A stretch of DNA of 64,000 bases from the NCBI GenBank assembly GCA_965261085.1, contig OZ253442.1, positions 2,592,001-2,656,000 of the forward strand, in the 5' to 3' direction. How positions within the stretch are numbered: the stretch's first letter is position 1; each line of letters begins with the position of its first letter. The notes under the pieces were generated by a model. The model was not told the DNA's origin. It worked only from the letters and a program-made list of their open reading frames with translations, and did no database searches. This document shows, piece by piece, positions 1-64,000 of this stretch. This stretch comes from a bacterium (GTDB lineage: Bacteria > UBA8248). Position numbers and translations under genes: made by a program.

Positions 1-562
1 TATCAATCAGGTGACGAGTCTGCTTGAAATGGTGAATGAATTCAGCCGGTTTGCGCGAATGCCGGAGCCGAGATTAAGGGTTTGCGGGTTTGTTCCCCTC
101 ATTGAGGATGTTGCAAATTTATATCGTGGCAGAAAAGGGGATGTAAAATTTTCCATTCATATCAATGCCGGGGATGCAGCCGTCATGGCGGATCCAGAGC
201 AGTTGCAACGCGTATTCATCAATTTGCTGGAAAACGCTTTCGAATCCCACGAGATCGAAGGCGAGATAGATTTACAAGCATGGGGTGATAAGAGCAGAAA
301 TATGATAGTTCTTGAGGTTGCTGACCAGGGGCAGGGTATATCGGAAGATATGAAAGGCCATATATTCTCGCCTTACTTTTCTACAAAAGATAGAGGCTCC
401 GGGTTAGGTTTGGCTATATGTCACCGCATTGTGGCAGATCATAATGGAACAATAAGCGTGCGAGATAACCATCCAGCGGGTTCTGTTTTTCGTGTAACGT
501 TGCCGCTGGCGCCTGCTGCGGACATCACACCTGAAAAGCAAAGGACGGCTTCCATTGGATAA
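1..562 (+). CDS. NtrY-like sensor histidine kinase, C-terminal HATPase part (5' end outside window)
   Basis: VNEFSRFARMP (NtrY-type post-H-box), N-box FINLLENA, G1 DQGQG, F-box FSPYFSTK, G2 GSGLGL; overlaps the following response regulator. Confidence 0.88.
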   Translation, partial: INQVTSLLEMVNEFSRFARMPEPRLRVCGFVPLIEDVANLYRGRKGDVKFSIHINAGDAAVMADPEQLQRVFINLLENAFESHEIEGEIDLQAWGDKSRNMIVLEVADQGQGISEDMKGHIFSPYFSTKDRGSGLGLAICHRIVADHNGTISVRDNHPAGSVFRVTLPLAPAADITPEKQRTASIG

Positions 563-2687
563 GGGACATATCCTCATCGTCGATGATGAGCGCGAAATAC
601 TCGCGAGCCTGGAAGATGTTTTGCACGATGAAGGGTATCGTGTAGAGAGGGCAGAGTCAGGAGAAACTGCCCTTCAGTTGGTTCGAACCGAAACTCCGGA
701 TGTGGTTTTAGTTGATGTGTGGATGCCGGGTATTGATGGAATCAAGACTTTGCAAGCGGTGAAAGAGTCGAACGCGGATATAGAAGTCGTCGTGATGTCG
801 GGTCACGGAAACATTGAAACCGCCGTGGCCGCAACAAAGTTAGGGGCTTTCAATTTTATTGAAAAACCTCTGTCTATCGATGCAGTTTTACGAATAGTCG
901 ATTCCGCTGTTCAAGCGCGAAGAGCCAAGGAACTCAAGGCGAATGATGTCGTCGATGTGATGCTTGACGGCGCTAGCAAGAGTATTCAAAGGGTTGGAAA
1001 AGCCATCAGGAGAGCGGCGAAAGATATTGACCCCTTACTGATTGCAGGTGAAAGAGGAACCGGCAAGCGTTTTATAGCCAGGGTGATTCATAAGAACGGT
1101 ACCAGCAAAGAAGAAGGTTTTAGGCCTGTTCATTGCCGCTCCCTGTTTCCGATGGCGGAGGTAAACGAATGGGAAGAGGCACTGGAGCGGTTGGTGCCCG
1201 ATACTTTTCAAGGGACGGTATATCTGGATGGTCTGGAGCAGCTACCCATGGCGGAGCGTGAGAGATTTCTCGCTCGATTCCTTGGGCATACGAAGGACTC
1301 AATGCGTTTAATGGTATCCGTTGATCACATGGGAACCCCGAAAGACAAGGCCTACGTGCGAGCCTTGTCCACCAAAATAGGCGCCGATGTAATACATTTG
1401 CCCTCTTTACGTGAACGCAAAGAGGACATTTTACCGTTGGCCAACAGATTTTTGAATGAATGTGCCGAAGTTGGTAGGTATGAAAAGGAATTCTCAGAAG
1501 ATGTCATTGCGCTTCTGGAAGACTATGACTGGCCGGGCAATATCGCAGAATTAAAAGGGGCGGTGACCAAAGCGGCATATTCATCACAAGGATCGGAGAT
1601 TCGCATCGGCCACTTGCCGTATGCGATACGCGAAGCTTCTGATTTCGAAGTGGACACATCAGAAAACGACGCCCCTTCTAATTTTAGTGCGGCCAGAACC
1701 GAGTGGGAGAGACAGTATCTTTCCTTCCATTTGGAGGAGCACGGTTGGGATATCAACAAAACCGCCCAGGCGGTGGGCATGACGGAATCTGGGTTAAAGC
1801 GTAAAATTAAAGCATACAACATAGAGCCCGTATTACCGGCGTCGACGACGCTTCGAGAAACAAATCAAAGGAGTATTTCGAAAAGTGTCGTCTTGTATGG
1901 CCGGGGGCTTCATTCAGGGCTGAAAACCGGCTTGATCATTGAACCCTTGCCGCCGGGGAGCGGAATTCAGTTCGGTAGCCTGACGAGCCCCGATACTGTG
2001 AGGGCGAATGTCGATTTTGTGGATGGCACCAACCATGCGACGAACTTGCGCAATGGAGCTGTGACGGCTCGAACGATAGAGCATCTCATGAGCGCGCTGC
2101 ACGCATACAAGATAAGCAATATACTCATTAAAATGAGTGAGGAAGTGCCTGTCATGGATGGGTCGGCAGTGGAGTTTTGCCGCTTGCTTGAAGAAGCGGG
2201 CATCGAGGATCAAAAGGAAAAACGCGCAGACTTGTGGGTTGATAAGGTTTACGAGGTAGGAGAACCGGGCGACGATAAAGGTTATATTCGTATAGAGTCG
2301 GCGGATTCTTTTTCGGTTTCATATCTCATCGATTATCCTGAGCCGATTGGAAAACAATCCTACCTGTATGAACATAAGAACGCGTTGAGTTTTCAAGAAG
2401 AAATCGCGCCTGCCCGTACGTTTGGTTTTGTTTCTGAACTGGAGTCGCTCGAGAAAATGGGCTTGGCCGAGGGAGGTCGTTGGGATAACGTGATTCTTGT
2501 GGACAAAGCGCGTGTCGTAAATACCCAATTGCGATTTCCTAACGAGTTTGTTCGCCATAAAATTCTTGACGTTATAGGAGATCTGTATTTAACCGGTCGC
2601 CCTATTCGAGGAAAAGTGACCGCCGAGAGAAGTGGCCACCGGCATAATGTCGCCTTGGTCAAAAAGTTGATGGAAGTCCATGGCTGA
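555..2687 (+). CDS. lpxC: Fusion: NtrX-like REC + degenerate sigma54-type AAA+ + Fis HTH + full LpxC (UDP-3-O-acyl-GlcNAc deacetylase)
   Basis: REC VDDE, D54 (VDVWMP), SGHG, FIEKP; AAA+ GERGTGK, LPSLRERKEDI, WPGNIAEL; HTH KTAQAVGM; from aa ~438 (nt ~1866) LpxC motifs QRSI..GRGLHSG, TIEHL, PVMDGSA, APARTFGF, RHKILDVIGD, SGH. Confidence 0.93.
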   Translation: MDKGHILIVDDEREILASLEDVLHDEGYRVERAESGETALQLVRTETPDVVLVDVWMPGIDGIKTLQAVKESNADIEVVVMSGHGNIETAVAATKLGAFNFIEKPLSIDAVLRIVDSAVQARRAKELKANDVVDVMLDGASKSIQRVGKAIRRAAKDIDPLLIAGERGTGKRFIARVIHKNGTSKEEGFRPVHCRSLFPMAEVNEWEEALERLVPDTFQGTVYLDGLEQLPMAERERFLARFLGHTKDSMRLMVSVDHMGTPKDKAYVRALSTKIGADVIHLPSLRERKEDILPLANRFLNECAEVGRYEKEFSEDVIALLEDYDWPGNIAELKGAVTKAAYSSQGSEIRIGHLPYAIREASDFEVDTSENDAPSNFSAARTEWERQYLSFHLEEHGWDINKTAQAVGMTESGLKRKIKAYNIEPVLPASTTLRETNQRSISKSVVLYGRGLHSGLKTGLIIEPLPPGSGIQFGSLTSPDTVRANVDFVDGTNHATNLRNGAVTARTIEHLMSALHAYKISNILIKMSEEVPVMDGSAVEFCRLLEEAGIEDQKEKRADLWVDKVYEVGEPGDDKGYIRIESADSFSVSYLIDYPEPIGKQSYLYEHKNALSFQEEIAPARTFGFVSELESLEKMGLAEGGRWDNVILVDKARVVNTQLRFPNEFVRHKILDVIGDLYLTGRPIRGKVTAERSGHRHNVALVKKLMEVHG

Positions 2688-2738
2688 TTTTGAATTCATT
2701 TCGCACGATTCCGCCCGCCAAATCATGGAACAGCACTT

Positions 2739-3791
2739 TTGAGCGAACATCGTCTGACATACCGCGACGTGGGCGTCGATGTGGATTTGGGAGAGGGTTT
2801 CGTTCAGGCTATCGCCCAGGCTATGAAGTCCACCCATGATAGCCAAAAAGGTCGTATCCTGGAGGGAGCGTCGGATTTTGCGGGTTTGTTCCGCTTGGGT
2901 GGGGGATATGAAGATCCTGTACTCGTTTCAGGCACCGACGGCGTCGGCACGAAATTGCTCCTGGCCCAGGAATTCGAACGCCACGATTCCGTTGGGATTG
3001 ACTTGGTGGCCATGTGTGTCAACGATATCTTGACCACGGGAGCAGAACCCCTTTTTTTCCTTGACTACATTGCGACGGGCCAGATCGATCAAAACGTATT
3101 GAAAGTAGTTCTATCTGGGATTGCCCAAGGCTGCCGGGAGGCGGGGTGCGCCCTCGTCGGAGGCGAGACGGCCGAGATGCCTGATATGTATGAGCCGGGT
3201 GTGTATGACCTCGCCGGATTCGCTGTGGGGGTGGTTGAACGTAAAAATTTGGACAATAAAATGCCTGTGAAAGCTGGTGACGCCATACTGGCGCTTCCTT
3301 CCTCAGGAATTCATAGCAACGGGTATTCCTTGGTGCGAAAAGTATTTGGGTCAAAAGAAAAACGAGATGTGGCGGCGCAAAGGCTGGGCGTTTCCATTGA
3401 AGATGTTTTATTGGAGCCAACGCGGATTTACGCCAAAGGGGCTAAGTCCGTTTGGGGAGAAGAGGGGATAAGCGGCATCGCGCACATCACGGGAGGCGGT
3501 ATTCCGGGAAATGTGAGCCGTGTGATTCCAGATGATTTGCAGGCTAACTTTCATCCTGAAAAGTGGGCGATGCCAGAGATATTTCCACTGATTCAGGAGT
3601 TCGGCCCGGTTGAGAGCGTGGAGATGTATCGCACTTTTAACATGGGTTTAGGCTTTGTCTTCCTCGTGAGGGCGGAGCAAGCGGAATCTTTGCTCGAGTC
3701 TTTGAAAAATGCGGGAGAACAAGCCATGATTGTCGGCGAGGTCGTCAAAAAAACGAGAGGTGGCCATTCTGTCGCTATTGAGGGCATATAA
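2739..3791 (+). CDS. purM: Phosphoribosylformylglycinamidine cyclo-ligase
   Basis: TYRDVGVD, SGTDGVGTK, GGETAEMP, SSGIHSNGYSLVR, HITGGG, TFNMGLG. Confidence 0.97.
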   Translation: MSEHRLTYRDVGVDVDLGEGFVQAIAQAMKSTHDSQKGRILEGASDFAGLFRLGGGYEDPVLVSGTDGVGTKLLLAQEFERHDSVGIDLVAMCVNDILTTGAEPLFFLDYIATGQIDQNVLKVVLSGIAQGCREAGCALVGGETAEMPDMYEPGVYDLAGFAVGVVERKNLDNKMPVKAGDAILALPSSGIHSNGYSLVRKVFGSKEKRDVAAQRLGVSIEDVLLEPTRIYAKGAKSVWGEEGISGIAHITGGGIPGNVSRVIPDDLQANFHPEKWAMPEIFPLIQEFGPVESVEMYRTFNMGLGFVFLVRAEQAESLLESLKNAGEQAMIVGEVVKKTRGGHSVAIEGI

Positions 3792-3793
3792 TA

Positions 3794-4447
3794 GTGCATT
3801 CAATGGCGCGATTACGCGTGGGTGTTTTGGCCTCGGGACGAGGGTCGAATCTGCAAGCCCTCATTGATGCCGGTCGGAACACGGATTTTCCGGCGGAAGT
3901 TGTATTGGTGCTGAGCGACAAAGAAAAGGCATATGCACTCGAGCGCGCCTCGATAGCTGGAATACGAAATAGATACCTTGCACCCAAGGAGGATGGTTTT
4001 TATCGGAGGGTGGGTGATGAGATCGAAAATTGCGGAATCGAACTCGTCTGTTGCGCTGGTTTTATGCGCATTTTACCGCCGGAGTTTGTGGGTCATTTTG
4101 CAGGGAGAATCATCAACATTCATCCCTCGCTTTTGCCGAGTTTCCCTGGTCTTCACGCACAAAAAAAAGCCTTGGATGCCGGAGTGAGAGTGACTGGCTG
4201 CACGGTCCACTTTGTGGATGAGGGGGTGGATGCGGGGCCGATTATTTTACAAGCCGCTGTGCCGGTGTTGCCCTATGACGATGAGAAAACCCTTTCGGAG
4301 AGAATCCTCATTTATGAGCACCGAATATACCCACTGGCGGTGCGACTCATCGCCGAGGGGAGCGTTCGTTGCGTTGGTGGTGTTGTGCAATATGCAGGAG
4401 ACGCTCTTCTGAATAGCAGTGGTTTCATCTCACCCGTTTCAGAGTAG
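3794..4447 (+). CDS. purN: Phosphoribosylglycinamide formyltransferase
   Basis: SGRGSNLQA, AGFMRIL, NIHPSLLP, GCTVHFVDEGVDAGPII. Confidence 0.97.
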   Translation: MHSMARLRVGVLASGRGSNLQALIDAGRNTDFPAEVVLVLSDKEKAYALERASIAGIRNRYLAPKEDGFYRRVGDEIENCGIELVCCAGFMRILPPEFVGHFAGRIINIHPSLLPSFPGLHAQKKALDAGVRVTGCTVHFVDEGVDAGPIILQAAVPVLPYDDEKTLSERILIYEHRIYPLAVRLIAEGSVRCVGGVVQYAGDALLNSSGFISPVSE

Positions 4448-4472
4448 TTATTCACAAAGGAATACGTGAGTT

Positions 4473-5201
4473 TTGCGTAAATCGAGTTTCTTGATATTAG
4501 TATTTGTTTTTTTGCTTTTCGCGTTTTCGCAAGAGCGTGCTCTCAGCGCATCTATGGCGGAAGAATCGCGTCTGAAGGCGGAGAAAATAATCACGACGCT
4601 TCAGGAAAAATTTGAGGCTCTCGAATCTCTGCAAGCCTCTTTCGAGCAGAAAAATGAAATAAAATCCCTTGGGCGAACAACGACGTCGAGCGGGAGTCTC
4701 TCGTGGAAGAAGCCCGGCAAATTGCGCATGGAGTATGTCAAGCCTGAAAAGCAGGTTCTGGTCTCTGATGGTCATACGTTTTGGCTCTACACCGCTCGCT
4801 TCAGACAGGTGATGGTTTCCAAAACCGGGGGTTCTGGGTTTGGAGCCACCCCTTTGTTATTTTTGTCGGGCGAGGGGAATTTGAAAAAGAATTTTCATGT
4901 AATCGTGGAAGAGATTGGAATTGCCAGACGAAGTGAAGGAATCTGGAGAGCCGGTCAGCCCCATCGCATTCGGCTGGAGCCGAAGTCTCCGGGCGCATCA
5001 TTTAGCCGAATGTGGGTTGAGGTGGAACCTGAGAATTTCGTAATCCTCACTTTGGCGTATATTGATAATATCGGCAACAAAAGTCACTTGCGGTTTTCAA
5101 ACGTCAAAGAAAACGTCAAAATCGCAGAAGAGGAATTTCAGTTTGTTGTGCCGCCAAATGTCGAAGTACTACAAATGCCGGCTCAGAGCGGCCAGCGATA
5201 A
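4473..5201 (+). CDS. lolA: Outer-membrane lipoprotein carrier LolA
   Basis: Signal peptide; ASFEQ, KKPGKLRMEY, LVSDGHTFWLY, FQFVVPPNVEV. Confidence 0.85.
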   Translation: MRKSSFLILVFVFLLFAFSQERALSASMAEESRLKAEKIITTLQEKFEALESLQASFEQKNEIKSLGRTTTSSGSLSWKKPGKLRMEYVKPEKQVLVSDGHTFWLYTARFRQVMVSKTGGSGFGATPLLFLSGEGNLKKNFHVIVEEIGIARRSEGIWRAGQPHRIRLEPKSPGASFSRMWVEVEPENFVILTLAYIDNIGNKSHLRFSNVKENVKIAEEEFQFVVPPNVEVLQMPAQSGQR

Positions 5202-5219
5202 ATAAGGACTTATTCGAGA

Positions 5220-6416
5220 ATGGCGATGCAAATCATAAACTGGGTGATGGGTTTGGGGCAGACGATTTTCTGGGCTGTACTGGTTCTGGGGTTACTCATT
5301 TTTATCCATGAGTTGGGCCACCATCTCGTCGCAAAATGGCTCAAAATCGGCGTTTCCACATTTTCTTTAGGCTTCGGTCGCCGCATTTGGGGCTTTCAAC
5401 GAGGAGAGACTGAATATCGTATTTCGCTCATCCCCTTGGGTGGTTATGTAAAGCTTGTGGGAGAAGATCCAGAAGCGCAACCTGATAATCCCGATGCGCC
5501 CAAAGAGCCGGATGAGCCGGAGAAATCCTTCTACTTGCGGCCTGTGAGCCACCGATTGGCTGTCATTTCGGCGGGCCCCTTGTTTAATGTCGTCCTGGCG
5601 ATTCTCCTCAGTTGGGGATTGCACTTTGGCGGCATTCCTGTGCCGGGAACGTGGGTTGGCGGTGTTTTGCCTGATACGCCTGCGCAAAAAGCGAACCTTC
5701 AAACTGGCGATCATATCGTGGCTATTGATGGAAAACGAATTCAAAAATGGTCCGAGCTCGTCGAAATTGTACGAAAAAATGCCGATAAAAAACTCGTGTT
5801 GACGGTGGAGCGTAGCCGCAATTCCTTTGAAACGCTCATTGTTCCGACATCGAGGAGCGCGACGGGCAAAGAATTGGGTTATGGCCGGATCGGCATTAGT
5901 ATCGGCCAAGGCGCCTACTCCGAGCGTTTTGGCTTCCTTGAGTCTTTGGGGAAGGGAATCGAGCAAAACTACCGCATCGCCAGCTTAACGGTCTTTACGC
6001 TGTATTCGATGCTCACGAAGACCATTCCTGCGGATATCGGAGGGCCGATTCGTATTTCTATGGTGGCCGCGGAGCAGGCGCAGCGCGGATTCCGCTACCT
6101 CGTCATGTTCACGATTTTGCTCAGCGTCAATCTGGCGATTTTGAACTTGCTGCCAATCCCGGTTCTCGATGGTGGGCACATTTTTTTCTTGCTTGTTGAA
6201 GGCTTGCGTGGCAAACCTATTAGCCTGAGAATCCGGGAACTGGCCATGCAGGTGGGCACCGTTCTACTAATCGGGTTGATGATCTTTGCCACTTACAAGG
6301 ACAGTGTGTATTATCTTTTTAGTAGTGAATCGTCATCGATAACGAAAAATGAGAAGCAAGAAGGGAAAGTGAAGAGCGCAACGAAGCCATCTCCAGAAAG
6401 CAGAAAAGGCGAATAG
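5220..6416 (+). CDS. rseP: RIP metalloprotease RseP
   Basis: HELGH, IPLGGYVK, AGPLFN, PDZ segment, NLLPIPVLDGG. Confidence 0.96.
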   Translation: MAMQIINWVMGLGQTIFWAVLVLGLLIFIHELGHHLVAKWLKIGVSTFSLGFGRRIWGFQRGETEYRISLIPLGGYVKLVGEDPEAQPDNPDAPKEPDEPEKSFYLRPVSHRLAVISAGPLFNVVLAILLSWGLHFGGIPVPGTWVGGVLPDTPAQKANLQTGDHIVAIDGKRIQKWSELVEIVRKNADKKLVLTVERSRNSFETLIVPTSRSATGKELGYGRIGISIGQGAYSERFGFLESLGKGIEQNYRIASLTVFTLYSMLTKTIPADIGGPIRISMVAAEQAQRGFRYLVMFTILLSVNLAILNLLPIPVLDGGHIFFLLVEGLRGKPISLRIRELAMQVGTVLLIGLMIFATYKDSVYYLFSSESSSITKNEKQEGKVKSATKPSPESRKGE

Positions 6417-6420
6417 GGCC

Positions 6421-7671
6421 TTGACTATGTTTGAGCCATTTGCAGACGATGTATTTTACAAGAAACCCATTCCGGGAATAGGTCTACCGCCCAAAGAGCA
6501 AAACAGCGCTACTCTGCCGATACTTGGAGCGGATGACACCGGCGAGGCGTTGCCTTGCGCGGATCCATCTTTGTTTCCTCTGAATCGAAGAAGAAGTACC
6601 CAAGTCGAAGTGCGTGGCGTCAAAATTGGCGGTGGTGCTCCTATCGTTGTGCAATCGATGTGCAACACCTACACGCATGATGTAGAGGGGACCGTAGGAC
6701 AAATTGAACGACTGGAAGCCGCTGGGTGTGAAATCGTGCGCCTGGCTGTTCCCGATGAGAAATCGGCCGAGGCGCTCCCTGAAATCAGAAAACGCACCGA
6801 AATGCCATTGGTGGCGGATATTCATTTCGACTATCGCTATGCCCTGATGGCGGCGGATGCAGGGATCGATTGCCTGCGCATCAACCCCGGCAACATCAAC
6901 GGGGAAGAAAGGGTGAGCGAGGTAGTCGCTGCGGCGAAAGACCACGGCTTGCCGATCCGCGTAGGCGTGAACGCCGGCTCTTTGGAAAAGCATCTCCTTG
7001 ATCGCTTTGGGGGCGCCACGCCCGAGGCGATGGTGGAAAGTGGATTGCGCCATGTCGCTATGCTGGAGAAGCGAAATTTTTATGACACGAAAATCTCCCT
7101 GAAGGCCTCGGATGTGGCCAGGGCGGTGAAAGCCTATCGGTTGATCGCGAAACGCGTCGAGTATCCTCTCCATCTGGGCATCACGGAGAGTGGGAGCCTC
7201 CAAACTGGCAGCATAAAAAGCGCAGTTGGTTTGGGTGTTCTGCTTTCTGAAGGCATTGGGGATACTATCCGCGTCTCTTTGGCGGCGGACCCGGTAGAAG
7301 AAGTGCGTGTCGGCTACGAAATTCTCAAAAGTCTGAAGTTGCGCCAAAAGGGCGTAAATGTCGTCGCATGTCCATCGTGCGGGCGCGTCCAGATTGACGT
7401 CGATAAGCTCACGATGGAAGTAGAGCAAGAACTTGCTCATATCAATGCCCCCATCACGGTGGCCGTCATGGGTTGTGAAGTGAACGGTCCCGGTGAGGCA
7501 AGAGATGCCGACATCGGTGTGGCCGGAGGCCATAAGCGCGCTCTGATTTTTATGAAAGGCGAGAAGTCGGGTTTGGTATCCTATGAGGATATCAAGAAAA
7601 ACCTGGTCGAGCGCGTAGAGGAACTCGCGGCGCAATACGAAAAAGGTCAATTCGAAACATCTCACTCCTGA
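6421..7671 (+). CDS. ispG: HMBPP synthase IspG
   Basis: VQSM, LVADIHF, RINPGN, HLGITE, GIGDTIRVSL, CPSCGR, MGCEVNGPGEA. Confidence 0.97.
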   Translation: MTMFEPFADDVFYKKPIPGIGLPPKEQNSATLPILGADDTGEALPCADPSLFPLNRRRSTQVEVRGVKIGGGAPIVVQSMCNTYTHDVEGTVGQIERLEAAGCEIVRLAVPDEKSAEALPEIRKRTEMPLVADIHFDYRYALMAADAGIDCLRINPGNINGEERVSEVVAAAKDHGLPIRVGVNAGSLEKHLLDRFGGATPEAMVESGLRHVAMLEKRNFYDTKISLKASDVARAVKAYRLIAKRVEYPLHLGITESGSLQTGSIKSAVGLGVLLSEGIGDTIRVSLAADPVEEVRVGYEILKSLKLRQKGVNVVACPSCGRVQIDVDKLTMEVEQELAHINAPITVAVMGCEVNGPGEARDADIGVAGGHKRALIFMKGEKSGLVSYEDIKKNLVERVEELAAQYEKGQFETSHS

Positions 7672-7685
7672 GAAAAATCTGATTC

Positions 7686-9398
7686 ATGCGATTCTCACGA
7701 GGGTTTTTACCCACATTAAAAGAAGCGCCCGCCGAAGCGGAAGTCGTCAGCCATAAACTTATGGTGCGCTCGGGCATGATTCGCCGCTTGGCGGCGGGTG
7801 TATATACGCTTTTGCCCCTCGGTGTGCGCGTGCAGCGCAAAGTCGAGCAGATACTGCGTGAGGAGTTGAATCGCGCAGGCGCGCAAGAGGTTTTCCTGCC
7901 TACGCTGAATCCCGCCGAGCTTTGGCGAAAAACGGGACGATGGGAAGCATATGGGAAAGAATTGATCCGCTTGAAAGATCGCCATGAGCGTGATTTTTGT
8001 CTGGGCCCCACACACGAGGAGGTGGTTACCGATTTGGTAGCGCGCGAGGTAAGAAGCTATCGGGATCTGCCGCTCAATCTCTATCAGATTCAAACGAAAT
8101 TCAGAGACGAGATCAGGCCCCGGTTTGGTGTGATGCGCGGGCGAGAATTTACGATGAAGGACGGCTACAGCTTTGATCGGGACGAGGCGGGCGCAGAGCG
8201 GAGCTATGAAGAAATGGTGGAAGTCTACACGCGGATATTTAGGCGTTGTGGACTGAAGTTCAGCGCTGTAGAGGCGGATTCTGGGGCCATCGGCGGGAGT
8301 TTTTCGCACGAATTCATGGTCATGGCTGATACGGGGGAGGAAGCGATCACCGTTTGTGATTCGTGTGGGTATGCGGCGAATGTGGAAAAATCTTCGGTTC
8401 GTTTGAAGTTGCCTGAGAATGAGGAAGGCGAACTTAAAAAAGTCCATACTCCCGGTGCTCATACGATAGAAGAGGTTGCGGAATTCTTTTCTTTGCCTGC
8501 ATATCGGATGGTGAAAACCCTTTTATATGTCGCAGACGGTGAGTCGGTGGCCGCACTGATTCCAGGCCATAGGGAATTAAATGAAATCAAATTAAAAAAT
8601 GCGCTTGATGCGCTGGATATCGAGCTTGCTGACTCCGAGACGGTAGAGAAGCTCACGAACTCTGAAGTGGGCTTCGCAGGACCTGTCGGCTTGTCGAATG
8701 TTCGGCTCGTAGCGGATTCCTCCATTGAAAATAGTGGCGGGCTCATCGTCGGGGCGAATCAAACAGATTATCACTACACAGGCGTGCGCGAAGGCCGTGA
8801 CTTTGCGGCGAATAAATTTGCAGACCTAACCGTTGCCCAAGAAGGAGATGCCTGTCCTAAATGCGAGGCAGGGCTCAGCATCAGGCGCGGCATCGAAGTG
8901 GGGCATGTCTTCAAGCTGGGTTGTAAGTATTCTGAATCCCTGGATGCTACCTTTCAGGATGAGAATGGCGAGACGCACACCATCGTCATGGGTTGTTATG
9001 GGATCGGCGTGGGCCGCACAGTGGCGGCGGCCATAGAGCAGAACCATGATGAGGATGGCATCATCTGGCCTACTCCCATCGCCCCATATCATGTGGATAT
9101 CATTCCGGTGAGGGTGGATGATGAAACTATGAAGGTTTGTGAGCACATATACGACTCGCTTGAGTTCACGGGGCTGGATGTCATTCTTGATGACAGGGAT
9201 GAACGTCCGGGCGTGAAATTCAAGGATGCTGATCTCATGGGGTTCCCCTACAAAGCGGTCATAGGACCCAGGGGTCTCAAGGAAGGGAAAATCGAGATAA
9301 AATCAAGAAAAACGGGAGAAACACAACTAGTAGCGATGAACGAGGCAGTGTCTTTTTTGGAAAATCTGATTTCCGAAGAGATGAAATCCGCTGGATAA
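7686..9398 (+). CDS. proS: Proline--tRNA ligase with insertion editing domain
   Basis: LGPTHEE, KFRDEIRPRFG, GIEVGHVFKLG, MGCYGIG. Confidence 0.98.
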   Translation: MRFSRGFLPTLKEAPAEAEVVSHKLMVRSGMIRRLAAGVYTLLPLGVRVQRKVEQILREELNRAGAQEVFLPTLNPAELWRKTGRWEAYGKELIRLKDRHERDFCLGPTHEEVVTDLVAREVRSYRDLPLNLYQIQTKFRDEIRPRFGVMRGREFTMKDGYSFDRDEAGAERSYEEMVEVYTRIFRRCGLKFSAVEADSGAIGGSFSHEFMVMADTGEEAITVCDSCGYAANVEKSSVRLKLPENEEGELKKVHTPGAHTIEEVAEFFSLPAYRMVKTLLYVADGESVAALIPGHRELNEIKLKNALDALDIELADSETVEKLTNSEVGFAGPVGLSNVRLVADSSIENSGGLIVGANQTDYHYTGVREGRDFAANKFADLTVAQEGDACPKCEAGLSIRRGIEVGHVFKLGCKYSESLDATFQDENGETHTIVMGCYGIGVGRTVAAAIEQNHDEDGIIWPTPIAPYHVDIIPVRVDDETMKVCEHIYDSLEFTGLDVILDDRDERPGVKFKDADLMGFPYKAVIGPRGLKEGKIEIKSRKTGETQLVAMNEAVSFLENLISEEMKSAG

Positions 9399-9505
9399 TT
9401 CATGTGGTTCTCGGGTTCATTTTGAAACGATTTCTTGATTCCCTCTACCAAGCGTTCATCGGATATGCAGGTTGAAATCAGAGGAAACCGAAAAAAATAG
9501 AAAAC

Positions 9506-9535
9506 TTGACGTTTTTGGGGCTGGGCATTTATATT
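9506..9535 (+). promoter_or_regulatory. Putative sigma70 promoter for the small ORFs / tRNA-Met / tilS unit
   Basis: TTGACG-N18-TATATT upstream of the RBS at ~9564. Confidence 0.45.
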
Positions 9536-9575
9536 TTACTCCTGTAGCCGAGGCGTGCTTCGAGAGGAGAGGGGT

Positions 9576-9767
9576 ATGGCCTATGAGGGAGTTCGTGAAT
9601 GTGCTATTTGTGCTTGGCGAGAGAATTGCCGCCTGAAGTATCGCAATGAGCCGAACGGGGCGATTTTTTGTCCGGAATTTTCACCGGACTTAAGATTACA
9701 GCGAGCGGAATCGAAAGGAATGTCGTCTTCGTCCGAAGGCCTAGAACGGGGAGCAAATGACAAATGA
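9576..9767 (+). CDS. Small Cys-rich hypothetical protein, possibly metal-binding
   Basis: RBS GAGGAGAGG before ATG 9576; CAICAWRENC...FCPEF four-Cys pattern. Confidence 0.7.
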   Translation: MAYEGVRECAICAWRENCRLKYRNEPNGAIFCPEFSPDLRLQRAESKGMSSSSEGLERGANDK

Positions 9768-9919
9768 GGCGTGAAATCGAGATTCTGATCTTTCTCTTTT
9801 TGGGGTATTTGTGTTTGATGGTAGGCTTTCGCATGGAAGACATTGGCATGCAGGTTTTTTTCTATATTCTCTCGGCCATGTTTTTTTTCGCCATATTCCG
9901 ACCCAAGCAGTCTCCCTGA
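9764..9919 (+). CDS. 51-aa two-TM small membrane protein (absent from the ORF track)
   Basis: ATGA overlap with the upstream stop; MRREIEILIFLFLGYLCLMVGFRMEDIGMQVFFYILSAMFFFAIFRPKQSP; fills the gap to the tRNA. Confidence 0.6.
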   Translation: MRREIEILIFLFLGYLCLMVGFRMEDIGMQVFFYILSAMFFFAIFRPKQSP

Positions 9920-9932
9920 CGAAGTGTATTCT

Positions 9933-10009
9933 GGCGGCGTAGCTCAACCGGTTAGAGCATACGGCTCATATCCGTAGTGTTGGGGGTTCAAGTCCCTCCG
10001 CCGCTACCA
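9933..10009 (+). tRNA. tRNA-Met(CAT), elongator-like
   Basis: Cloverleaf GGCGGCG...CGCCGCT-A-CCA; anticodon arm TACGG-CTCATAT-CCGTA; paired 1:72 position argues against initiator. Confidence 0.92.
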
Positions 10010-10039
10010 TTCCTCGCCGACTAGGGGAGGATATTTTCG

Positions 10040-11524
10040 ATGACCTCGGACGCCTTGCAAGTAACTGCTTTGAAGATAAAAAAAACATTTAAAGCCAAGG
10101 TGAGAAAGGGTCTCAAAAAATCAGCTTATGAGGCCAAGTCTGCGCCTTTGCTCGTCGGTTTTTCGGGTGGTGCGGATTCCACAGCTCTTTTGGTGTCCTT
10201 AAAGTCGCTCTTGCCGGCATCACAGCCCCTATGTGCCGTTCATGTCGAACATGGGCTCCGTGGCGATCTGTCAAAAAAAGATGCTGAGCATACCAAGCAT
10301 ATGTGTCATCGGTACGAAATAGATTTTCGTTGCGAGCAGGTTTGTGTGTCTCGAATAGCGCACTTGGGCCTCGAAGGAGCTGCTCGCGAATCGAGGCGAT
10401 CGGCATTCCTGGCTGTCGCTAAGGAGATGGGCGCCAATACCCTCGCGTTGGCCCACAACATGGATGATCAAGCCGAAACCGTGCTCATGCGTTTATTTGA
10501 AGGAGCAGGCGTGAGAGGGATTTCAGGCATGAGATGGCGGACCCCGCTATCGTCGAACAAAGAAGATGGACTTCACATTATCCGACCCTTGCTGAATGTG
10601 TCGCGCACGGAAATTTTGGAGTATTTAGAGGCGCAGGGCATCGCCTGGATTGAGGATGAAACGAATGCAGACGAGAGCCGTCTTAGGAATCGGATAAGAA
10701 AAATAATTATACCGGTAGTTCGAGAGTATATGGGCGATGCGGCCATCAGCGGAATTGCCAAGAGCGCGGAGATATCGGCCCCCCTTATCTCTTTCATGGA
10801 CCAAATGTCCCGGGAATTGAATGCGAAATTTATCCACGAAGATGATGGGAAATTCGTTATTTTTCCTTTGCATGAGGTGACAGAACTCACTCAATCGCTT
10901 AGGGCCGGGCTTTGGCGCTCGGTACTGAGTATGCTCAGGTACGAATCGCCCGCTCAGGCTCGCAGACGCCCTCTCCGAAAGTGGATTGAAGACTTGGATG
11001 GCCTAGCAATGGGGGATAAGCCTTCGGGGGTGTTGAGTTTGCCTGGCGACTTGGAAGCAAGAAGGGAATATGACCGCCTTATCTTCGGGCCTTCCCATTT
11101 TGATTCGAAGTTGCTTGAGGAGAAAAAGCTCCGGATTCCAGGAAAAACGGTTCATCATTCATTAGGCCTTGCAATAGAAACTTCATGCGATTTTACGCAT
11201 CATCCGAGAGGAACATGGGTAGTACGTCTCGATATAGAAAAACTGGGGATGGATGCCTGTATTCGGACCCGGCGCGATGGAGATCGGTTCCATCCTTTAG
11301 GCCGAAAAAAGGCAAAGAAACTCAAGGATTACTTTATAGAGCAAAAAATACCGAAACCCTTAAGAAATCAGATACCTCTCTTGGCGGCAGGGGATAAAGT
11401 GGCTTGGATTATTGGTCACCAAGTTTCAGCGGAATTCGTACTTGATGGCAATGAAAAGAGGGGGATTACCCTTAAAGCGTTGCTAGAGAATGAAGACAGT
11501 AAACTCTTAAGTTCGTTGAGCTAG
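10040..11524 (+). CDS. tilS: tRNA(Ile)-lysidine synthetase
   Basis: SGGADS, LAHNMDDQAET, IRPLL, RNRIR, C-terminal RRDGDRF..KKLKDYF; precedes ftsH. Confidence 0.95.
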   Translation: MTSDALQVTALKIKKTFKAKVRKGLKKSAYEAKSAPLLVGFSGGADSTALLVSLKSLLPASQPLCAVHVEHGLRGDLSKKDAEHTKHMCHRYEIDFRCEQVCVSRIAHLGLEGAARESRRSAFLAVAKEMGANTLALAHNMDDQAETVLMRLFEGAGVRGISGMRWRTPLSSNKEDGLHIIRPLLNVSRTEILEYLEAQGIAWIEDETNADESRLRNRIRKIIIPVVREYMGDAAISGIAKSAEISAPLISFMDQMSRELNAKFIHEDDGKFVIFPLHEVTELTQSLRAGLWRSVLSMLRYESPAQARRRPLRKWIEDLDGLAMGDKPSGVLSLPGDLEARREYDRLIFGPSHFDSKLLEEKKLRIPGKTVHHSLGLAIETSCDFTHHPRGTWVVRLDIEKLGMDACIRTRRDGDRFHPLGRKKAKKLKDYFIEQKIPKPLRNQIPLLAAGDKVAWIIGHQVSAEFVLDGNEKRGITLKALLENEDSKLLSSLS

Positions 11525-11619
11525 TGATTTGGAATTTAACTCGTAGACGGATGGGGAAAATCCTGATAACTTGTTTGAGAGTTTAGGAAGACGCTCACCC
11601 GAACAAGAAGGAATGTATT

Positions 11620-13539
11620 TTGAATCAATTTTACAAGAATTTAGCGCTTTGGCTGATTATTGGGTTGATAATGGTGGGTTTGTTTCAAGCCTTCAATAGC
11701 CCGCGATCGACGGACAGAACGGTTATCTACAGCGATTTTCTGCAAGCGGTATCTGATGGACAGGTGAGTGAGGTGGTTGTCCAAGGAGACAACATAAGGG
11801 GTCTCTACCTTAGCGGCAGATCTTTTCATACCCACGCTCCCAAGGACCCGAAATTGATCGACACACTCAGGGCCAAAGGCGTTCGCATCACGTCGCAGCC
11901 CGTGGAACAAAACTCTTGGTATATGAGTATGTTGTTGAGTTGGTTGCCTATGCTGGTGATGCTGGGTGTTTGGATTTTCTTCATGCGTCAGATGCAGATG
12001 GGTGGCTCTAAAGCTATGTCGTTTGGGAAAAGCAAAGCACGAATGATGCCCGAATCTGCGAAGAAAAAGGTTACATTCGCGGATGTGGCCGGCATCGAGG
12101 AAGCAAAGGAAGAACTCGAAGAACTCGTTGATTTTCTCCGTGACCCGCAAAAATTCACACGCTTGGGTGCTCGTATTCCCAAGGGTGTTCTTATGGTTGG
12201 TCCTCCGGGCACGGGTAAAACCCTGCTGGCACGGGCTATCGCGGGCGAAGCGGATGTGCCGTTTTTCTCTATAAGTGGTTCAAGTTTTGTGGAGATGTTT
12301 GTCGGGGTCGGGGCGTCGAGGGTCCGGGATTTATTCGAGCAGGGCAAAGCGCATGCGCCTTGCATCATTTTCATCGATGAGATTGATGCTGTCGGGCGAC
12401 ATAGGGGCGCTGGCCTCGGTGGCGGCCACGATGAGCGTGAGCAGACGCTCAATCAACTTCTTGTCGAAATGGATGGTTTTGAATCGAATGATGGGGTCAT
12501 CTTGATAGCGGCGACGAACCGGCCCGACGTGTTGGATCCGGCTCTCCTCAGGCCTGGCCGCTTTGACCGCCAGATTGTCGTTTCCTTGCCCGATATCAAA
12601 GGACGCTTGGCGATTTTGGAGGTGCATGCCGCGAAGGTGCCGCTCAGCGAATCCGTCGACTTGAATCTGATAGCGCGGGGAACTCCGCGATTTGCGGGCG
12701 CTGATTTGGCCAACCTTTTAAACGAATCCGCACTCTTGGCGGCGCGCCGTGGAAAACATTCGGTCGGAAATGACGACTTGATGGAAGCGAAAGATAAAGT
12801 ATTGATGGGCAAGGAGCGGCGCAGTTTGGTGCTCAGTGAAAAGGAGAAGAAGAACACAGCTTTCCATGAGGCGGGACACGCCCTTGTTTCATTGCTGATA
12901 CCGGGGACGGACCCCGTCGAGAAGGTGACGATTATCCCGCGAGGTTTTTCGTTGGGAAGTACATGGTCTTCGCCTGTTGAGGATCGCTATAGCAACGACA
13001 AAACATTTTTGACGAACCAGCTTGCTTGCCTCATGGGTGGACGTGCGGCGGAGATGCTGGTTTTTCAAGAGTTGACGACAGGAGCGAAAGCCGACATCCA
13101 GACGTCGACTGACCTGGGGAGAAGCATGGTTTGTGAATGGGGGATGAGCGAGAAACTCGGTCCTTTGGCCTACGGAAAAAAACAGGAGCAAATTTTCCTG
13201 GGTCGTGAAATCTCACAGCACAGGGATTATAGCGACCAGGTGGCCCTGGAAATTGATAATGAAGTGAAAAGCATGGTCTCGTCGAGTTATGAGAGAGCGT
13301 ATAAATTGCTCGAGGAAAATCGGGACAAGCTCGATTTGCTCGCCAATGCGCTGCTTGAGTATGAAACCATCGATCTCAAAGACATCAAGTCTTTGATGGA
13401 AACCGGGGAGATTTCCAGGAGTCGTAAGCGAAAAGACGAGGTTGGCGAAGAAAACGTTTCAGTCTCTCCACAGCCGGAGAAAAACCCTCGCGAGGATCCG
13501 CAGGCGTCGCCGACGGACTTGGCGCCCGGACAAGCCTAG
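11620..13539 (+). CDS. ftsH: ATP-dependent zinc metalloprotease FtsH
   Basis: Two TMs, [37 protein letters not shown]. Confidence 0.98.
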
Positions 13540-13652
13540 TTTCTCCCTATATTTCGATTTATGATGTCGTATAGAAGCGCCTCTGGATTCTGGCGCATTG
13601 GACGTGAAAGTCCAAATGACATGACGTTGTATTTGTGGTGTCGAGGAGAAAG

Positions 13653-14381
13653 ATGGCTAAGCTCTGTGTGAATGTAGATCATGTCGCCACCATCCGGGAA
13701 GCGCGAAAGACGAACGAGCCTGATCCTGTGGCAACTGCTCTTATCGCTGAACGTGCGGGCGCTATAGGCATCACCATTCACCTGCGGGAAGACAGAAGGC
13801 ATATCCAGGATAGGGACCTCACGTTGATGCGCCAGGTGGTTCGGGGCAAGCTCAACCTGGAGATGGCGCCTGTATCCGAGATGCAGGGCATCGCGCTCGA
13901 TGTGAAGCCGGAGCAGGTCACCCTGGTTCCGGAGCGACGTGAGGAGATAACGACCGAGGGCGGCTTGCATGTGGCTGGCAACATCGAACAAATAGCCGAC
14001 TTGATGAAACCGCTGCGAGAAGCAGGGATCCTCTTGAGTCTATTTATCGATCCCCATCCCGCCCAAATTGAAGCCGCAAAGGAGTTGAACGCGGATTTCG
14101 TGGAGTTGAACACGGCGGCTTATTCTGAGGCGAAAGATTTATTCTCTCAAGAAAAAGAGTTGGCTTCACTTCGCGATGCTTCCTTGCAGGCCCACGACCT
14201 CGGTATCGGCGTTCACGCAGGCCACGGCCTCACCTATCTAAACGTGCACGCCGTGGCCTCTCTTCCCCATCTGCAAGAACTGAACATTGGCCACAGCATT
14301 GTCTCGCATTCTGTTTTTGTCGGTTTTGAGAGAGCCGTGCGCGAGATGTCGGATATCATCGAACGAGTAGGCGCCGCCTGA
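13653..14381 (+). CDS. pdxJ: Pyridoxine 5'-phosphate synthase
   Basis: [39 protein letters not shown]; start placed after GAGGAG. Confidence 0.96.
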
Positions 14382-14383
14382 GC

Positions 14384-15970
14384 ATGCCGATTCCGGTCGT
14401 TACAGCTCAGGAAATGTCGAATATCGACAACCGGGCGATTCAGGAATATGGAATTCCCTCCGCATGCTTAATGGAAACGGCAGGGGTAAAATCCGCTCAA
14501 AAGATCTGGGAAAAATATGGCAGAGCCGGTCTCCGTGTTTTGATTGTTTGCGGGAAAGGGAACAACGGTGGAGATGGTTTCGTCATTGCCAGACATTTAT
14601 GCAATTCCGGGGCCGATGTTGATGTCGCGGCCTTGTTTCCCCTAAGCGAAGCCACTGATGATCCCGCCGTTTTTCTGAAAACGCTCGAAAAGATGGAAAT
14701 TTCCGTCTTGGAGGTGGAGGAGAAAAACGCCTCATTGTTGGAGGCGATGACAAAAAACGCAGATTTGGTAGTAGATGCCATTCTGGGAACCGGATATCGT
14801 CCACCTGCCCGAGGCCTTCCGGAGGAGGCAATCCGTATCTTGTCCGCCTGTGAGACCCCGATAGTGGCCATCGACATGCCATCCGGGCTTGATTCCACTG
14901 CCGGCAGGGCCGAGCCTCCACATATAGATGCAAAAATCACGTTGGCGCTGGGAGCACTCAAGCGGGGACATCTTCTTATGCCGGCTGCTGAGCATGTGGG
15001 GGAGGTCATATCTCTCGATGTCGGGATTCCGCAAAAGTGTCTGTATGAAGAAAATATTTCGCTTCACGTCACGGAACCCTCCGATGTGGCTGAGAATTTG
15101 CCCGAAAGACGTCCCGATGCGCACAAAGGGGATGCTGGCCACCTTTTGTTGATAGCAGGCGCGCCCGGTATGTCGGGAGCCGCCTTGATGACGGCCATGT
15201 CGGCTCTTCGTTCGGGTGCCGGTCGGGTGACACTTGCCGTGCCGGAAAGTATTTATCCCCTCGTGGAGAGCAAATATCCCGAAGTCATGACGTTATCTTT
15301 ACCGGCCACGGAATCCGGCTCTGTTGACGCATCGGCGTTCGATTTTATCGTCGAGCGTTCAGAAGACATGAGTGCTTTGGTCGTAGGCCCTGGACTGATG
15401 ACGAACCCGAGAACAATCGAGCTTGTCCACCTCCTCATCCAACATGTCGATGCCCCCATTGTCCTCGATGCCGATGGCCTGAATGCGCTTGCTCAAGATT
15501 TGACCATCCTGGATGGCAGACTCGCACAACTGATTTTGACGCCTCACCCGGGCGAAATGGCGAGGCTCCTTGGAATTTCGACGAGAGAAGTGCAAGAAGA
15601 TCGCATCACTCACGCAAGCCTGTTTGCCGTGCACCATCAACTTGATATAGCCCTGAAGGGCTGGGGAACGATTGTCGCCACATCGAATGGGGAAATCTGG
15701 TACAACCCCACCGGAAACTCCGATATGGCAACTGCCGGTAGTGGAGATGTATTGGCGGGCGTCATTGGCGCCTTGCTCGCTCAGGGGCTTTCTCGTAAGT
15801 GGGCTTTGGCATGCGGAGTTTATCTGCATGGTTTGTCTGGCGAATTGGCGTCCTTGGAAGTGGGTGGACTCGGAATCACGGCAACCGATATTCTACAAGC
15901 CCTTCCTAAGGCGAGAAGGGAAGTGTTCATGGAAACAGGAGGCTCCAAAACTGCTCGAATTTCCCTTTGA
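14384..15970 (+). CDS. nnr: Bifunctional NAD(P)HX epimerase/dehydratase
   Basis: GKGNNGGDG, DAILGTG, HKGDAG, DADGLN, TPHPGEMARL, TAGSGDVLAG. Confidence 0.95.
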   Translation: MPIPVVTAQEMSNIDNRAIQEYGIPSACLMETAGVKSAQKIWEKYGRAGLRVLIVCGKGNNGGDGFVIARHLCNSGADVDVAALFPLSEATDDPAVFLKTLEKMEISVLEVEEKNASLLEAMTKNADLVVDAILGTGYRPPARGLPEEAIRILSACETPIVAIDMPSGLDSTAGRAEPPHIDAKITLALGALKRGHLLMPAAEHVGEVISLDVGIPQKCLYEENISLHVTEPSDVAENLPERRPDAHKGDAGHLLLIAGAPGMSGAALMTAMSALRSGAGRVTLAVPESIYPLVESKYPEVMTLSLPATESGSVDASAFDFIVERSEDMSALVVGPGLMTNPRTIELVHLLIQHVDAPIVLDADGLNALAQDLTILDGRLAQLILTPHPGEMARLLGISTREVQEDRITHASLFAVHHQLDIALKGWGTIVATSNGEIWYNPTGNSDMATAGSGDVLAGVIGALLAQGLSRKWALACGVYLHGLSGELASLEVGGLGITATDILQALPKARREVFMETGGSKTARISL

Positions 15971-15971
15971 G

Positions 15972-16385
15972 ATGCAAAGTGATTCGATTGGACAAACGGC
16001 CGAGTTGGCTGCTCGATTGGCGAAAGTATCGAGACCCGGCGAGGTTATTTTGCTCGATGGTGACTTAGGCGCCGGAAAAACCGTTTTTGCAAAAGGTTTT
16101 ATCGAATCGATGTCGGGGGGAGAGGGACAAATTATCAGGAGTCCCACTTTTGTCTATATTCGCCATTATCCGACCATTCCGCCCGTTCACCATATCGACC
16201 TGTATCGACTTCCAAAGGATTCAGATATCAAGGAAATGGGTTTGTGGGATCATATAGGTGAGAGCGATTTTGTATTGATCGAGTGGCCTAACCATGTGGA
16301 AAAATGGCGCTTCTCTGTATCAACGCACGTCAAGTTTGACATTGTGGGAGATGAAAATCGACGCCTCTATATTTTCCGGCCATGA
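15972..16385 (+). CDS. tsaE: t6A biosynthesis ATPase TsaE
   Basis: GDLGAGKT, SPTF, HIDLYRL, IEW; start trimmed to the ATG just after the nnr stop. Confidence 0.92.
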   Translation: MQSDSIGQTAELAARLAKVSRPGEVILLDGDLGAGKTVFAKGFIESMSGGEGQIIRSPTFVYIRHYPTIPPVHHIDLYRLPKDSDIKEMGLWDHIGESDFVLIEWPNHVEKWRFSVSTHVKFDIVGDENRRLYIFRP

Positions 16386-16429
16386 AATAATTCTTCTTTA
16401 CAAAAAAAGAAAAGGGTGGCAATCTAACA

Positions 16430-16445
16430 GGGCATTATTTTTGCA
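16430..16445 (+). promoter_or_regulatory. Candidate sigma54 (-24/-12) promoter upstream of lptCAB-rpoN
   Basis: GGGCAT-TATTT-TTGCA with exact GG-N10-GC spacing. Confidence 0.4.
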
Positions 16446-16574
16446 TGTATTAATTGAGGAAGAGACGTAACCGGAGTGGGAAGATAAATTTCGTGATTCT
16501 GGAGGGATGAGTTTTTTATCGCAGATATCGCATGTGTTGACGTTGAATGCCGCCTGTGTTTTAGAAGGTTTGCG

Positions 16575-17186
16575 ATGCTTTTCCGTAAGATGCTGAGAAT
16601 GGTGTTGCTGGGCTTTCTACTCGCGATTGGCGGTACAATTGCCTATTTTATCGTGAGTTCTTCGGATCATCTTCTGAATATAGGAGAATTTTCGTTCACA
16701 GACTCGGATGCGGACTTCAATATAGATAAAGTGCATGTAGTTGAAAACACAAAAGGCGTCAGGGAGTGGGAGTTGTGGGCGGACTCCGCCAAGGTGTACC
16801 GGCAAAAAGATTTGACCATTCTGAAGAATCTGAAGCTTCGTTTTTATCCGAAAGAAGGTGAACCGGCGCATGTGACCGCCCAGGAAGGAACCATGCAGAA
16901 CGAGAGTCGAAACATTAGAATCAGCGGCAATGTCACCATCTTAGCGTCGAATGGCGTTTCAATGAAAACAGACTCTTTGTATTTTCGCTCAAAAGAAAAA
17001 CGCATTGATTCGGATTCGCAGGTTTTGATGGAAGGGGCTCGCTTTCGCTTGATCGGCACTGGCCTACAAGGGCAAACAGATCTGGGGAATTACAAATTGA
17101 AGGAAAATGTGAGCGCTACGATATACGGTGCGAGCAATGATTTCCTCAACCAGGAAAGAGGAAATAAGCTTATTCGCGCCAAATAA
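16575..17186 (+). CDS. lptC: LPS export protein LptC
   Basis: N-terminal TM, WELWADSA, beta-jellyroll pattern; first gene of lptCAB-rpoN. Confidence 0.85.
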   Translation: MLFRKMLRMVLLGFLLAIGGTIAYFIVSSSDHLLNIGEFSFTDSDADFNIDKVHVVENTKGVREWELWADSAKVYRQKDLTILKNLKLRFYPKEGEPAHVTAQEGTMQNESRNIRISGNVTILASNGVSMKTDSLYFRSKEKRIDSDSQVLMEGARFRLIGTGLQGQTDLGNYKLKENVSATIYGASNDFLNQERGNKLIRAK

Positions 17187-17221
17187 GGGAGCATACGGCC
17201 GATCCCGAATGGAGGGCTGTT

Positions 17222-17815
17222 TTGAAACCGAAAAACTACCGCCTGAAGCGTTTTGGCCCCATTGGTATAGGGTTATGCTTAGTTTTTTCATTGTGGACTG
17301 GCTCTTACTCATTCGCACAGCCAAAAAACAAGCAAAGCCGATTAAACCGCAAGGCTCCGATTCACATTACCTCCAACAAGATGGAAGTGAACAGCCGGAA
17401 GAATCTCATCGTGTTCATCGGGGATGTAAAGGCGAATCAGGGAAACATGCGCATAAAAGCGGATCGTCTCGAAGTATATACGCTGGAAGCTAAGCGACCG
17501 GGCTCGAAGCGTAGGCTGGCCCCCAAGGACAGGGCAGGGGAAGTCGATAGAATTGTGGCCATCGGAAACGTGAACATGGATCAAGCGAAAAGAAGGTTTG
17601 CCACTGCAGCTCGGCTTGAATATCGAGAATCCACCGGCATCGCTGTATTGACAGGAAGCCCTCGCGTGTGGGAAGGAAAGAATCAGCTAGTCGGCGCCAA
17701 AATAGAATTGAATTTGAAAGAAGAAAAAACGATAGTTCATGGCTCACCTCGCCGGAGAGTCAGCGTTACCCTTTTTCCTTCCAGCGAGACACCACGCCGC
17801 AAAAAATCCAATTAG
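17222..17815 (+). CDS. lptA: LPS transport periplasmic protein LptA
   Basis: [35 protein letters not shown]. Confidence 0.88.
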
Positions 17816-17819
17816 ACTC

Positions 17820-18584
17820 ATGGCTACGAGAACCGACGGCAATGCGATTCGACACGGCGGGGTTGTCTCAATTCTCGCCACTGGATTAACGAAAAGCTAT
17901 TCTGGCCGAAAGGTTGTCTCCGGCGTGGAGCTCGAAGTACATCCCGGCGAAATTGTGAGTTTGCTTGGACCAAACGGGGCCGGCAAAACGACGATATTCT
18001 ATATGATTGTCGGGTTAATCGTTCCAGATTCGGGAAAAATATTTTTGAACGGCAGGGAAATCACCGACCAGCCCATGTATATGCGCGCCAAGCAGGGAAT
18101 CAGCTATTTGCCTCAGGAGGCGTCTGTGTTTCGTCGTCTTTCGGTGAGGCAAAACATCATGGCGGTGCTTGAATTGGTTTCGAGTGATCCAAACCAGCGC
18201 GAGAAACGATTGTATGAAATTTTAGAGGACCTGGATATCAAGCACATTCAATCTGTGAAGGGATATGCCCTCTCCGGCGGTGAACGTAGGCGTGTGGAAA
18301 TTGCCAGGGCATTGGCCACAAATCCCGATTTTATGCTCCTTGATGAGCCTTTTGCCGGTATTGATCCGATCGTGGTTCACGATATCCAGAACATTGTGGC
18401 GGGCTTAAAAGCTCGTGGAATTGGAGTCATTATCACGGACCACAATGTGCGCGAGGCCTTTCAGATATCCGACAGGGTATACATCATCAATGAGGGACAG
18501 ATACTGGAGTCTGGTATCCCTGAGGAAATTGCCGCCAGCGATAAGGCTCGGGATGTTTATCTGGGCGAAAAATTTCGTCTTTGA
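17820..18584 (+). CDS. lptB: LPS export ABC ATPase LptB
   Basis: [55 protein letters not shown]. Confidence 0.97.
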
Positions 18585-18601
18585 AGGCGAGAGGAATAAA
18601 C

Positions 18602-20044
18602 ATGGCTTTGCAGCATAAGATGGTAATGAAGACGGAGCAACGTCTCGTCATGACCGCCATGTTGCGGCAGGCGATTGGCCTTTTGCCTCTGGGCCGCACG
18701 GAAATGCAGCAAGCCGTTCAGCAGGAAATGTTGAACAATCCCTTGCTGGAAGAAATCCAGGATGAAATGAAAGAGGTAGCTGACGGCGATATGCCGGAAT
18801 TGAGAGACGATGTTCCCGAGAGTCAAAATGATGAAAGAGGCGAAGTGGAAATCGATTGGGGAAACATTGTGCAGGACAATTATGATGATTTCTCGCCTAC
18901 AACCTTCGATGATGAATTCCCCTCTCATGAACAGACCTTGGCGCGGCCCGATACGTTGCATGAGCACTTGGCATGGCAATTGAGTCTTTCGGTGGTTCCT
19001 GAGCCGATAGCAAGGGTTGCCGAGCAAATAATTTGGAATGTAAATGACGAGGGTTATATTGAGGTTGATGCGGAGGGGTTGGCGGACAGTGTGGGTCTGG
19101 GGCCTCTTGAGGCTGATAAGGCATTGGCTTTAGTGCAAGGATTCAATCCACCTGGCGTTGCTGCGAGAACACTTCAAGAGTGTCTCATTATACAATTGAA
19201 AAATTATGAATTATCTATGAATGGCAATAGCCGTTTTGTGGATTTGGCGCGAGTCTTGTTGCTTGAAGACATTGAGAAGATAGGTGAGCGGCAATATGCG
19301 AAACTGGCCAAGGCTAACGGCGTAGATGAAGACGATATCATTCAGGCCATCCACATCATTCGCAGTCTTGATCCTTACCCGGGGTTGCGTTTTTCCGAGC
19401 AAAGAGTGGAGGTAGTGACCCCGGACGTGAGCGTCACTAAGAGGGGAGATGATTATGAGGTAATACTCAACGACGATGGCCTACCTCCCCTGCGTGTGAA
19501 TTCTCTTTATGCAGCTATGGCAGCCGACAAAGCGGGGACTTCTCTAGATACGCGGAAATATTTAGAGGAAAGGCTCAGGGCGGCTGCATGGTTCGTCAAA
19601 AGCATAGAGCAAAGAAGACAGACGATTCTGAAAGTTTGCCGAAGCATTGTGCGTTTTCAAAAGGATTTCTTGGAAGATGGCGTGAGTTGCTTAAAACCCC
19701 TGATTTTGAGGGATGTGGCCCAAGATATCGGGATGCACGAATCGACCGTGAGTCGTGTTACGACAGGCAAGTATATGGATACGCCGCAGGGTGTTTTGAG
19801 CTTCAAGTATTTTTTCCACAGCGGGTTGGAATCGAGTGAGGGGAAGAGCACCTCTTCGGTAGCAGTAAAGGAGACCATCAAGAAAATAGTGGAACAGGAA
19901 AACCGTGAGAAGCCGCTCACCGACCAACATATTGTGGATAGACTCAAGCAAGACAACGTGGCGATAGCGAGGCGGACGGTGACAAAATACCGCAAAGAAC
20001 TGCGCATCTCTCCCGCTAGTAAAAGGCGCAAAATGCATCGATGA
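18602..20044 (+). CDS. rpoN: RNA polymerase sigma-54 factor
   Basis: HESTVSR, RpoN box ARRTVTKYR. Confidence 0.97.
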   Translation: MALQHKMVMKTEQRLVMTAMLRQAIGLLPLGRTEMQQAVQQEMLNNPLLEEIQDEMKEVADGDMPELRDDVPESQNDERGEVEIDWGNIVQDNYDDFSPTTFDDEFPSHEQTLARPDTLHEHLAWQLSLSVVPEPIARVAEQIIWNVNDEGYIEVDAEGLADSVGLGPLEADKALALVQGFNPPGVAARTLQECLIIQLKNYELSMNGNSRFVDLARVLLLEDIEKIGERQYAKLAKANGVDEDDIIQAIHIIRSLDPYPGLRFSEQRVEVVTPDVSVTKRGDDYEVILNDDGLPPLRVNSLYAAMAADKAGTSLDTRKYLEERLRAAAWFVKSIEQRRQTILKVCRSIVRFQKDFLEDGVSCLKPLILRDVAQDIGMHESTVSRVTTGKYMDTPQGVLSFKYFFHSGLESSEGKSTSSVAVKETIKKIVEQENREKPLTDQHIVDRLKQDNVAIARRTVTKYRKELRISPASKRRKMHR

Positions 20045-20294
20045 CACTAGATGCGGCCTGTGCATTGACTCATATTTCGTGCCCACGCACACCGTGGTTC
20101 GTAGAGGTGGGGCAAGAGGCTCCATGGGCTTGTGATTAATCTGAAATGATTTTGAATGTTTGTTATTATCCATAGAATCTGGGCGTTATATTCTCCGGGG
20201 CGCAGTATGGTGGCTCCAAGTTTCGTGTAGGGCGTTCACTCGTATCACCAGAATGGACATTCAGTCCCTTGGGGCGTATTGAACGTCGAGGAAA

Positions 20295-21236
20295 GTGATG
20301 AGTAAACTCTCGGTATCTCAATTGTACGAAGATCTGCGGGAAGAGTTGAAGTTATCCATACTCTCGGGCGAATCTGGCATGAGCCGCTGGATTAATCATA
20401 CGCACTTTCAGAAAAATGGTTTGCCTCTTGCTGGATTTTTGAAAGCTGTGCACCCGGATAGGGTTCAGGTATGGGGCAGCACAGAAGTAGGTTTTCTGGA
20501 AGACCTGAAAGAGGAGGAGAGAATCGAAGCGGTGCGTAAATATTTTCGTATGCCTCTGTGCGCCGTACTGGTTACGGGAGGAAAATATATTTCTCCGAGT
20601 ATCAGGGATGTATCGGATCAATCAGGGGTGCCGATTATACTCTCGGGCTTGCATGGCAAGGATTTGATGCCGAAATTGTCGGGGTATCTCGAGGAGCATC
20701 TCTCCCCGCATGCGCGGCTCCACGGCGTCCTTGTTGATTTGTACGGTGTCGGGGTATTTATTCAAGGCAAAAGCGGCATTGGTAAAAGCGAGTGCGCACT
20801 CCATCTCGTCACGCGGGGTCATCGGCTCGTTGCAGACGATGTGGTGGATATTCAGTTGCGCGGAAATGAGTTGGTTGGAAAAAGCACAGAACTACTTAAA
20901 CACCACATCGAGGTAAGGGGGCTTGGAATACTGAATCTGAAAGACCTGTTTGGCGTGGTCGCGATTCGGTATGAAAAAAATGTCGACATCATCGTGGAGT
21001 TGATTCCTTGGAGTCCGGATTTGGCTTTCGAGCGTCTCGGAATCGATATCGAGACCCAAAATGTCTTGGGTAAATACCTGCCGCACGTGAAAATCCCCGT
21101 TGCTCCAGGGAGGAATATACCCACGCTGATCGAGGTGGCTGCCAGGAACCTGTTGTTGCAGAGAATGGGTTATTTCTCCGCAGAAGAATTCAGCCGCACC
21201 CTCTCTGCCCGGATCGCGCTCGAATCGACGGATTAG
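20295..21236 (+). CDS. hprK: HPr kinase/phosphorylase
   Basis: HGVLV, GKSGIGKSE, LVADD, EVRGLGI, PVAPGRN. Confidence 0.96.
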   Translation: MMSKLSVSQLYEDLREELKLSILSGESGMSRWINHTHFQKNGLPLAGFLKAVHPDRVQVWGSTEVGFLEDLKEEERIEAVRKYFRMPLCAVLVTGGKYISPSIRDVSDQSGVPIILSGLHGKDLMPKLSGYLEEHLSPHARLHGVLVDLYGVGVFIQGKSGIGKSECALHLVTRGHRLVADDVVDIQLRGNELVGKSTELLKHHIEVRGLGILNLKDLFGVVAIRYEKNVDIIVELIPWSPDLAFERLGIDIETQNVLGKYLPHVKIPVAPGRNIPTLIEVAARNLLLQRMGYFSAEEFSRTLSARIALESTD

Positions 21237-21263
21237 AAGGATAAAAGGAAAAAGAGGTTTCGC

Positions 21264-21686
21264 ATGATTGGTTTGGTGATCGTCGGTCATGGAGATTATC
21301 CGAATGCATTGTTGAATGCGGCCGAATCTGTCCTGTCCGGCGCAACTCAAATGAAGGCGCTGTCCTTGAAACCTGACGCCGACCCCGCCGGATTCACGGA
21401 AAAAATAGAAAAAGCGGTTACTGAGGTAGACGCGGGTGAGGGGGTGATAATTATGACGGATATGATGGGAGGTGCTCCTACGAATGCGGCTCTCGCCATG
21501 CTCAATCATCCGAGGGTAGAGGTAGTGACAGGAGTGAATTTACCGATGCTCTTGAAATTGTCGTTCATCAAGGGAAAGACTGTTTCTGAAGCGGCGCGTT
21601 TTTTGGTGGAGTATGGAAGGCGAAACCTGGCCCAGCCGAGCGAAATGATCAATTCAGTGAAACAGCAAACAACCAAGGAGGAATGA
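21264..21686 (+). CDS. PTS EIIA component, mannose/fructose family
   Basis: IVGHG phospho-His, DMMGGAPTN, TGVNLPML. Confidence 0.9.
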   Translation: MIGLVIVGHGDYPNALLNAAESVLSGATQMKALSLKPDADPAGFTEKIEKAVTEVDAGEGVIIMTDMMGGAPTNAALAMLNHPRVEVVTGVNLPMLLKLSFIKGKTVSEAARFLVEYGRRNLAQPSEMINSVKQQTTKEE

Positions 21687-21964
21687 ACGCCGTTATGGCG
21701 GAACAAAGAGTCAGAATCAGCAATCAAATGGGACTTCATGCCAGGGCAGCGGCGAAATTCGTGAGGCTATCGAGTAAATTCGAGAGCGAAATTTTTGTTC
21801 GATTTCGTGATATGGAGGTAGACGGGAAAAGTATCATGGGCGTCATGATGCTTGCAGCCACTCCTGACTCGGAACTCCTGATAAGCGCATATGGTTCGGA
21901 TGAAGATGCTGCAGTGGCGGAATTGGCGGAAATGGTTCGAACTGGCTTTGGGGAGATGAGATAG
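21683..21964 (+). CDS. ptsH: Phosphocarrier protein HPr
   Basis: GLHARAAAKFV (His15), GKSIMGVMML (Ser46). Confidence 0.93.
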   Translation: MNAVMAEQRVRISNQMGLHARAAAKFVRLSSKFESEIFVRFRDMEVDGKSIMGVMMLAATPDSELLISAYGSDEDAAVAELAEMVRTGFGEMR

Positions 21965-22262
21965 AATTTAGTGAGAATGTGTAGGACATTGAAAGCGTAT
22001 AATATTCAGGTGAAATATAGGGAATTATATATAATGTATTGATAATAAATATTATACTAAATATTATTTACATGAGTAATTTTTTCACATTTGGCATGTG
22101 CTCAACAATTCTCCGATAAGTAGTTTTGCGAATAAACGACATTTATCCCGTGCGCTTCCGTCCAAATTCAAGAAATGATACAAGACGCCAGAAAACGCAT
22201 GTCGTCTGGCGAGGAGTTCTTGTTTGACTCGATGGCGACCTCCAATTCTTGGGAGACTGTAG

Positions 22263-23441
22263 ATGGGTTCCAATCATGGGAGAAATTACATTTTCACTTC
22301 CGAATCTGTTTCTGAAGGGCATCCTGACAAAATTGCCGATCAGATAAGCGATTCCGTTTTAGACGCTATTTTTCATGAAGACCCCAATGGCCGCGTTGCT
22401 TGTGAAACGCTTGTCACGACGGGCATTGTATTCATTGCCGGTGAGATTACGACGACGGCGCATTACGATGCGCGTGAGATCGCGCGCGAGACGATTCGGC
22501 AAATCGGCTACGACGATTCGGCATACGGCTTTGATTGCAATACATGTGCGGTCGTTACGGCGATTGATAAGCAATCCCCCAACATCTCCCAAGGGGTAAC
22601 GGAGGGGGAGGGTCTGTTCCATGAACAAGGTGCAGGCGATCAAGGCATGATGTTTGGATTCGCCTGTCGTGAATCCGAAGAGTTGATGCCCCTGCCCATC
22701 ATGTTGGCCCACAAGTTGGTTCGCAGGACATCGGAAGTAAGAAGAAATGGTGCTTTAGACTATCTGAGGCCCGACAGCAAAAGCCAGGTATCTATTCGCT
22801 ATGAAGATGGCAAACCCGTGGCAATCGACAATGTTGTCATATCCGCCCAGCATTCAGAGGAAGTGGGGCTCGATCAGATCCGTGAAGACATCGTTCGCGA
22901 AGTCATACGCCCCATTCTCCCGGAAGACATGACGACAGAGGACACTAAATTTTATGTGAATCCAACCGGCCTTTTCATCATTGGGGGGCCCATGTGTGAC
23001 ACGGGGCTCACGGGCCGGAAAATCATCGTGGATACCTATGGAGGATACAGCAGGCACGGCGGTGGCGCATTTTCAGGCAAGGACCCCTCGAAGGTGGACC
23101 GATCAGCCGCCTATATGGGGCGATATATCGCCAAAAACATCGTTGCGGCCGGACTTGCTGATAAAGCGGAAGTGCAACTCGCCTACGCCATCGGCATGGC
23201 GGATCCCGTTTCCGTTTTGGTTGAGGATTTTGGAACGGGCCATGTGGATTCGAATGTCTTATCGAGGGCCGTCCGCGAAGTATTCGGCCTCAAACCCAGA
23301 GAAATTATCGAACACCTCGACTTGCGCCGCCCTATCTTCAAAAACACGGCGGCTTATGGACACTTTGGCCGGAATGAACCTGAGTTCACTTGGGAGAAAA
23401 CAGATAAGATAGCCGATTTGAAGACTGCTGTCGGGGCGTAA
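22263..23441 (+). CDS. metK: S-adenosylmethionine synthetase
   Basis: [36 protein letters not shown]. Confidence 0.98.
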
Positions 23442-23471
23442 AATAAGGTAACGCTGACTGGCCGATTTTAG

Positions 23472-24752
<1,281 letters not shown>

Positions 24753-24797
24753 CGTTTCTCCGCAACCGATACGCTGCCCGCTGCGGGGGAAGTTTCT

Positions 24798-26117
24798 GTG
24801 GCCGGAAATTTGTTCGCCACGCTGTGCAGGAGAAAAAAAACAAAACGACTGTTGAGGAATTTATTTCTCATCTTTGTTTTTTTTCTTGTTTTTTGGACGC
24901 AAGGTGAAGGGGTCACATTTGGCGCGCGCGGATTGGGCGCGAGAATTCTCGGAGTTCGAGAATTCTCCACGGCAGGTTATGCGCGGATAGTTTTCATATT
25001 GAACCGCGAAACGTTTGATTTTAAATCGGGCCTCTTGAAGAAACCCACGCGAATTTTTCTTGATATCCCTCGCGGGCGAATCGGGCGGGGTGCTCAAATT
25101 CCGAAATTTTCTCCAGGAAGAAGCATCGTATCTCGTCTCAGGTTCGGCAAACCGAGGAAGAACAACCTACGCCTCGTGATTGATATCGCGAAAAAAAATG
25201 TCAAATACCGAGTTTTCACCCTACCGAGTCCGCAACGCCTTGTGGTTGACGTATGGGCCAAAAGCGCGGCTATCTCAAAACTTCCCAAAAGGGGAGGTAG
25301 CAAGCGCCCGGAGCAGGAAAAATCCGCGCGCGCGCGCAGGGTGCCTCCTCGCCGAAAAACTGCCGCAAAGCTGAAGCGCCGCGAGATGAATTTAACGCAA
25401 AGATTTCGTCACAATCTTGGCAGAATCGTCCTGGACCCAGGACATGGGGGCAAGGATCCGGGCGCGGTTGGTTTGTTCGGCTTGAGAGAAAAAAGTGTCG
25501 CCCTAGACATTGCCCGGAGAGCCAGACGGGTGCTGAGGCGCGTCTTGCCCGGCAACCGGATCTATCTCACCAGAACTACTGATAGGTACGTTTCCCTTCC
25601 CTATAGAACATCGTTCGCAAATGAGCATGACGCTGATATTTTCGTGTCGATTCATGCGAACAGTGCGCGTTCACGGCGCATACACGGAATCGAAACCTAT
25701 CTTTTGAGCGAGGCCTCATCGGGCAGAGCACTCAGATTGGCGGCCAGGGAAAGCGGAACGACCCTTGCGCGCATGACCGATTTGCAAAAGATCCTGAATG
25801 ACCTGGGGTTGAGGTCGAAGGTCACGGAGTCCCAGCAACTGGCCCGGCAGGTTCAGCAAGCGATGCTCTCGCGTTTGAGGCCTGGTTATCACGGCATCCG
25901 CAATATGGGCGTGAAACGTGGGCCCTTTTATGTGCTACTCGGCGCCCGGATGCCGAGTATTTTGCTCGAGGTCGCCTTCATCTCGAATCGGCGGGAAGCG
26001 CGGCGAATGGGTAGCCCGAAATACCGCCAAGCGCTTGCAGAAGGTATCGCAAGAGGTATCATGCAGTTTGTAGGCGTCGGTTCCAGAAAAGCCGGAATGA
26101 ACGCCCTGAAACGCTAA
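24798..26117 (+). CDS. N-acetylmuramoyl-L-alanine amidase (AMIN + Amidase_3); start uncertain
   Basis: PTRIFLD and PQRLVVD AMIN segments; DPGHGGKDPG, SIHAN, PSILLEVAFISN. Confidence 0.93.
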   Translation: MAGNLFATLCRRKKTKRLLRNLFLIFVFFLVFWTQGEGVTFGARGLGARILGVREFSTAGYARIVFILNRETFDFKSGLLKKPTRIFLDIPRGRIGRGAQIPKFSPGRSIVSRLRFGKPRKNNLRLVIDIAKKNVKYRVFTLPSPQRLVVDVWAKSAAISKLPKRGGSKRPEQEKSARARRVPPRRKTAAKLKRREMNLTQRFRHNLGRIVLDPGHGGKDPGAVGLFGLREKSVALDIARRARRVLRRVLPGNRIYLTRTTDRYVSLPYRTSFANEHDADIFVSIHANSARSRRIHGIETYLLSEASSGRALRLAARESGTTLARMTDLQKILNDLGLRSKVTESQQLARQVQQAMLSRLRPGYHGIRNMGVKRGPFYVLLGARMPSILLEVAFISNRREARRMGSPKYRQALAEGIARGIMQFVGVGSRKAGMNALKR

Positions 26118-26145
26118 AAACCATTTTTCATCTGGAAACGCCTCC

Positions 26146-27513
26146 ATGCCTTCTCCCGTCTTCGTAATCGTCGGTCGCCCGAATGTGGGGAAATCCACTT
26201 TCTTCAATCGTCTCATCGGCAGACGTGCCGCTATTGTGCAAGCAGAACCGGGGGTGACGCGGGACAGGCGCTACGGCGAGGGGGAATGGGAGGGCAAGAA
26301 ATTTCTCGCTGTTGATACGGGTGGTATCGCCGCAACGGGAAGTGACCCGTTCTTGCCGAAAATTCAAGAACAGACGGTGATCGCCATCGAGGAAAGTGAT
26401 GTTGTTTTGTTTCTTGTTGATGGAATCGAAGGTCTCCTTCCCGGAGATCATGAAGTCGCGCAAATGATCCGCGTCTCGCAAAAACCGGTGCTTCTCATCG
26501 TGAATAAATCGGATTCCAAGCGCACGCGCGAGACGGAATGGGATTTTTACCAACTGGGTCTTGGTGAAGTTCGGCCCGTTTCGGCGGAGCATGGCACAGG
26601 CGTGTCCGATGTGATGGATGAGGCGATTCGTATCGCTTCGAGTGAAATCGGAACCGAGGAAGTGGGAGATGCGGATGAGCGCCGTATCGCCGTCGTCGGC
26701 CGTCAGAACGTGGGGAAATCCTCTTTCGTGAATCAAATTATGGGAAGCGAGCGGACCTTGGTGAGTTCCGTGCCGGGCACGACGCGAGACCCGGTGGATT
26801 CCCTATGTGTGAGAGAGGGGAAATCTTATCGTCTCGTGGATACGGCCGGCATCAGAAGAAGGGGAAAGATTGGCAAGCGCCAGGTAGAGGTGGTGAGCAT
26901 GATTATGGCCTATCGCAGCATTGAGCGCGCCCAGGTCGCTTTGCTTCTGATTGACGCGACTGAAGGCCCGAAGACGATGGATGCGCAGATAGCCCGCCAC
27001 ATCAAGGAATCTGGTCGCGCGTGTGCGATTTTGTTGAATAAATGGGATCTCCTGGCGAAGGAGACCAAGACGTTTGATGAAAAAGTACGTGAGATCAAGG
27101 ACAAACTGGTTCACATCCATTTCGCGCCGGTTCTTTCGGTGTCCGCTCTGACGGGGCAGAGGTGTGAGCGTGTTTTCGATGTAGTAGACAAGATACATGA
27201 GTCTCATCTCAGGCGTGTTCCCACCGGGCAATTGAATCGGGCGATAACGGAAATCGTTCATGCGCATCCTCCGCCCACCGCTTCGGGAGGGCGGCGTCCC
27301 AAGGTGTATTATTCTACGCAGAGCAGCGTTTCTCCGCCCCACGTCATACTCTTTGCGAGCCTCGTAAGCCAAATCCCCGTGGAGCAATACGGGAGATATG
27401 TGGAAAACAGATTGAGAGAGCGGTTTGATTTTGAGGGTACGCCGCTTAGGGTGAGCTTTCGCCAAAGAGGGACGAGCGCCCCGCGAAGACGAAGTGGAAG
27501 AGCAAGACGATAA
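26146..27513 (+). CDS. der: Ribosome biogenesis GTPase Der
   Basis: Two GTPase domains (GRPNVGKS/DTGG; GRQNVGKS/DTAG), KH-like end FDFEGTP. Confidence 0.97.
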   Translation: MPSPVFVIVGRPNVGKSTFFNRLIGRRAAIVQAEPGVTRDRRYGEGEWEGKKFLAVDTGGIAATGSDPFLPKIQEQTVIAIEESDVVLFLVDGIEGLLPGDHEVAQMIRVSQKPVLLIVNKSDSKRTRETEWDFYQLGLGEVRPVSAEHGTGVSDVMDEAIRIASSEIGTEEVGDADERRIAVVGRQNVGKSSFVNQIMGSERTLVSSVPGTTRDPVDSLCVREGKSYRLVDTAGIRRRGKIGKRQVEVVSMIMAYRSIERAQVALLLIDATEGPKTMDAQIARHIKESGRACAILLNKWDLLAKETKTFDEKVREIKDKLVHIHFAPVLSVSALTGQRCERVFDVVDKIHESHLRRVPTGQLNRAITEIVHAHPPPTASGGRRPKVYYSTQSSVSPPHVILFASLVSQIPVEQYGRYVENRLRERFDFEGTPLRVSFRQRGTSAPRRRSGRARR

Positions 27514-27730
27514 CTTCAAGGATTTTCGAGAATTTAGAGCAAACGCACAAGTTCATAGTTCATACCTAGCTTTAATGATGCCCTGCAAGTAATTCATTCT
27601 GATTGACAAAGCGAACCTTGAATGGCAGGATTCCAGAAATACTTGTTTTCGCATTTATCACCAAGTCAGGCGCGAGATTATTTCAAATCGTCACGTTGCC
27701 AAAGGGCTGATATCAGAGGAGTTGAGGTAG

Positions 27731-29818
27731 ATGGCGGCGCACGAAACAGACAAAATTCGAAACGTTGCTTTGGTGGGGGAGGGAGGAAATGGAAAAACTT
27801 CTCTCGTTGAAGCCTGCCTCTTCACCGCGGGAAGCACGGACAGGCAAGGGAAGGTTGATGCGGGTAGCACGATTCTCGACTCGGAACCCGAAGAGGTCAA
27901 GAGAAACTCCTCGATCTTGGGAGCAGTGGCCTACGCCGATTGGAACAGGCATCGCTTCAATCTTTTCGATACGCCGGGGTATTCGAATTTCATATCGGAT
28001 ACCGTCGCGGCCATTCGCGCATGTGACAACGCCGTCGTCGTCCTGAATTCTCATTCAGAGCCGAAAGTGATTACCGAAAAAGTTCTGGGCTGGGCCGAGG
28101 AAGAAGGCTTGGCCACATTCATATATCTGAACCAGATGGATCATGAACAAGCCGATTTGAGCCGTGCGATGGAATATGCGGAAAAGACGATCAATAAACG
28201 TCTCGTCGTATTGCAGCTCCCCATGAACCCGGGTGCCGATTTCAACGGGGTTGTCGATCTTATCTCGGGCAAAGCTTACACCTACCAGGTGGAAGGTAAT
28301 GGAAAAGGTGTGGAAAGCGACGTTCCGGCGGAACTTGCAGATGCCTATGAAGAGTATCGTGGGCAGCTCATCGAGTTCGCGGCGGAGGCGAACGAAGAAG
28401 TCCTCGAGAAATATCTGGAGGGAGAGGAACTTTCGCCGGATGAGATCGTTCAGGGGTTGCGCCATGGCATTCAGGAAGGTTCTTTCTTTCCGGTTTTGTG
28501 CGGGTGTGGTTTGAAAAACGTAGGTACGGACCTTTTACTCAAAGCGATTGAGCAGTTTGGCGCCTCGCCTTTGGCGCATGAATTCAAAGCGAAAGACACG
28601 AACGGCGAGGAAATGAGCATCAAAGCGGATTCAGACGAGCCTTTCCGCGCCTTGGTGTTCAAGACGGTAGTGGACGCTTTCGCCGGCAAGTTGAATTATT
28701 TCCGGGTGGTCTCGGGCGAGGTTTCTTCCGATGCCAGTGTTCTCAACACCACGCAATCGGAGAAAGAGAGAATCGGTTCTTTGCTCTTCATTCAGGGGAA
28801 AGGACAGTCTCCCGTCTCCGACAAACTTGTGCCGGGAGATATCGCCGCGCTCGCCAAGCTGAAAACCACGAGAACGGGGGATACGCTTTGCGACGAGGCC
28901 GGCGCCGTTGTGTTCGAGCCCATCAACTTCCCATCGCCCGTCATCTCCTATGCAGTGGCTTCCAAGACCAAGGGCGATGAGGAAAAACTCAGCACGGCCC
29001 TCGCGCGTTTGCGCGATGAGGACCCCGCGCTGACCATCAGCCGTGACCCCCAAACAAAAGAGATGCTTCTTTCGGGCCTGGGCGTTTTGCATATCGAGGT
29101 GATGGTCGAACGCATCAAGCGCAAATATGGCGTAGAAGTGGAGATGAAGACACCGCGCGTGCCCTACAAGGAAACGATTAAGGGCAGAACCAAGGTGCAG
29201 GGCCGCTACAAGAAGCAAACCGGTGGACGAGGGCAGTTTGGAGACACCTGGCTTGAGATTGAACCGCTGCAGCGAGGAGGCGGGTTCGAGTTCGTGGACA
29301 AGATTGTGGGCGGAGCGATTCCCAAGACATACATTCCGGCCGTGGCGAAGGGGATTGTGGAGGCGATGGATTCTGGAACTTTGGCCGGCTACCCCGTGAC
29401 GGATCTGAAAATCACGCTTTACGACGGCAGTTTTCACAACGTCGACAGTTCCGAAATGGCGTTCAAAATAGCTGGTTCGCTCGGTTTCAAGAAAGGCGTT
29501 CAGGAATGCAGGCCAACTCTCATCGAGCCTATTATGAACATGCAAATCGTTGTTCCCGAAGAGTACATGGGCGACATCATCGGGGACATGAATTCACGTA
29601 GGGGCAGGGTGCTTGGGATGGATCCCGGCATTGGCGGCAAGCAGGCCATCAAGTCTCAAGTTCCCATGGCGGAGGTTTTGAACTATGCGCCCGCGCTGCG
29701 ATCGCTTACCGCAGATCGTGGTGATTTCTCTATGGAATTTTCTCATTACGAGGAAGTGCCGGGACAGATTACTGAAAAAATTATATCTGAAGCGGCGATT
29801 GCCCGTGAGAGCGAATAA
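27731..29818 (+). CDS. Elongation factor G paralogue (EF-G2 type)
   Basis: EF-G domains (LRDEDP, YKKQTGGRGQFG, HNVDSSEMAFK) with divergent G motifs GEGGNGKT, RNSSI, DTPGY, NQMD; outside the str operon. Confidence 0.92.
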   Translation: MAAHETDKIRNVALVGEGGNGKTSLVEACLFTAGSTDRQGKVDAGSTILDSEPEEVKRNSSILGAVAYADWNRHRFNLFDTPGYSNFISDTVAAIRACDNAVVVLNSHSEPKVITEKVLGWAEEEGLATFIYLNQMDHEQADLSRAMEYAEKTINKRLVVLQLPMNPGADFNGVVDLISGKAYTYQVEGNGKGVESDVPAELADAYEEYRGQLIEFAAEANEEVLEKYLEGEELSPDEIVQGLRHGIQEGSFFPVLCGCGLKNVGTDLLLKAIEQFGASPLAHEFKAKDTNGEEMSIKADSDEPFRALVFKTVVDAFAGKLNYFRVVSGEVSSDASVLNTTQSEKERIGSLLFIQGKGQSPVSDKLVPGDIAALAKLKTTRTGDTLCDEAGAVVFEPINFPSPVISYAVASKTKGDEEKLSTALARLRDEDPALTISRDPQTKEMLLSGLGVLHIEVMVERIKRKYGVEVEMKTPRVPYKETIKGRTKVQGRYKKQTGGRGQFGDTWLEIEPLQRGGGFEFVDKIVGGAIPKTYIPAVAKGIVEAMDSGTLAGYPVTDLKITLYDGSFHNVDSSEMAFKIAGSLGFKKGVQECRPTLIEPIMNMQIVVPEEYMGDIIGDMNSRRGRVLGMDPGIGGKQAIKSQVPMAEVLNYAPALRSLTADRGDFSMEFSHYEEVPGQITEKIISEAAIARESE

Positions 29819-29841
29819 TTCGCATATAGAGGGTTCTTATC

Positions 29842-30999
29842 ATGGCGAGAAAAGGGGTGAATCTTCTGGAAGGCGATGATGAGGAAAGGGAAGGCGATTC
29901 GGAGGAAGACTCCGGAGACGACGGAGGAAGTTACGAACGGCGCAGAGGTGGTTTCGTCGATGTCTTGATGGTCATCCTGTTCGTGTGTGTCATGCTGGGT
30001 GGAGTGGCATGGGCGGGATATCAGTTTTGGTGGCTTCCCAAAATGAAAAATGCGGCGCAACTCAAAAGAGCCCGCATAACTCAAGAGAAGCAAAGAAGAA
30101 TTCGTTTGGCGAAGATGAGAATATCGGCTGAGGGTATGAAACGGGCTCCTGGCGCCCCTGGACAACTTCAGCAAGCCGAGAGCGCCCAGGAGCAAAAAAG
30201 AACTCTTGATGAATCGGCTCGAACAGAGCAGCCCGAGCGCCCCGCACCTTCAAGGCCAGCCGAAAAACCAGATACCCCTGCTAAATCGATGATGAAACAA
30301 AAAGCCAAGCCCTTAAAGCCGGATAAAAAGCCGGCGCGGGAGATGATGGTGGCCGCTAAAATGCCCGAGAAAAAAGCTCCGGCTAAAACAACAGAACCCA
30401 GGCGGCCGAGTCCCGTGAGAAAACAGGTTGTTGGGGAAAAAGCTGAGACGGCGAAACCGGGGAAAGCGAAAATCCGAAGTGGGGCAGGCGTCCGTAAACC
30501 GTCTCAGGGTTTTTACTATAGCGTTCAGGTGGCTTCCTGCCTTACCGGGCGTTGCGCGGAATCATTTTCAAAACGCTTGAGGGGTAAGGGCTTTACCCCC
30601 TTCAAGATTGCAGGAGCAAGCCGCGCGAGGAGGCGCAGTGGTCGAATGACGGAGGTGCGACTCGGCTCGTTTTCGAGTCTTGCCGAGGCCCGGGCCTTGG
30701 CGAGCGAGGCGAGGAAGAAAAAGATCGGAGCCAGGGTGTACCGATATAAAAATCAATGGAGAGTGGCTGCAGGAAGTTTTAGAAATTTAGAAGATGCAGC
30801 CCTTCTCTTGGATCGTGCGGAAGATTCTGGTTTTCGTGGCGAGCTTGTCTCGCGGCTTGAAAGTGGCGGGACAAGGCGGCTTTACAAAATAAGAACCGGA
30901 AAATTCGAGAGTCTTCGTGATGCTTTGGCATTCAGGAAAAAAATCCGCCTTGCCGGATTTTCGGATGCCATCGTAGTTCGCCGAAGGTCGAGAAAATAG
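29842..30999 (+). CDS. Single-TM SPOR-domain protein (FtsN/DamX-like architecture)
   Basis: Acidic N-tail, TM, K/P/A-rich linker, [28 protein letters not shown]. Confidence 0.75.
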
Positions 31000-31004
31000 G
31001 GAGT

Positions 31005-31433
31005 TTGGCCATGCCCCAGACCGCCCGGAATCAGCACATACCCGACAAGTTGTTTTTCAAGATCGGTGAAGTGGCGGAATTGACGGGTACGAAGCCCCAT
31101 GTATTGCGTTACTGGGAGAGTGAATTCCGAATGCTCCGGCCGGCGAAAGGTGATTCTGGACAACGCATTTATCGCCGCAAAGACGTTGAACTCGTTTTTT
31201 CGATCAAACAATTGTTGTATGAAGAGAACTTCACCATTGCCGGAGCCAAGAAACAGCTTCATAAGCAAAGAGCAGCGAGAGCTGAGGCGAATAAGGCGAA
31301 AAAGCCTGTCGAAGCCAAGCCGGAAATTGCTCCTGTGTTGCCGTTTGAAAGCTCAAGTCGGGAAAACATCGATCTGGCGTGGATTCGCAAAGAACTCAGG
31401 GAAATTATCGGAATTCTTAATAGGGGCCGTTGA
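31005..31433 (+). CDS. MerR-family HTH regulator (type usually beside ihfA)
   Basis: [35 protein letters not shown]. Confidence 0.9.
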
Positions 31434-31654
31434 GGCTTGCCTGGATTCGATTTACTTACTTCGCGCCGGTCCGCATTTCGAAAAGCGATTGACGGATCGG
31501 CCCGTTCCGCTTATTGTGCCACCGCTCATTTCCAAGGACGGAAACCGCGCAAGAGGTTTTTTGAATCTGGATAGCTGACGCGAGAATGGTTCATAGATTT
31601 CGGTGGCGCCATTGTCGCTGATATGGGATTTTAACCCTAAAGGATTATGGTGAG

Positions 31655-32326
31655 ATGGCCAGGACTTTCAGGAAAGAAATCCGGCAGCCGGATGCATTGC
31701 AGACTTATGGAAGAAAAATGGTTCTTTGGTTCATTGAGAACCAGAAGATTTTCTATGTGGGGCTGGGCGCTGTTATTGTGGTGGCGGCCATTTTTGTGGG
31801 CTACCGTATGTGGGATGAGCGCGCAAGAGAAAAAGCGTCCTTGGCCTATGGTTTGGCCAAATTCGCTTCTCCGGACGGCAAGGGGGAAGCAGCGGAGGCC
31901 GCGTTTCAAAAAGTGGCTGACGAGTATCCACGCTCGCGCCCGGGCCTTCTGGCTCGATTACATCTGGCGGCTTTGCTGCGTGATAGAAAACAAATTCAAG
32001 GCGCGCGGGCGCAGTATGAACTTGTGGTGAAAAGCGGCGTTTCATCAGAGACCGACAAGGAACTGGCGAAACGTGGAATCGCCTCCGTCTTGATGCTGGA
32101 TGGCGCCTGCGGCGAGGCTATCCCGGTGTGGGAGTCGATTCTGAAGAATGGGAGTCTCTTCACGTCTGAAGATCTGTATATATCCATTGCAAATTGTATG
32201 GAGAAACTCGGTCGAGTGGAGGATGCGCGAAAGACTTATGAGGAATTAAGTAAAAAACACCCTGAGAGTCCATTTTTGACCGATCAAATCCGCGCGAAGC
32301 TAAGCGACGCGCAAGCCGCCAAATAG
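31655..32326 (+). CDS. Membrane-anchored TPR protein (YfgM-like)
   Basis: KEIRQPD, one TM, helical repeats with YP.S motifs. Confidence 0.75.
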   Translation: MARTFRKEIRQPDALQTYGRKMVLWFIENQKIFYVGLGAVIVVAAIFVGYRMWDERAREKASLAYGLAKFASPDGKGEAAEAAFQKVADEYPRSRPGLLARLHLAALLRDRKQIQGARAQYELVVKSGVSSETDKELAKRGIASVLMLDGACGEAIPVWESILKNGSLFTSEDLYISIANCMEKLGRVEDARKTYEELSKKHPESPFLTDQIRAKLSDAQAAK

Positions 32327-32356
32327 CGGACACCCTGGAAATCCCGCACGCGTTAA

Positions 32357-32384
32357 ATTGTTGATAAGGTATGTTATGTAAAAT
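32357..32384 (+). other. dif: XerCD dif site (chromosome dimer resolution)
   Basis: ATTGTTGATAA-GGTATG-TTATGTAAAAT, 11-6-11; right arm differs by 1 nt from E. coli TTATGTTAAAT; intergenic; KOPS-like octamers converge on it. Confidence 0.8.
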
Positions 32385-32444
32385 TAAATTCCGACATGTT
32401 TTCCTGAACCCTCGCTTTAACTCCCCTGCATGATAGACTGGGTC

Positions 32445-33668
32445 ATGACGACTCGCCTCCAAGGAAAACCCCTCACCGTTCGTGGACATCCCGTGGATGA
32501 AGGTGCTCTTCGTCAGATAGAGTGCTGCCTCGCCGATGATGAAGCGCAAGCAGGCGCCCTATGCGCCGATCACCATCTGGGTTATTCCATGCCCATCGGT
32601 GGGATCATCGCCTACGAGAACGCCATATCACCGAGTGGCGTGGGCTATGACATCGCTTGCGGAAACAAAGCCATCAGGACGAACCTGAAAGCCTCGGACG
32701 TGCGCACTGATATCTCCGATATGATGGATGCGATATTTCGAAACCTGGAATTCGGCATGGGCCGGAAAAATCCTAAACCAATCGACGATGCGCTTTTTGA
32801 TGATCCCGCTTGGAAGATGCTGCCCGAGCTCGATGATTTGAAACCGCTGGCCCGCTCGCAACTGGGCACGATTGGTTCGGGCAATCACTATGTCGATTTG
32901 TTCGTCGATGAGGCGGACGACGCGCTCTGGATCGGGGTCCATTTCGGCTCCAGGGGTTTCGGCCACAAAACATGCGCCGGGTTTTTAAATCTGGCGAAAA
33001 ACCGGAGTTTCCATGACCGCCCTGCCCCTGAGGAAATACACGCCCGGGCCACCGTCTTCTCTCTCGCCTCCCCCTTGGGAGGAGACTATTTCGCCGCGAT
33101 GAAGCTGGCCGGACGTTATGCCTATGCCGGAAGGGATTATGTGGGGGAGCGTGTGCTCGATATCTTGGGAGCAAATTCTGAATGGGAAGTGCATAACCAT
33201 CATAATTTCGCCTGGGAGGAAGAGCACGACGGCAAGCGCTGTATCGTGGTTCGCAAGGGAGCCACGCCGGCCTGGCCCGGCCAGAAATGCTTTATCGGCG
33301 GGAGCATGGGCGATATTTCCGTCATTGCCGAGGGTGTGGAAACGTCGGCGTCGAAGTCTCTTCTCTACTCCACGATACATGGCGCGGGCCGGGTGATGAG
33401 CAGAACTAAGGCGGCCGGGAGGAAAAGATGGCGCAAGGGCCGTTTGATTCGCAAGGGCGGCGCGATCTCACGCGAGGAAATGAATGAGTGGATCGCGGAC
33501 ATTGGCGTTGTGCTTCGCGGAGCGGATACGGATGAGGCTCCGCAAGCCTACAAACGTCTTACAGACGTATTGAGGTTCCATAAGGATGCGCTTCGCGTAT
33601 TGCACGTGCTCAGGCCCATCGGTGTAGCGATGGCGGGACCGGAAGTACGAGATGAATTTAGAGATTAG
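32445..33668 (+). CDS. rtcB: RtcB-family RNA ligase
   Basis: GVGYDIACG, QLGTIGSGNHY, HFGSRG, HN, RKGAT, HGAGR, EAPQAYK; start may be 32430 or 32445. Confidence 0.95.
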   Translation: MTTRLQGKPLTVRGHPVDEGALRQIECCLADDEAQAGALCADHHLGYSMPIGGIIAYENAISPSGVGYDIACGNKAIRTNLKASDVRTDISDMMDAIFRNLEFGMGRKNPKPIDDALFDDPAWKMLPELDDLKPLARSQLGTIGSGNHYVDLFVDEADDALWIGVHFGSRGFGHKTCAGFLNLAKNRSFHDRPAPEEIHARATVFSLASPLGGDYFAAMKLAGRYAYAGRDYVGERVLDILGANSEWEVHNHHNFAWEEEHDGKRCIVVRKGATPAWPGQKCFIGGSMGDISVIAEGVETSASKSLLYSTIHGAGRVMSRTKAAGRKRWRKGRLIRKGGAISREEMNEWIADIGVVLRGADTDEAPQAYKRLTDVLRFHKDALRVLHVLRPIGVAMAGPEVRDEFRD

Positions 33669-33985
33669 CGTATAGGACTCTCTTCATCTTTTCGCTCGCA
33701 GTGCCGAGTGTAAGTGGCTCCTTCCTCGAGGAATTTCCCCGAATTCGTTTAACATGACTTTATGGGATAGTTTTTAGTAATCTAATCTAGATTGTTAGAT
33801 ATTATAGTTTACTCATTTGTAAATAAATGATTTATCTTAATAGATCATCTGGCCTTCCTGCTTTTTCCTCCAAACGCGAATTCCGCAAGACGCGCCTCTA
33901 CCCTGACGCCCAGATGGTGTTCTTGGCTTCAAGTCCGGCTCGCACGAAAGACGGGACGACAGATGAAAATAGACGAAATTTTTGA

Positions 33986-34987
33986 TTAGGGCCCCGGGAA
34001 AACCGGGTCGGCATGGCCTACTACGTCGAGTTCAAATCCCGCGTCGCGAATCATGCGGTGTGCTGCGGCCGACTCCTGGCCGGATGTTGTGAGGTAGCCG
34101 TCCACGAAAATCGAGTTGGCGGGAAAGAGCGCCAGAGGCTGCAATTCTCTCAGTTGGACTTCCCTTCCCCCGGCGACGCGAATTTCGGAACGGGGATTAT
34201 AGAAGCGCATCAGGCACAACAGCTTGAGGCAGGTTATCGGCCCAAGCAAGGGCCTCCCCTCGAGCGGTGTGCCGCTGATCGAGTTGAGAAAGTTGACCGG
34301 TATGGATTCGGGCGCGAGCTCACTCAGCGCCTCACAAACGGCGATGACGTCGTCGGTGTTCTCCCCTTGCCCGAAAATGACCCCGGAGCACAATTCGAGC
34401 CCTGCCCCACGCGCCGCACTCAGGGTGTCCATGCGGTCGTCATAGGTATGCGTGGAGCAGATTTGGGGATAATAGCGCGCGCTCGTATTGAGGTTGTGGT
34501 TAAAACGGTCGACGCCCGCCTCGTTGAGCCTGGCGGCCTGGGAGGCTTCCACCAGGCCGAGAGAACAGCACACGGAAAGGCGATGGCGTGATTTGATTCT
34601 GGAGACGGCGCGGCAGAGTTTTTCAATTTCCGCATCCGAAGGCCCCCGAGCGCTGATGACGATGCAATAGCGTCTTGAGCCGGCAGACTCGGCCCGCGAA
34701 GCTCCTTCGAGGAGCTGTTCTTCATCCACCAGCTCGTATCTGTCGATTTCAGCGCTGGAGACGGCGGATTGAGAGCAATAGCCGCAATCCTCCGGGCAGA
34801 TGCCGCTTTTGGCGTTGATGAGGTAGTGAATCTGCACTTTTTTTCCGAAATAGGCTTGCCGCACAGAAAAGGCGGCGTCGAGAAGCTGAAGGATCTCATC
34901 ATCCGGCGCGTTGATGATCGAGAGCGCCTCGTCTCGTTCGGGTCTTTCATCTTCAAGGGCGCGCCGCGCCAATTCGTGGTAATTCAA
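33986..34987 (-). CDS. bioB: Biotin synthase
   Basis: CPEDCGYCSQS radical-SAM motif, NHNLNTS, CSGVIFG, SIPVNFL, AGGRE, ANSIF; TTG start after GAAGGA. Confidence 0.96.
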   Translation of the reverse strand: MNYHELARRALEDERPERDEALSIINAPDDEILQLLDAAFSVRQAYFGKKVQIHYLINAKSGICPEDCGYCSQSAVSSAEIDRYELVDEEQLLEGASRAESAGSRRYCIVISARGPSDAEIEKLCRAVSRIKSRHRLSVCCSLGLVEASQAARLNEAGVDRFNHNLNTSARYYPQICSTHTYDDRMDTLSAARGAGLELCSGVIFGQGENTDDVIAVCEALSELAPESIPVNFLNSISGTPLEGRPLLGPITCLKLLCLMRFYNPRSEIRVAGGREVQLRELQPLALFPANSIFVDGYLTTSGQESAAAHRMIRDAGFELDVVGHADPVFPGP

Positions 34988-35108
34988 AGCAGCTTTCCTT
35001 CTATTGGGCGTCTGCCCAAAACTTAACGCGCCACTTGCTCTTTGGCAAACGAGCGTGGCGAAGATAGACAAAATGGCCGATACTTCTCTTGTCTCTAATG
35101 TTCGTCTG

Positions 35109-35157
35109 ACCTATGATAAATTAGCTTTATGTAAACTTAAAGTAATTTATCAAAATA
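35109..35157. repeat. AT-rich imperfect palindrome containing dif-like arms
   Basis: TGATAAATTA-G-CTTTA-tgtaaact-TAAAG-TAATTTATCA; + strand reads ACCTATGATAA-N7-TTATGTAAACT. Confidence 0.55.
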
Positions 35158-35181
35158 TGGCAGTATTATACATTAAAATCA

Positions 35182-38082
35182 ATGAGGTATAGGGTGGAAG
35201 TTATCTCAACACTTGAACAAGAATTACGCGTAGCCATTGATGGTGAAGCGCGCTTCGATGCTTTCACCAGAAAAATATACAGCACCGACGCGAGCATGTA
35301 CGAAATAGAACCCGTGGGCCTCGTGCTGCCTAAAACGGACGCCGATGTGCAAAAAACGCTTCAAATCGCTCAAAGACACAACGTCGCCATCCTGCCCCGG
35401 GGCGGCGGCACAAGCCTCGCCGGCCAGACCGTGGGCGAAGCATTGATACTCGATTTTTCGAAATACATGAACCAGGTGCTCGAATTAGACGCCAATGAAG
35501 AATGGGCGCGCGTTCAGCCGGGGCTGGTGCAGGATCATTTTAACGATTACTTAAGCCCTCACGGATTCGTCTTCGGCCCCAACACATCCACGAGCAGCCG
35601 CGCCACCATCGGCGGCATGCTGGGGAACAACTCCTCCGGTTCGCGATCTATCGTCTACGGGAAGACGGTGGATCACGTCATCGAAGTTTCCGGTTATTTC
35701 GTAGACGGAGAGCCCTTCTCTTTTGGACCTGTGGATGCGGAGTCTCTCGAAGAACTCATGCGTCAGGATTCGCGTACGGGCAGGCTCCATAAGGCGCTGA
35801 AAGATATCGTGGACGACCAACGGGGGGAGATTGAAGACCACTACCCCAAAATCATGCGCCGCGTGAGCGGATATAACCTCGATGAACTCGCCAGGGAGAC
35901 GCAGCCCTTCAACCTCGCCAAGCTCATGGTGGGCGCCGAGGGTACGCTGGCCGTGGTTACCGAAGCCAAGGTGCGCGTGTGCACCAAGCCCAAGGCGCTC
36001 GGCGTCCTGGTGGTTCATTTCCACAGCATCGAAGAGGCTCTCGCCGCGAGCACGATTATTTTGGCCCACGACGTGGCGGCGATAGAGATCATCGACAGGG
36101 TGATCATCGAGCTCGCCAAGCAAAACCTCGAAGCCCAGCGCCTCATGAGTAGCTTCGTGGTGGGCGATCCCGATTCTTTCCTGACGGTTGAGTTTTTCGC
36201 CGAAAACGACGATGAGGCCAAAGAGAAAGTCAGGCGCTTACACGATGAACTGGAAGCGAAGAACATCGGCTACGCGCGCGTTCCGCTGGATGATCCCGCC
36301 CACAAGCAGGATTGCCTGAACATGCGAAAAGCGGGATTGGGCTTTCTCCTCGGACGACGGGGCGACTGGAAGCCCTACGCCTTCGTGGAGGATTGCGCGG
36401 TGGCCCCCGAGCGTCTCCTGGATTATTACCGGCACTTCGAGGCCATCATGAAGAAGTACGATACGGCTACCTCCTACTATGGCCACACGAGCGTGGGCCT
36501 GCTGCACCTGCGCCCGCTCATTAACCTCAAAGACAATGCGGAGATCGGGAAAATGGCCGCCATCGCCGAGGAGGTCTCGGACCTCGTGCTCGAATACGGC
36601 GGCGCCATGAGCGGAGAGCACGGCGATGGTCTGGCGAGAAGCCAGTGGATACCCAAATTCTTCGGTGAAAAACTCTATGGCGCATTCGTCGAGGTGAAGC
36701 GGCTCTTCGACCCGGAGAACCGGATGAACCCGGGAAAAATCGTACATGCCCTTCCCTTCACGCAGAATCTGCGCTTCGACGGTTCTTACAAGACCCCTGA
36801 GATACCGACCATCATGGATTTCTCGAGCGACGGCGGTTTCGCGCGCGCCGTTGAGCTTTGCAACGGGGTGGGCGCTTGCCGCAAGCGAGACGGCACGATG
36901 TGCCCATCCTATCAGGCGACGATGGAGGAGGAGCACTCCACGCGCGGGCGGGCGAACGCGCTCAGGGAAGTCATCACGAACGGAATACCCGGAGAGGATC
37001 TGGGCAGCGAGCGCCTCTATGAGGTACTGGACCTTTGTCTATCGTGTAAGGGTTGCAAGGCGGAGTGTCCCTCGAGCGTGGACATGGCGAAGATCAAGGC
37101 GGAGGTGCTTCAGGCTTACTACGACAAGAACGGCGTGCCCCTGCGCGTGCGTATGATGGGCCGCATCGCGCGCATCAACCGCCTGAGCGCCCCGGTGGCG
37201 CCCATTGTGAACTGGACCCTTGGGAATCGCCTTGTGCGCTCCCTGCTGGACAGGTTCTTAGGCATCGACAAGCGAAGAAGGCTCCCCCCCTTGGTGACGC
37301 CCACCTTCGAGGATTGGTTCGAGGCTCGTCCCGCATCCCGAAACAAATCCTCGGCGCGGGGAAAGGTTTTGTTCTTAAACGATACGTTTACGAACTTTAA
37401 TTGCCCCGAAATCGGTAAAGCCGCGGTCAAGGTGCTGGAGGCGGCCGGCTTCGAGGTCGGGCTCGCAGATACGGGTTGCTGCGGGCGGCCCATGATATCG
37501 CACGGCCTTTTGCGCGAGGGTCAGAAGCTGGCGGAGGAGAACATTTCGAGGTTATCCCCCGCGATAGAGGCGGGCCTGCCGATCATCGGGGTCGAGCCGA
37601 GTTGTCTGCTCACTTTTCGGGATGAATATCTGGACCTCGTGGCGGGCGATGCGCCCAAACGCCTCGCGGAGAATTCCTACATGCTCGAGGAATTTTTGCA
37701 AAGCCTGCACGATAAGGGTGAACTCGACCTAAAATTCAAGTCCCCGAAACAGCAGAAAGCCCTGTTTCATGGCCATTGCCACCAGAAAGCCCTGGTGGGA
37801 ACAGGCCCCTCCTTGGGGGTCCTAGGCATGATTCCCGATTTGGAGGTGACTCAGATCCCTTCGGGCTGCTGCGGCATGGCGGGTTCGTTCGGCTACGAGA
37901 AAGAACATTTCGACATCTCGCTCGCCATCGGCGAGACGAAACTCTTCCCTGCTCTTAGAGCAGGCGCAGAAGACGCCACGACCATCGCCAATGGCGTTTC
38001 CTGCCGACAGCAAATCTCGGCCGGCGTCGGCAAAAAGGCGCTCCACATCGCCGAGGTGCTCGCCGACGCGCTAGATGAGTAG
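35182..38082 (+). CDS. FAD-linked oxidase with C-terminal Fe-S/CCG domains (YdiJ/GlcDF-like 2-hydroxyacid dehydrogenase)
   Basis: PRGGGTSLAGQ, SGEHGDG, NPGK, CNGVGAC, CLSCKGCKAEC, CCG motifs. Confidence 0.9.
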   Translation: MRYRVEVISTLEQELRVAIDGEARFDAFTRKIYSTDASMYEIEPVGLVLPKTDADVQKTLQIAQRHNVAILPRGGGTSLAGQTVGEALILDFSKYMNQVLELDANEEWARVQPGLVQDHFNDYLSPHGFVFGPNTSTSSRATIGGMLGNNSSGSRSIVYGKTVDHVIEVSGYFVDGEPFSFGPVDAESLEELMRQDSRTGRLHKALKDIVDDQRGEIEDHYPKIMRRVSGYNLDELARETQPFNLAKLMVGAEGTLAVVTEAKVRVCTKPKALGVLVVHFHSIEEALAASTIILAHDVAAIEIIDRVIIELAKQNLEAQRLMSSFVVGDPDSFLTVEFFAENDDEAKEKVRRLHDELEAKNIGYARVPLDDPAHKQDCLNMRKAGLGFLLGRRGDWKPYAFVEDCAVAPERLLDYYRHFEAIMKKYDTATSYYGHTSVGLLHLRPLINLKDNAEIGKMAAIAEEVSDLVLEYGGAMSGEHGDGLARSQWIPKFFGEKLYGAFVEVKRLFDPENRMNPGKIVHALPFTQNLRFDGSYKTPEIPTIMDFSSDGGFARAVELCNGVGACRKRDGTMCPSYQATMEEEHSTRGRANALREVITNGIPGEDLGSERLYEVLDLCLSCKGCKAECPSSVDMAKIKAEVLQAYYDKNGVPLRVRMMGRIARINRLSAPVAPIVNWTLGNRLVRSLLDRFLGIDKRRRLPPLVTPTFEDWFEARPASRNKSSARGKVLFLNDTFTNFNCPEIGKAAVKVLEAAGFEVGLADTGCCGRPMISHGLLREGQKLAEENISRLSPAIEAGLPIIGVEPSCLLTFRDEYLDLVAGDAPKRLAENSYMLEEFLQSLHDKGELDLKFKSPKQQKALFHGHCHQKALVGTGPSLGVLGMIPDLEVTQIPSGCCGMAGSFGYEKEHFDISLAIGETKLFPALRAGAEDATTIANGVSCRQQISAGVGKKALHIAEVLADALDE

Positions 38083-38112
38083 GATTTATTCTTTCAAATA
38101 CATTTAATAAAC

Positions 38113-38143
38113 AATGACATGAAAAGAAGTTCTTTATGTCATT
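38113..38143. terminator. AT-rich hairpin between convergent genes, possibly a bidirectional terminator
   Basis: AATGACAT...ATGTCATT inverted repeat. Confidence 0.35.
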
Positions 38144-38154
38144 TCTTATATTTC

Positions 38155-39249
38155 CTAATCCGGATTCCGTATGACGGAACGCAGGGTTTCACCGCGTTCC
38201 ATGGCCTCGAAGGCGGGTTCCACGTCTTCCAGTCCGATGACTTTCGTGACCATTCGGTCGAGGTCCAGTTCTCCTTTCTCGTACCAATCGGCGAGAAGCG
38301 GGAAATCCCTCGAAGGTAGACAATCCCCGTACCAGGACACGCGCAGCGCACCGCCCAGGCCGAAGAACTGGAGCATCGGCAATTCCACCATCATGTCGGG
38401 GGCAGGCACGCCGATGAGCGTGCAGGCGCCGGCCAGGTCGCGCGACCACAACGCCTGGAGAAGCGTCTGGGGCGTTCCCACGGCCTCGAAGGAATAATCG
38501 ACGCCGTTCCCGCCGGTGAGGTCCTTGATCGCTTCCACCGGGTCGGTTTCCGAGGCGTTTACGACGTCGGTGGCGCCGAATTCCCTGGCCCAGGCCAGTT
38601 TGTTATCGGCGATGTCGACGGCGATGATTTTAGATGCGCGCGACATTTTCGCGCCCATGATGACGCTGCAGCCCACGCCGCCGCATCCATACACCGCCAC
38701 GCTGCTCCCGCGCCTCACCTGCGCCGTGTAGAGCGTAGCGCCCACGCCCGTCATGACGCCGCAGCCAATCAAACAGGCCTGCTCCGGCGTGCAGGCGGTG
38801 GGTACTTTCACCGCCTGCTTGGCGGCGACGATGGTGTGCGTGCAGAACGTACCGATGCCGAGGGAGGGACTTAAGACTTGGCCGTCTTTTTTTACTCGCA
38901 TCTTGGAGGCCGCGTTCAGGCTGGCGGCGCAAAGGTTGAACTGGCCGATGGAGCAGAAGCGGCAGACGCCGCAGGGGGCGCGCCAAGCCAGAACGACGTA
39001 GTCGCCCACGGCCAGGTCGGATACTCCCTCCCCCACTTCCTGAACGATTCCCGAGCCCTCATGACCGAGGAGATAGGGGAATTCATCCCCGATTTTTCCG
39101 AGTTTATAGTGTAAGTCCGTGTGGCAGACGCCGCTGGCCTGGATTTTCACCAGCACCTCGCCGGGGCCCGGGGAGTCGAGTTCGATTTCTTCCACTTCCG
39201 TGCGCTCGCCCGCTTTTCTTGAAATCACGCCATGGCCGATGATGCTCAT
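38155..39249 (-). CDS. Zn-dependent dehydrogenase, S-(hydroxymethyl)mycothiol dehydrogenase (MscR)-like
   Basis: GVCHTDLHY, FPYLLGHEG, structural Zn Cys4, GCGVMTG, GCGGVG, SWYGDCLPSRDFP. Confidence 0.85.
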   Translation of the reverse strand: MSIIGHGVISRKAGERTEVEEIELDSPGPGEVLVKIQASGVCHTDLHYKLGKIGDEFPYLLGHEGSGIVQEVGEGVSDLAVGDYVVLAWRAPCGVCRFCSIGQFNLCAASLNAASKMRVKKDGQVLSPSLGIGTFCTHTIVAAKQAVKVPTACTPEQACLIGCGVMTGVGATLYTAQVRRGSSVAVYGCGGVGCSVIMGAKMSRASKIIAVDIADNKLAWAREFGATDVVNASETDPVEAIKDLTGGNGVDYSFEAVGTPQTLLQALWSRDLAGACTLIGVPAPDMMVELPMLQFFGLGGALRVSWYGDCLPSRDFPLLADWYEKGELDLDRMVTKVIGLEDVEPAFEAMERGETLRSVIRNPD

Positions 39250-39367
39250 ACGCTTCCTCCCAGGTCGTATCCTTTTGATGCGCTCGCTATAATGCGCCGC
39301 GCAAACTGGAAATTTCCATCCATTACGTCATTTTCCCCCACGAGGGATTATCACGCAAGGAGTCGAC

Positions 39368-40558
39368 ATGTCCGAAGAATGGTATCCGCGTTTCTCCGAG
39401 AAAGAAATGAGCAGGCGACATGCGGCGGCGAAGGATTTGATGGACGAAGAAGGGCTTGACGCTCTTTTGTTCTTTGGCCTCGGGGGAACGAACCGTAACG
39501 CGCAGGCGAACATCTACTGGCTTTCATGCTACCGGGATTTCAACCACTGCTATCTGATTTTTCCAAAAGAAGGCCCCCCTTCCCTCTTCACGGGCCTCTA
39601 CAACCATCTGCATAACGCGCAAATGCAGTGCATCTTCGAGGACGTGCGTCATGGAGCCTACGGCAATCCCGAGCGCATGGCGGATCAACTCGACGCTCTG
39701 GAGCTCGGGAATGCGCGCATCGGTCTGGTGGGCATAAACCCCCGCTTCAAGATTCTGCTTCCCTTCGAGCACATGGAATATCTGACGACGCGCTTCCCGG
39801 AGGCGCAGTGGATGGACGTGAGCGCCAGATTCAGGGACCTGAGGCTGATCAAGAGCGATGAGGAAATTGAATGGCTGACCGAGGCGGCGCGGCTCACTGA
39901 CCTCGCCATGGAAGCAGCCACCATCCATGCGAAACCGGGCATTCCCGAAATCGAACTCTCGGGCCGGATGGCCGCTGCGTTCAGGGAGCAAGGCGGCGAG
40001 CAGATGGTGCAGTTCGTGACGGCCACGCCGATGGCCAATCCCCGCACGCCCGTCCCCTGGCAGAACCCCACGAGGCGAAAGCTCGAGGCGGGCGACGTAC
40101 TCATCATGGAGATCAGCGCGGCGTATTATGGCTATGCGGGCCAGAGCTTGCGCACCTTCACCATCGGGGCGGACCCCACACCTCCTTATCAGGCGTTGCT
40201 CGACGCCGCCATCGAGGTGTTCGAGGGCGTGGGCAAAACGATGAAGGCGGGAAATTACGCACAGGCCGTTTTCGAGGCCACCGACCCGCTGCCCGAGAGA
40301 GGTTTTCAAATCTACGATTCCCTCGCCCACGGCTTCGGCACGGACTTGCTTCAGCCCTCCATCGGCATCAGGGGCTCGAACTATCTCGCACCGCCGGCCG
40401 ATTTCAAGTACCGCGAAAACATGGTGATGGTGATTCAGCCGAACCCCATGGATTCAGAAGGCCGGGGCGTACAGATGGGTGATATGGGCATCGTCACCCA
40501 AGATGGGTTCCGCTCCCTGCACACCTTCCCCATGAAGACGTTCCGGTGCGATGGTTGA
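39368..40558 (+). CDS. M24 (Xaa-Pro peptidase/creatinase-like) family protein
   Basis: YPRFSEKE, RLIKSDEEI, RTF, HGFG, QPNP; canonical metal ligands partly substituted. Confidence 0.8.
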   Translation: MSEEWYPRFSEKEMSRRHAAAKDLMDEEGLDALLFFGLGGTNRNAQANIYWLSCYRDFNHCYLIFPKEGPPSLFTGLYNHLHNAQMQCIFEDVRHGAYGNPERMADQLDALELGNARIGLVGINPRFKILLPFEHMEYLTTRFPEAQWMDVSARFRDLRLIKSDEEIEWLTEAARLTDLAMEAATIHAKPGIPEIELSGRMAAAFREQGGEQMVQFVTATPMANPRTPVPWQNPTRRKLEAGDVLIMEISAAYYGYAGQSLRTFTIGADPTPPYQALLDAAIEVFEGVGKTMKAGNYAQAVFEATDPLPERGFQIYDSLAHGFGTDLLQPSIGIRGSNYLAPPADFKYRENMVMVIQPNPMDSEGRGVQMGDMGIVTQDGFRSLHTFPMKTFRCDG

Positions 40559-40720
40559 AGACCTTTTGCTCGACGTGATTGAGTGCTCTTTCGTCTTCTT
40601 CGTAATGCGCCCGCTCCGTCCATTGCACCATTGAGCATCCGTGCATAAAATCCGGGCGGTATAACAGCCATCCGGGATCACGACAGACATTTTTTCGTTC
40701 TTATCAAAAGGAAAGTATTC

Positions 40721-41338
40721 ATGGAATTCGTCATCAAGATTTACGACAGGCCGGAGGCGGCCGCCCTGAGAGATGTTCACCGTAAAGCGCACCTGGATTA
40801 TCTGAAGCGCTTCGACGGTGTCACCCGCTTCGCGGGTCCGTTCTTGACCGACGACGGGAAGCGCGAATTGGGCAGTTTCCGCATTCTGGACCTGGCTGAT
40901 CGCGCCGCCACGGAAGAGCACGTGGCGAATGAGCCGTTCATCATCGAAGGGATTCAGGAGCGGCCTTCGATTCGGCGCTGGCGCGGCGCAGTGCCCTACT
41001 CCTGGCGCGACTGTCCGCGAAAAGAGGGGAACCTCCAGTTTTACGTCCATGCCTTGGATAAAGCGGACGGGGGCGCGATCCGCAAGGCGCATCGTGAAGC
41101 GCACAGCGCCTATCTGACCGAGCACGGCGATTCGGTGATGGTGCGGGGCCCGTTGCTCAGCGATGACGGGGAGACCAGAAACGGCAGCGTGCTGCTCCTC
41201 GATTTTCCCGACATCGAGGCGGCGCGGGCGTTCTGGGCGGAGGAGCCCTATAACCGCTTGGGCCTGTATGAGAGCGTGGAGTTCTACGCCTGGCGTTTCG
41301 GGCGGGTGTTCGATCGCTTCAAAATGCCGGCGGAGTGA
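40721..41338 (+). CDS. Tandem YciI-domain protein
   Basis: Two copies of D..R..HR.AH..YL...GP.L.DDG...GS..EPF/Y. Confidence 0.85.
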   Translation: MEFVIKIYDRPEAAALRDVHRKAHLDYLKRFDGVTRFAGPFLTDDGKRELGSFRILDLADRAATEEHVANEPFIIEGIQERPSIRRWRGAVPYSWRDCPRKEGNLQFYVHALDKADGGAIRKAHREAHSAYLTEHGDSVMVRGPLLSDDGETRNGSVLLLDFPDIEAARAFWAEEPYNRLGLYESVEFYAWRFGRVFDRFKMPAE

Positions 41339-41356
41339 TTTTCATACCACCCATAT

Positions 41357-42817
41357 TCAGAGAATCTCGCCGGTGAACTCCGCTCGCACCCTCTCCTTCA
41401 GCGAGCGAATGGCCTTTAAGGACATTTTGAGGACCTGTTTTTCCCTTCGTGACATTGCCGACTTCCTGACATAGCGCGTCGCCTTGCGGAATCGCCTGAA
41501 ATCCCTCAACTGCTGGCGCAGCAGCATGAACGTCAAGTGCTCGAGAGCAGCGGTATACTCGTCGACCTCGTCATCGCTGAAGACCCCCGCCTCATGCAGC
41601 AGCCGGATGCGCTCGTAGGTGGAGGTCGCCTCCAGGCCCTCTCTCAGGGCGAGAAGCCGTACGGCTCCGACCAGTGGGAGGATGCCTCCGTGCTTCAGGT
41701 TCACGCCCGGGGATATGCCCTCCCCCGCCCTCTCCGTGCGCAGCCTGCCGAACAGGCCGAGAGCGACGTGCCTGTCGGCCTCGGTTTGAAACATCGCCTG
41801 AAGAACGCTGGGTTCTTTTTGCACGAACCTCGTGAGGTGATTCCGCAACTCCCGCCCCAGAGAGAAATCCCCGCATACGGTGTCGAAGTCGAAGAAAACG
41901 TCGCTCAACTGGACCTGGAACGTGCTTCTCTTCTGGAACCAGAGCAGGGTCTGGTGCTTCCACTCGGAAATCGATTTGCGCCACAGCGGGTTCGTGGCCA
42001 TGACGTTGCCATCACACAAGGGGAAGCCGATGGTGTCAAGATTCCGGGTCAGCAGTTCCGAGAACCGGATGAAGTAGTCGTTGACTTGGTTGTGCCGCTC
42101 CACGGGATAGTCTTCGAGAATGATGCCGTTGTCCTGATCCGGGTTGATGAAGTTCTCCCCCCGGCCGCTCGAACCCATGACGATCACCGCGAAGCGAACG
42201 GGCGGCTCGCCTCCGCCTGCCTCTTCGATGGTCCCCGTCACTTTTTCGGCCACGCGGCGGTAGATGTCGTTGTTCACGTGCGTGAGCAGCGCCTGAATCT
42301 CCGGCGCGGGGAGGGTGTCTTCCAGCAGTTCTTGCGCCACGACTGCCTGCACGGCTTTCACCTCTTGCAAGCCGTAGAGTTCAGGGACCTGCGTGAGTGC
42401 GTCGATGTGTTCCACCACATGCGCGGCCGCCACTGCCATGGCGTCCTGCAAATCCAGCAAGCCGAGGGGATGGCTCGCTTCATCGACCACGGGCATGTGG
42501 CGGTGGCCGAGGCGGCGCATGCGCGCAATGGTGTGATAGAGGTAGTCCCCCTGTTTTGCGGAATAGACGCGAGGCGTCATGACCTGTTCTATCGTTTCGG
42601 AGCCGTCGCACCTCAGGGCGACGCGGCGCGTTACGTCTTTTTCCGTAAAAATGCCGGAGAGGGCGTTTTCCTCATCCGTCACGAGGACGCAGGTCGCGTT
42701 CTTCTCCACCATTTGGGAGATGACGTTTCTCAAGTTCTCCGATGCCGGGACAATCAATGTTTCGGGTTTCAGGAAATCGTCCACAAGGCAGGAGAAAATT
42801 CTCGTCTGAGATTTCAT
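41357..42817 (-). CDS. CBS-pair + DUF294 nucleotidyltransferase-like protein
   Basis: GIFTEKD and RHMPVV CBS repeats; MGSSGRGE..DQDNG, CDGNVMATNP.W, NLKHGG. Confidence 0.88.
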   Translation of the reverse strand: MKSQTRIFSCLVDDFLKPETLIVPASENLRNVISQMVEKNATCVLVTDEENALSGIFTEKDVTRRVALRCDGSETIEQVMTPRVYSAKQGDYLYHTIARMRRLGHRHMPVVDEASHPLGLLDLQDAMAVAAAHVVEHIDALTQVPELYGLQEVKAVQAVVAQELLEDTLPAPEIQALLTHVNNDIYRRVAEKVTGTIEEAGGGEPPVRFAVIVMGSSGRGENFINPDQDNGIILEDYPVERHNQVNDYFIRFSELLTRNLDTIGFPLCDGNVMATNPLWRKSISEWKHQTLLWFQKRSTFQVQLSDVFFDFDTVCGDFSLGRELRNHLTRFVQKEPSVLQAMFQTEADRHVALGLFGRLRTERAGEGISPGVNLKHGGILPLVGAVRLLALREGLEATSTYERIRLLHEAGVFSDDEVDEYTAALEHLTFMLLRQQLRDFRRFRKATRYVRKSAMSRREKQVLKMSLKAIRSLKERVRAEFTGEIL

Positions 42818-43244
42818 GGGCTTCAGGGTCCGTCTTAGCGGCGGATGGTCGAGAACGCCTCAAAATCATGGCGTGTCACACGGCTCTAGTATAACTCAGT
42901 TCTTCATGTATTCGCCCAAATAGGCGATGCACTTCCTGATCGCCGCTTCCTGGGTCGCATCGACGGCGTATTCCCCGTCCCCTCCCCGCTCGGGGTCGAT
43001 TTTATTACGCAAGAGATAGTCTCCTCATTCGTTTCTTTGGTGATTCGGGATGAACGCGATCCATCATCCCACACGATGCGCGAGGGCGAAAAGCGCAGGC
43101 CAAAGATGCGCCGGCATTGGAGCGAACATCATCTGGCGACGAAACTGTAAGCGCGTTTCCCCTTCTCGCGTCGTATGAGAAAATCCCGCACGCGAAAATA
43201 AATCTCGTTTTCCGCTCATTGATTTTTCAGGAAGGAATGATGCC

Positions 43245-43538
43245 ATGGCCGAAATGCTGTGCCCTGCGTGCGGGGCCGAAACCTCAGGCGGCGATATCTG
43301 CCCGGCCTGCGGAGAAACGATCGAGGCGCAACCCGCAGATGATGATGGCGACAATAAACCTTTGAACGTCATCGACGCCAAGGAGATCGTCGTGAAAGTC
43401 TTGTGGGGCACGGGCGCGTTGATGCTCTGCGGCGGCGTGGGCGCGCTCTCCATCGGCGCGACGAATCCGGCCATCGGCCTTCTGGGCTTGGGGGGCCTCC
43501 TCTTCGCCGGTTCTTACGCGCTCGATTGGTGGACCTGA
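43245..43538 (+). CDS. Small zinc-ribbon membrane protein
   Basis: RBS GGAAGGA; CPACG..CPACG followed by two hydrophobic helices. Confidence 0.7.
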   Translation: MAEMLCPACGAETSGGDICPACGETIEAQPADDDGDNKPLNVIDAKEIVVKVLWGTGALMLCGGVGALSIGATNPAIGLLGLGGLLFAGSYALDWWT

Positions 43539-43583
43539 GATATTAAAGATATCCCCTTGTCATGAATCGTGTATATCCAGTTA

Positions 43584-44078
43584 CTATTGTCCTGCCTTTG
43601 AGATTTCTTTCTCCTCGGCTTCTTTTTCCTTTTTAATTTTTTCGGCTAATTCTTTCTTCAATTCCTGGTACTGCTTTTTGAGAGCGTCGGGGGCTGAATC
43701 CTCGGGTTCCATCAGGACGCTTACCTTGGTTGGATATTCTTGCGCCGCACCGCTTGCGGCATCAACTAAAATCCCGATGCCTCCGCCGAGAATAATGTTT
43801 CCCAAGGTTGCAGCGACTAAAGTTTCATCGAACGAGTGTGTCGTTTTTTTGAAACCTTTTTTCTCGCACGTTAAAACCATTGGCCCATCTCCCTTATGAA
43901 CTGTTGTTGCGCTTGGAGTGTTGACCCAATGATATTGTTTTCCCCGTTTGTCGATACCCGTGCATGAAGCTCCTTTTGCATTGATTACATCGATCAGAAT
44001 GGATTGGGAGGTGCCGGAAATTAATGTTGCGCAGCCGGAAGCAAGTAGCAGACAGCAAGCAGTGAGCAAAATACGCAT
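43584..44078 (-). CDS. Hypothetical lipoprotein
   Basis: Lipobox LASGC; GNIILGGGIGILVDAASGA glycine-zipper-like segment; AT-richer than its neighbours. Confidence 0.8.
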   Translation of the reverse strand: MRILLTACCLLLASGCATLISGTSQSILIDVINAKGASCTGIDKRGKQYHWVNTPSATTVHKGDGPMVLTCEKKGFKKTTHSFDETLVAATLGNIILGGGIGILVDAASGAAQEYPTKVSVLMEPEDSAPDALKKQYQELKKELAEKIKKEKEAEEKEISKAGQ

Positions 44079-44254
44079 CGAACCTTACCTCGTGTAAAGG
44101 TGCGAAAATAAAGAAAATGTAATTCCTGGGTCGGTTGGAAGGTATAAGGAAAACTATATCTGATGTCAAATTTGTTAATGGTAAGTAATATGAATCCAAA
44201 ATAAAAAGATTCTAGTTTTTCGGGAAAAGCGAATGGGGCAAGTGGATTTCAGCG

Positions 44255-44331
<77 letters not shown>

Positions 44332-44355
44332 GTGATTCGCGCGCGGCGAGGCGTT

Positions 44356-44883
44356 TCAGTCGTATCGTATCAAAGAGCTGACCGGGTGTGGAGCGAGGCG
44401 CTCGCGTCCGTTCAAAAACGCAAGCTCGATGAAGAAGGTGAGGCCGTGCACCTGCCCGCCCAGGGATTCCACGAGCGACACGCAGGCGGAAGCGGTGCCG
44501 CCGGTGGCGAGTACGTCGTCGGCGATCAACACCTTCATGCCGGGCGAGACGGCGTCTGTGTGAATCTCGAGCGCATCTGTTCCGTATTCGAGTTCATAGG
44601 TGGCCCGGGTCTTCTCCCAGGGGAGTTTCCCCGGTTTTCTCACCAGCGCGAAGCCCGCGCCGATCTTATACGCCAGGGGCGCTCCGATGACGAAGCCGCG
44701 CGCCTCCGCACCCAGGACGACGTCGATTCCCTCACCCATCAAAGGCTCCGCCGCCATGTCCACCGCCGCTCGAAAGGCTTCGGCGTTCTGGAGCATGGGG
44801 GTGATGTCCTTGAAGATGATGCCCTCTTCCGGGAAGTCGGGCACGTCCCGAATGAGTTCCAGAAGGTGACGGACGTCGGACAT
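44356..44883 (-). CDS. apt: Adenine phosphoribosyltransferase
   Basis: IRDVPDFP, FKDIT, EARGF, RKPGKLP, YELEYG, DDVLATGGT. Confidence 0.97.
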   Translation of the reverse strand: MSDVRHLLELIRDVPDFPEEGIIFKDITPMLQNAEAFRAAVDMAAEPLMGEGIDVVLGAEARGFVIGAPLAYKIGAGFALVRKPGKLPWEKTRATYELEYGTDALEIHTDAVSPGMKVLIADDVLATGGTASACVSLVESLGGQVHGLTFFIELAFLNGRERLAPHPVSSLIRYD

Positions 44884-45039
44884 GAAATCTACCTCTCGTG
44901 GATGAGTAAATTTTCTTGTGTTTTGTGGCGTTCTCTTCCGGTTGCGCCGCCGTCCCGGCTTCGGGTTTTTCTCCGGCGACAAGAGAACCTTAAATAACAT
45001 TCTATTCCGGGCATGTCACCATGATGCCCGCATACGATT

Positions 45040-45870
45040 TCATGGCAAGTAGGATAGCGGGTTCCTGGGCCGCGTGCGATGGCGAATCTCGAAATGAAGG
45101 CGCGCGGTTCGGAAGCGCGGCGTGCGGCCCGTCAGGGCGATGGGCGTGCCGAGCGAGACGCTCTGCCCCTTGCGTACGAGATTCTCGGCGACGTTGGCGT
45201 AAATGGAATGGTACTCGCCCCCTTGATGGCGCAGGATGATGAGGCGGCCCAGGTTTCCGGGGCCGAAATCAGAATAAATGACGCGGCCGGGAGCGGCGGC
45301 GCGAACCTGAGCTCGCTCGCGGGCGGCGATGAGGATGCCGTCCGCCTTCTTGCCGCCTCGCGCTCCGAAGCGGCGAATCACGCGCCCGCGCAGAGGCCAG
45401 GAGAATCTGGGCCTCTTTCCATACGTTTTGCGGTACGTCGCCCTCTTCTTGTTTGCGCGGCGCCCTCTAACTGTGCTTGCCGGCCTCCGGGAGGGTTTTC
45501 GGGTTGGCTTAGCGGAAGCCCTTCGACGAAGCGGAGTCTTCCGGGACGGCGGAGCCGCCCAGCGCGGGCGGCTTTGGGGCGGCCGGGAACTGATGCTTTT
45601 TCGTACGAGGCGTACGGTTCTGGCGCCCGGGATGAAAAGCCGCACGCCCGCCTCGAGGCGATCGGGATTGTCGATACTGTTCAAGACGGCGATTTGCTCG
45701 ACCTCCACGCCATAGGCGCGCCCGATGCGCCAGAGGTTCTCGCCGCGCTTTACGGTGTGGTGGATGCCGCCGAAGCCGCGGCTGCTTTTCGTCGGAGGCG
45801 GCAACGGGGGCGCGACGAGTGCGCAACCGGTGAGCAAACAGAGAAAGAGGACACATCCGCTTCGCCGCAT
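45040..45870 (-). CDS. nlpD: LysM + degenerate M23 lipoprotein (NlpD-like)
   Basis: Lipobox LTGC, HTVKRGENLWRI, WPLRG, LHFEIR, NPLSYLP; Zn ligands degenerate. Confidence 0.8.
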   Translation of the reverse strand: MRRSGCVLFLCLLTGCALVAPPLPPPTKSSRGFGGIHHTVKRGENLWRIGRAYGVEVEQIAVLNSIDNPDRLEAGVRLFIPGARTVRLVRKSISSRPPQSRPRWAAPPSRKTPLRRRASAKPTRKPSRRPASTVRGRRANKKRATYRKTYGKRPRFSWPLRGRVIRRFGARGGKKADGILIAARERAQVRAAAPGRVIYSDFGPGNLGRLIILRHQGGEYHSIYANVAENLVRKGQSVSLGTPIALTGRTPRFRTARLHFEIRHRTRPRNPLSYLP

Positions 45871-45935
45871 TTCGCGCCATCCTCGCAGACCTGAAGCGGG
45901 CGAAATGTTCGTGATGTCCCTATCCACGCCGCCCC

Positions 45936-46385
45936 TCATGAGGCGCCCAAGGCCATTCGCACGGCCTCACGGGCGCTGGACGCCGGGACGACTCCCGCCG
46001 GACTGCTCTCGCGTCCCAGGGAGATGACCCGCTTGCCGAGCTTGAGCCCGAAAGCGATCTCGGAGAGAGTGCCGTGCGCGCCCGCCATGGCGATGAGCGC
46101 ATGGGCCGTCGCCGCGATGATGACGTTTCGGGCGTGGCCCATTCCGGTGACGATGGGAATATCGATGAACGAGTTGGCGGATTGCGCATCATACGAGGGC
46201 AGGACGCCCACCGTGAGGCCGCCCGCTTGTTTCGCTCCGCGCGCCACGGCCTGCATGACGCCACCCAGACCCCCGCACACCAGCACGGCGCCCGCGCGCG
46301 CAATCTCGGCTCCCGCCTCCTCGGCCAATGCGGCCGTTTCAGGAGCCGGATCGGAATCGCCGATGACGCCGATAATGGTTCGCAT
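45936..46385 (-). CDS. TIGR00725 / LOG-like Rossmann-fold protein
   Basis: CGGLGGVM, TGMGHARN, GTLSEIA. Confidence 0.88.
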   Translation of the reverse strand: MRTIIGVIGDSDPAPETAALAEEAGAEIARAGAVLVCGGLGGVMQAVARGAKQAGGLTVGVLPSYDAQSANSFIDIPIVTGMGHARNVIIAATAHALIAMAGAHGTLSEIAFGLKLGKRVISLGRESSPAGVVPASSAREAVRMALGAS

Positions 46386-46577
46386 CAGATAATCCCGGGG
46401 CGGATTCGTATTTTGATTTTATCGTGCGTGCGCTGCTCGTCAAGTCGCGATGTGCGCCGTCTCAATCGAAACACCCTTTTCAGAGTGCGTCGTCTTGTAT
46501 TTCTGCTCCGCGAACCGGGCGTTCACGAAGCAGGAATGTCTCGTCCGCCTTCCCTGCTCAAAGCCTGTGGCTGGGCC

Positions 46578-47765
46578 TTATTGACCTTCTGGAACGACCA
46601 CCTTTTTGTTGTGATCCGCCGGCAGGCCGTTGTTCAGCGTGTGCAGCATCCAGTCCGCGACGGCGGGGTACATGTCCGCCGCGACCTCGCCCATCGGGTG
46701 GAAAACGCCCTCATAGAGCCAAAGCTCGCGCGGGCACGTGAGGTGTGAGAAGAACACGTCGATGTCGTCCGGCGTGCAAAGCTCGTCCATGTCGCCGGCC
46801 ACGAGCAGATAGTTCGACTTCATCTTGCCCACCAGGGGCAGCCAGATGCTGTCGCGCTCCTCGACGAATGCGTCGAACGCATCCTCATCGAGGATGTTCG
46901 TCATGTACATGTAGATTCTCTTGAAGTTGGGCTGGGCCTGGTTGAAGATGATGTCCGATTGCCCCACGTTCGCCATCTGCCCGACGACGGTGTTGACGCG
47001 CTCGTCCTGGGCGGCGATTTCCACCGTCCAGCGGCTTCCCATGCTCATGCCCATGATGCCGATTCTGGAGGAATCCACCTCTTCGCGTTCGGTGAGCCAG
47101 TCGATGACCCTGCTGCCCGCGCGCGCGTAATTGGTATGATTCACCCACACCTGGTTGATGTTGCACTCGCCCTGCCCCGGCCCGTCCATGACGGCGAAGT
47201 TCATGCCGCGCGCATGGAACCAGTTGTTGTAGGGCAAAAGGCCGTCTTCCTTGATCATGTCCATGCCGGGGATGAGCAGGACGGTGGGCTTGGGGCCCTC
47301 TCCCTCCGCGGGCCAGAAATAGAAATACGCATTCTTGCCGGGGTCGAATTCCACCTGGTGTTTTTGAATGTCACCGCCCCGGATTTCACGCATTCTGTCG
47401 AAACAGCGCGAAACGCCTGCGTAGTATTCCTTCTTCCGGGGGTGTCCATCCACGGGGATGAGGTGCTGGCCGCGCCCGTAGCAAAGGCCAGCGCGGTTAT
47501 AGTGCATGGCGGCGGTCACGTGGTTTCCCGCTTCGGCCGCCGCCATCGCCTTCTTCTCCTGCAAGGCGGCCTGTTTGCCCCACAGGAGGGGGATGGAGCG
47601 CCTGCCAGAAACCTTCGAGTAGACCGCCTCGAGGTCTTGATGCCGAAAGCCCCGTTCATAGCGCGTGCCCATGATGCCGGGGTGGAGAACATCCTCGTTA
47701 TCCGAGAGTTTGAGGAAATTATCAAAAATCCAGTTCTGATTCGCGCGCGATGCCTGTCGTCTCAT
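46578..47765 (-). CDS. Alpha/beta hydrolase (FrsA / 2,6-dihydroxypseudooxynicotine hydrolase-like)
   Basis: PGMDMIKE, DGPGQGE, GMSMG nucleophile elbow, GDMDEL, FHP; start after GGAGAAGG. Confidence 0.82.
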   Translation of the reverse strand: MRRQASRANQNWIFDNFLKLSDNEDVLHPGIMGTRYERGFRHQDLEAVYSKVSGRRSIPLLWGKQAALQEKKAMAAAEAGNHVTAAMHYNRAGLCYGRGQHLIPVDGHPRKKEYYAGVSRCFDRMREIRGGDIQKHQVEFDPGKNAYFYFWPAEGEGPKPTVLLIPGMDMIKEDGLLPYNNWFHARGMNFAVMDGPGQGECNINQVWVNHTNYARAGSRVIDWLTEREEVDSSRIGIMGMSMGSRWTVEIAAQDERVNTVVGQMANVGQSDIIFNQAQPNFKRIYMYMTNILDEDAFDAFVEERDSIWLPLVGKMKSNYLLVAGDMDELCTPDDIDVFFSHLTCPRELWLYEGVFHPMGEVAADMYPAVADWMLHTLNNGLPADHNKKVVVPEGQ

Positions 47766-48059
47766 GCCGCTACCTTCTCCTTTCGTGTGGGTGGTGGGGC
47801 GAGCCTTGCACCTCGCCGTTTCGAGCATATATAACGCCGGATTCAGCGGGCTATCTTCGGGCCGGCAGCCATGCCGGGTCAACCGCTTCAGGGTTTCCCG
47901 GGCAAGGTATTTTCCCCTCGCTTGTATTTGCCGAATCCATTGTTTTTGTGTAGATTCGCATTTTTGGTTTTTCAATACGGTAGGGGTTGCGAGTTTTCAC
48001 GCAAGACCTCTCGCACCCCTGCCGATATCTTTTCTTTTTTGTGAAAGAGGGATTTTGGT

Positions 48060-49370
48060 ATGACAGTGGAAACAGAGGCGACATTGGAATTGACCAACAA
48101 TGAAACAATCGTCCTTCACGCCGGATACCGCAAGGACCCCGTAACGAACTCCGTGGCCGTGCCGATTTATCAGACATCCTCCTACCAGTTCGACAGCACG
48201 GATCACGCGGCCGATCTTTTCGCGTTAAAGGAATTAGGCAACATCTACACGCGAATCATGAATCCCACGAACGACGTGCTGGAAAAACGGCTGTCGGCCC
48301 TCGAGGGCGGCGTCGGCGGCCTCGCCGTCTCCTCGGGCCAGTCGGCCTCGATGATGGCCGTGATGAACGTGGCGCGCACAGGGGACAACATCGTGAGTTC
48401 GACGGACCTCTACGGCGGCACGTGGAACCTCTTCGCCAACCAATTGGCGGACATCGGCATCGAGTGCCGCTTCGTGGATCCGCTAGACCCGGAGAATTTC
48501 GCCAGGGCGACCGACGAGAAGACGCGCGCCTACTACGCCGAGACGCTGCCGAACCCGAAGCTGCGCGTTTTCCCAATCAGGGAAGTAGCCGACCTCGGGC
48601 GCGAGTTGGGGATTCCCCTCATCGTGGACAACACGGCGGCCCACTGCCTGTGCAAGCCCTTTGAGCACGGCGCGGCCGTCATCGCCTCATCGTGTACGAA
48701 ATACATCGGCGGGCACGGAAACTCCATCGGCGGCATCATCATCGACGGCGGGAACTTCGACTGGGCGGCGCATCCCGAAAGGCAGCCCTACCTCAACCAA
48801 CCGGACCCGAGCTACCACGGCGCGGTGTGGACGGAAGCCGTCGCCCCGCTCGGCCCCATCGCCTACATCATCAAGGCGCGCGTCACTATCCTGCGCGATT
48901 CCGGCCAGGCGATGAGCCCCTTCAACACCTTCTTGTTCCTGCAAGGTCTCGAAACCCTGCCCCTGCGGATGGAGCGTCACTGCCAAAACGCCGCCGCCGT
49001 GGCGGATTACCTGAACGACCATCCCAAGGTGAAGACCACGATTTACCCGGGCCTCATGAACGGGGAGTTTCGCCTCCGCGCCGACACTTACCTCAAGGGC
49101 GGATACGGCGGCCTGTGCGGAATCGATCTCGCAGGCGGACACGAGGCGGGCCAGAACTTCATCAACGCGCTCAAGATGTTCTACCACGTGGCGAACATCG
49201 GCGATTCGAGAAGCCTCGCCATCCATCCGGCGAGCACCACGCACTCCCAGCTCACCCCGGAGGAGCAGGAAAAGACGGGCGTGACGCCGGGCTACGTGCG
49301 GCTTTCCGTCGGCATCGAGCACATCGACGACATCATCGCCGATCTAGAACAAGCCCTGGACGCCGCATAG
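48060..49370 (+). CDS. metY: O-acetylhomoserine sulfhydrylase, copy 1
   Basis: PIYQTSSY, YTRIMNPT, LYGGT, DNT, SCTKYIGGHG (PLP Lys), ANIGD, HPASTTH, RLSVGIE. Confidence 0.92.
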   Translation: MTVETEATLELTNNETIVLHAGYRKDPVTNSVAVPIYQTSSYQFDSTDHAADLFALKELGNIYTRIMNPTNDVLEKRLSALEGGVGGLAVSSGQSASMMAVMNVARTGDNIVSSTDLYGGTWNLFANQLADIGIECRFVDPLDPENFARATDEKTRAYYAETLPNPKLRVFPIREVADLGRELGIPLIVDNTAAHCLCKPFEHGAAVIASSCTKYIGGHGNSIGGIIIDGGNFDWAAHPERQPYLNQPDPSYHGAVWTEAVAPLGPIAYIIKARVTILRDSGQAMSPFNTFLFLQGLETLPLRMERHCQNAAAVADYLNDHPKVKTTIYPGLMNGEFRLRADTYLKGGYGGLCGIDLAGGHEAGQNFINALKMFYHVANIGDSRSLAIHPASTTHSQLTPEEQEKTGVTPGYVRLSVGIEHIDDIIADLEQALDAA

Positions 49371-49390
49371 TCCATCGGGCGAGAAAAACG

Positions 49391-49426
49391 AAAAGGGGCG
49401 TCCCGAACCGGGGCGCCTCTTTTTTT
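49391..49426 (+). terminator. Intrinsic terminator after metY, probably bidirectional
   Basis: AAAAGGGGCGTCCC-loop-GGGGCGCCTCTTTTTTT. Confidence 0.85.
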
Positions 49427-49700
49427 GTCCGCTGCACAGGAAGGCCGTGTGGTTCTCGCAGAAAATTCCTTGGCTTGGCAACTTAAGTAGCGGAAATATT
49501 ATCTAAAGTATTATATTGGATATTATATTTATATAATTGATATAATTAGTTATACACGATTTTATATAGGTAAGAAAAGAAAAGAATTAAAGTATTGCAT
49601 GAGGTATTATTTGGCGTCTGACGGCCCCCGGGACAGGTCCATCATATGCCGTAGCGCACCAAAAATCCGGGAGCTGTTACTGGTCATGCTATGAAAAAAA

Positions 49701-49777
<77 letters not shown>

Positions 49778-49811
49778 ACACAAGCTGCGAGACGACGGAT
49801 TCCCCGCCTTC

Positions 49812-50492
49812 CTATGGATTCTCCCAGCCGTATTTTCCCACCAGTTTCACAAAAACGCAGTTCACCAACTCCTCGTGCGCGAGGAGTTCGCCCGACTTCG
49901 ACACGCGGCATCGCACGAGGGTCTGGTTCTCCCCCTCACCCAGGGGCATGACGATGCGCCCGCCGGGGGCGATCTGCTGCATCCACGGCTCTGGAACGCG
50001 AAGTGCGGACGCCGCGCTCACGATGGCGTCGAAGGGCGCCTCTTCCGGCCAGCCGTAGGTGCCGTCCGCCGTCCAGAGCATATAATTCGTCAGGCCGAAA
50101 GAATCAAGCCGCTCCCTGGCTCTCACCGCCAGTTCGGGCACCCGCTCAATCGCGCGGACGGAGCCGGCGAGCCTCCCGAGAAGCGCGGTAAGGTAACCCG
50201 AACCCGCTCCGATCTCAAGCACCTTCTCCCCGCCCCTGAGTTCCAGGGCCTCGAGCGTGGCGGCCACCATGTAGGGCTGGGAGATGGTTTGCCCGTGTCC
50301 GATGGGCAGCGCCTTGTCGGCATAGGCGGTTTCACGAAAAATTTCGGGCGCAAAATGATGCCTCGGCACCTCGCGCAAGGCCTCGATGACGCGGGCGTCG
50401 GCGATTCCCCTGGCGAGGATTTGTTTGTCCACCATCGCCTCGCGCGCGCGGCGCCAGCGATTCTCCTGTCTTCCGTTTAATGAAAACGCCAA
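49812..50492 (-). CDS. pcm: Protein-L-isoaspartate O-methyltransferase
   Basis: [29 protein letters not shown]. Confidence 0.95.
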
Positions 50493-51232
50493 GATTCCAG
50501 CCCTTTCATCGCGCCATAATCCGTCAGGTCGAGCCTGAGGGGCGTGATGGAAACCTGATGGTTCGAAACCGCCTCGAAGTCCGTGTCGGGCTCATTCTTC
50601 CACCGGAGGCTGCCTCCCCCAATCCAGTAATACTCACGGCCGCGCGGGTCGATTTTCTCTACGATGGCTTCCTCGTAAATGCGCTTGCCCTGGCGGGTGA
50701 TTTTCTCCCCCCGGCACTGTTGCGGGGAAATGTTCGGGACGTTGATGTTCAGCAGAACGCCCGGCTCCAGTCCCCGGGATAATACTTCCCTCGCGCCGGC
50801 GCGCGCAACTTTTTTCGCCAACTCATAGCGGAGCGTCTCCCCGTCCTCGTGGGCGAGGGAGACCGCCACCGCCGGAAGCCCCAGGATCGTGGCCTCCATC
50901 GCGGCGGCCACGGTTCCCGAATAGGTGATGTCGTCGCCCATGTTTCCGCCCCGGTTGATGCCGGAGACGACCATGTCGGGGTGCTCGTTTCTCAGCAGGC
51001 CGTTCAGGGCGAGGTTGACGCAGTCCGTGGGGGTGCCGTCCACGGCGAACCAGTTATGCTCCAACTCATTGATGCGCAGGGGGCGATGCAGACTTAAGGA
51101 ATGACCCGCCGCGCTCTGCTCCCTGTCCGGAGCCACGACGATCAACTCCCCCAGCGGGGCGAGGGCCGCGTACAAGGCGCGTAACCCTTCAGAATCGATG
51201 CCGTCATCATTGCAAAGAAGTATTCGAGCCAT
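50477..51232 (-). CDS. surE: 5'/3'-nucleotidase SurE
   Basis: [32 protein letters not shown]. Confidence 0.96.
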
Positions 51233-51387
51233 CAGTCTTTCATGCGGTATGCGGGGCGAGCGCGTCATCACGAGAAGGAATTATGGTGTAGCCGGGGGCA
51301 GAAAATCAACGTCTCCGGAGGTTTTCTGGGAGGCTTCTATTTGAGGCCATCGCTTGCTATTGTGGAGTCCAAGGATTAAAAACGTAG

Positions 51388-52730
<1,343 letters not shown>

Positions 52731-52731
<1 letters not shown>

Positions 52732-53210
52732 TGGAATTTCCCGCATATCAGAACCCGCACACGATTCGTCATATCCTGCGGAACCATCGCCGCGTGGCGA
52801 TGGTGGGGCTTTCGGCGAATGAATCCAGGCCGAGTTTTTTCGTGGGTTATTACCTGCAAAGAATGGGTTTCGAGGTAATTCCGGTGAACCCGAGATACGA
52901 GCAGATACTGGGCCAGAAAACCTACCCGGACGTCGTATCCATACCTGAGCCTCCCGACGTTGTGGACGTGTTTCGCAGGCCGGATGAAATTTCAGAAGTG
53001 GTTGACGAGGCGATGACGGTCGGCGCCAAATCCCTCTGGCTACAATTCGACGTGGTGAACGAGACCGAAGCCGCTCGCGCGCAAGAGGCAGGCCTTCTCG
53101 TCGTCATGAACAAATGCATGAAGATAGAACATGGCCGCCTGAGAGGCGGTTTGCATACGGCGGGCATGAGGACCGGCGTCATCACGACGCGCCGGAGCCC
53201 GCTCCTGTAG
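52731..53210 (+). CDS. CoA-binding protein (YccU-like)
   Basis: AMVGLS..RPS, IPVNP, DVVDVFR, WLQ, CMKIEH; coupled to the metY stop. Confidence 0.9.
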
Positions 53211-53325
53211 TCCGGAATTCAGGATGTGATTATTTTCCGGTAGTTAGACAGCTTGCAAATCCCTGAATAATCCTTTACAAAATTCTATGAGGTCTGCTGG
53301 CCTGCCGCCTCTCCACGGGGATAAC

Positions 53326-54012
53326 ATGAACAGACTGAAAATCCTGATTCTGGGAGTGCATCTGTTTCCCCTGTTCGTTGTTCCGTCCGCTGCCGCGGAA
53401 AATAAATTCCTCGTCGAAATGAGAGCGATATCCGGTCTGCCCCACATCGTTCTCTCTCACGGAAAAAAAGTTTACCTGAGAGGCAGGCGTTCGATGCTCC
53501 CGGGGGATCACATCGTCACGAGCGGTGGTTCGCGGGCGCTCATTCACTTTCGGAGGCGTCCGGGTTGCCGGCTTATACTGGAGCCGAACACTTCCTTCAA
53601 GTTAATGGGTCTGAAGCGCAGCGGCACCTATTCGGCGAAACTGAACAGGGGCACGGTGAAATGCGACACGGCTTCCTGCGGGCTGAGCCTGAGCGTGATG
53701 ACGCCTGCGGGAATGCTGCGCGGCCAGGGGGCTGAATTCGCCCTGCAAGCCTATCGCCATTTCACTACCGTGGTACTCAAAAAAGGGCGAATGCGCCTGT
53801 TTGTCGGCGGTCAGGCCGTACCGTTGCGCGAGATGACGAGCACAACGGTTTCAAAAACGGGGGGCCACCGGATCACCACGATATACAGCGGCGATCCTAG
53901 AATCCCCAGCCTCTTCTCCCCCCTTCCCCTTCCCGGAATTTCCCCCTCTCCTCCAAAGCGCCGTTTTCGATACAAATTCATTTCCCCCGCCTCGATGACG
54001 CGAAGCCCTTGA
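53326..54012 (+). CDS. Secreted FecR-domain-like protein
   Basis: Signal peptide; GDHIVT..SRA, LEPNT, LNRG, VMTPAG..GAEF, VLKKG. Confidence 0.6.
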   Translation: MNRLKILILGVHLFPLFVVPSAAAENKFLVEMRAISGLPHIVLSHGKKVYLRGRRSMLPGDHIVTSGGSRALIHFRRRPGCRLILEPNTSFKLMGLKRSGTYSAKLNRGTVKCDTASCGLSLSVMTPAGMLRGQGAEFALQAYRHFTTVVLKKGRMRLFVGGQAVPLREMTSTTVSKTGGHRITTIYSGDPRIPSLFSPLPLPGISPSPPKRRFRYKFISPASMTRSP

Positions 54013-54132
54013 CGAAAGCCACGCTTAAGCCTTACTAAATAGCCTGTGATATTTCTTTCGCCGAAAACTCGACGCGGTTCGGCCCATCACCCGGGCGCGC
54101 CCGGGCCTTTTGCGCGGAGCATTTCTTTCGGT

Positions 54133-54209
<77 letters not shown>

Positions 54210-54260
54210 TTTTATTTCTTCACGATGAGCGAATGGCGCATCCCTCGAGGAGGCCGAAAG

Positions 54261-55172
54261 GTGGAGCTTGGTTTTATTGGCCTGGGAAGGATGGGAAGCC
54301 AGATTTGCGGCCACTTCATTCGCGCCGGTCACGACGTAACGGCTTACGACGTGCGAGAGGAAGCCACTCAGGAGGCCGAGAACAAAGGCGCGCGCGCAGG
54401 GCGCAACCCGGCGGATGTCGCCTCCCGTTCAGAGGTTATTTTTACATCCTTGCCGCATCCCAACATATCGCGCGAGGTGATCCTGGGTGAGGAGGGAATT
54501 CTGGCGGGCGCGCGCGATGGCGCGCTCCTGGCGGAGACGAGCACCGTCTCCCCTTCCCTCATCAAGGAACTCGCACCTTTGGTGAAAGCGCAAGGGGCCG
54601 AGTTGATGGATGCCGCCGTGAGCGGCGGCGTGAAAGGGGCGCAGGCCGGAACCCTCACGCTGATGGTGGGCGGCGGCGAAGCGGGATTCGAAAGACTCAA
54701 GCCCCTTCTCGCGCATTTCGGAAAAAACATCTTTCATTGCGGCGAATCCGGCATGGGCATGTTGTTCAAGGTCGTGAACAACATGCTCTCGCACGTGAAC
54801 CTCGCGGCGTTGACCGAGGCCATGGCCCTGGGCGTCGCGGCGGGCGCCGACCCCGATTTGCTCTGCGACGTCATTGCCGTCAGTTCGGGCCGCAGCCGCC
54901 AGGTGGAGGACAGGCTCAGGAAGCACATCCTGCCGGGTGAGTTCACGCCCGGGATGACGACTAATCTCGCGACGAAAGATTCCGACCTGTGCCTCGAACT
55001 GGCCCGTGAACTTCGCGTTCCCACCTTCATCGCCAGCGCGACGCATCATGTATATGAGATGGCGATTCAGAAAGGATACGGGGCCGATGAATACGCCTCG
55101 CTCATCAAACTCTGGGAAGAATGGCTGGACATCGAGGTGCGCTCACCCGGCGCAAGGCGGAATTCCTCTTAG
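54261..55172 (+). CDS. Beta-hydroxyacid (3-hydroxyisobutyrate-type) dehydrogenase
   Basis: GFIGLGRMG, DAAVSGG, LTLMVGG, FKVVNN, KD; GTG start after GAGGAGG. Confidence 0.9.
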   Translation: MELGFIGLGRMGSQICGHFIRAGHDVTAYDVREEATQEAENKGARAGRNPADVASRSEVIFTSLPHPNISREVILGEEGILAGARDGALLAETSTVSPSLIKELAPLVKAQGAELMDAAVSGGVKGAQAGTLTLMVGGGEAGFERLKPLLAHFGKNIFHCGESGMGMLFKVVNNMLSHVNLAALTEAMALGVAAGADPDLLCDVIAVSSGRSRQVEDRLRKHILPGEFTPGMTTNLATKDSDLCLELARELRVPTFIASATHHVYEMAIQKGYGADEYASLIKLWEEWLDIEVRSPGARRNSS

Positions 55173-55218
55173 AAATACGATGAGACTAAAACCCTCACCC
55201 GCCGCAACTTGAAGGACG

Positions 55219-55779
55219 ATGAAAATGACGCCTGAGGCAATGTTCGATGAAGCTTTTGGCTCCGCTTTCGAGGACAGGAAAAACCTGATCTCCTTTCTGG
55301 AGAATATCGACCCCGCCCACGTCAACTGGCGGCCCCCCGATGGCGAATGGTCCCTGCACGAGAATCTCGAGCACATCCTTTTGACGGACAATTATTACGC
55401 GCGCTCCATCGAAAAGAGTCTCGCGGAGGCGGCGGATTCCGGGTCGTGGGACACGGCCCCCGAGAAACCGCAGAAGATGAGCCGTGAGGCGCTCAGGCGC
55501 AGGGAGCAGGGCCGGGTTCCGGCGCCCGATTTTCTCATCCCGAAGGGCGAAGGCGATTTCCGTGAAATGATCGCCGAACTCATGCCCAACAGGGAGGCGG
55601 TTCACCAAATGATGCTCCCTCACCGGAACACCGACATGAGCCGCTACGTGCACGAGCATTTTCGCTACGGCGACCTCAACATTTACGACCGCATCGTCTA
55701 TTCCGGCACGCATGATTATCTTCATCAGGACCAGATGACGCGCGTCCTCCAAGCTCCGGGCTACCCGGAAAGCGGATGA
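55219..55779 (+). CDS. DinB family protein
   Basis: WRP..EWS..ENLEH and HDYLHQDQ His triad. Confidence 0.85.
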   Translation: MKMTPEAMFDEAFGSAFEDRKNLISFLENIDPAHVNWRPPDGEWSLHENLEHILLTDNYYARSIEKSLAEAADSGSWDTAPEKPQKMSREALRRREQGRVPAPDFLIPKGEGDFREMIAELMPNREAVHQMMLPHRNTDMSRYVHEHFRYGDLNIYDRIVYSGTHDYLHQDQMTRVLQAPGYPESG

Positions 55780-55813
55780 TATATCCGGTCTCACCCTCCC
55801 CCAGAATCCGCCG

Positions 55814-57217
55814 ATGAGCGATTGGACGATAACGACGCTTCGGGATGCTTACCGCGCCGGTGAGGTCTCGCCGGTCGAAATCGTCGACGACACCCTCGCC
55901 CTCATCAAGCAATGGAATCTCCATTTGAGGGCCTATCTGCACGTCAGCGAAAGAGGGTTGCGCAGGGCGGCGCGGGAATCCGAGCGAAGATTCCGCTTTG
56001 GCGATGAACTCGGCCCGCTCGACGGCATTCCCGTGGCCTACAAGGACCTCTGCTTTATTCCGGGAACTCCCACGACTTGCGGAAGCGTGATGTTTCAGGA
56101 CGATCCACCCCCCGATGCGGTATCGAGCGTCTGGAAGCGTCTCGATGAGGCCGGCACCGTCAACATGGGAAAACTCAACATGGCGGAACTCGCCATGGGG
56201 CCGACGGGGCGCAACAGGCATTTCGGCGATCCCCAGAATCCCTGGAAACAGGGCCACGTTACGGGGGGTTCGAGCAGCGGGTCGGGATGCGCGGTAGCCG
56301 GGGGGCTGGCGCTGGCCGCGATAGGTACGGATACGGGCGGCTCCATCCGCCTTCCGGCGGCGTTTTGCGGCGTGGTGGGCATGAAGCCCACGAATGGCCG
56401 CGTGAGCGGGCATGGGGGAATGGCGCTCTCCTGGACGCTCGACACCTTTGGCCCGCTCACGCGAACGGTGGCGGATAACGCGCTGGTGCTTTCCGCCATC
56501 GCGGGTGCAGACCCCGAGGATGCGCGCGCGAGCACGCGACCCGTGCCCGATTATCTCCATACCCTGGGGGAATGCATCGAGGGCATCCGGGTCGGCATAC
56601 TGGAAGGTTCTGGGCTGAAGGGCGTTTCAGAGGAGGTGCAGGCGGCTTATGGGGGTGTATGCGAAGCGCTTGAGCACCGGGGTGCGAATTTCGTTCCGAT
56701 GCCGCCTCCCCGCTCGCAAGAACTCGAAGAACTCGCCAATACGATTTTCAAATACGAGGCGCTGATGCTGCACGGCGAGCGTCTGGAGAAATACGAGGAT
56801 GAGGTGACGCCGGAAGTTCTGGCGCGCCTTGAAGCCGGGCGCGGGATTCACGGGGCTGAATATCGCGCCGCGCTCGTAAGGCGTGAGGAATTGATTCGTT
56901 ATTACGAGAGCGAAGTGTTCTCCGCCGTGGACGTGCTGGTCTCACCGACAACGCCCGTTCCCGCACCCTCTCACGCGCAGGCGCGCTCCGAGGCGGAGGG
57001 GCTGATTGCCTCCCTGACGCGCTTCACGCGCTGGGTCAACACCCTGGGCGCGCCGGCGATATCCCTCCCCTGGGGCTTTTCAGAAGACGGACTGCCGCTA
57101 GCGGTGCAGCTTGTCGGTCCGGATTTCAGCGAAGCGATGCTCTACAAAATCGCCCACGCCCTTGAGGAGGAAAACGGAGGCTGGGATAAGTCGCCCACGT
57201 TCGAGTCGTTTCGATGA
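55814..57217 (+). CDS. Amidase-signature enzyme (GatA-like)
   Basis: GPLDGIPVAYKD, GGSSSGS, GTDTGGSIRLPA. Confidence 0.93.
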   Translation: MSDWTITTLRDAYRAGEVSPVEIVDDTLALIKQWNLHLRAYLHVSERGLRRAARESERRFRFGDELGPLDGIPVAYKDLCFIPGTPTTCGSVMFQDDPPPDAVSSVWKRLDEAGTVNMGKLNMAELAMGPTGRNRHFGDPQNPWKQGHVTGGSSSGSGCAVAGGLALAAIGTDTGGSIRLPAAFCGVVGMKPTNGRVSGHGGMALSWTLDTFGPLTRTVADNALVLSAIAGADPEDARASTRPVPDYLHTLGECIEGIRVGILEGSGLKGVSEEVQAAYGGVCEALEHRGANFVPMPPPRSQELEELANTIFKYEALMLHGERLEKYEDEVTPEVLARLEAGRGIHGAEYRAALVRREELIRYYESEVFSAVDVLVSPTTPVPAPSHAQARSEAEGLIASLTRFTRWVNTLGAPAISLPWGFSEDGLPLAVQLVGPDFSEAMLYKIAHALEEENGGWDKSPTFESFR

Positions 57218-57319
57218 GGTTCGGGGATATCGCCTGAGGAGTTGCTAGCGGACGTATTTCGCCGCGAAATCGGCGGGAGTTTTTCCCGGCTCAATCGGGC
57301 GAGACCTACCAGAATGGAA

Positions 57320-57400
57320 GATATCTATTCGATAAATTCCTGAAAACAATTCGATAAAATTAGATAAATTGACGATGTTTTTCGATAAATTGATGAAAAG
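57320..57400. repeat. Helically phased short direct repeats (GATAAA-type)
   Basis: GA-initiated units at 57320, 57331, 57342, 57353, 57363, 57374, 57384, 57395; four are GATAAA. Confidence 0.5.
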
Positions 57401-57551
57401 GCGCGTCTGGAATTATAGTTCATCTTAATTCTGGATAATATATTCTAACCGACTGATATATATTAAAATATGTATATAATATCAGATGATAACTCTTTTC
57501 GGGTAATTCCGTGGCGAGAGGCCTCATGGAGAGGCCAGAGGCGGTGAGTCA

Positions 57552-59414
57552 TTAAGCTGCGCCGTCTTCTTTTTGTTTCTCTTTCTCCCAATCATTCAAT
57601 GATTTAGGAAGCTTATCCTCATTGTATTTCTTTATCATGCGGTAGACCTTCCCGCCTTCTCGCACATATAGGAACTCCGAGCCCTCCTTGCCCGCGAAGC
57701 GAAACGGCCCCCACTCCCCGTGGCGGATGTCCCTGCCCGAGAGCTCGACGATAAAGTCTTTGAAATCAGGCGCTTCGCCGGGTTTCGCCTCCCCTTCTCT
57801 CTCGAAATCCCTGAGGGCGCCTACGAGATCATTCACGTTGCCGGGCTCGGCTTCCTTGCCCTCGGGAGAGACGAAGCGCCATCCTTGGCCGAAGCGCTCC
57901 AGCTTCATGAAGGATTTATGGGGAAAACGGGCCGTAACTTCCGTGATTTCAAGGTCTTTCCCGTAGAGGAGCAAACGCCGCTCGCTCAGGAAATAGGGTG
58001 TTTTCGTGATCTTCTCATAATCTTCTTTCTTGATGGCGAACAGGCGTTTTTCTCCCTCCATTCGGCCGTACGCCCTTTTCTTGTCCTTCAGATACTCTCC
58101 GACAATGAAGGATATTTTCTCGAGAGGCCCATCTTTTTTCTTTCTCAGCCAGAGGGTATAACGAAGCGGCGCGCCTTTGCCGTCCTCACGTGTCAGGGCG
58201 TATTTCGAGAGGTCATCTCCGGGAGCATCCACGTATTCTATGGAATTGCTCCACTTGATGTCCCACAAGAGGTCGTCCAAGTGCTTGTGACGGCCGATGA
58301 GTTTTTCCTGTTTTCCATCCGCCGCCGTCAGCTGGAGGTCCCATTTCTTTTTCGCCTTTCGAATGATGTCGAGTTTTTGAGATTTCGATTCCATCAGAAG
58401 GCGAGTGATGTGGTCGACATCATAATCGATAACGGTTTTGTGCCTTAGCGAGAATACGGATTTAGGTAAATCCTTGAATGTTTTCTCATTGATGAGCATG
58501 ACGGGGCCGCCGGATAGCCTCCTGGCGTAATAATAAACCTTTGGTTTCTTCTGAGGGCTTTTCGGTTCGGGAGGTTCTACTTTTTTGCCGCCAAGGATAA
58601 CCCCGTCTTCGGGTTTTTCGTTGTTTTCGGTGAAGATGCGCACCGTAATTTTGGGTTTATCCAGACCATAGGGGGCGAGATTCTTGGGATTTTCATCAAC
58701 GAATTTTTGCACCTTATCCCATTTGAAGGTAGATACGATGCCTTCCGAATCAATGGAGTCAGCCCTGTCCTGAATGGGTTTCACAAGTACCCACTCATCT
58801 TTGCTCTTGCGAACAACGGTGAAACCACCACCATCCTGAGGTTCGACAATCACCTTTTTAGCGCGTTCGGGCATAATGGGGACAATCGACCTGTCCCGAA
58901 TACTGAATACCGTTTTGTCGAACTTGGCGATATCGGAAAGCTGGAGGGTGAAAATTCCAGGGGTCTTCGCCAGCGCGGCATATCGGAATTCGCGTGTGGG
59001 GGTTCTATCCCCAATTTCGACGGAAACATCGTCCTTGTCTTTCAGCCCGAATGTGATTTTCATCCTGGGCTTGTCCATTCCGAACTCTGCTTTGTCTTTT
59101 ACGTTTCCGATACGTCGGCGCTCCCGGAGTTTAGCCGCTGCTTCGAGGAGTTTTTCGACCTCATCTGCATCCACGGCAGCGTCGACAGGTTTGACGAACC
59201 GCCACCCTTTTTCCGTCCGGATTATCTGGTAGGGTTCCTCTTTTCTCAACACATCAATTCTTATGAGAGCCTTCTGGTCAATTCCTTTCAGGAGTTTGAC
59301 TTTTCGCTCTTTGGCGGCCTGTTCCTCGGCGGCCCATTTCACGTCATAGACGTAATATGCACCACCAATGAGCAGCAAAACGAGAAGTAATAAGAGATTT
59401 TTCTTGGGGTTCAC
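57552..59414 (-). CDS. DUF4340-domain membrane-anchored protein
   Basis: N-terminal TM; repeated W..VKP..AD, (F/Y)G.DKP and R(D/H)..(I/V) modules; last gene of the Gld-like operon. Confidence 0.82.
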   Translation of the reverse strand: MNPKKNLLLLLVLLLIGGAYYVYDVKWAAEEQAAKERKVKLLKGIDQKALIRIDVLRKEEPYQIIRTEKGWRFVKPVDAAVDADEVEKLLEAAAKLRERRRIGNVKDKAEFGMDKPRMKITFGLKDKDDVSVEIGDRTPTREFRYAALAKTPGIFTLQLSDIAKFDKTVFSIRDRSIVPIMPERAKKVIVEPQDGGGFTVVRKSKDEWVLVKPIQDRADSIDSEGIVSTFKWDKVQKFVDENPKNLAPYGLDKPKITVRIFTENNEKPEDGVILGGKKVEPPEPKSPQKKPKVYYYARRLSGGPVMLINEKTFKDLPKSVFSLRHKTVIDYDVDHITRLLMESKSQKLDIIRKAKKKWDLQLTAADGKQEKLIGRHKHLDDLLWDIKWSNSIEYVDAPGDDLSKYALTREDGKGAPLRYTLWLRKKKDGPLEKISFIVGEYLKDKKRAYGRMEGEKRLFAIKKEDYEKITKTPYFLSERRLLLYGKDLEITEVTARFPHKSFMKLERFGQGWRFVSPEGKEAEPGNVNDLVGALRDFEREGEAKPGEAPDFKDFIVELSGRDIRHGEWGPFRFAGKEGSEFLYVREGGKVYRMIKKYNEDKLPKSLNDWEKEKQKEDGAA

Positions 59415-61099
59415 CGCAGTTGCCTTCTCCTGACGTAGACGGCGGCTCCGATAAGGATGATGAACAAGGGCATGATCCAGACGGTGAACAAATGAACGAA
59501 CCGGCCTTCTCCGCCCGCCAATACGAGAGGCTCGCCCGTACGGCTTTTGGGACGGATGGTTATCAGGTCTTTCTCGCCGCCGAGCCAATTCACGGTGTTT
59601 AACAAGAGATTCGAATTGCCTTGTGCGCCGACGAAAGCATCACTCGCAAAATCGGCATCTCCGAAAACGACGATTCTGGCCTCGTTCTTCTTGGTGTTTT
59701 GCTTGTCGGACGCGGGCGTTTTCGCGTCATCCTGAGAGCCCTGCCCTTGCGCAAGTTTATAGAGATCAAGAGTCACGGTAACGGCGGCCCCTATCGGCAC
59801 GGGACCTTCTTTTTTTGTTTTAGGATCGAAGGAGAGTTCGCCATCCTTGATGGATACGCTCTCGACGGTATAACTTCCCGCTCCCGTTTTCACCAAATCC
59901 TCGGAATGTAGTCCCGCCTTGGGCATGCCCGTGGCTGATACATGCCGAGCGGTTGGAAAAACCGTCGCCAAACCTTTCAATTGCTTGGTGATTTCATGTA
60001 ATCCATAGTTCACTGCAAACGGGGTGACTATATTTCCACCCGCCAGGGCGAAGCGCACCGATTCGGGATCGATGACAAAAGATGGAGGAAGCTTGAAGCC
60101 ATATCTTTCCAGGAGCGTGGCCAGACGTCCCGGCTTCGAATCAGGTTCCAGGAAAACAAGAAGCTTTCCGCCAGATTTGATGTAAGCATCGATATACTCG
60201 ATTTCCACTTCTTCCAACTCTTTTTGGGGCGCCGCGATAATCAACATGCTGGTATTTTCAGGCACGCCTTTTTTCCTTAACAAAAGAAGCTCATCCACCT
60301 GGTAGTTGTCATCCCGCATGCCGATGGCGAGTGTCTTCATCACCTCACGTCCTTGACCGGAGAAAAGCCGCTCCCCATGGCCCGTGAGATAATATACGCG
60401 CTTTTGTTCGGTTTGAATGGTTTTGAGTATCGCGTTGGCGATCGCGTTTTCTGAAAGATTGAATATCTTCTCCGAGCGGAACGTCTTTTTCTTCTCTTTG
60501 TCCGCGGAATTCGGTTTGTCCTGCTTCTCGATTTCTTTCTTATCGAAATGATGAATCACGACCAATGTGCCATAGGCGTCTACATCATATCTGCGGGCAG
60601 TTCGTGGAGAGGCGTCCAGGTCCAGAAAGCGGAAAGTGACTTGTTTCGATGCCCGGGTATATTGTTCCAGAATTTCCGTTACCGCAGGTTGTTCCAGCTT
60701 GCGTGCAAAAGTGATGATCTCGATCCGTCTTTTTTCTCTATCGAGTTTGTTCAACAGATTTGTGGTTTTCGCGGACAGGCTGAAGAAATTTCCTGGAGTG
60801 ATATCCCAACGCTTGAAGTGGTTCACGCTCACGAGTTCAACGACCACCAAAATGGCTGTCACCACGACAACCATCAGGACAACTTGTATACCCGTTCGCG
60901 TGGACCGGAGCCGCATGCCGCCTTGGATTTCGCGCCGTGAACTCCACGCCGTATACACAAAGCAAACTATCCCCAGGGCAATGGTGGCGTAAGCCCATTT
61001 GGGGGGAGCGGAGAATTGATCATGACCGGCCCAGCCGGAGATGCCAATCAGCAATAAGGCGGCAGAGGCGATAAAAAAGTACAGATTTCTGTTTTCCAA
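59411..61099 (-). CDS. GldG-family ABC transporter auxiliary component
   Basis: RWDIT..FSLS, VYYLTGHGE, IAAP, GGKLLVFLEP, RIVVFGDADF, GNSNLLLNTVNWL, C-terminal TM. Confidence 0.9.
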   Translation of the reverse strand: MENRNLYFFIASAALLLIGISGWAGHDQFSAPPKWAYATIALGIVCFVYTAWSSRREIQGGMRLRSTRTGIQVVLMVVVVTAILVVVELVSVNHFKRWDITPGNFFSLSAKTTNLLNKLDREKRRIEIITFARKLEQPAVTEILEQYTRASKQVTFRFLDLDASPRTARRYDVDAYGTLVVIHHFDKKEIEKQDKPNSADKEKKKTFRSEKIFNLSENAIANAILKTIQTEQKRVYYLTGHGERLFSGQGREVMKTLAIGMRDDNYQVDELLLLRKKGVPENTSMLIIAAPQKELEEVEIEYIDAYIKSGGKLLVFLEPDSKPGRLATLLERYGFKLPPSFVIDPESVRFALAGGNIVTPFAVNYGLHEITKQLKGLATVFPTARHVSATGMPKAGLHSEDLVKTGAGSYTVESVSIKDGELSFDPKTKKEGPVPIGAAVTVTLDLYKLAQGQGSQDDAKTPASDKQNTKKNEARIVVFGDADFASDAFVGAQGNSNLLLNTVNWLGGEKDLITIRPKSRTGEPLVLAGGEGRFVHLFTVWIMPLFIILIGAAVYVRRRQLR

Positions 61100-61103
61100 G
61101 TCC

Positions 61104-61880
61104 CTACCCTCTCCACCTGTAGTATTCAAGAGATCTGAGCACCAGAAAACCACATAATATGTTCATGTTGACGAGATAAATGATGTCGCGCGTATCGATG
61201 ATGCCCCGGATAGAATTTCGCAAGTGCATTCCCAATGAAAGATGCCTGAGAATCGAGGCTAACGGAGCACTGGCCGATGCCGCGAGAACATCCATGAGGA
61301 AAGTCGCGAGAAGCACCATAAAGGCAACCATGGCCGCGACGATTTGATTCGAAGTCCAGGAACTGGCCAAAAGGCCAACGGAAAGGAACGCCATGCCCGT
61401 CAATAGTAATCCGAGATAGGCGGAGGAGATGATGGTCCATTCCACCTTGACGAAAGCGCTCAGAATAATCGGATAGACGAGAGTAATTGCCAGCATTACC
61501 AGGTAGATGGATAAAACGGAAAGGTATTTGCCGGCGAACATCTGCCCGTTGCGCAGCGGAAAAGTGAGCATCAACTCCATCGTGCCCTGCTTTTTCTCTT
61601 CGCTGAACAGACGCATCGTCAGCAATGGCGCGACGAACAAGAGGATGACGGTGACGCTGGAGAATACCGGCTCGAGAACGGCCGAAGTTGGCGTGATGTT
61701 GTATTGCGCTGCGGCTTGGGGGTTTCTGGCCAACTGCATAGAAACGGCGGCATAGGTGAGAAATGCGCCGGAATAGAATATGCCCATCAATACCGTCCAT
61801 GCCGCGAGAATCACGTACGCGATGGGCGAGAAGAAAAACGAGGCGAGTTCTCGTCGGCATATCCAAAAAGTATTACGCAT
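61104..61880 (-). CDS. GldF-like ABC-2 permease
   Basis: RELASFFFSPIAY, PLLTMRLFSEEKKQGTMEL, S..TSNQIVA. Confidence 0.92.
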   Translation of the reverse strand: MRNTFWICRRELASFFFSPIAYVILAAWTVLMGIFYSGAFLTYAAVSMQLARNPQAAAQYNITPTSAVLEPVFSSVTVILLFVAPLLTMRLFSEEKKQGTMELMLTFPLRNGQMFAGKYLSVLSIYLVMLAITLVYPIILSAFVKVEWTIISSAYLGLLLTGMAFLSVGLLASSWTSNQIVAAMVAFMVLLATFLMDVLAASASAPLASILRHLSLGMHLRNSIRGIIDTRDIIYLVNMNILCGFLVLRSLEYYRWRG

Positions 61881-62838
61881 TTACAGTTTCCTCATCGTGT
61901 TTTTGCTCCCCGCTGACGATACGAACGAATAGATCTTCCAGCGTTAGCCTTACCTGCCGAATTTCAGTGAGTTTTCCCTCCGCCGCGGATACGGCGGCGA
62001 CCAGATCGGAGCGAATGTCATCGCCGCTTTTTGCGTGCACCTCGAAATGCGCCTCTTCTCCCGTTGATGTGCCGAGCAGTTCTACGCGATCAACCCCTGA
62101 TACCGTTTTCATTTTGTCGGATAAAGTTCCAACGCCTCCGATTGCCGAAACGCGTATGGTCGAATCCGCCTGTGCGTTCGCCGCCAGCGTATCGAGCGCA
62201 CCCTCGGCAGCTACCTCGCCTTGATGGATAATCACGACGCGGTCGCATACCATGTTCACTTCCGGCAGGATATGCGTGCTCAGAATGAGGGTTCGGTTGC
62301 CCTTGAGTTCTGAAATTAAATTCCGTATTTCCACGATCTGAGCCGGGTCGAGACCCGAGGTGGGCTCATCGAGAATCAACACAGGCGGGTCGTTCACCAT
62401 TGCCTGCGCCAAACCGACCCGTTGGCGATATCCTTTCGAGAGGTTGCCGATGAGGCGGTTGGCGACATCCTCAAGCCCGCAACTGCCGACTACCCTTTTG
62501 ATGCCGGCATCTATTTCCACACCACTCATGCCTTTCATGGAAGCTACAAAATTCAAGTAAGCTCTTACAGTCATATCCCCGTAAAGCGGGTTATTTTCCG
62601 GGAGGTACCCCAGGTTTTTTTTGGCTTCGAGTGGTGATTCTGAAACATTGACATTCGCCACCCAAGCTGAACCAGAGTTTGGCGGCATATAGCCCGTCAA
62701 AATGCGCATGGTCGTTGATTTTCCAGCGCCGTTGGGGCCGAGAAATCCCAGCACCTCTCCCTCTTCGACTTGAAAGGAAATATCCTTCACACCACAAAGG
62801 TTGCCATAATATTTTGTGAGGTTTTCAACTCGTATCAA
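61873..62838 (-). CDS. GldA-like ABC transporter ATP-binding protein
   Basis: GPNGAGKST, LSKGYRQRVGLAQA, LDEPTSGLDP, STHILPEV, LEDLF. Confidence 0.95.
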   Translation of the reverse strand: MIRVENLTKYYGNLCGVKDISFQVEEGEVLGFLGPNGAGKSTTMRILTGYMPPNSGSAWVANVNVSESPLEAKKNLGYLPENNPLYGDMTVRAYLNFVASMKGMSGVEIDAGIKRVVGSCGLEDVANRLIGNLSKGYRQRVGLAQAMVNDPPVLILDEPTSGLDPAQIVEIRNLISELKGNRTLILSTHILPEVNMVCDRVVIIHQGEVAAEGALDTLAANAQADSTIRVSAIGGVGTLSDKMKTVSGVDRVELLGTSTGEEAHFEVHAKSGDDIRSDLVAAVSAAEGKLTEIRQVRLTLEDLFVRIVSGEQKHDEETVNA

Positions 62839-63001
62839 CGAAGAACTCCTTAAAAGAATCTGTGCAAATTATCCTCTGGCGTCCAAGCCGTTCTTCTCTC
62901 CTGAGATATCAAGTTGACCAAGGCATTTGTGTGATTAAAAACATCTCGAAAATTTATGAGATGCAAGAAGATAATAGTAAAATTCCTTATTTATCAATAT
63001 A

Positions 63002-63028
63002 TTGGCACTCTGTTGCATTGAGTGCTAA
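63002..63028 (-). promoter_or_regulatory. CIRCE element (HrcA operator)
   Basis: Minus strand TTAGCACTC-AATGCAACA-GAGTGCCAA, 9-9-9, one mismatch to consensus. Confidence 0.9.
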
Positions 63029-63031
63029 TAT

Positions 63032-63060
63032 AAAATAATCATTTCGCCCCTTTTTGTCAA
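63032..63060 (-). promoter_or_regulatory. Sigma70 promoter of the Gld-like ABC operon
   Basis: TTGACA-N17-TATTTT ending 3 nt before the CIRCE. Confidence 0.65.
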
Positions 63061-63113
63061 CTCAATAAAAAAAACTTCTTCCTCTTCCTTGAATGATGGT
63101 AAGAACACGGGTA

Positions 63114-64000
63114 TCAACTCTTCGTACGCAGATCGCCACGGGTGGCAGCTTTTCTCAAAATGGAGGGGACATTCAATATCGCCGGTCCATCGAGTCGCAA
63201 CGATATTTCAATATCTTCCCCTTTGCTCAATAAGTGTTCCCTCTCTCCATCAAAGGCCAGTACCCTATCTGCGGGCGCTTGGTAGTGAATGCTTTCGCCT
63301 ACTTTGACTATCTTGTGTTCCTTCACGAGCGCAGGAGTAACTTGTCCGGGTCCGATAGGAGACAAAGTGAGGCGTTTGTTTTTCCTCTTTGCGCCCAGTT
63401 TCAACCATAGCCCTATGGGTTCGCTTGAATCAATCGGGCGCAAACTCGCACCCAATGAAGAAAGTCCCAACCTCCCGGGCTCACTCCTCGTCAGTGCGAG
63501 TGAGTCGACGCGCCCTATCTCCCAAACTGCACGCGCCCCGGAAAACGATTCCTTGATAATAGCGATATCCACCAAGGCGCTTTCGGAAGCGCCACCCAAG
63601 TTCACATGAAGCTGTTTCGTCGCTTTTTTCTCGCTTCCATAGGCCCTTGGATGAAGCGCATATAAACCCGCGGCCATGCCGGCTACGGTCCCTTCCCATG
63701 TAAAGGGAAAGGCGTTGTTTGTTCCAGTTGATAGGGGAATCAGGGGAATTTTTCCGCATCCTTTGGCGACGGCGCGACAAGTGCCATCACCTCCCAGGAC
63801 AACAATGCACCGAACGCCGAGCTCATTAAGTTTGTGAGCCGCTTTGGTGGAGTCAGCCGTTTCTCCCCTGGCGTCAACTTCAAAGAGTTCTGCGTTCGAG
63901 GCTTTGTTGTCATGACGAAAGCCATCCAATGCAACGGCCCCCAAAGAGCCGAGATCGTTGAACATCAGTATCTTGTCCATGCCCATCGCAACTAGGCCCG
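63114..64000 (-). CDS. ATP-NAD kinase family protein (AcoX-like), 5' end outside window
   Basis: LGGDGT.R.VAK, STGTNNAFP, GARAVW, AFDGERE. Confidence 0.8.
   Translation of the reverse strand, partial: GLVAMGMDKILMFNDLGSLGAVALDGFRHDNKASNAELFEVDARGETADSTKAAHKLNELGVRCIVVLGGDGTCRAVAKGCGKIPLIPLSTGTNNAFPFTWEGTVAGMAAGLYALHPRAYGSEKKATKQLHVNLGGASESALVDIAIIKESFSGARAVWEIGRVDSLALTRSEPGRLGLSSLGASLRPIDSSEPIGLWLKLGAKRKNKRLTLSPIGPGQVTPALVKEHKIVKVGESIHYQAPADRVLAFDGEREHLLSKGEDIEISLRLDGPAILNVPSILRKAATRGDLRTKS

Follow-up and report, generated by a model that had tools for sequence, protein, structure and literature searches.

LpxC governs how much flux enters lipid A, and both an excess and a shortage of it are lethal. 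How the enzyme is controlled outside the Enterobacteria is described as an open question in the parts of a 2025 lipid A review that were available to us (PMC12444477). At the start of a 64,000-nt stretch of bacterial DNA (contig OZ253442.1; hereafter, the window), lpxC occurs as the 3' part of a response regulator gene, and the locus raises the question of whether a two-component system could act on the enzyme itself rather than on its gene. The initial annotation had proposed a single frame joining a receiver (REC), an AAA+ domain, a Fis-type helix-turn-helix (HTH) and LpxC, and this was borne out by the open reading frame listing and Pfam searches: a 710-aa frame with a TTG start occupies 555..2687 of the forward strand and carries the four domains in that order. 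The receiver (residues 6-114; 570..896, with the D54 codon at nt 714-716) matched Pfam Response_reg at 6.7e-30. Downstream of it lie a degenerate AAA+ core (residues 139-285), to which Sigma54_activ_2 gave a weak match (7.6e-10), and its lid (AAA_lid_14, residues 286-365), together at 969..1649, and then the Fis-type HTH (residues 383-421; 1701..1817), for which HTH_8 scored 26.6 bits against a cut-off of 22. A linker of 16 residues, variable in sequence and placed by alignment and structure prediction (1818..1865), leads into a complete LpxC (residues 438-706; 1866..2672) that aligned to solved LpxC chains, covered positions 1-267 of the 268 in PF03331 (1.5e-81; 274.3 bits against a cut-off of 27) and scored 232.9 bits with the NCBIfam lpxC model TIGR00325 (cut-off 187.25). 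Only four residues follow the LpxC domain, which has no C-terminal tail. For residues 5-421 the best-scoring model was NtrX (NF051870), yet its 248.8 bits lie below the cut-off of 600; since the best solved relative of this part is also an NtrX, that of Brucella, we regard the module as NtrX-like and not as an NtrX equivalog.

No internal start codon had been seen ahead of the LpxC domain. This was correct for residues 410-446, which contain no ATG, GTG or TTG codon, but not for the HTH, in which TTG393, GTG407 and ATG409 occur; a further in-frame codon, TTG447, falls inside LpxC. No well-spaced Shine-Dalgarno sequence was found before any of these four codons, and an alignment of relatives showed that M409 is not conserved.

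The zinc ligands and catalytic residues of LpxC are found in the motifs EH, HKxxDxxxD and GH, together with the T-F of ARTFGF. When the fused domain was compared with solved LpxC chains, EH, ARTFGF, HKILDxIGD and GH all aligned and were kept, so that the motifs reported as intact are indeed so, and E509, H510, T622, F623, H668, K669, D672, D676 and H695 were invariant in 116 sequences. A search for a second lpxC returned nothing else: the fusion is the only PF03331 match in the one-contig, 4.27-Mb genome, which also encodes LpxB. In a tree of LpxC domains the fused ones formed one group apart from the free ones (SH-aLRT 99), and they differed at the C-terminus as well, with a median tail of 6 residues (n = 37) vs. 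29 in free LpxCs (n = 38). The fusion gene is real and looks essential. As the first part of the explanation that we favor, and that we hold to be reasonably likely as a whole, its product would be the housekeeping LpxC of the organism, placed as output domain at the C-terminus of a response regulator whose ancestor would be a sigma54 activator partnered with an NtrY kinase.

The other end of the protein has the features of a working receiver. D10, D11, D54, S82 and K104 are all present in the window protein, and the claim of an intact phospho-pocket held across the family: D54, S/T82 and K104 were kept in 111 of 111 long-form relatives, and D10/D11 in 109, the remaining two being N-terminally short. 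An NtrY-like kinase had been noted to overlap the start of the fusion, and this too was confirmed. The 3' part of an NtrY-type sensor kinase gene lies at 2..562 on the forward strand, in a frame that is open at its 5' end where the window cuts it, and shares its last 8 nt with the fusion gene. The full gene (754 aa; L014:8298-10562) encodes NtrY_N, HAMP, PAS, HisKA and HATPase_c domains, and a probably periplasmic loop of ~165 aa lies between the transmembrane segments of the kinase. The gene for the kinase lies immediately upstream of the fusion in 17 of 17 Nitrospinota loci examined. It is itself preceded by a gene for a secreted DUF4390 protein, giving the operon DUF4390-ntrY-fusion. This gene context suggests that the NtrY-type kinase is the cognate partner of the fused receiver.

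The AAA+ domain between receiver and enzyme has decayed. In the window protein, Walker A (GERGTGK) is kept, Walker B reads LDG (D-G), and both GAFTGA and the arginine-finger motif are absent. The degradation that had been noted here (no GAFTGA, Walker B LDG) extends to the 111 long forms, among which GAFTGA occurs in none, Walker A in 110 and a D-E Walker B in only 4, while unconserved residues stand where the free activators have FREDLYYRL. The identity of 62 distant long forms to the window protein was 53% for REC and 55% for LpxC, vs. 24% for the AAA+ core, 36% for the lid and 36% for the HTH, a pattern suggesting that selection acts on REC and LpxC and not on the middle part.

The closest free-standing relatives that we retrieved for the N-terminal module are, in contrast, sigma54 activators encoded beside lpxC. 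All 17 lie in clusters of the order lpxC-(DUF4390)-ntrY-response regulator, found in Desulfuromonadales, Geobacteraceae, Acidobacteriota and Methylomirabilota; their kinase is of the type found next to the fusion, the DUF4390 gene often recurs, and lpxC is part of the cluster. GAFTGA or GSFTGA is present in 15 of the 17 regulators, with Walker B and the arginine finger intact. The 5' end of lpxC was included at 10 loci, and in every one of them a sigma54 -24/-12 element precedes the gene by 11-55 nt, vs. a background rate of ~1 match per 12 kb of strand. No such element was found at the same upstream place in the fused operons. At 14 Nitrospinota loci, the region upstream of DUF4390-ntrY-fusion contains a conserved sigma70-like -35/-10 pair, which is a predicted promoter, and a search of these loci for a conserved operator gave only this promoter-like pair and a poorly conserved short palindrome. 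Since the unfused system combines a separate lpxC, a sigma54 promoter and an intact activator, control of lpxC is there presumably transcriptional, whereas the fusion has the enzyme within the regulator and no sigma54 promoter. A published system may illustrate the unfused state. According to the portion of the report that we could consult (PMC3333781), lpxC is the single DAP-chip target of the D. vulgaris response regulator DVU2934, which was bound upstream of lpxC, and in S. fumaroxidans the response regulator operon orthologous to that of DVU2934 has lpxC as its immediate upstream neighbor. The DVU2934 system probably belongs with the unfused lpxC-cluster activators.

A search for the same architecture across genomes, suggested in the initial annotation, showed that the fusion is phylum-wide in Nitrospinota. 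Fused lpxC was found in 50 of 51 genomes, as 34 full-length long forms, 5 long forms interrupted by contig ends or frameshifts, and 11 short forms in which REC is joined to LpxC; a PF03331 search of the same 50 genomes gave one lpxC locus per genome, fused every time. Short forms stand at no fewer than three well-supported separate places on the LpxC tree. One of them (G025) shares its synteny with the long form, DUF4390-NtrY-[REC-LpxC]-PurM-PurN, and the linker of another (P0053) retains a remnant of the last HTH helix; deletion of AAA+ and HTH is therefore directly supported, although only inside Nitrospinota. The earliest fused branches of the tree are short forms, with weak support, and either the long or the short form may be ancestral. 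Outside Nitrospinota, an NtrY-like kinase was found near short forms at 3 of 28 loci, some of the fetched flanks being short. In one clade, Desulfopila and its relatives, REC-LpxC occurs alongside a canonical LpxC, so the fusion there need not be the housekeeping enzyme. In Acidobacteriota, REC-LpxC was confirmed in 4 of 121 sampled genomes (G051, G060, G099, and G170). Open-frame length was tried as a proxy for short fusions in this phylum and failed, since the five genomes with LpxC frames of 439-509 aa comprised three REC-LpxC and two free enzymes; no frequency beyond the 4 of 121 is therefore given. A fused form that lacks REC was not seen among the relatives examined. Two candidates were rejected: in G009, REC is present in another frame at a contig end, and P0054 comes from a contig whose length (46,889 nt) equals that of the contig with the frameshifted gene of G029. 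AAA+ and HTH thus appear dispensable in this family and REC does not. Because the free relatives are intact sigma54 activators in lpxC clusters, the fused ones have lost the corresponding motifs, and REC-LpxC lineages without AAA+ and HTH exist, repurposing of an enhancer-binding protein, as first suggested for this gene, is well supported by the sequence comparisons.

What this repurposing would mean for the enzyme is the second part of our explanation: control of lpxC has, in our judgment, probably moved from transcription to direct phospho-control of LpxC. The membrane kinase, with its periplasmic loop and with a secreted DUF4390 protein encoded upstream, would sense an envelope signal and phosphorylate D54 of the fusion; the most likely route from there is that phosphorylation shifts domain packing or the oligomeric state and so turns LpxC on or off, control through LpxC stability being a less likely one. 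Activation would be our guess as to the direction of the switch, given that the regulator of the unfused clusters is an activator. The AAA+ domain would no longer be able to activate sigma54 and may persist in long forms as a scaffold or spacer that binds nucleotide, and the HTH may still bind DNA. AlphaFold2 predicted well-folded domains for the long form (pTM 0.51) with low-confidence linkers and no confident inter-domain arrangement; the linker before LpxC had no secondary structure at residues 421-434 and pLDDT <50 at 427-431. For the short form (pTM 0.71), a disordered linker of ~40 residues and again no confident inter-domain packing were predicted. Complex prediction with alignment A2 for REC (residues 1-128) and LpxC (residues 432-710) returned scores of 0.06 and 0.02, the mark being 0.32; run without controls, it was counted neither way. 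The linkers of the short forms are long and not conserved, and they therefore fit a loose tether as well as a switch.

The fusion might, then, serve only co-expression or tethering, such that the NtrX-like DNA-binding module works normally, LpxC is constitutive, and their union sets stoichiometry or proximity to DNA. The predicted flexible linkers between domains would suit such an arrangement, and Brucella NtrX likewise lacks GAFTGA in our alignment. HTH_8 is detected, and in long forms its recognition helix has retained most of its basic residues (R/K416 in 98 of 111 and K417 in 72, with L414 in 110), so that a DNA-linked role may persist there. However, forms without AAA+ and HTH arose at least three times and remained the only LpxC of their genomes, REC was never lost, evolution is much faster in the AAA+ core and HTH than in REC and LpxC, and the operator search upstream of the operon returned a promoter-like element only. 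For the family as a whole, a DNA tether is weakened by the HTH-less short forms; for the long form it may still apply. Overall, we consider this alternative unlikely.

Similarly improbable, in our estimation, is that phosphorylation sets the amount of the protein, with the state of REC exposing or hiding a degron for FtsH, Lon or Clp in place of the C-terminal-tail route of E. coli. FtsH controls E. coli LpxC by way of the C-terminal end of the enzyme, according to the title of a work cited in PMC3333781 (its reference B22) and to a review (PMC12444477), and the tail that free LpxCs carry at this end is missing from the fused LpxC. An ftsH gene lies 9 kb downstream within the window, and the LapB zinc ribbon was not matched in the genome by PF18073, an unspecific 28-position model that also matches Gram-positive controls. 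Against this reading, no positive sign of a degron was found, and the disordered linkers are not conserved. A merger of separate ntrX and lpxC genes by a lost stop or a frameshift in one assembly can be discarded, since 34 Nitrospinota genomes share the uninterrupted long frame, >100 database proteins (40-99% identity) and a 381-member Atlas cluster with the same Pfam set have the same architecture, and the junction is crossed, with no gap, by contigs from two other studies. These are a 6285-nt contig from run X2 that spans 86-3000 and a 1522-nt contig from run X11, another study, that spans 1425-2945; no insertions or deletions were found in any of four runs, and both contigs cross nt ~1800-1900, where a check of read coverage had been called for. 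RNA libraries (X15, X16) also yielded contigs over parts of the gene, 1836-2027 and 510-688 among them, although such coverage alone does not amount to transcription. Frameshifts do occur in a few relatives (G029, G009, and L023), as is expected of draft MAGs.

Direct phospho-control thus remains the reading that we prefer. A broader version of it is attractive but tentative, and we put it at somewhat short of an even chance: the whole of Nitrospinota, along with lineages scattered over at least five other phyla, would have exchanged transcriptional and proteolytic control of LpxC for a direct phospho-switch, a ring or dimer of the pseudo-AAA+ domain would make the activity of the long form cooperative, and the family would preserve the stages of this change, namely a sigma54 activator next to an lpxC under sigma54 control, a fusion of activator and LpxC with a decayed pseudo-ATPase, and a minimal REC-LpxC. 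The initial annotation knew of no characterised example of such control, and our literature search likewise found no published description of a REC-LpxC-type protein or of LpxC as an output domain. Our results suggest a phylum-shared, apparently unstudied design in which outer-membrane synthesis is switched directly by phosphorylation. In the mode of control that the family offers, enzyme and signal input are covalently joined, so that a single purified protein would suffice for a direct test in vitro. The fusion is also a Rosetta-stone link: through it, NtrY-type kinases and DUF4390, an uncharacterised periplasmic protein, are connected to LPS homeostasis in many phyla, and it would explain the indirect connections between NtrYX and lpxC that have been published. 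It is also a clear natural example of a regulator that is fused to the product of its own target and whose transcription machinery then decays.

Among known systems, NtrY/NtrX is the nearest in the regulatory part. Brucella NtrX (PDB 5m7n), the best solved match to residues 5-421 (9e-47), also joins REC to an AAA+ domain without GAFTGA and to a Fis-type HTH, and the fusion likewise has an NtrY-type kinase (NtrY_N, HAMP, and PAS) encoded directly upstream. Unlike NtrX, the fusion has lost the Walker B Glu and the arginine-finger motif and ends in a complete LpxC. NtrYX is reported to influence lpxC expression and LPS in alphaproteobacteria: its loss in R. sphaeroides raised lpxC mRNA 8.8-fold and increased LPS (PMC7240162; PMC12444477). 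The effect of NtrX on lpxC is transcriptional and, in R. sphaeroides, indirect, as far as the accessible text of the former goes. E. coli LpxC, which is under FtsH/LapB proteolysis according to the available part of the review (PMC12444477), shares with the fused protein the enzyme, the committed step and the need to limit flux, but the fused LpxC is without the C-terminal tail, and we propose the attached receiver as its regulator. A fusion of LpxC is already known in LpxC/FabZ (NF009667), an NCBIfam model that matched on the LpxC part only; there the partner is a pathway enzyme at the C-terminus, whereas here it is a signaling module at the N-terminus. Response regulators with enzymatic output are represented by CheB, PleD/WspR and RpfG, in which a linker connects an N-terminal REC to the catalytic domain behind it. 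In CheB, REC occludes the active site, and in PleD, it drives oligomerisation. The short REC-LpxC forms have exactly the layout of CheB, PleD and RpfG, with LpxC in the place of the output domains found there.

At 555..2687 on the forward strand, the window encodes a single open reading frame of 710 aa that begins with TTG and in which Pfam detected Response_reg (residues 6-114), a weak Sigma54_activ_2 (residues 139-285, 7.6e-10), AAA_lid_14 (residues 286-365), HTH_8 (residues 383-421), and full-length LpxC (residues 438-706, 1.5e-81). The C-terminal part scored above the cut-off of the NCBIfam lpxC equivalog (232.9 vs. 187.25); the best NCBIfam model for the N-terminal 421 residues was NtrX, yet at 248.8 this was far below the cut-off of 600. 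Among solved structures, residues 5-421 aligned end to end with Brucella NtrX (5m7n, 9e-47), and the LpxC part aligned with LpxC of P. aeruginosa, A. aeolicus, and E. coli (about 1e-46 to 1e-42). In these alignments the LpxC part has all of EH, ARTFGF, HKILDxIGD, and GH, and the AAA+ part has an intact Walker A (GERGTGK), D-G rather than D-E at Walker B, a substituted arginine-finger motif relative to true activators, and no GAFTGA. The initial annotation, a response regulator fused to a complete LpxC, was therefore correct in architecture and motifs but not in placing no start codon ahead of LpxC: in-frame TTG393, GTG407, and ATG409 lie within the HTH (TTG447 lies within LpxC; the linker itself has none). 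No suitably positioned ribosome-binding site precedes any of these four codons, and M409 is unconserved in the alignment of relatives. The fusion start overlaps by 8 nt the stop of a gene cut at the window edge, whose full genomic copy encodes a 754-aa NtrY-type kinase (NtrY_N, HAMP, PAS, HisKA, HATPase_c). Since this kinase has transmembrane segments around a ~165-residue loop and the product of the DUF4390 gene 5' of it has a signal-like segment at its N-terminus, both appear placed to sense the envelope.

All of the 120 relatives listed by protein search carried PF03331; 110 were 680-766 aa long, 40-99% identical, and of the same architecture as the window protein, and the remainder were five short REC+LpxC proteins and five fragments. 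One ESM Atlas cluster has the fusion's Pfam set (381 members, most commonly Nitrospinota). Among 111 long forms (REC-AAA+-HTH-LpxC), the phospho-acceptor D54, S/T82, and K104 were invariant and D10/D11 were present in 109, the other two being N-terminally short; the LpxC catalytic residues did not vary in 116 sequences. A GAFTGA-like loop occurred in none of the 111, Walker B D-E in just four, and Walker A in 110, and the Nitrospinota clade has a ~11-residue deletion after Walker B. Identity of 62 distant long forms to the window protein was 53% in REC and 55% in LpxC, vs. 36% for both lid and HTH and 24% for the AAA+ core. Since recognition-helix residues are kept (L414 in 110/111, R/K416 in 98/111, K417 in 72/111), DNA binding may persist in long forms. 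Retention of REC and LpxC with loss of the sigma54 parts is expected if the receiver acts on the attached enzyme. From this pattern in the sequences we favor, as a reasonably probable reading, post-translational phospho-control of LpxC, of its activity more likely than its stability, and we infer that phosphorylation of the retained receiver alters LpxC activity; occlusion, oligomerisation, and stability are possible physical bases. That REC and LpxC engage in no cross-talk is unlikely, and such retention and decay are not what would be predicted of a neutral co-expression device.

AlphaFold2 predicted four well-folded domains for the long form (mean pLDDT 81.4, pTM 0.51), with low-confidence linkers at 127-135, 364-375, and 427-431, and for a short form (pLDDT 84.8, pTM 0.71) a disordered linker at 133-171. 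Twelve LpxC positions (window 1866-2672) are kept in the fused clade and differ in free LpxC, namely V446, T458, G459, H516, L524, K526 (E or D in free enzymes), C542, Y594, P595, L648, T657, and Y678, and may mark a surface that faces REC. Past the Pfam domain, fused LpxC has 2-12 residues (median 6, n=37) and free LpxC has 11-165 (median 29, n=38). The C-terminal end of E. coli LpxC is reportedly required for degradation by FtsH. An FtsH is encoded at window 11620-13536. Control of stability alone would be an improbable reading of the fusion. Envelope genes are abundant around the fusion (window 4473-20044), including LolA (4473-5201), an RseP-type M50 protease (5220-6416), and LptC, LptA, and LptB with RpoN (16575-20044). 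On the 5' side of the kinase, 3.4 kb away and ahead of mutS, a gene at source-genome locus L014:4470-4865 specifies a 132-aa membrane protein carrying a LapA_dom (lipopolysaccharide assembly protein A domain), and LpxB is present in the genome. The LapB zinc-ribbon gave no match there with a 28-position model that is unspecific, also matching Gram-positive controls.

An assembly artefact is scarcely credible, given a single-contig genome, indel-free contigs from separate studies, and relatives that share the architecture. The genome (4.27 Mb, 96% complete) has one LpxC match, the fusion, and no other lpxC. The fusion stretch was found in 20 of 24 listed public runs (10 studies), with at least half of the sampled words in 14. 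A 6285-nt contig from run X2 spans window 86-3000, and a 1522-nt contig from run X11, of another study, spans 1425-2945, both with substitutions only; these contigs bridge the junction whose continuity the initial annotation had left to be confirmed, and the four runs aligned to the stretch showed neither insertions nor deletions. The fusion was matched in 50 of 51 Nitrospinota genomes: 34 have the full long form in a single open frame, five have it broken up at contig ends or by frameshifts (G009, G011, G013, G019, G029), and 11 have the short form, REC (about 1-127) and LpxC (about 432-707) in one frame of 409-538 aa. The remaining genome, G003 (93% complete), had neither the fusion nor any LpxC match. 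In a PF03331 search of the 51 genomes, these 50 had a single lpxC locus apiece, which was fused every time (double rows, being pieces of one gene, were counted once). The order (mutS)-DUF4390-ntrY-fusion held in all 17 Nitrospinota loci fetched phylum-wide, with DUF4390 detectable in 15. The fusion is real and conserved. Frameshifts lie near the LpxC C-terminus in L112 (G029:C19), between REC and AAA+ in L111 (G009:C67) and L023, and also in the free lpxC of L052; we cannot tell whether these are draft-assembly errors or pseudogenes.

For an LpxC-domain tree, 190 domains were reduced to 157 by dropping all but three of the database proteins >88% identical to the window, and to 71 by an 80% identity filter within each category (31 long, including the frameshifted L023, 22 short, 10 free, 8 free-in-cluster). 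One branch parts all 53 fused from all 18 free domains (SH-aLRT 99 in quick IQ-TREE; 100 in FastTree), consistent with a single origin of the fusion, the free set being those in the best 80 loci. Short forms need six changes on this tree, and well-supported branches force at least three. The order in G025 is DUF4390-NtrY-[REC-LpxC]-PurM-PurN, and the linker of database protein P0053 retains the HTH end; the Nitrospinota short form is an in-place deletion. Outside Nitrospinota, long forms were labelled Thermodesulfobacteriota and Desulfomonilaceae, and short forms Acidobacteriota (Thermoanaerobaculia, Holophagae), Binatota, Nitrospirota, Myxococcota (bins so labelled), and Desulfocapsaceae. The fused gene was the only LpxC in four of the five non-Nitrospinota genomes checked; the cultured Desulfopila sp. 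IMCC35006 has it plus a canonical LpxC at a separate genomic site. Most of 121 Acidobacteriota genomes sampled have free LpxC, and four have confirmed short fusions. Loci L053, L058, L059, L066, and L070 group on a long branch as a diverged clade of short REC-LpxC forms, which includes that of Desulfopila sp. IMCC35006 and has a 10-residue insertion and ARSFNT replacing ARTFGF; this clade may be a paralog whose substrate or role differs. Fusion genes at L019 and L033 lie on short MAG contigs named 'Promethearchaeota archaeon' (3.2 kb, coverage 0.34) and 'Enterobacteriaceae', which are probably mis-binned bacterial DNA and not real hosts.

Loci were scanned with one genome per species, and the best 80 were compared to the window's proteins by BLASTP on stop-to-stop frames. 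Of these 80, 17 were retrieved through a free-standing relative of the N-terminal module, and in every one the gene order is lpxC-(DUF4390)-ntrY-like kinase-regulator; they are labelled Geobacteraceae, Desulfuromonadales, 'Deltaproteobacteria', Acidobacteriota, Methylomirabilota/Rokubacteria, Thermodesulfobacteriota, and Desulfobacterales. GAFTGA or GSFTGA, with Walker B LDE and a FREDLYYRL motif, is present in 15 of the 17 regulators, which by these motifs are real sigma54 activators. A further unfused cluster is probably represented by an Acidobacteriota locus (G120:C50:37641-41115), where a receiver-containing regulator lies 2.3 kb downstream of a free lpxC on the same strand. Using the consensus (TGGCAC-N5-TTGCW, GG and GC fixed, at least 9/11 positions), we found a -24/-12 element 11-55 nt 5' of the extrapolated lpxC start in 10/10 loci with the lpxC 5' end (first 750 nt of each of L048, L049, L050, L051, L052, L055, L057, L061, L064, and L075); the other seven end within lpxC and were left out of this count. 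Since the ten are kin to each other, they stand for about four or more independent lineages rather than ten. An essential gene under an activator-dependent promoter is unusual. The same criterion gave a background of 43 matches in about 529 kb of strand from 29 fused loci (~1 per 12 kb), none of them just upstream of the fused gene or its operon, and no match of at least 10/11 occurs in the 64-kb window. The Nitrospinota operon has a conserved sigma70-like promoter 5' of DUF4390 (TTGAGA, 17 nt, TAGCAT in the source genome), upstream of the window at L014:7560-7690 (G000:C1 about 2589560-2589690); rpoN is nonetheless present in this genome and within the window. A short, poorly conserved palindrome, GCCTTGAAGGC, lies ~30 nt upstream of that promoter. 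Most simply, these observations are explained by a change in the level at which regulation acts. In the ancestral state, transcription of the adjoining lpxC would have been under the control of an NtrY-type kinase with a sigma54 activator; the activator would then have fused to LpxC, after which parts serving sigma54 activation alone would have decayed or been deleted, while the receiver, its phospho-acceptor site, and the enzyme would have remained under strong selection.

Loss of NtrYX in R. sphaeroides raised lpxC mRNA 8.8-fold and increased LPS, with no NtrX site at lpxC (PMC7240162). A 2025 review of lipid A regulation lists such effects on lpxC as transcriptional, and neither 'fusion' nor 'fused' occurs in its text (PMC12444477). 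The initial annotation knew of no characterised example; likewise, the full-text literature, whose coverage leaves most subscription journals outside, gave no description of a protein joining LpxC to a receiver or an NtrX-like module, and the fusion is apparently undescribed. Response regulators with enzymatic output and two-component control of lpxC are already known; what is new in the fusion is that its output domain is the very enzyme of the committed lipid A step. In a study of D. vulgaris, lpxC is the single DAP-chip target of DVU2934, orthologs of which occur in Geobacter lovleyi and Acidobacterium capsulatum; the operon of the orthologous regulator in S. fumaroxidans has lpxC immediately upstream of it (PMC3333781). 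This DVU2934-type operon of S. fumaroxidans, as described there, has the same synteny as the unfused clusters found here.
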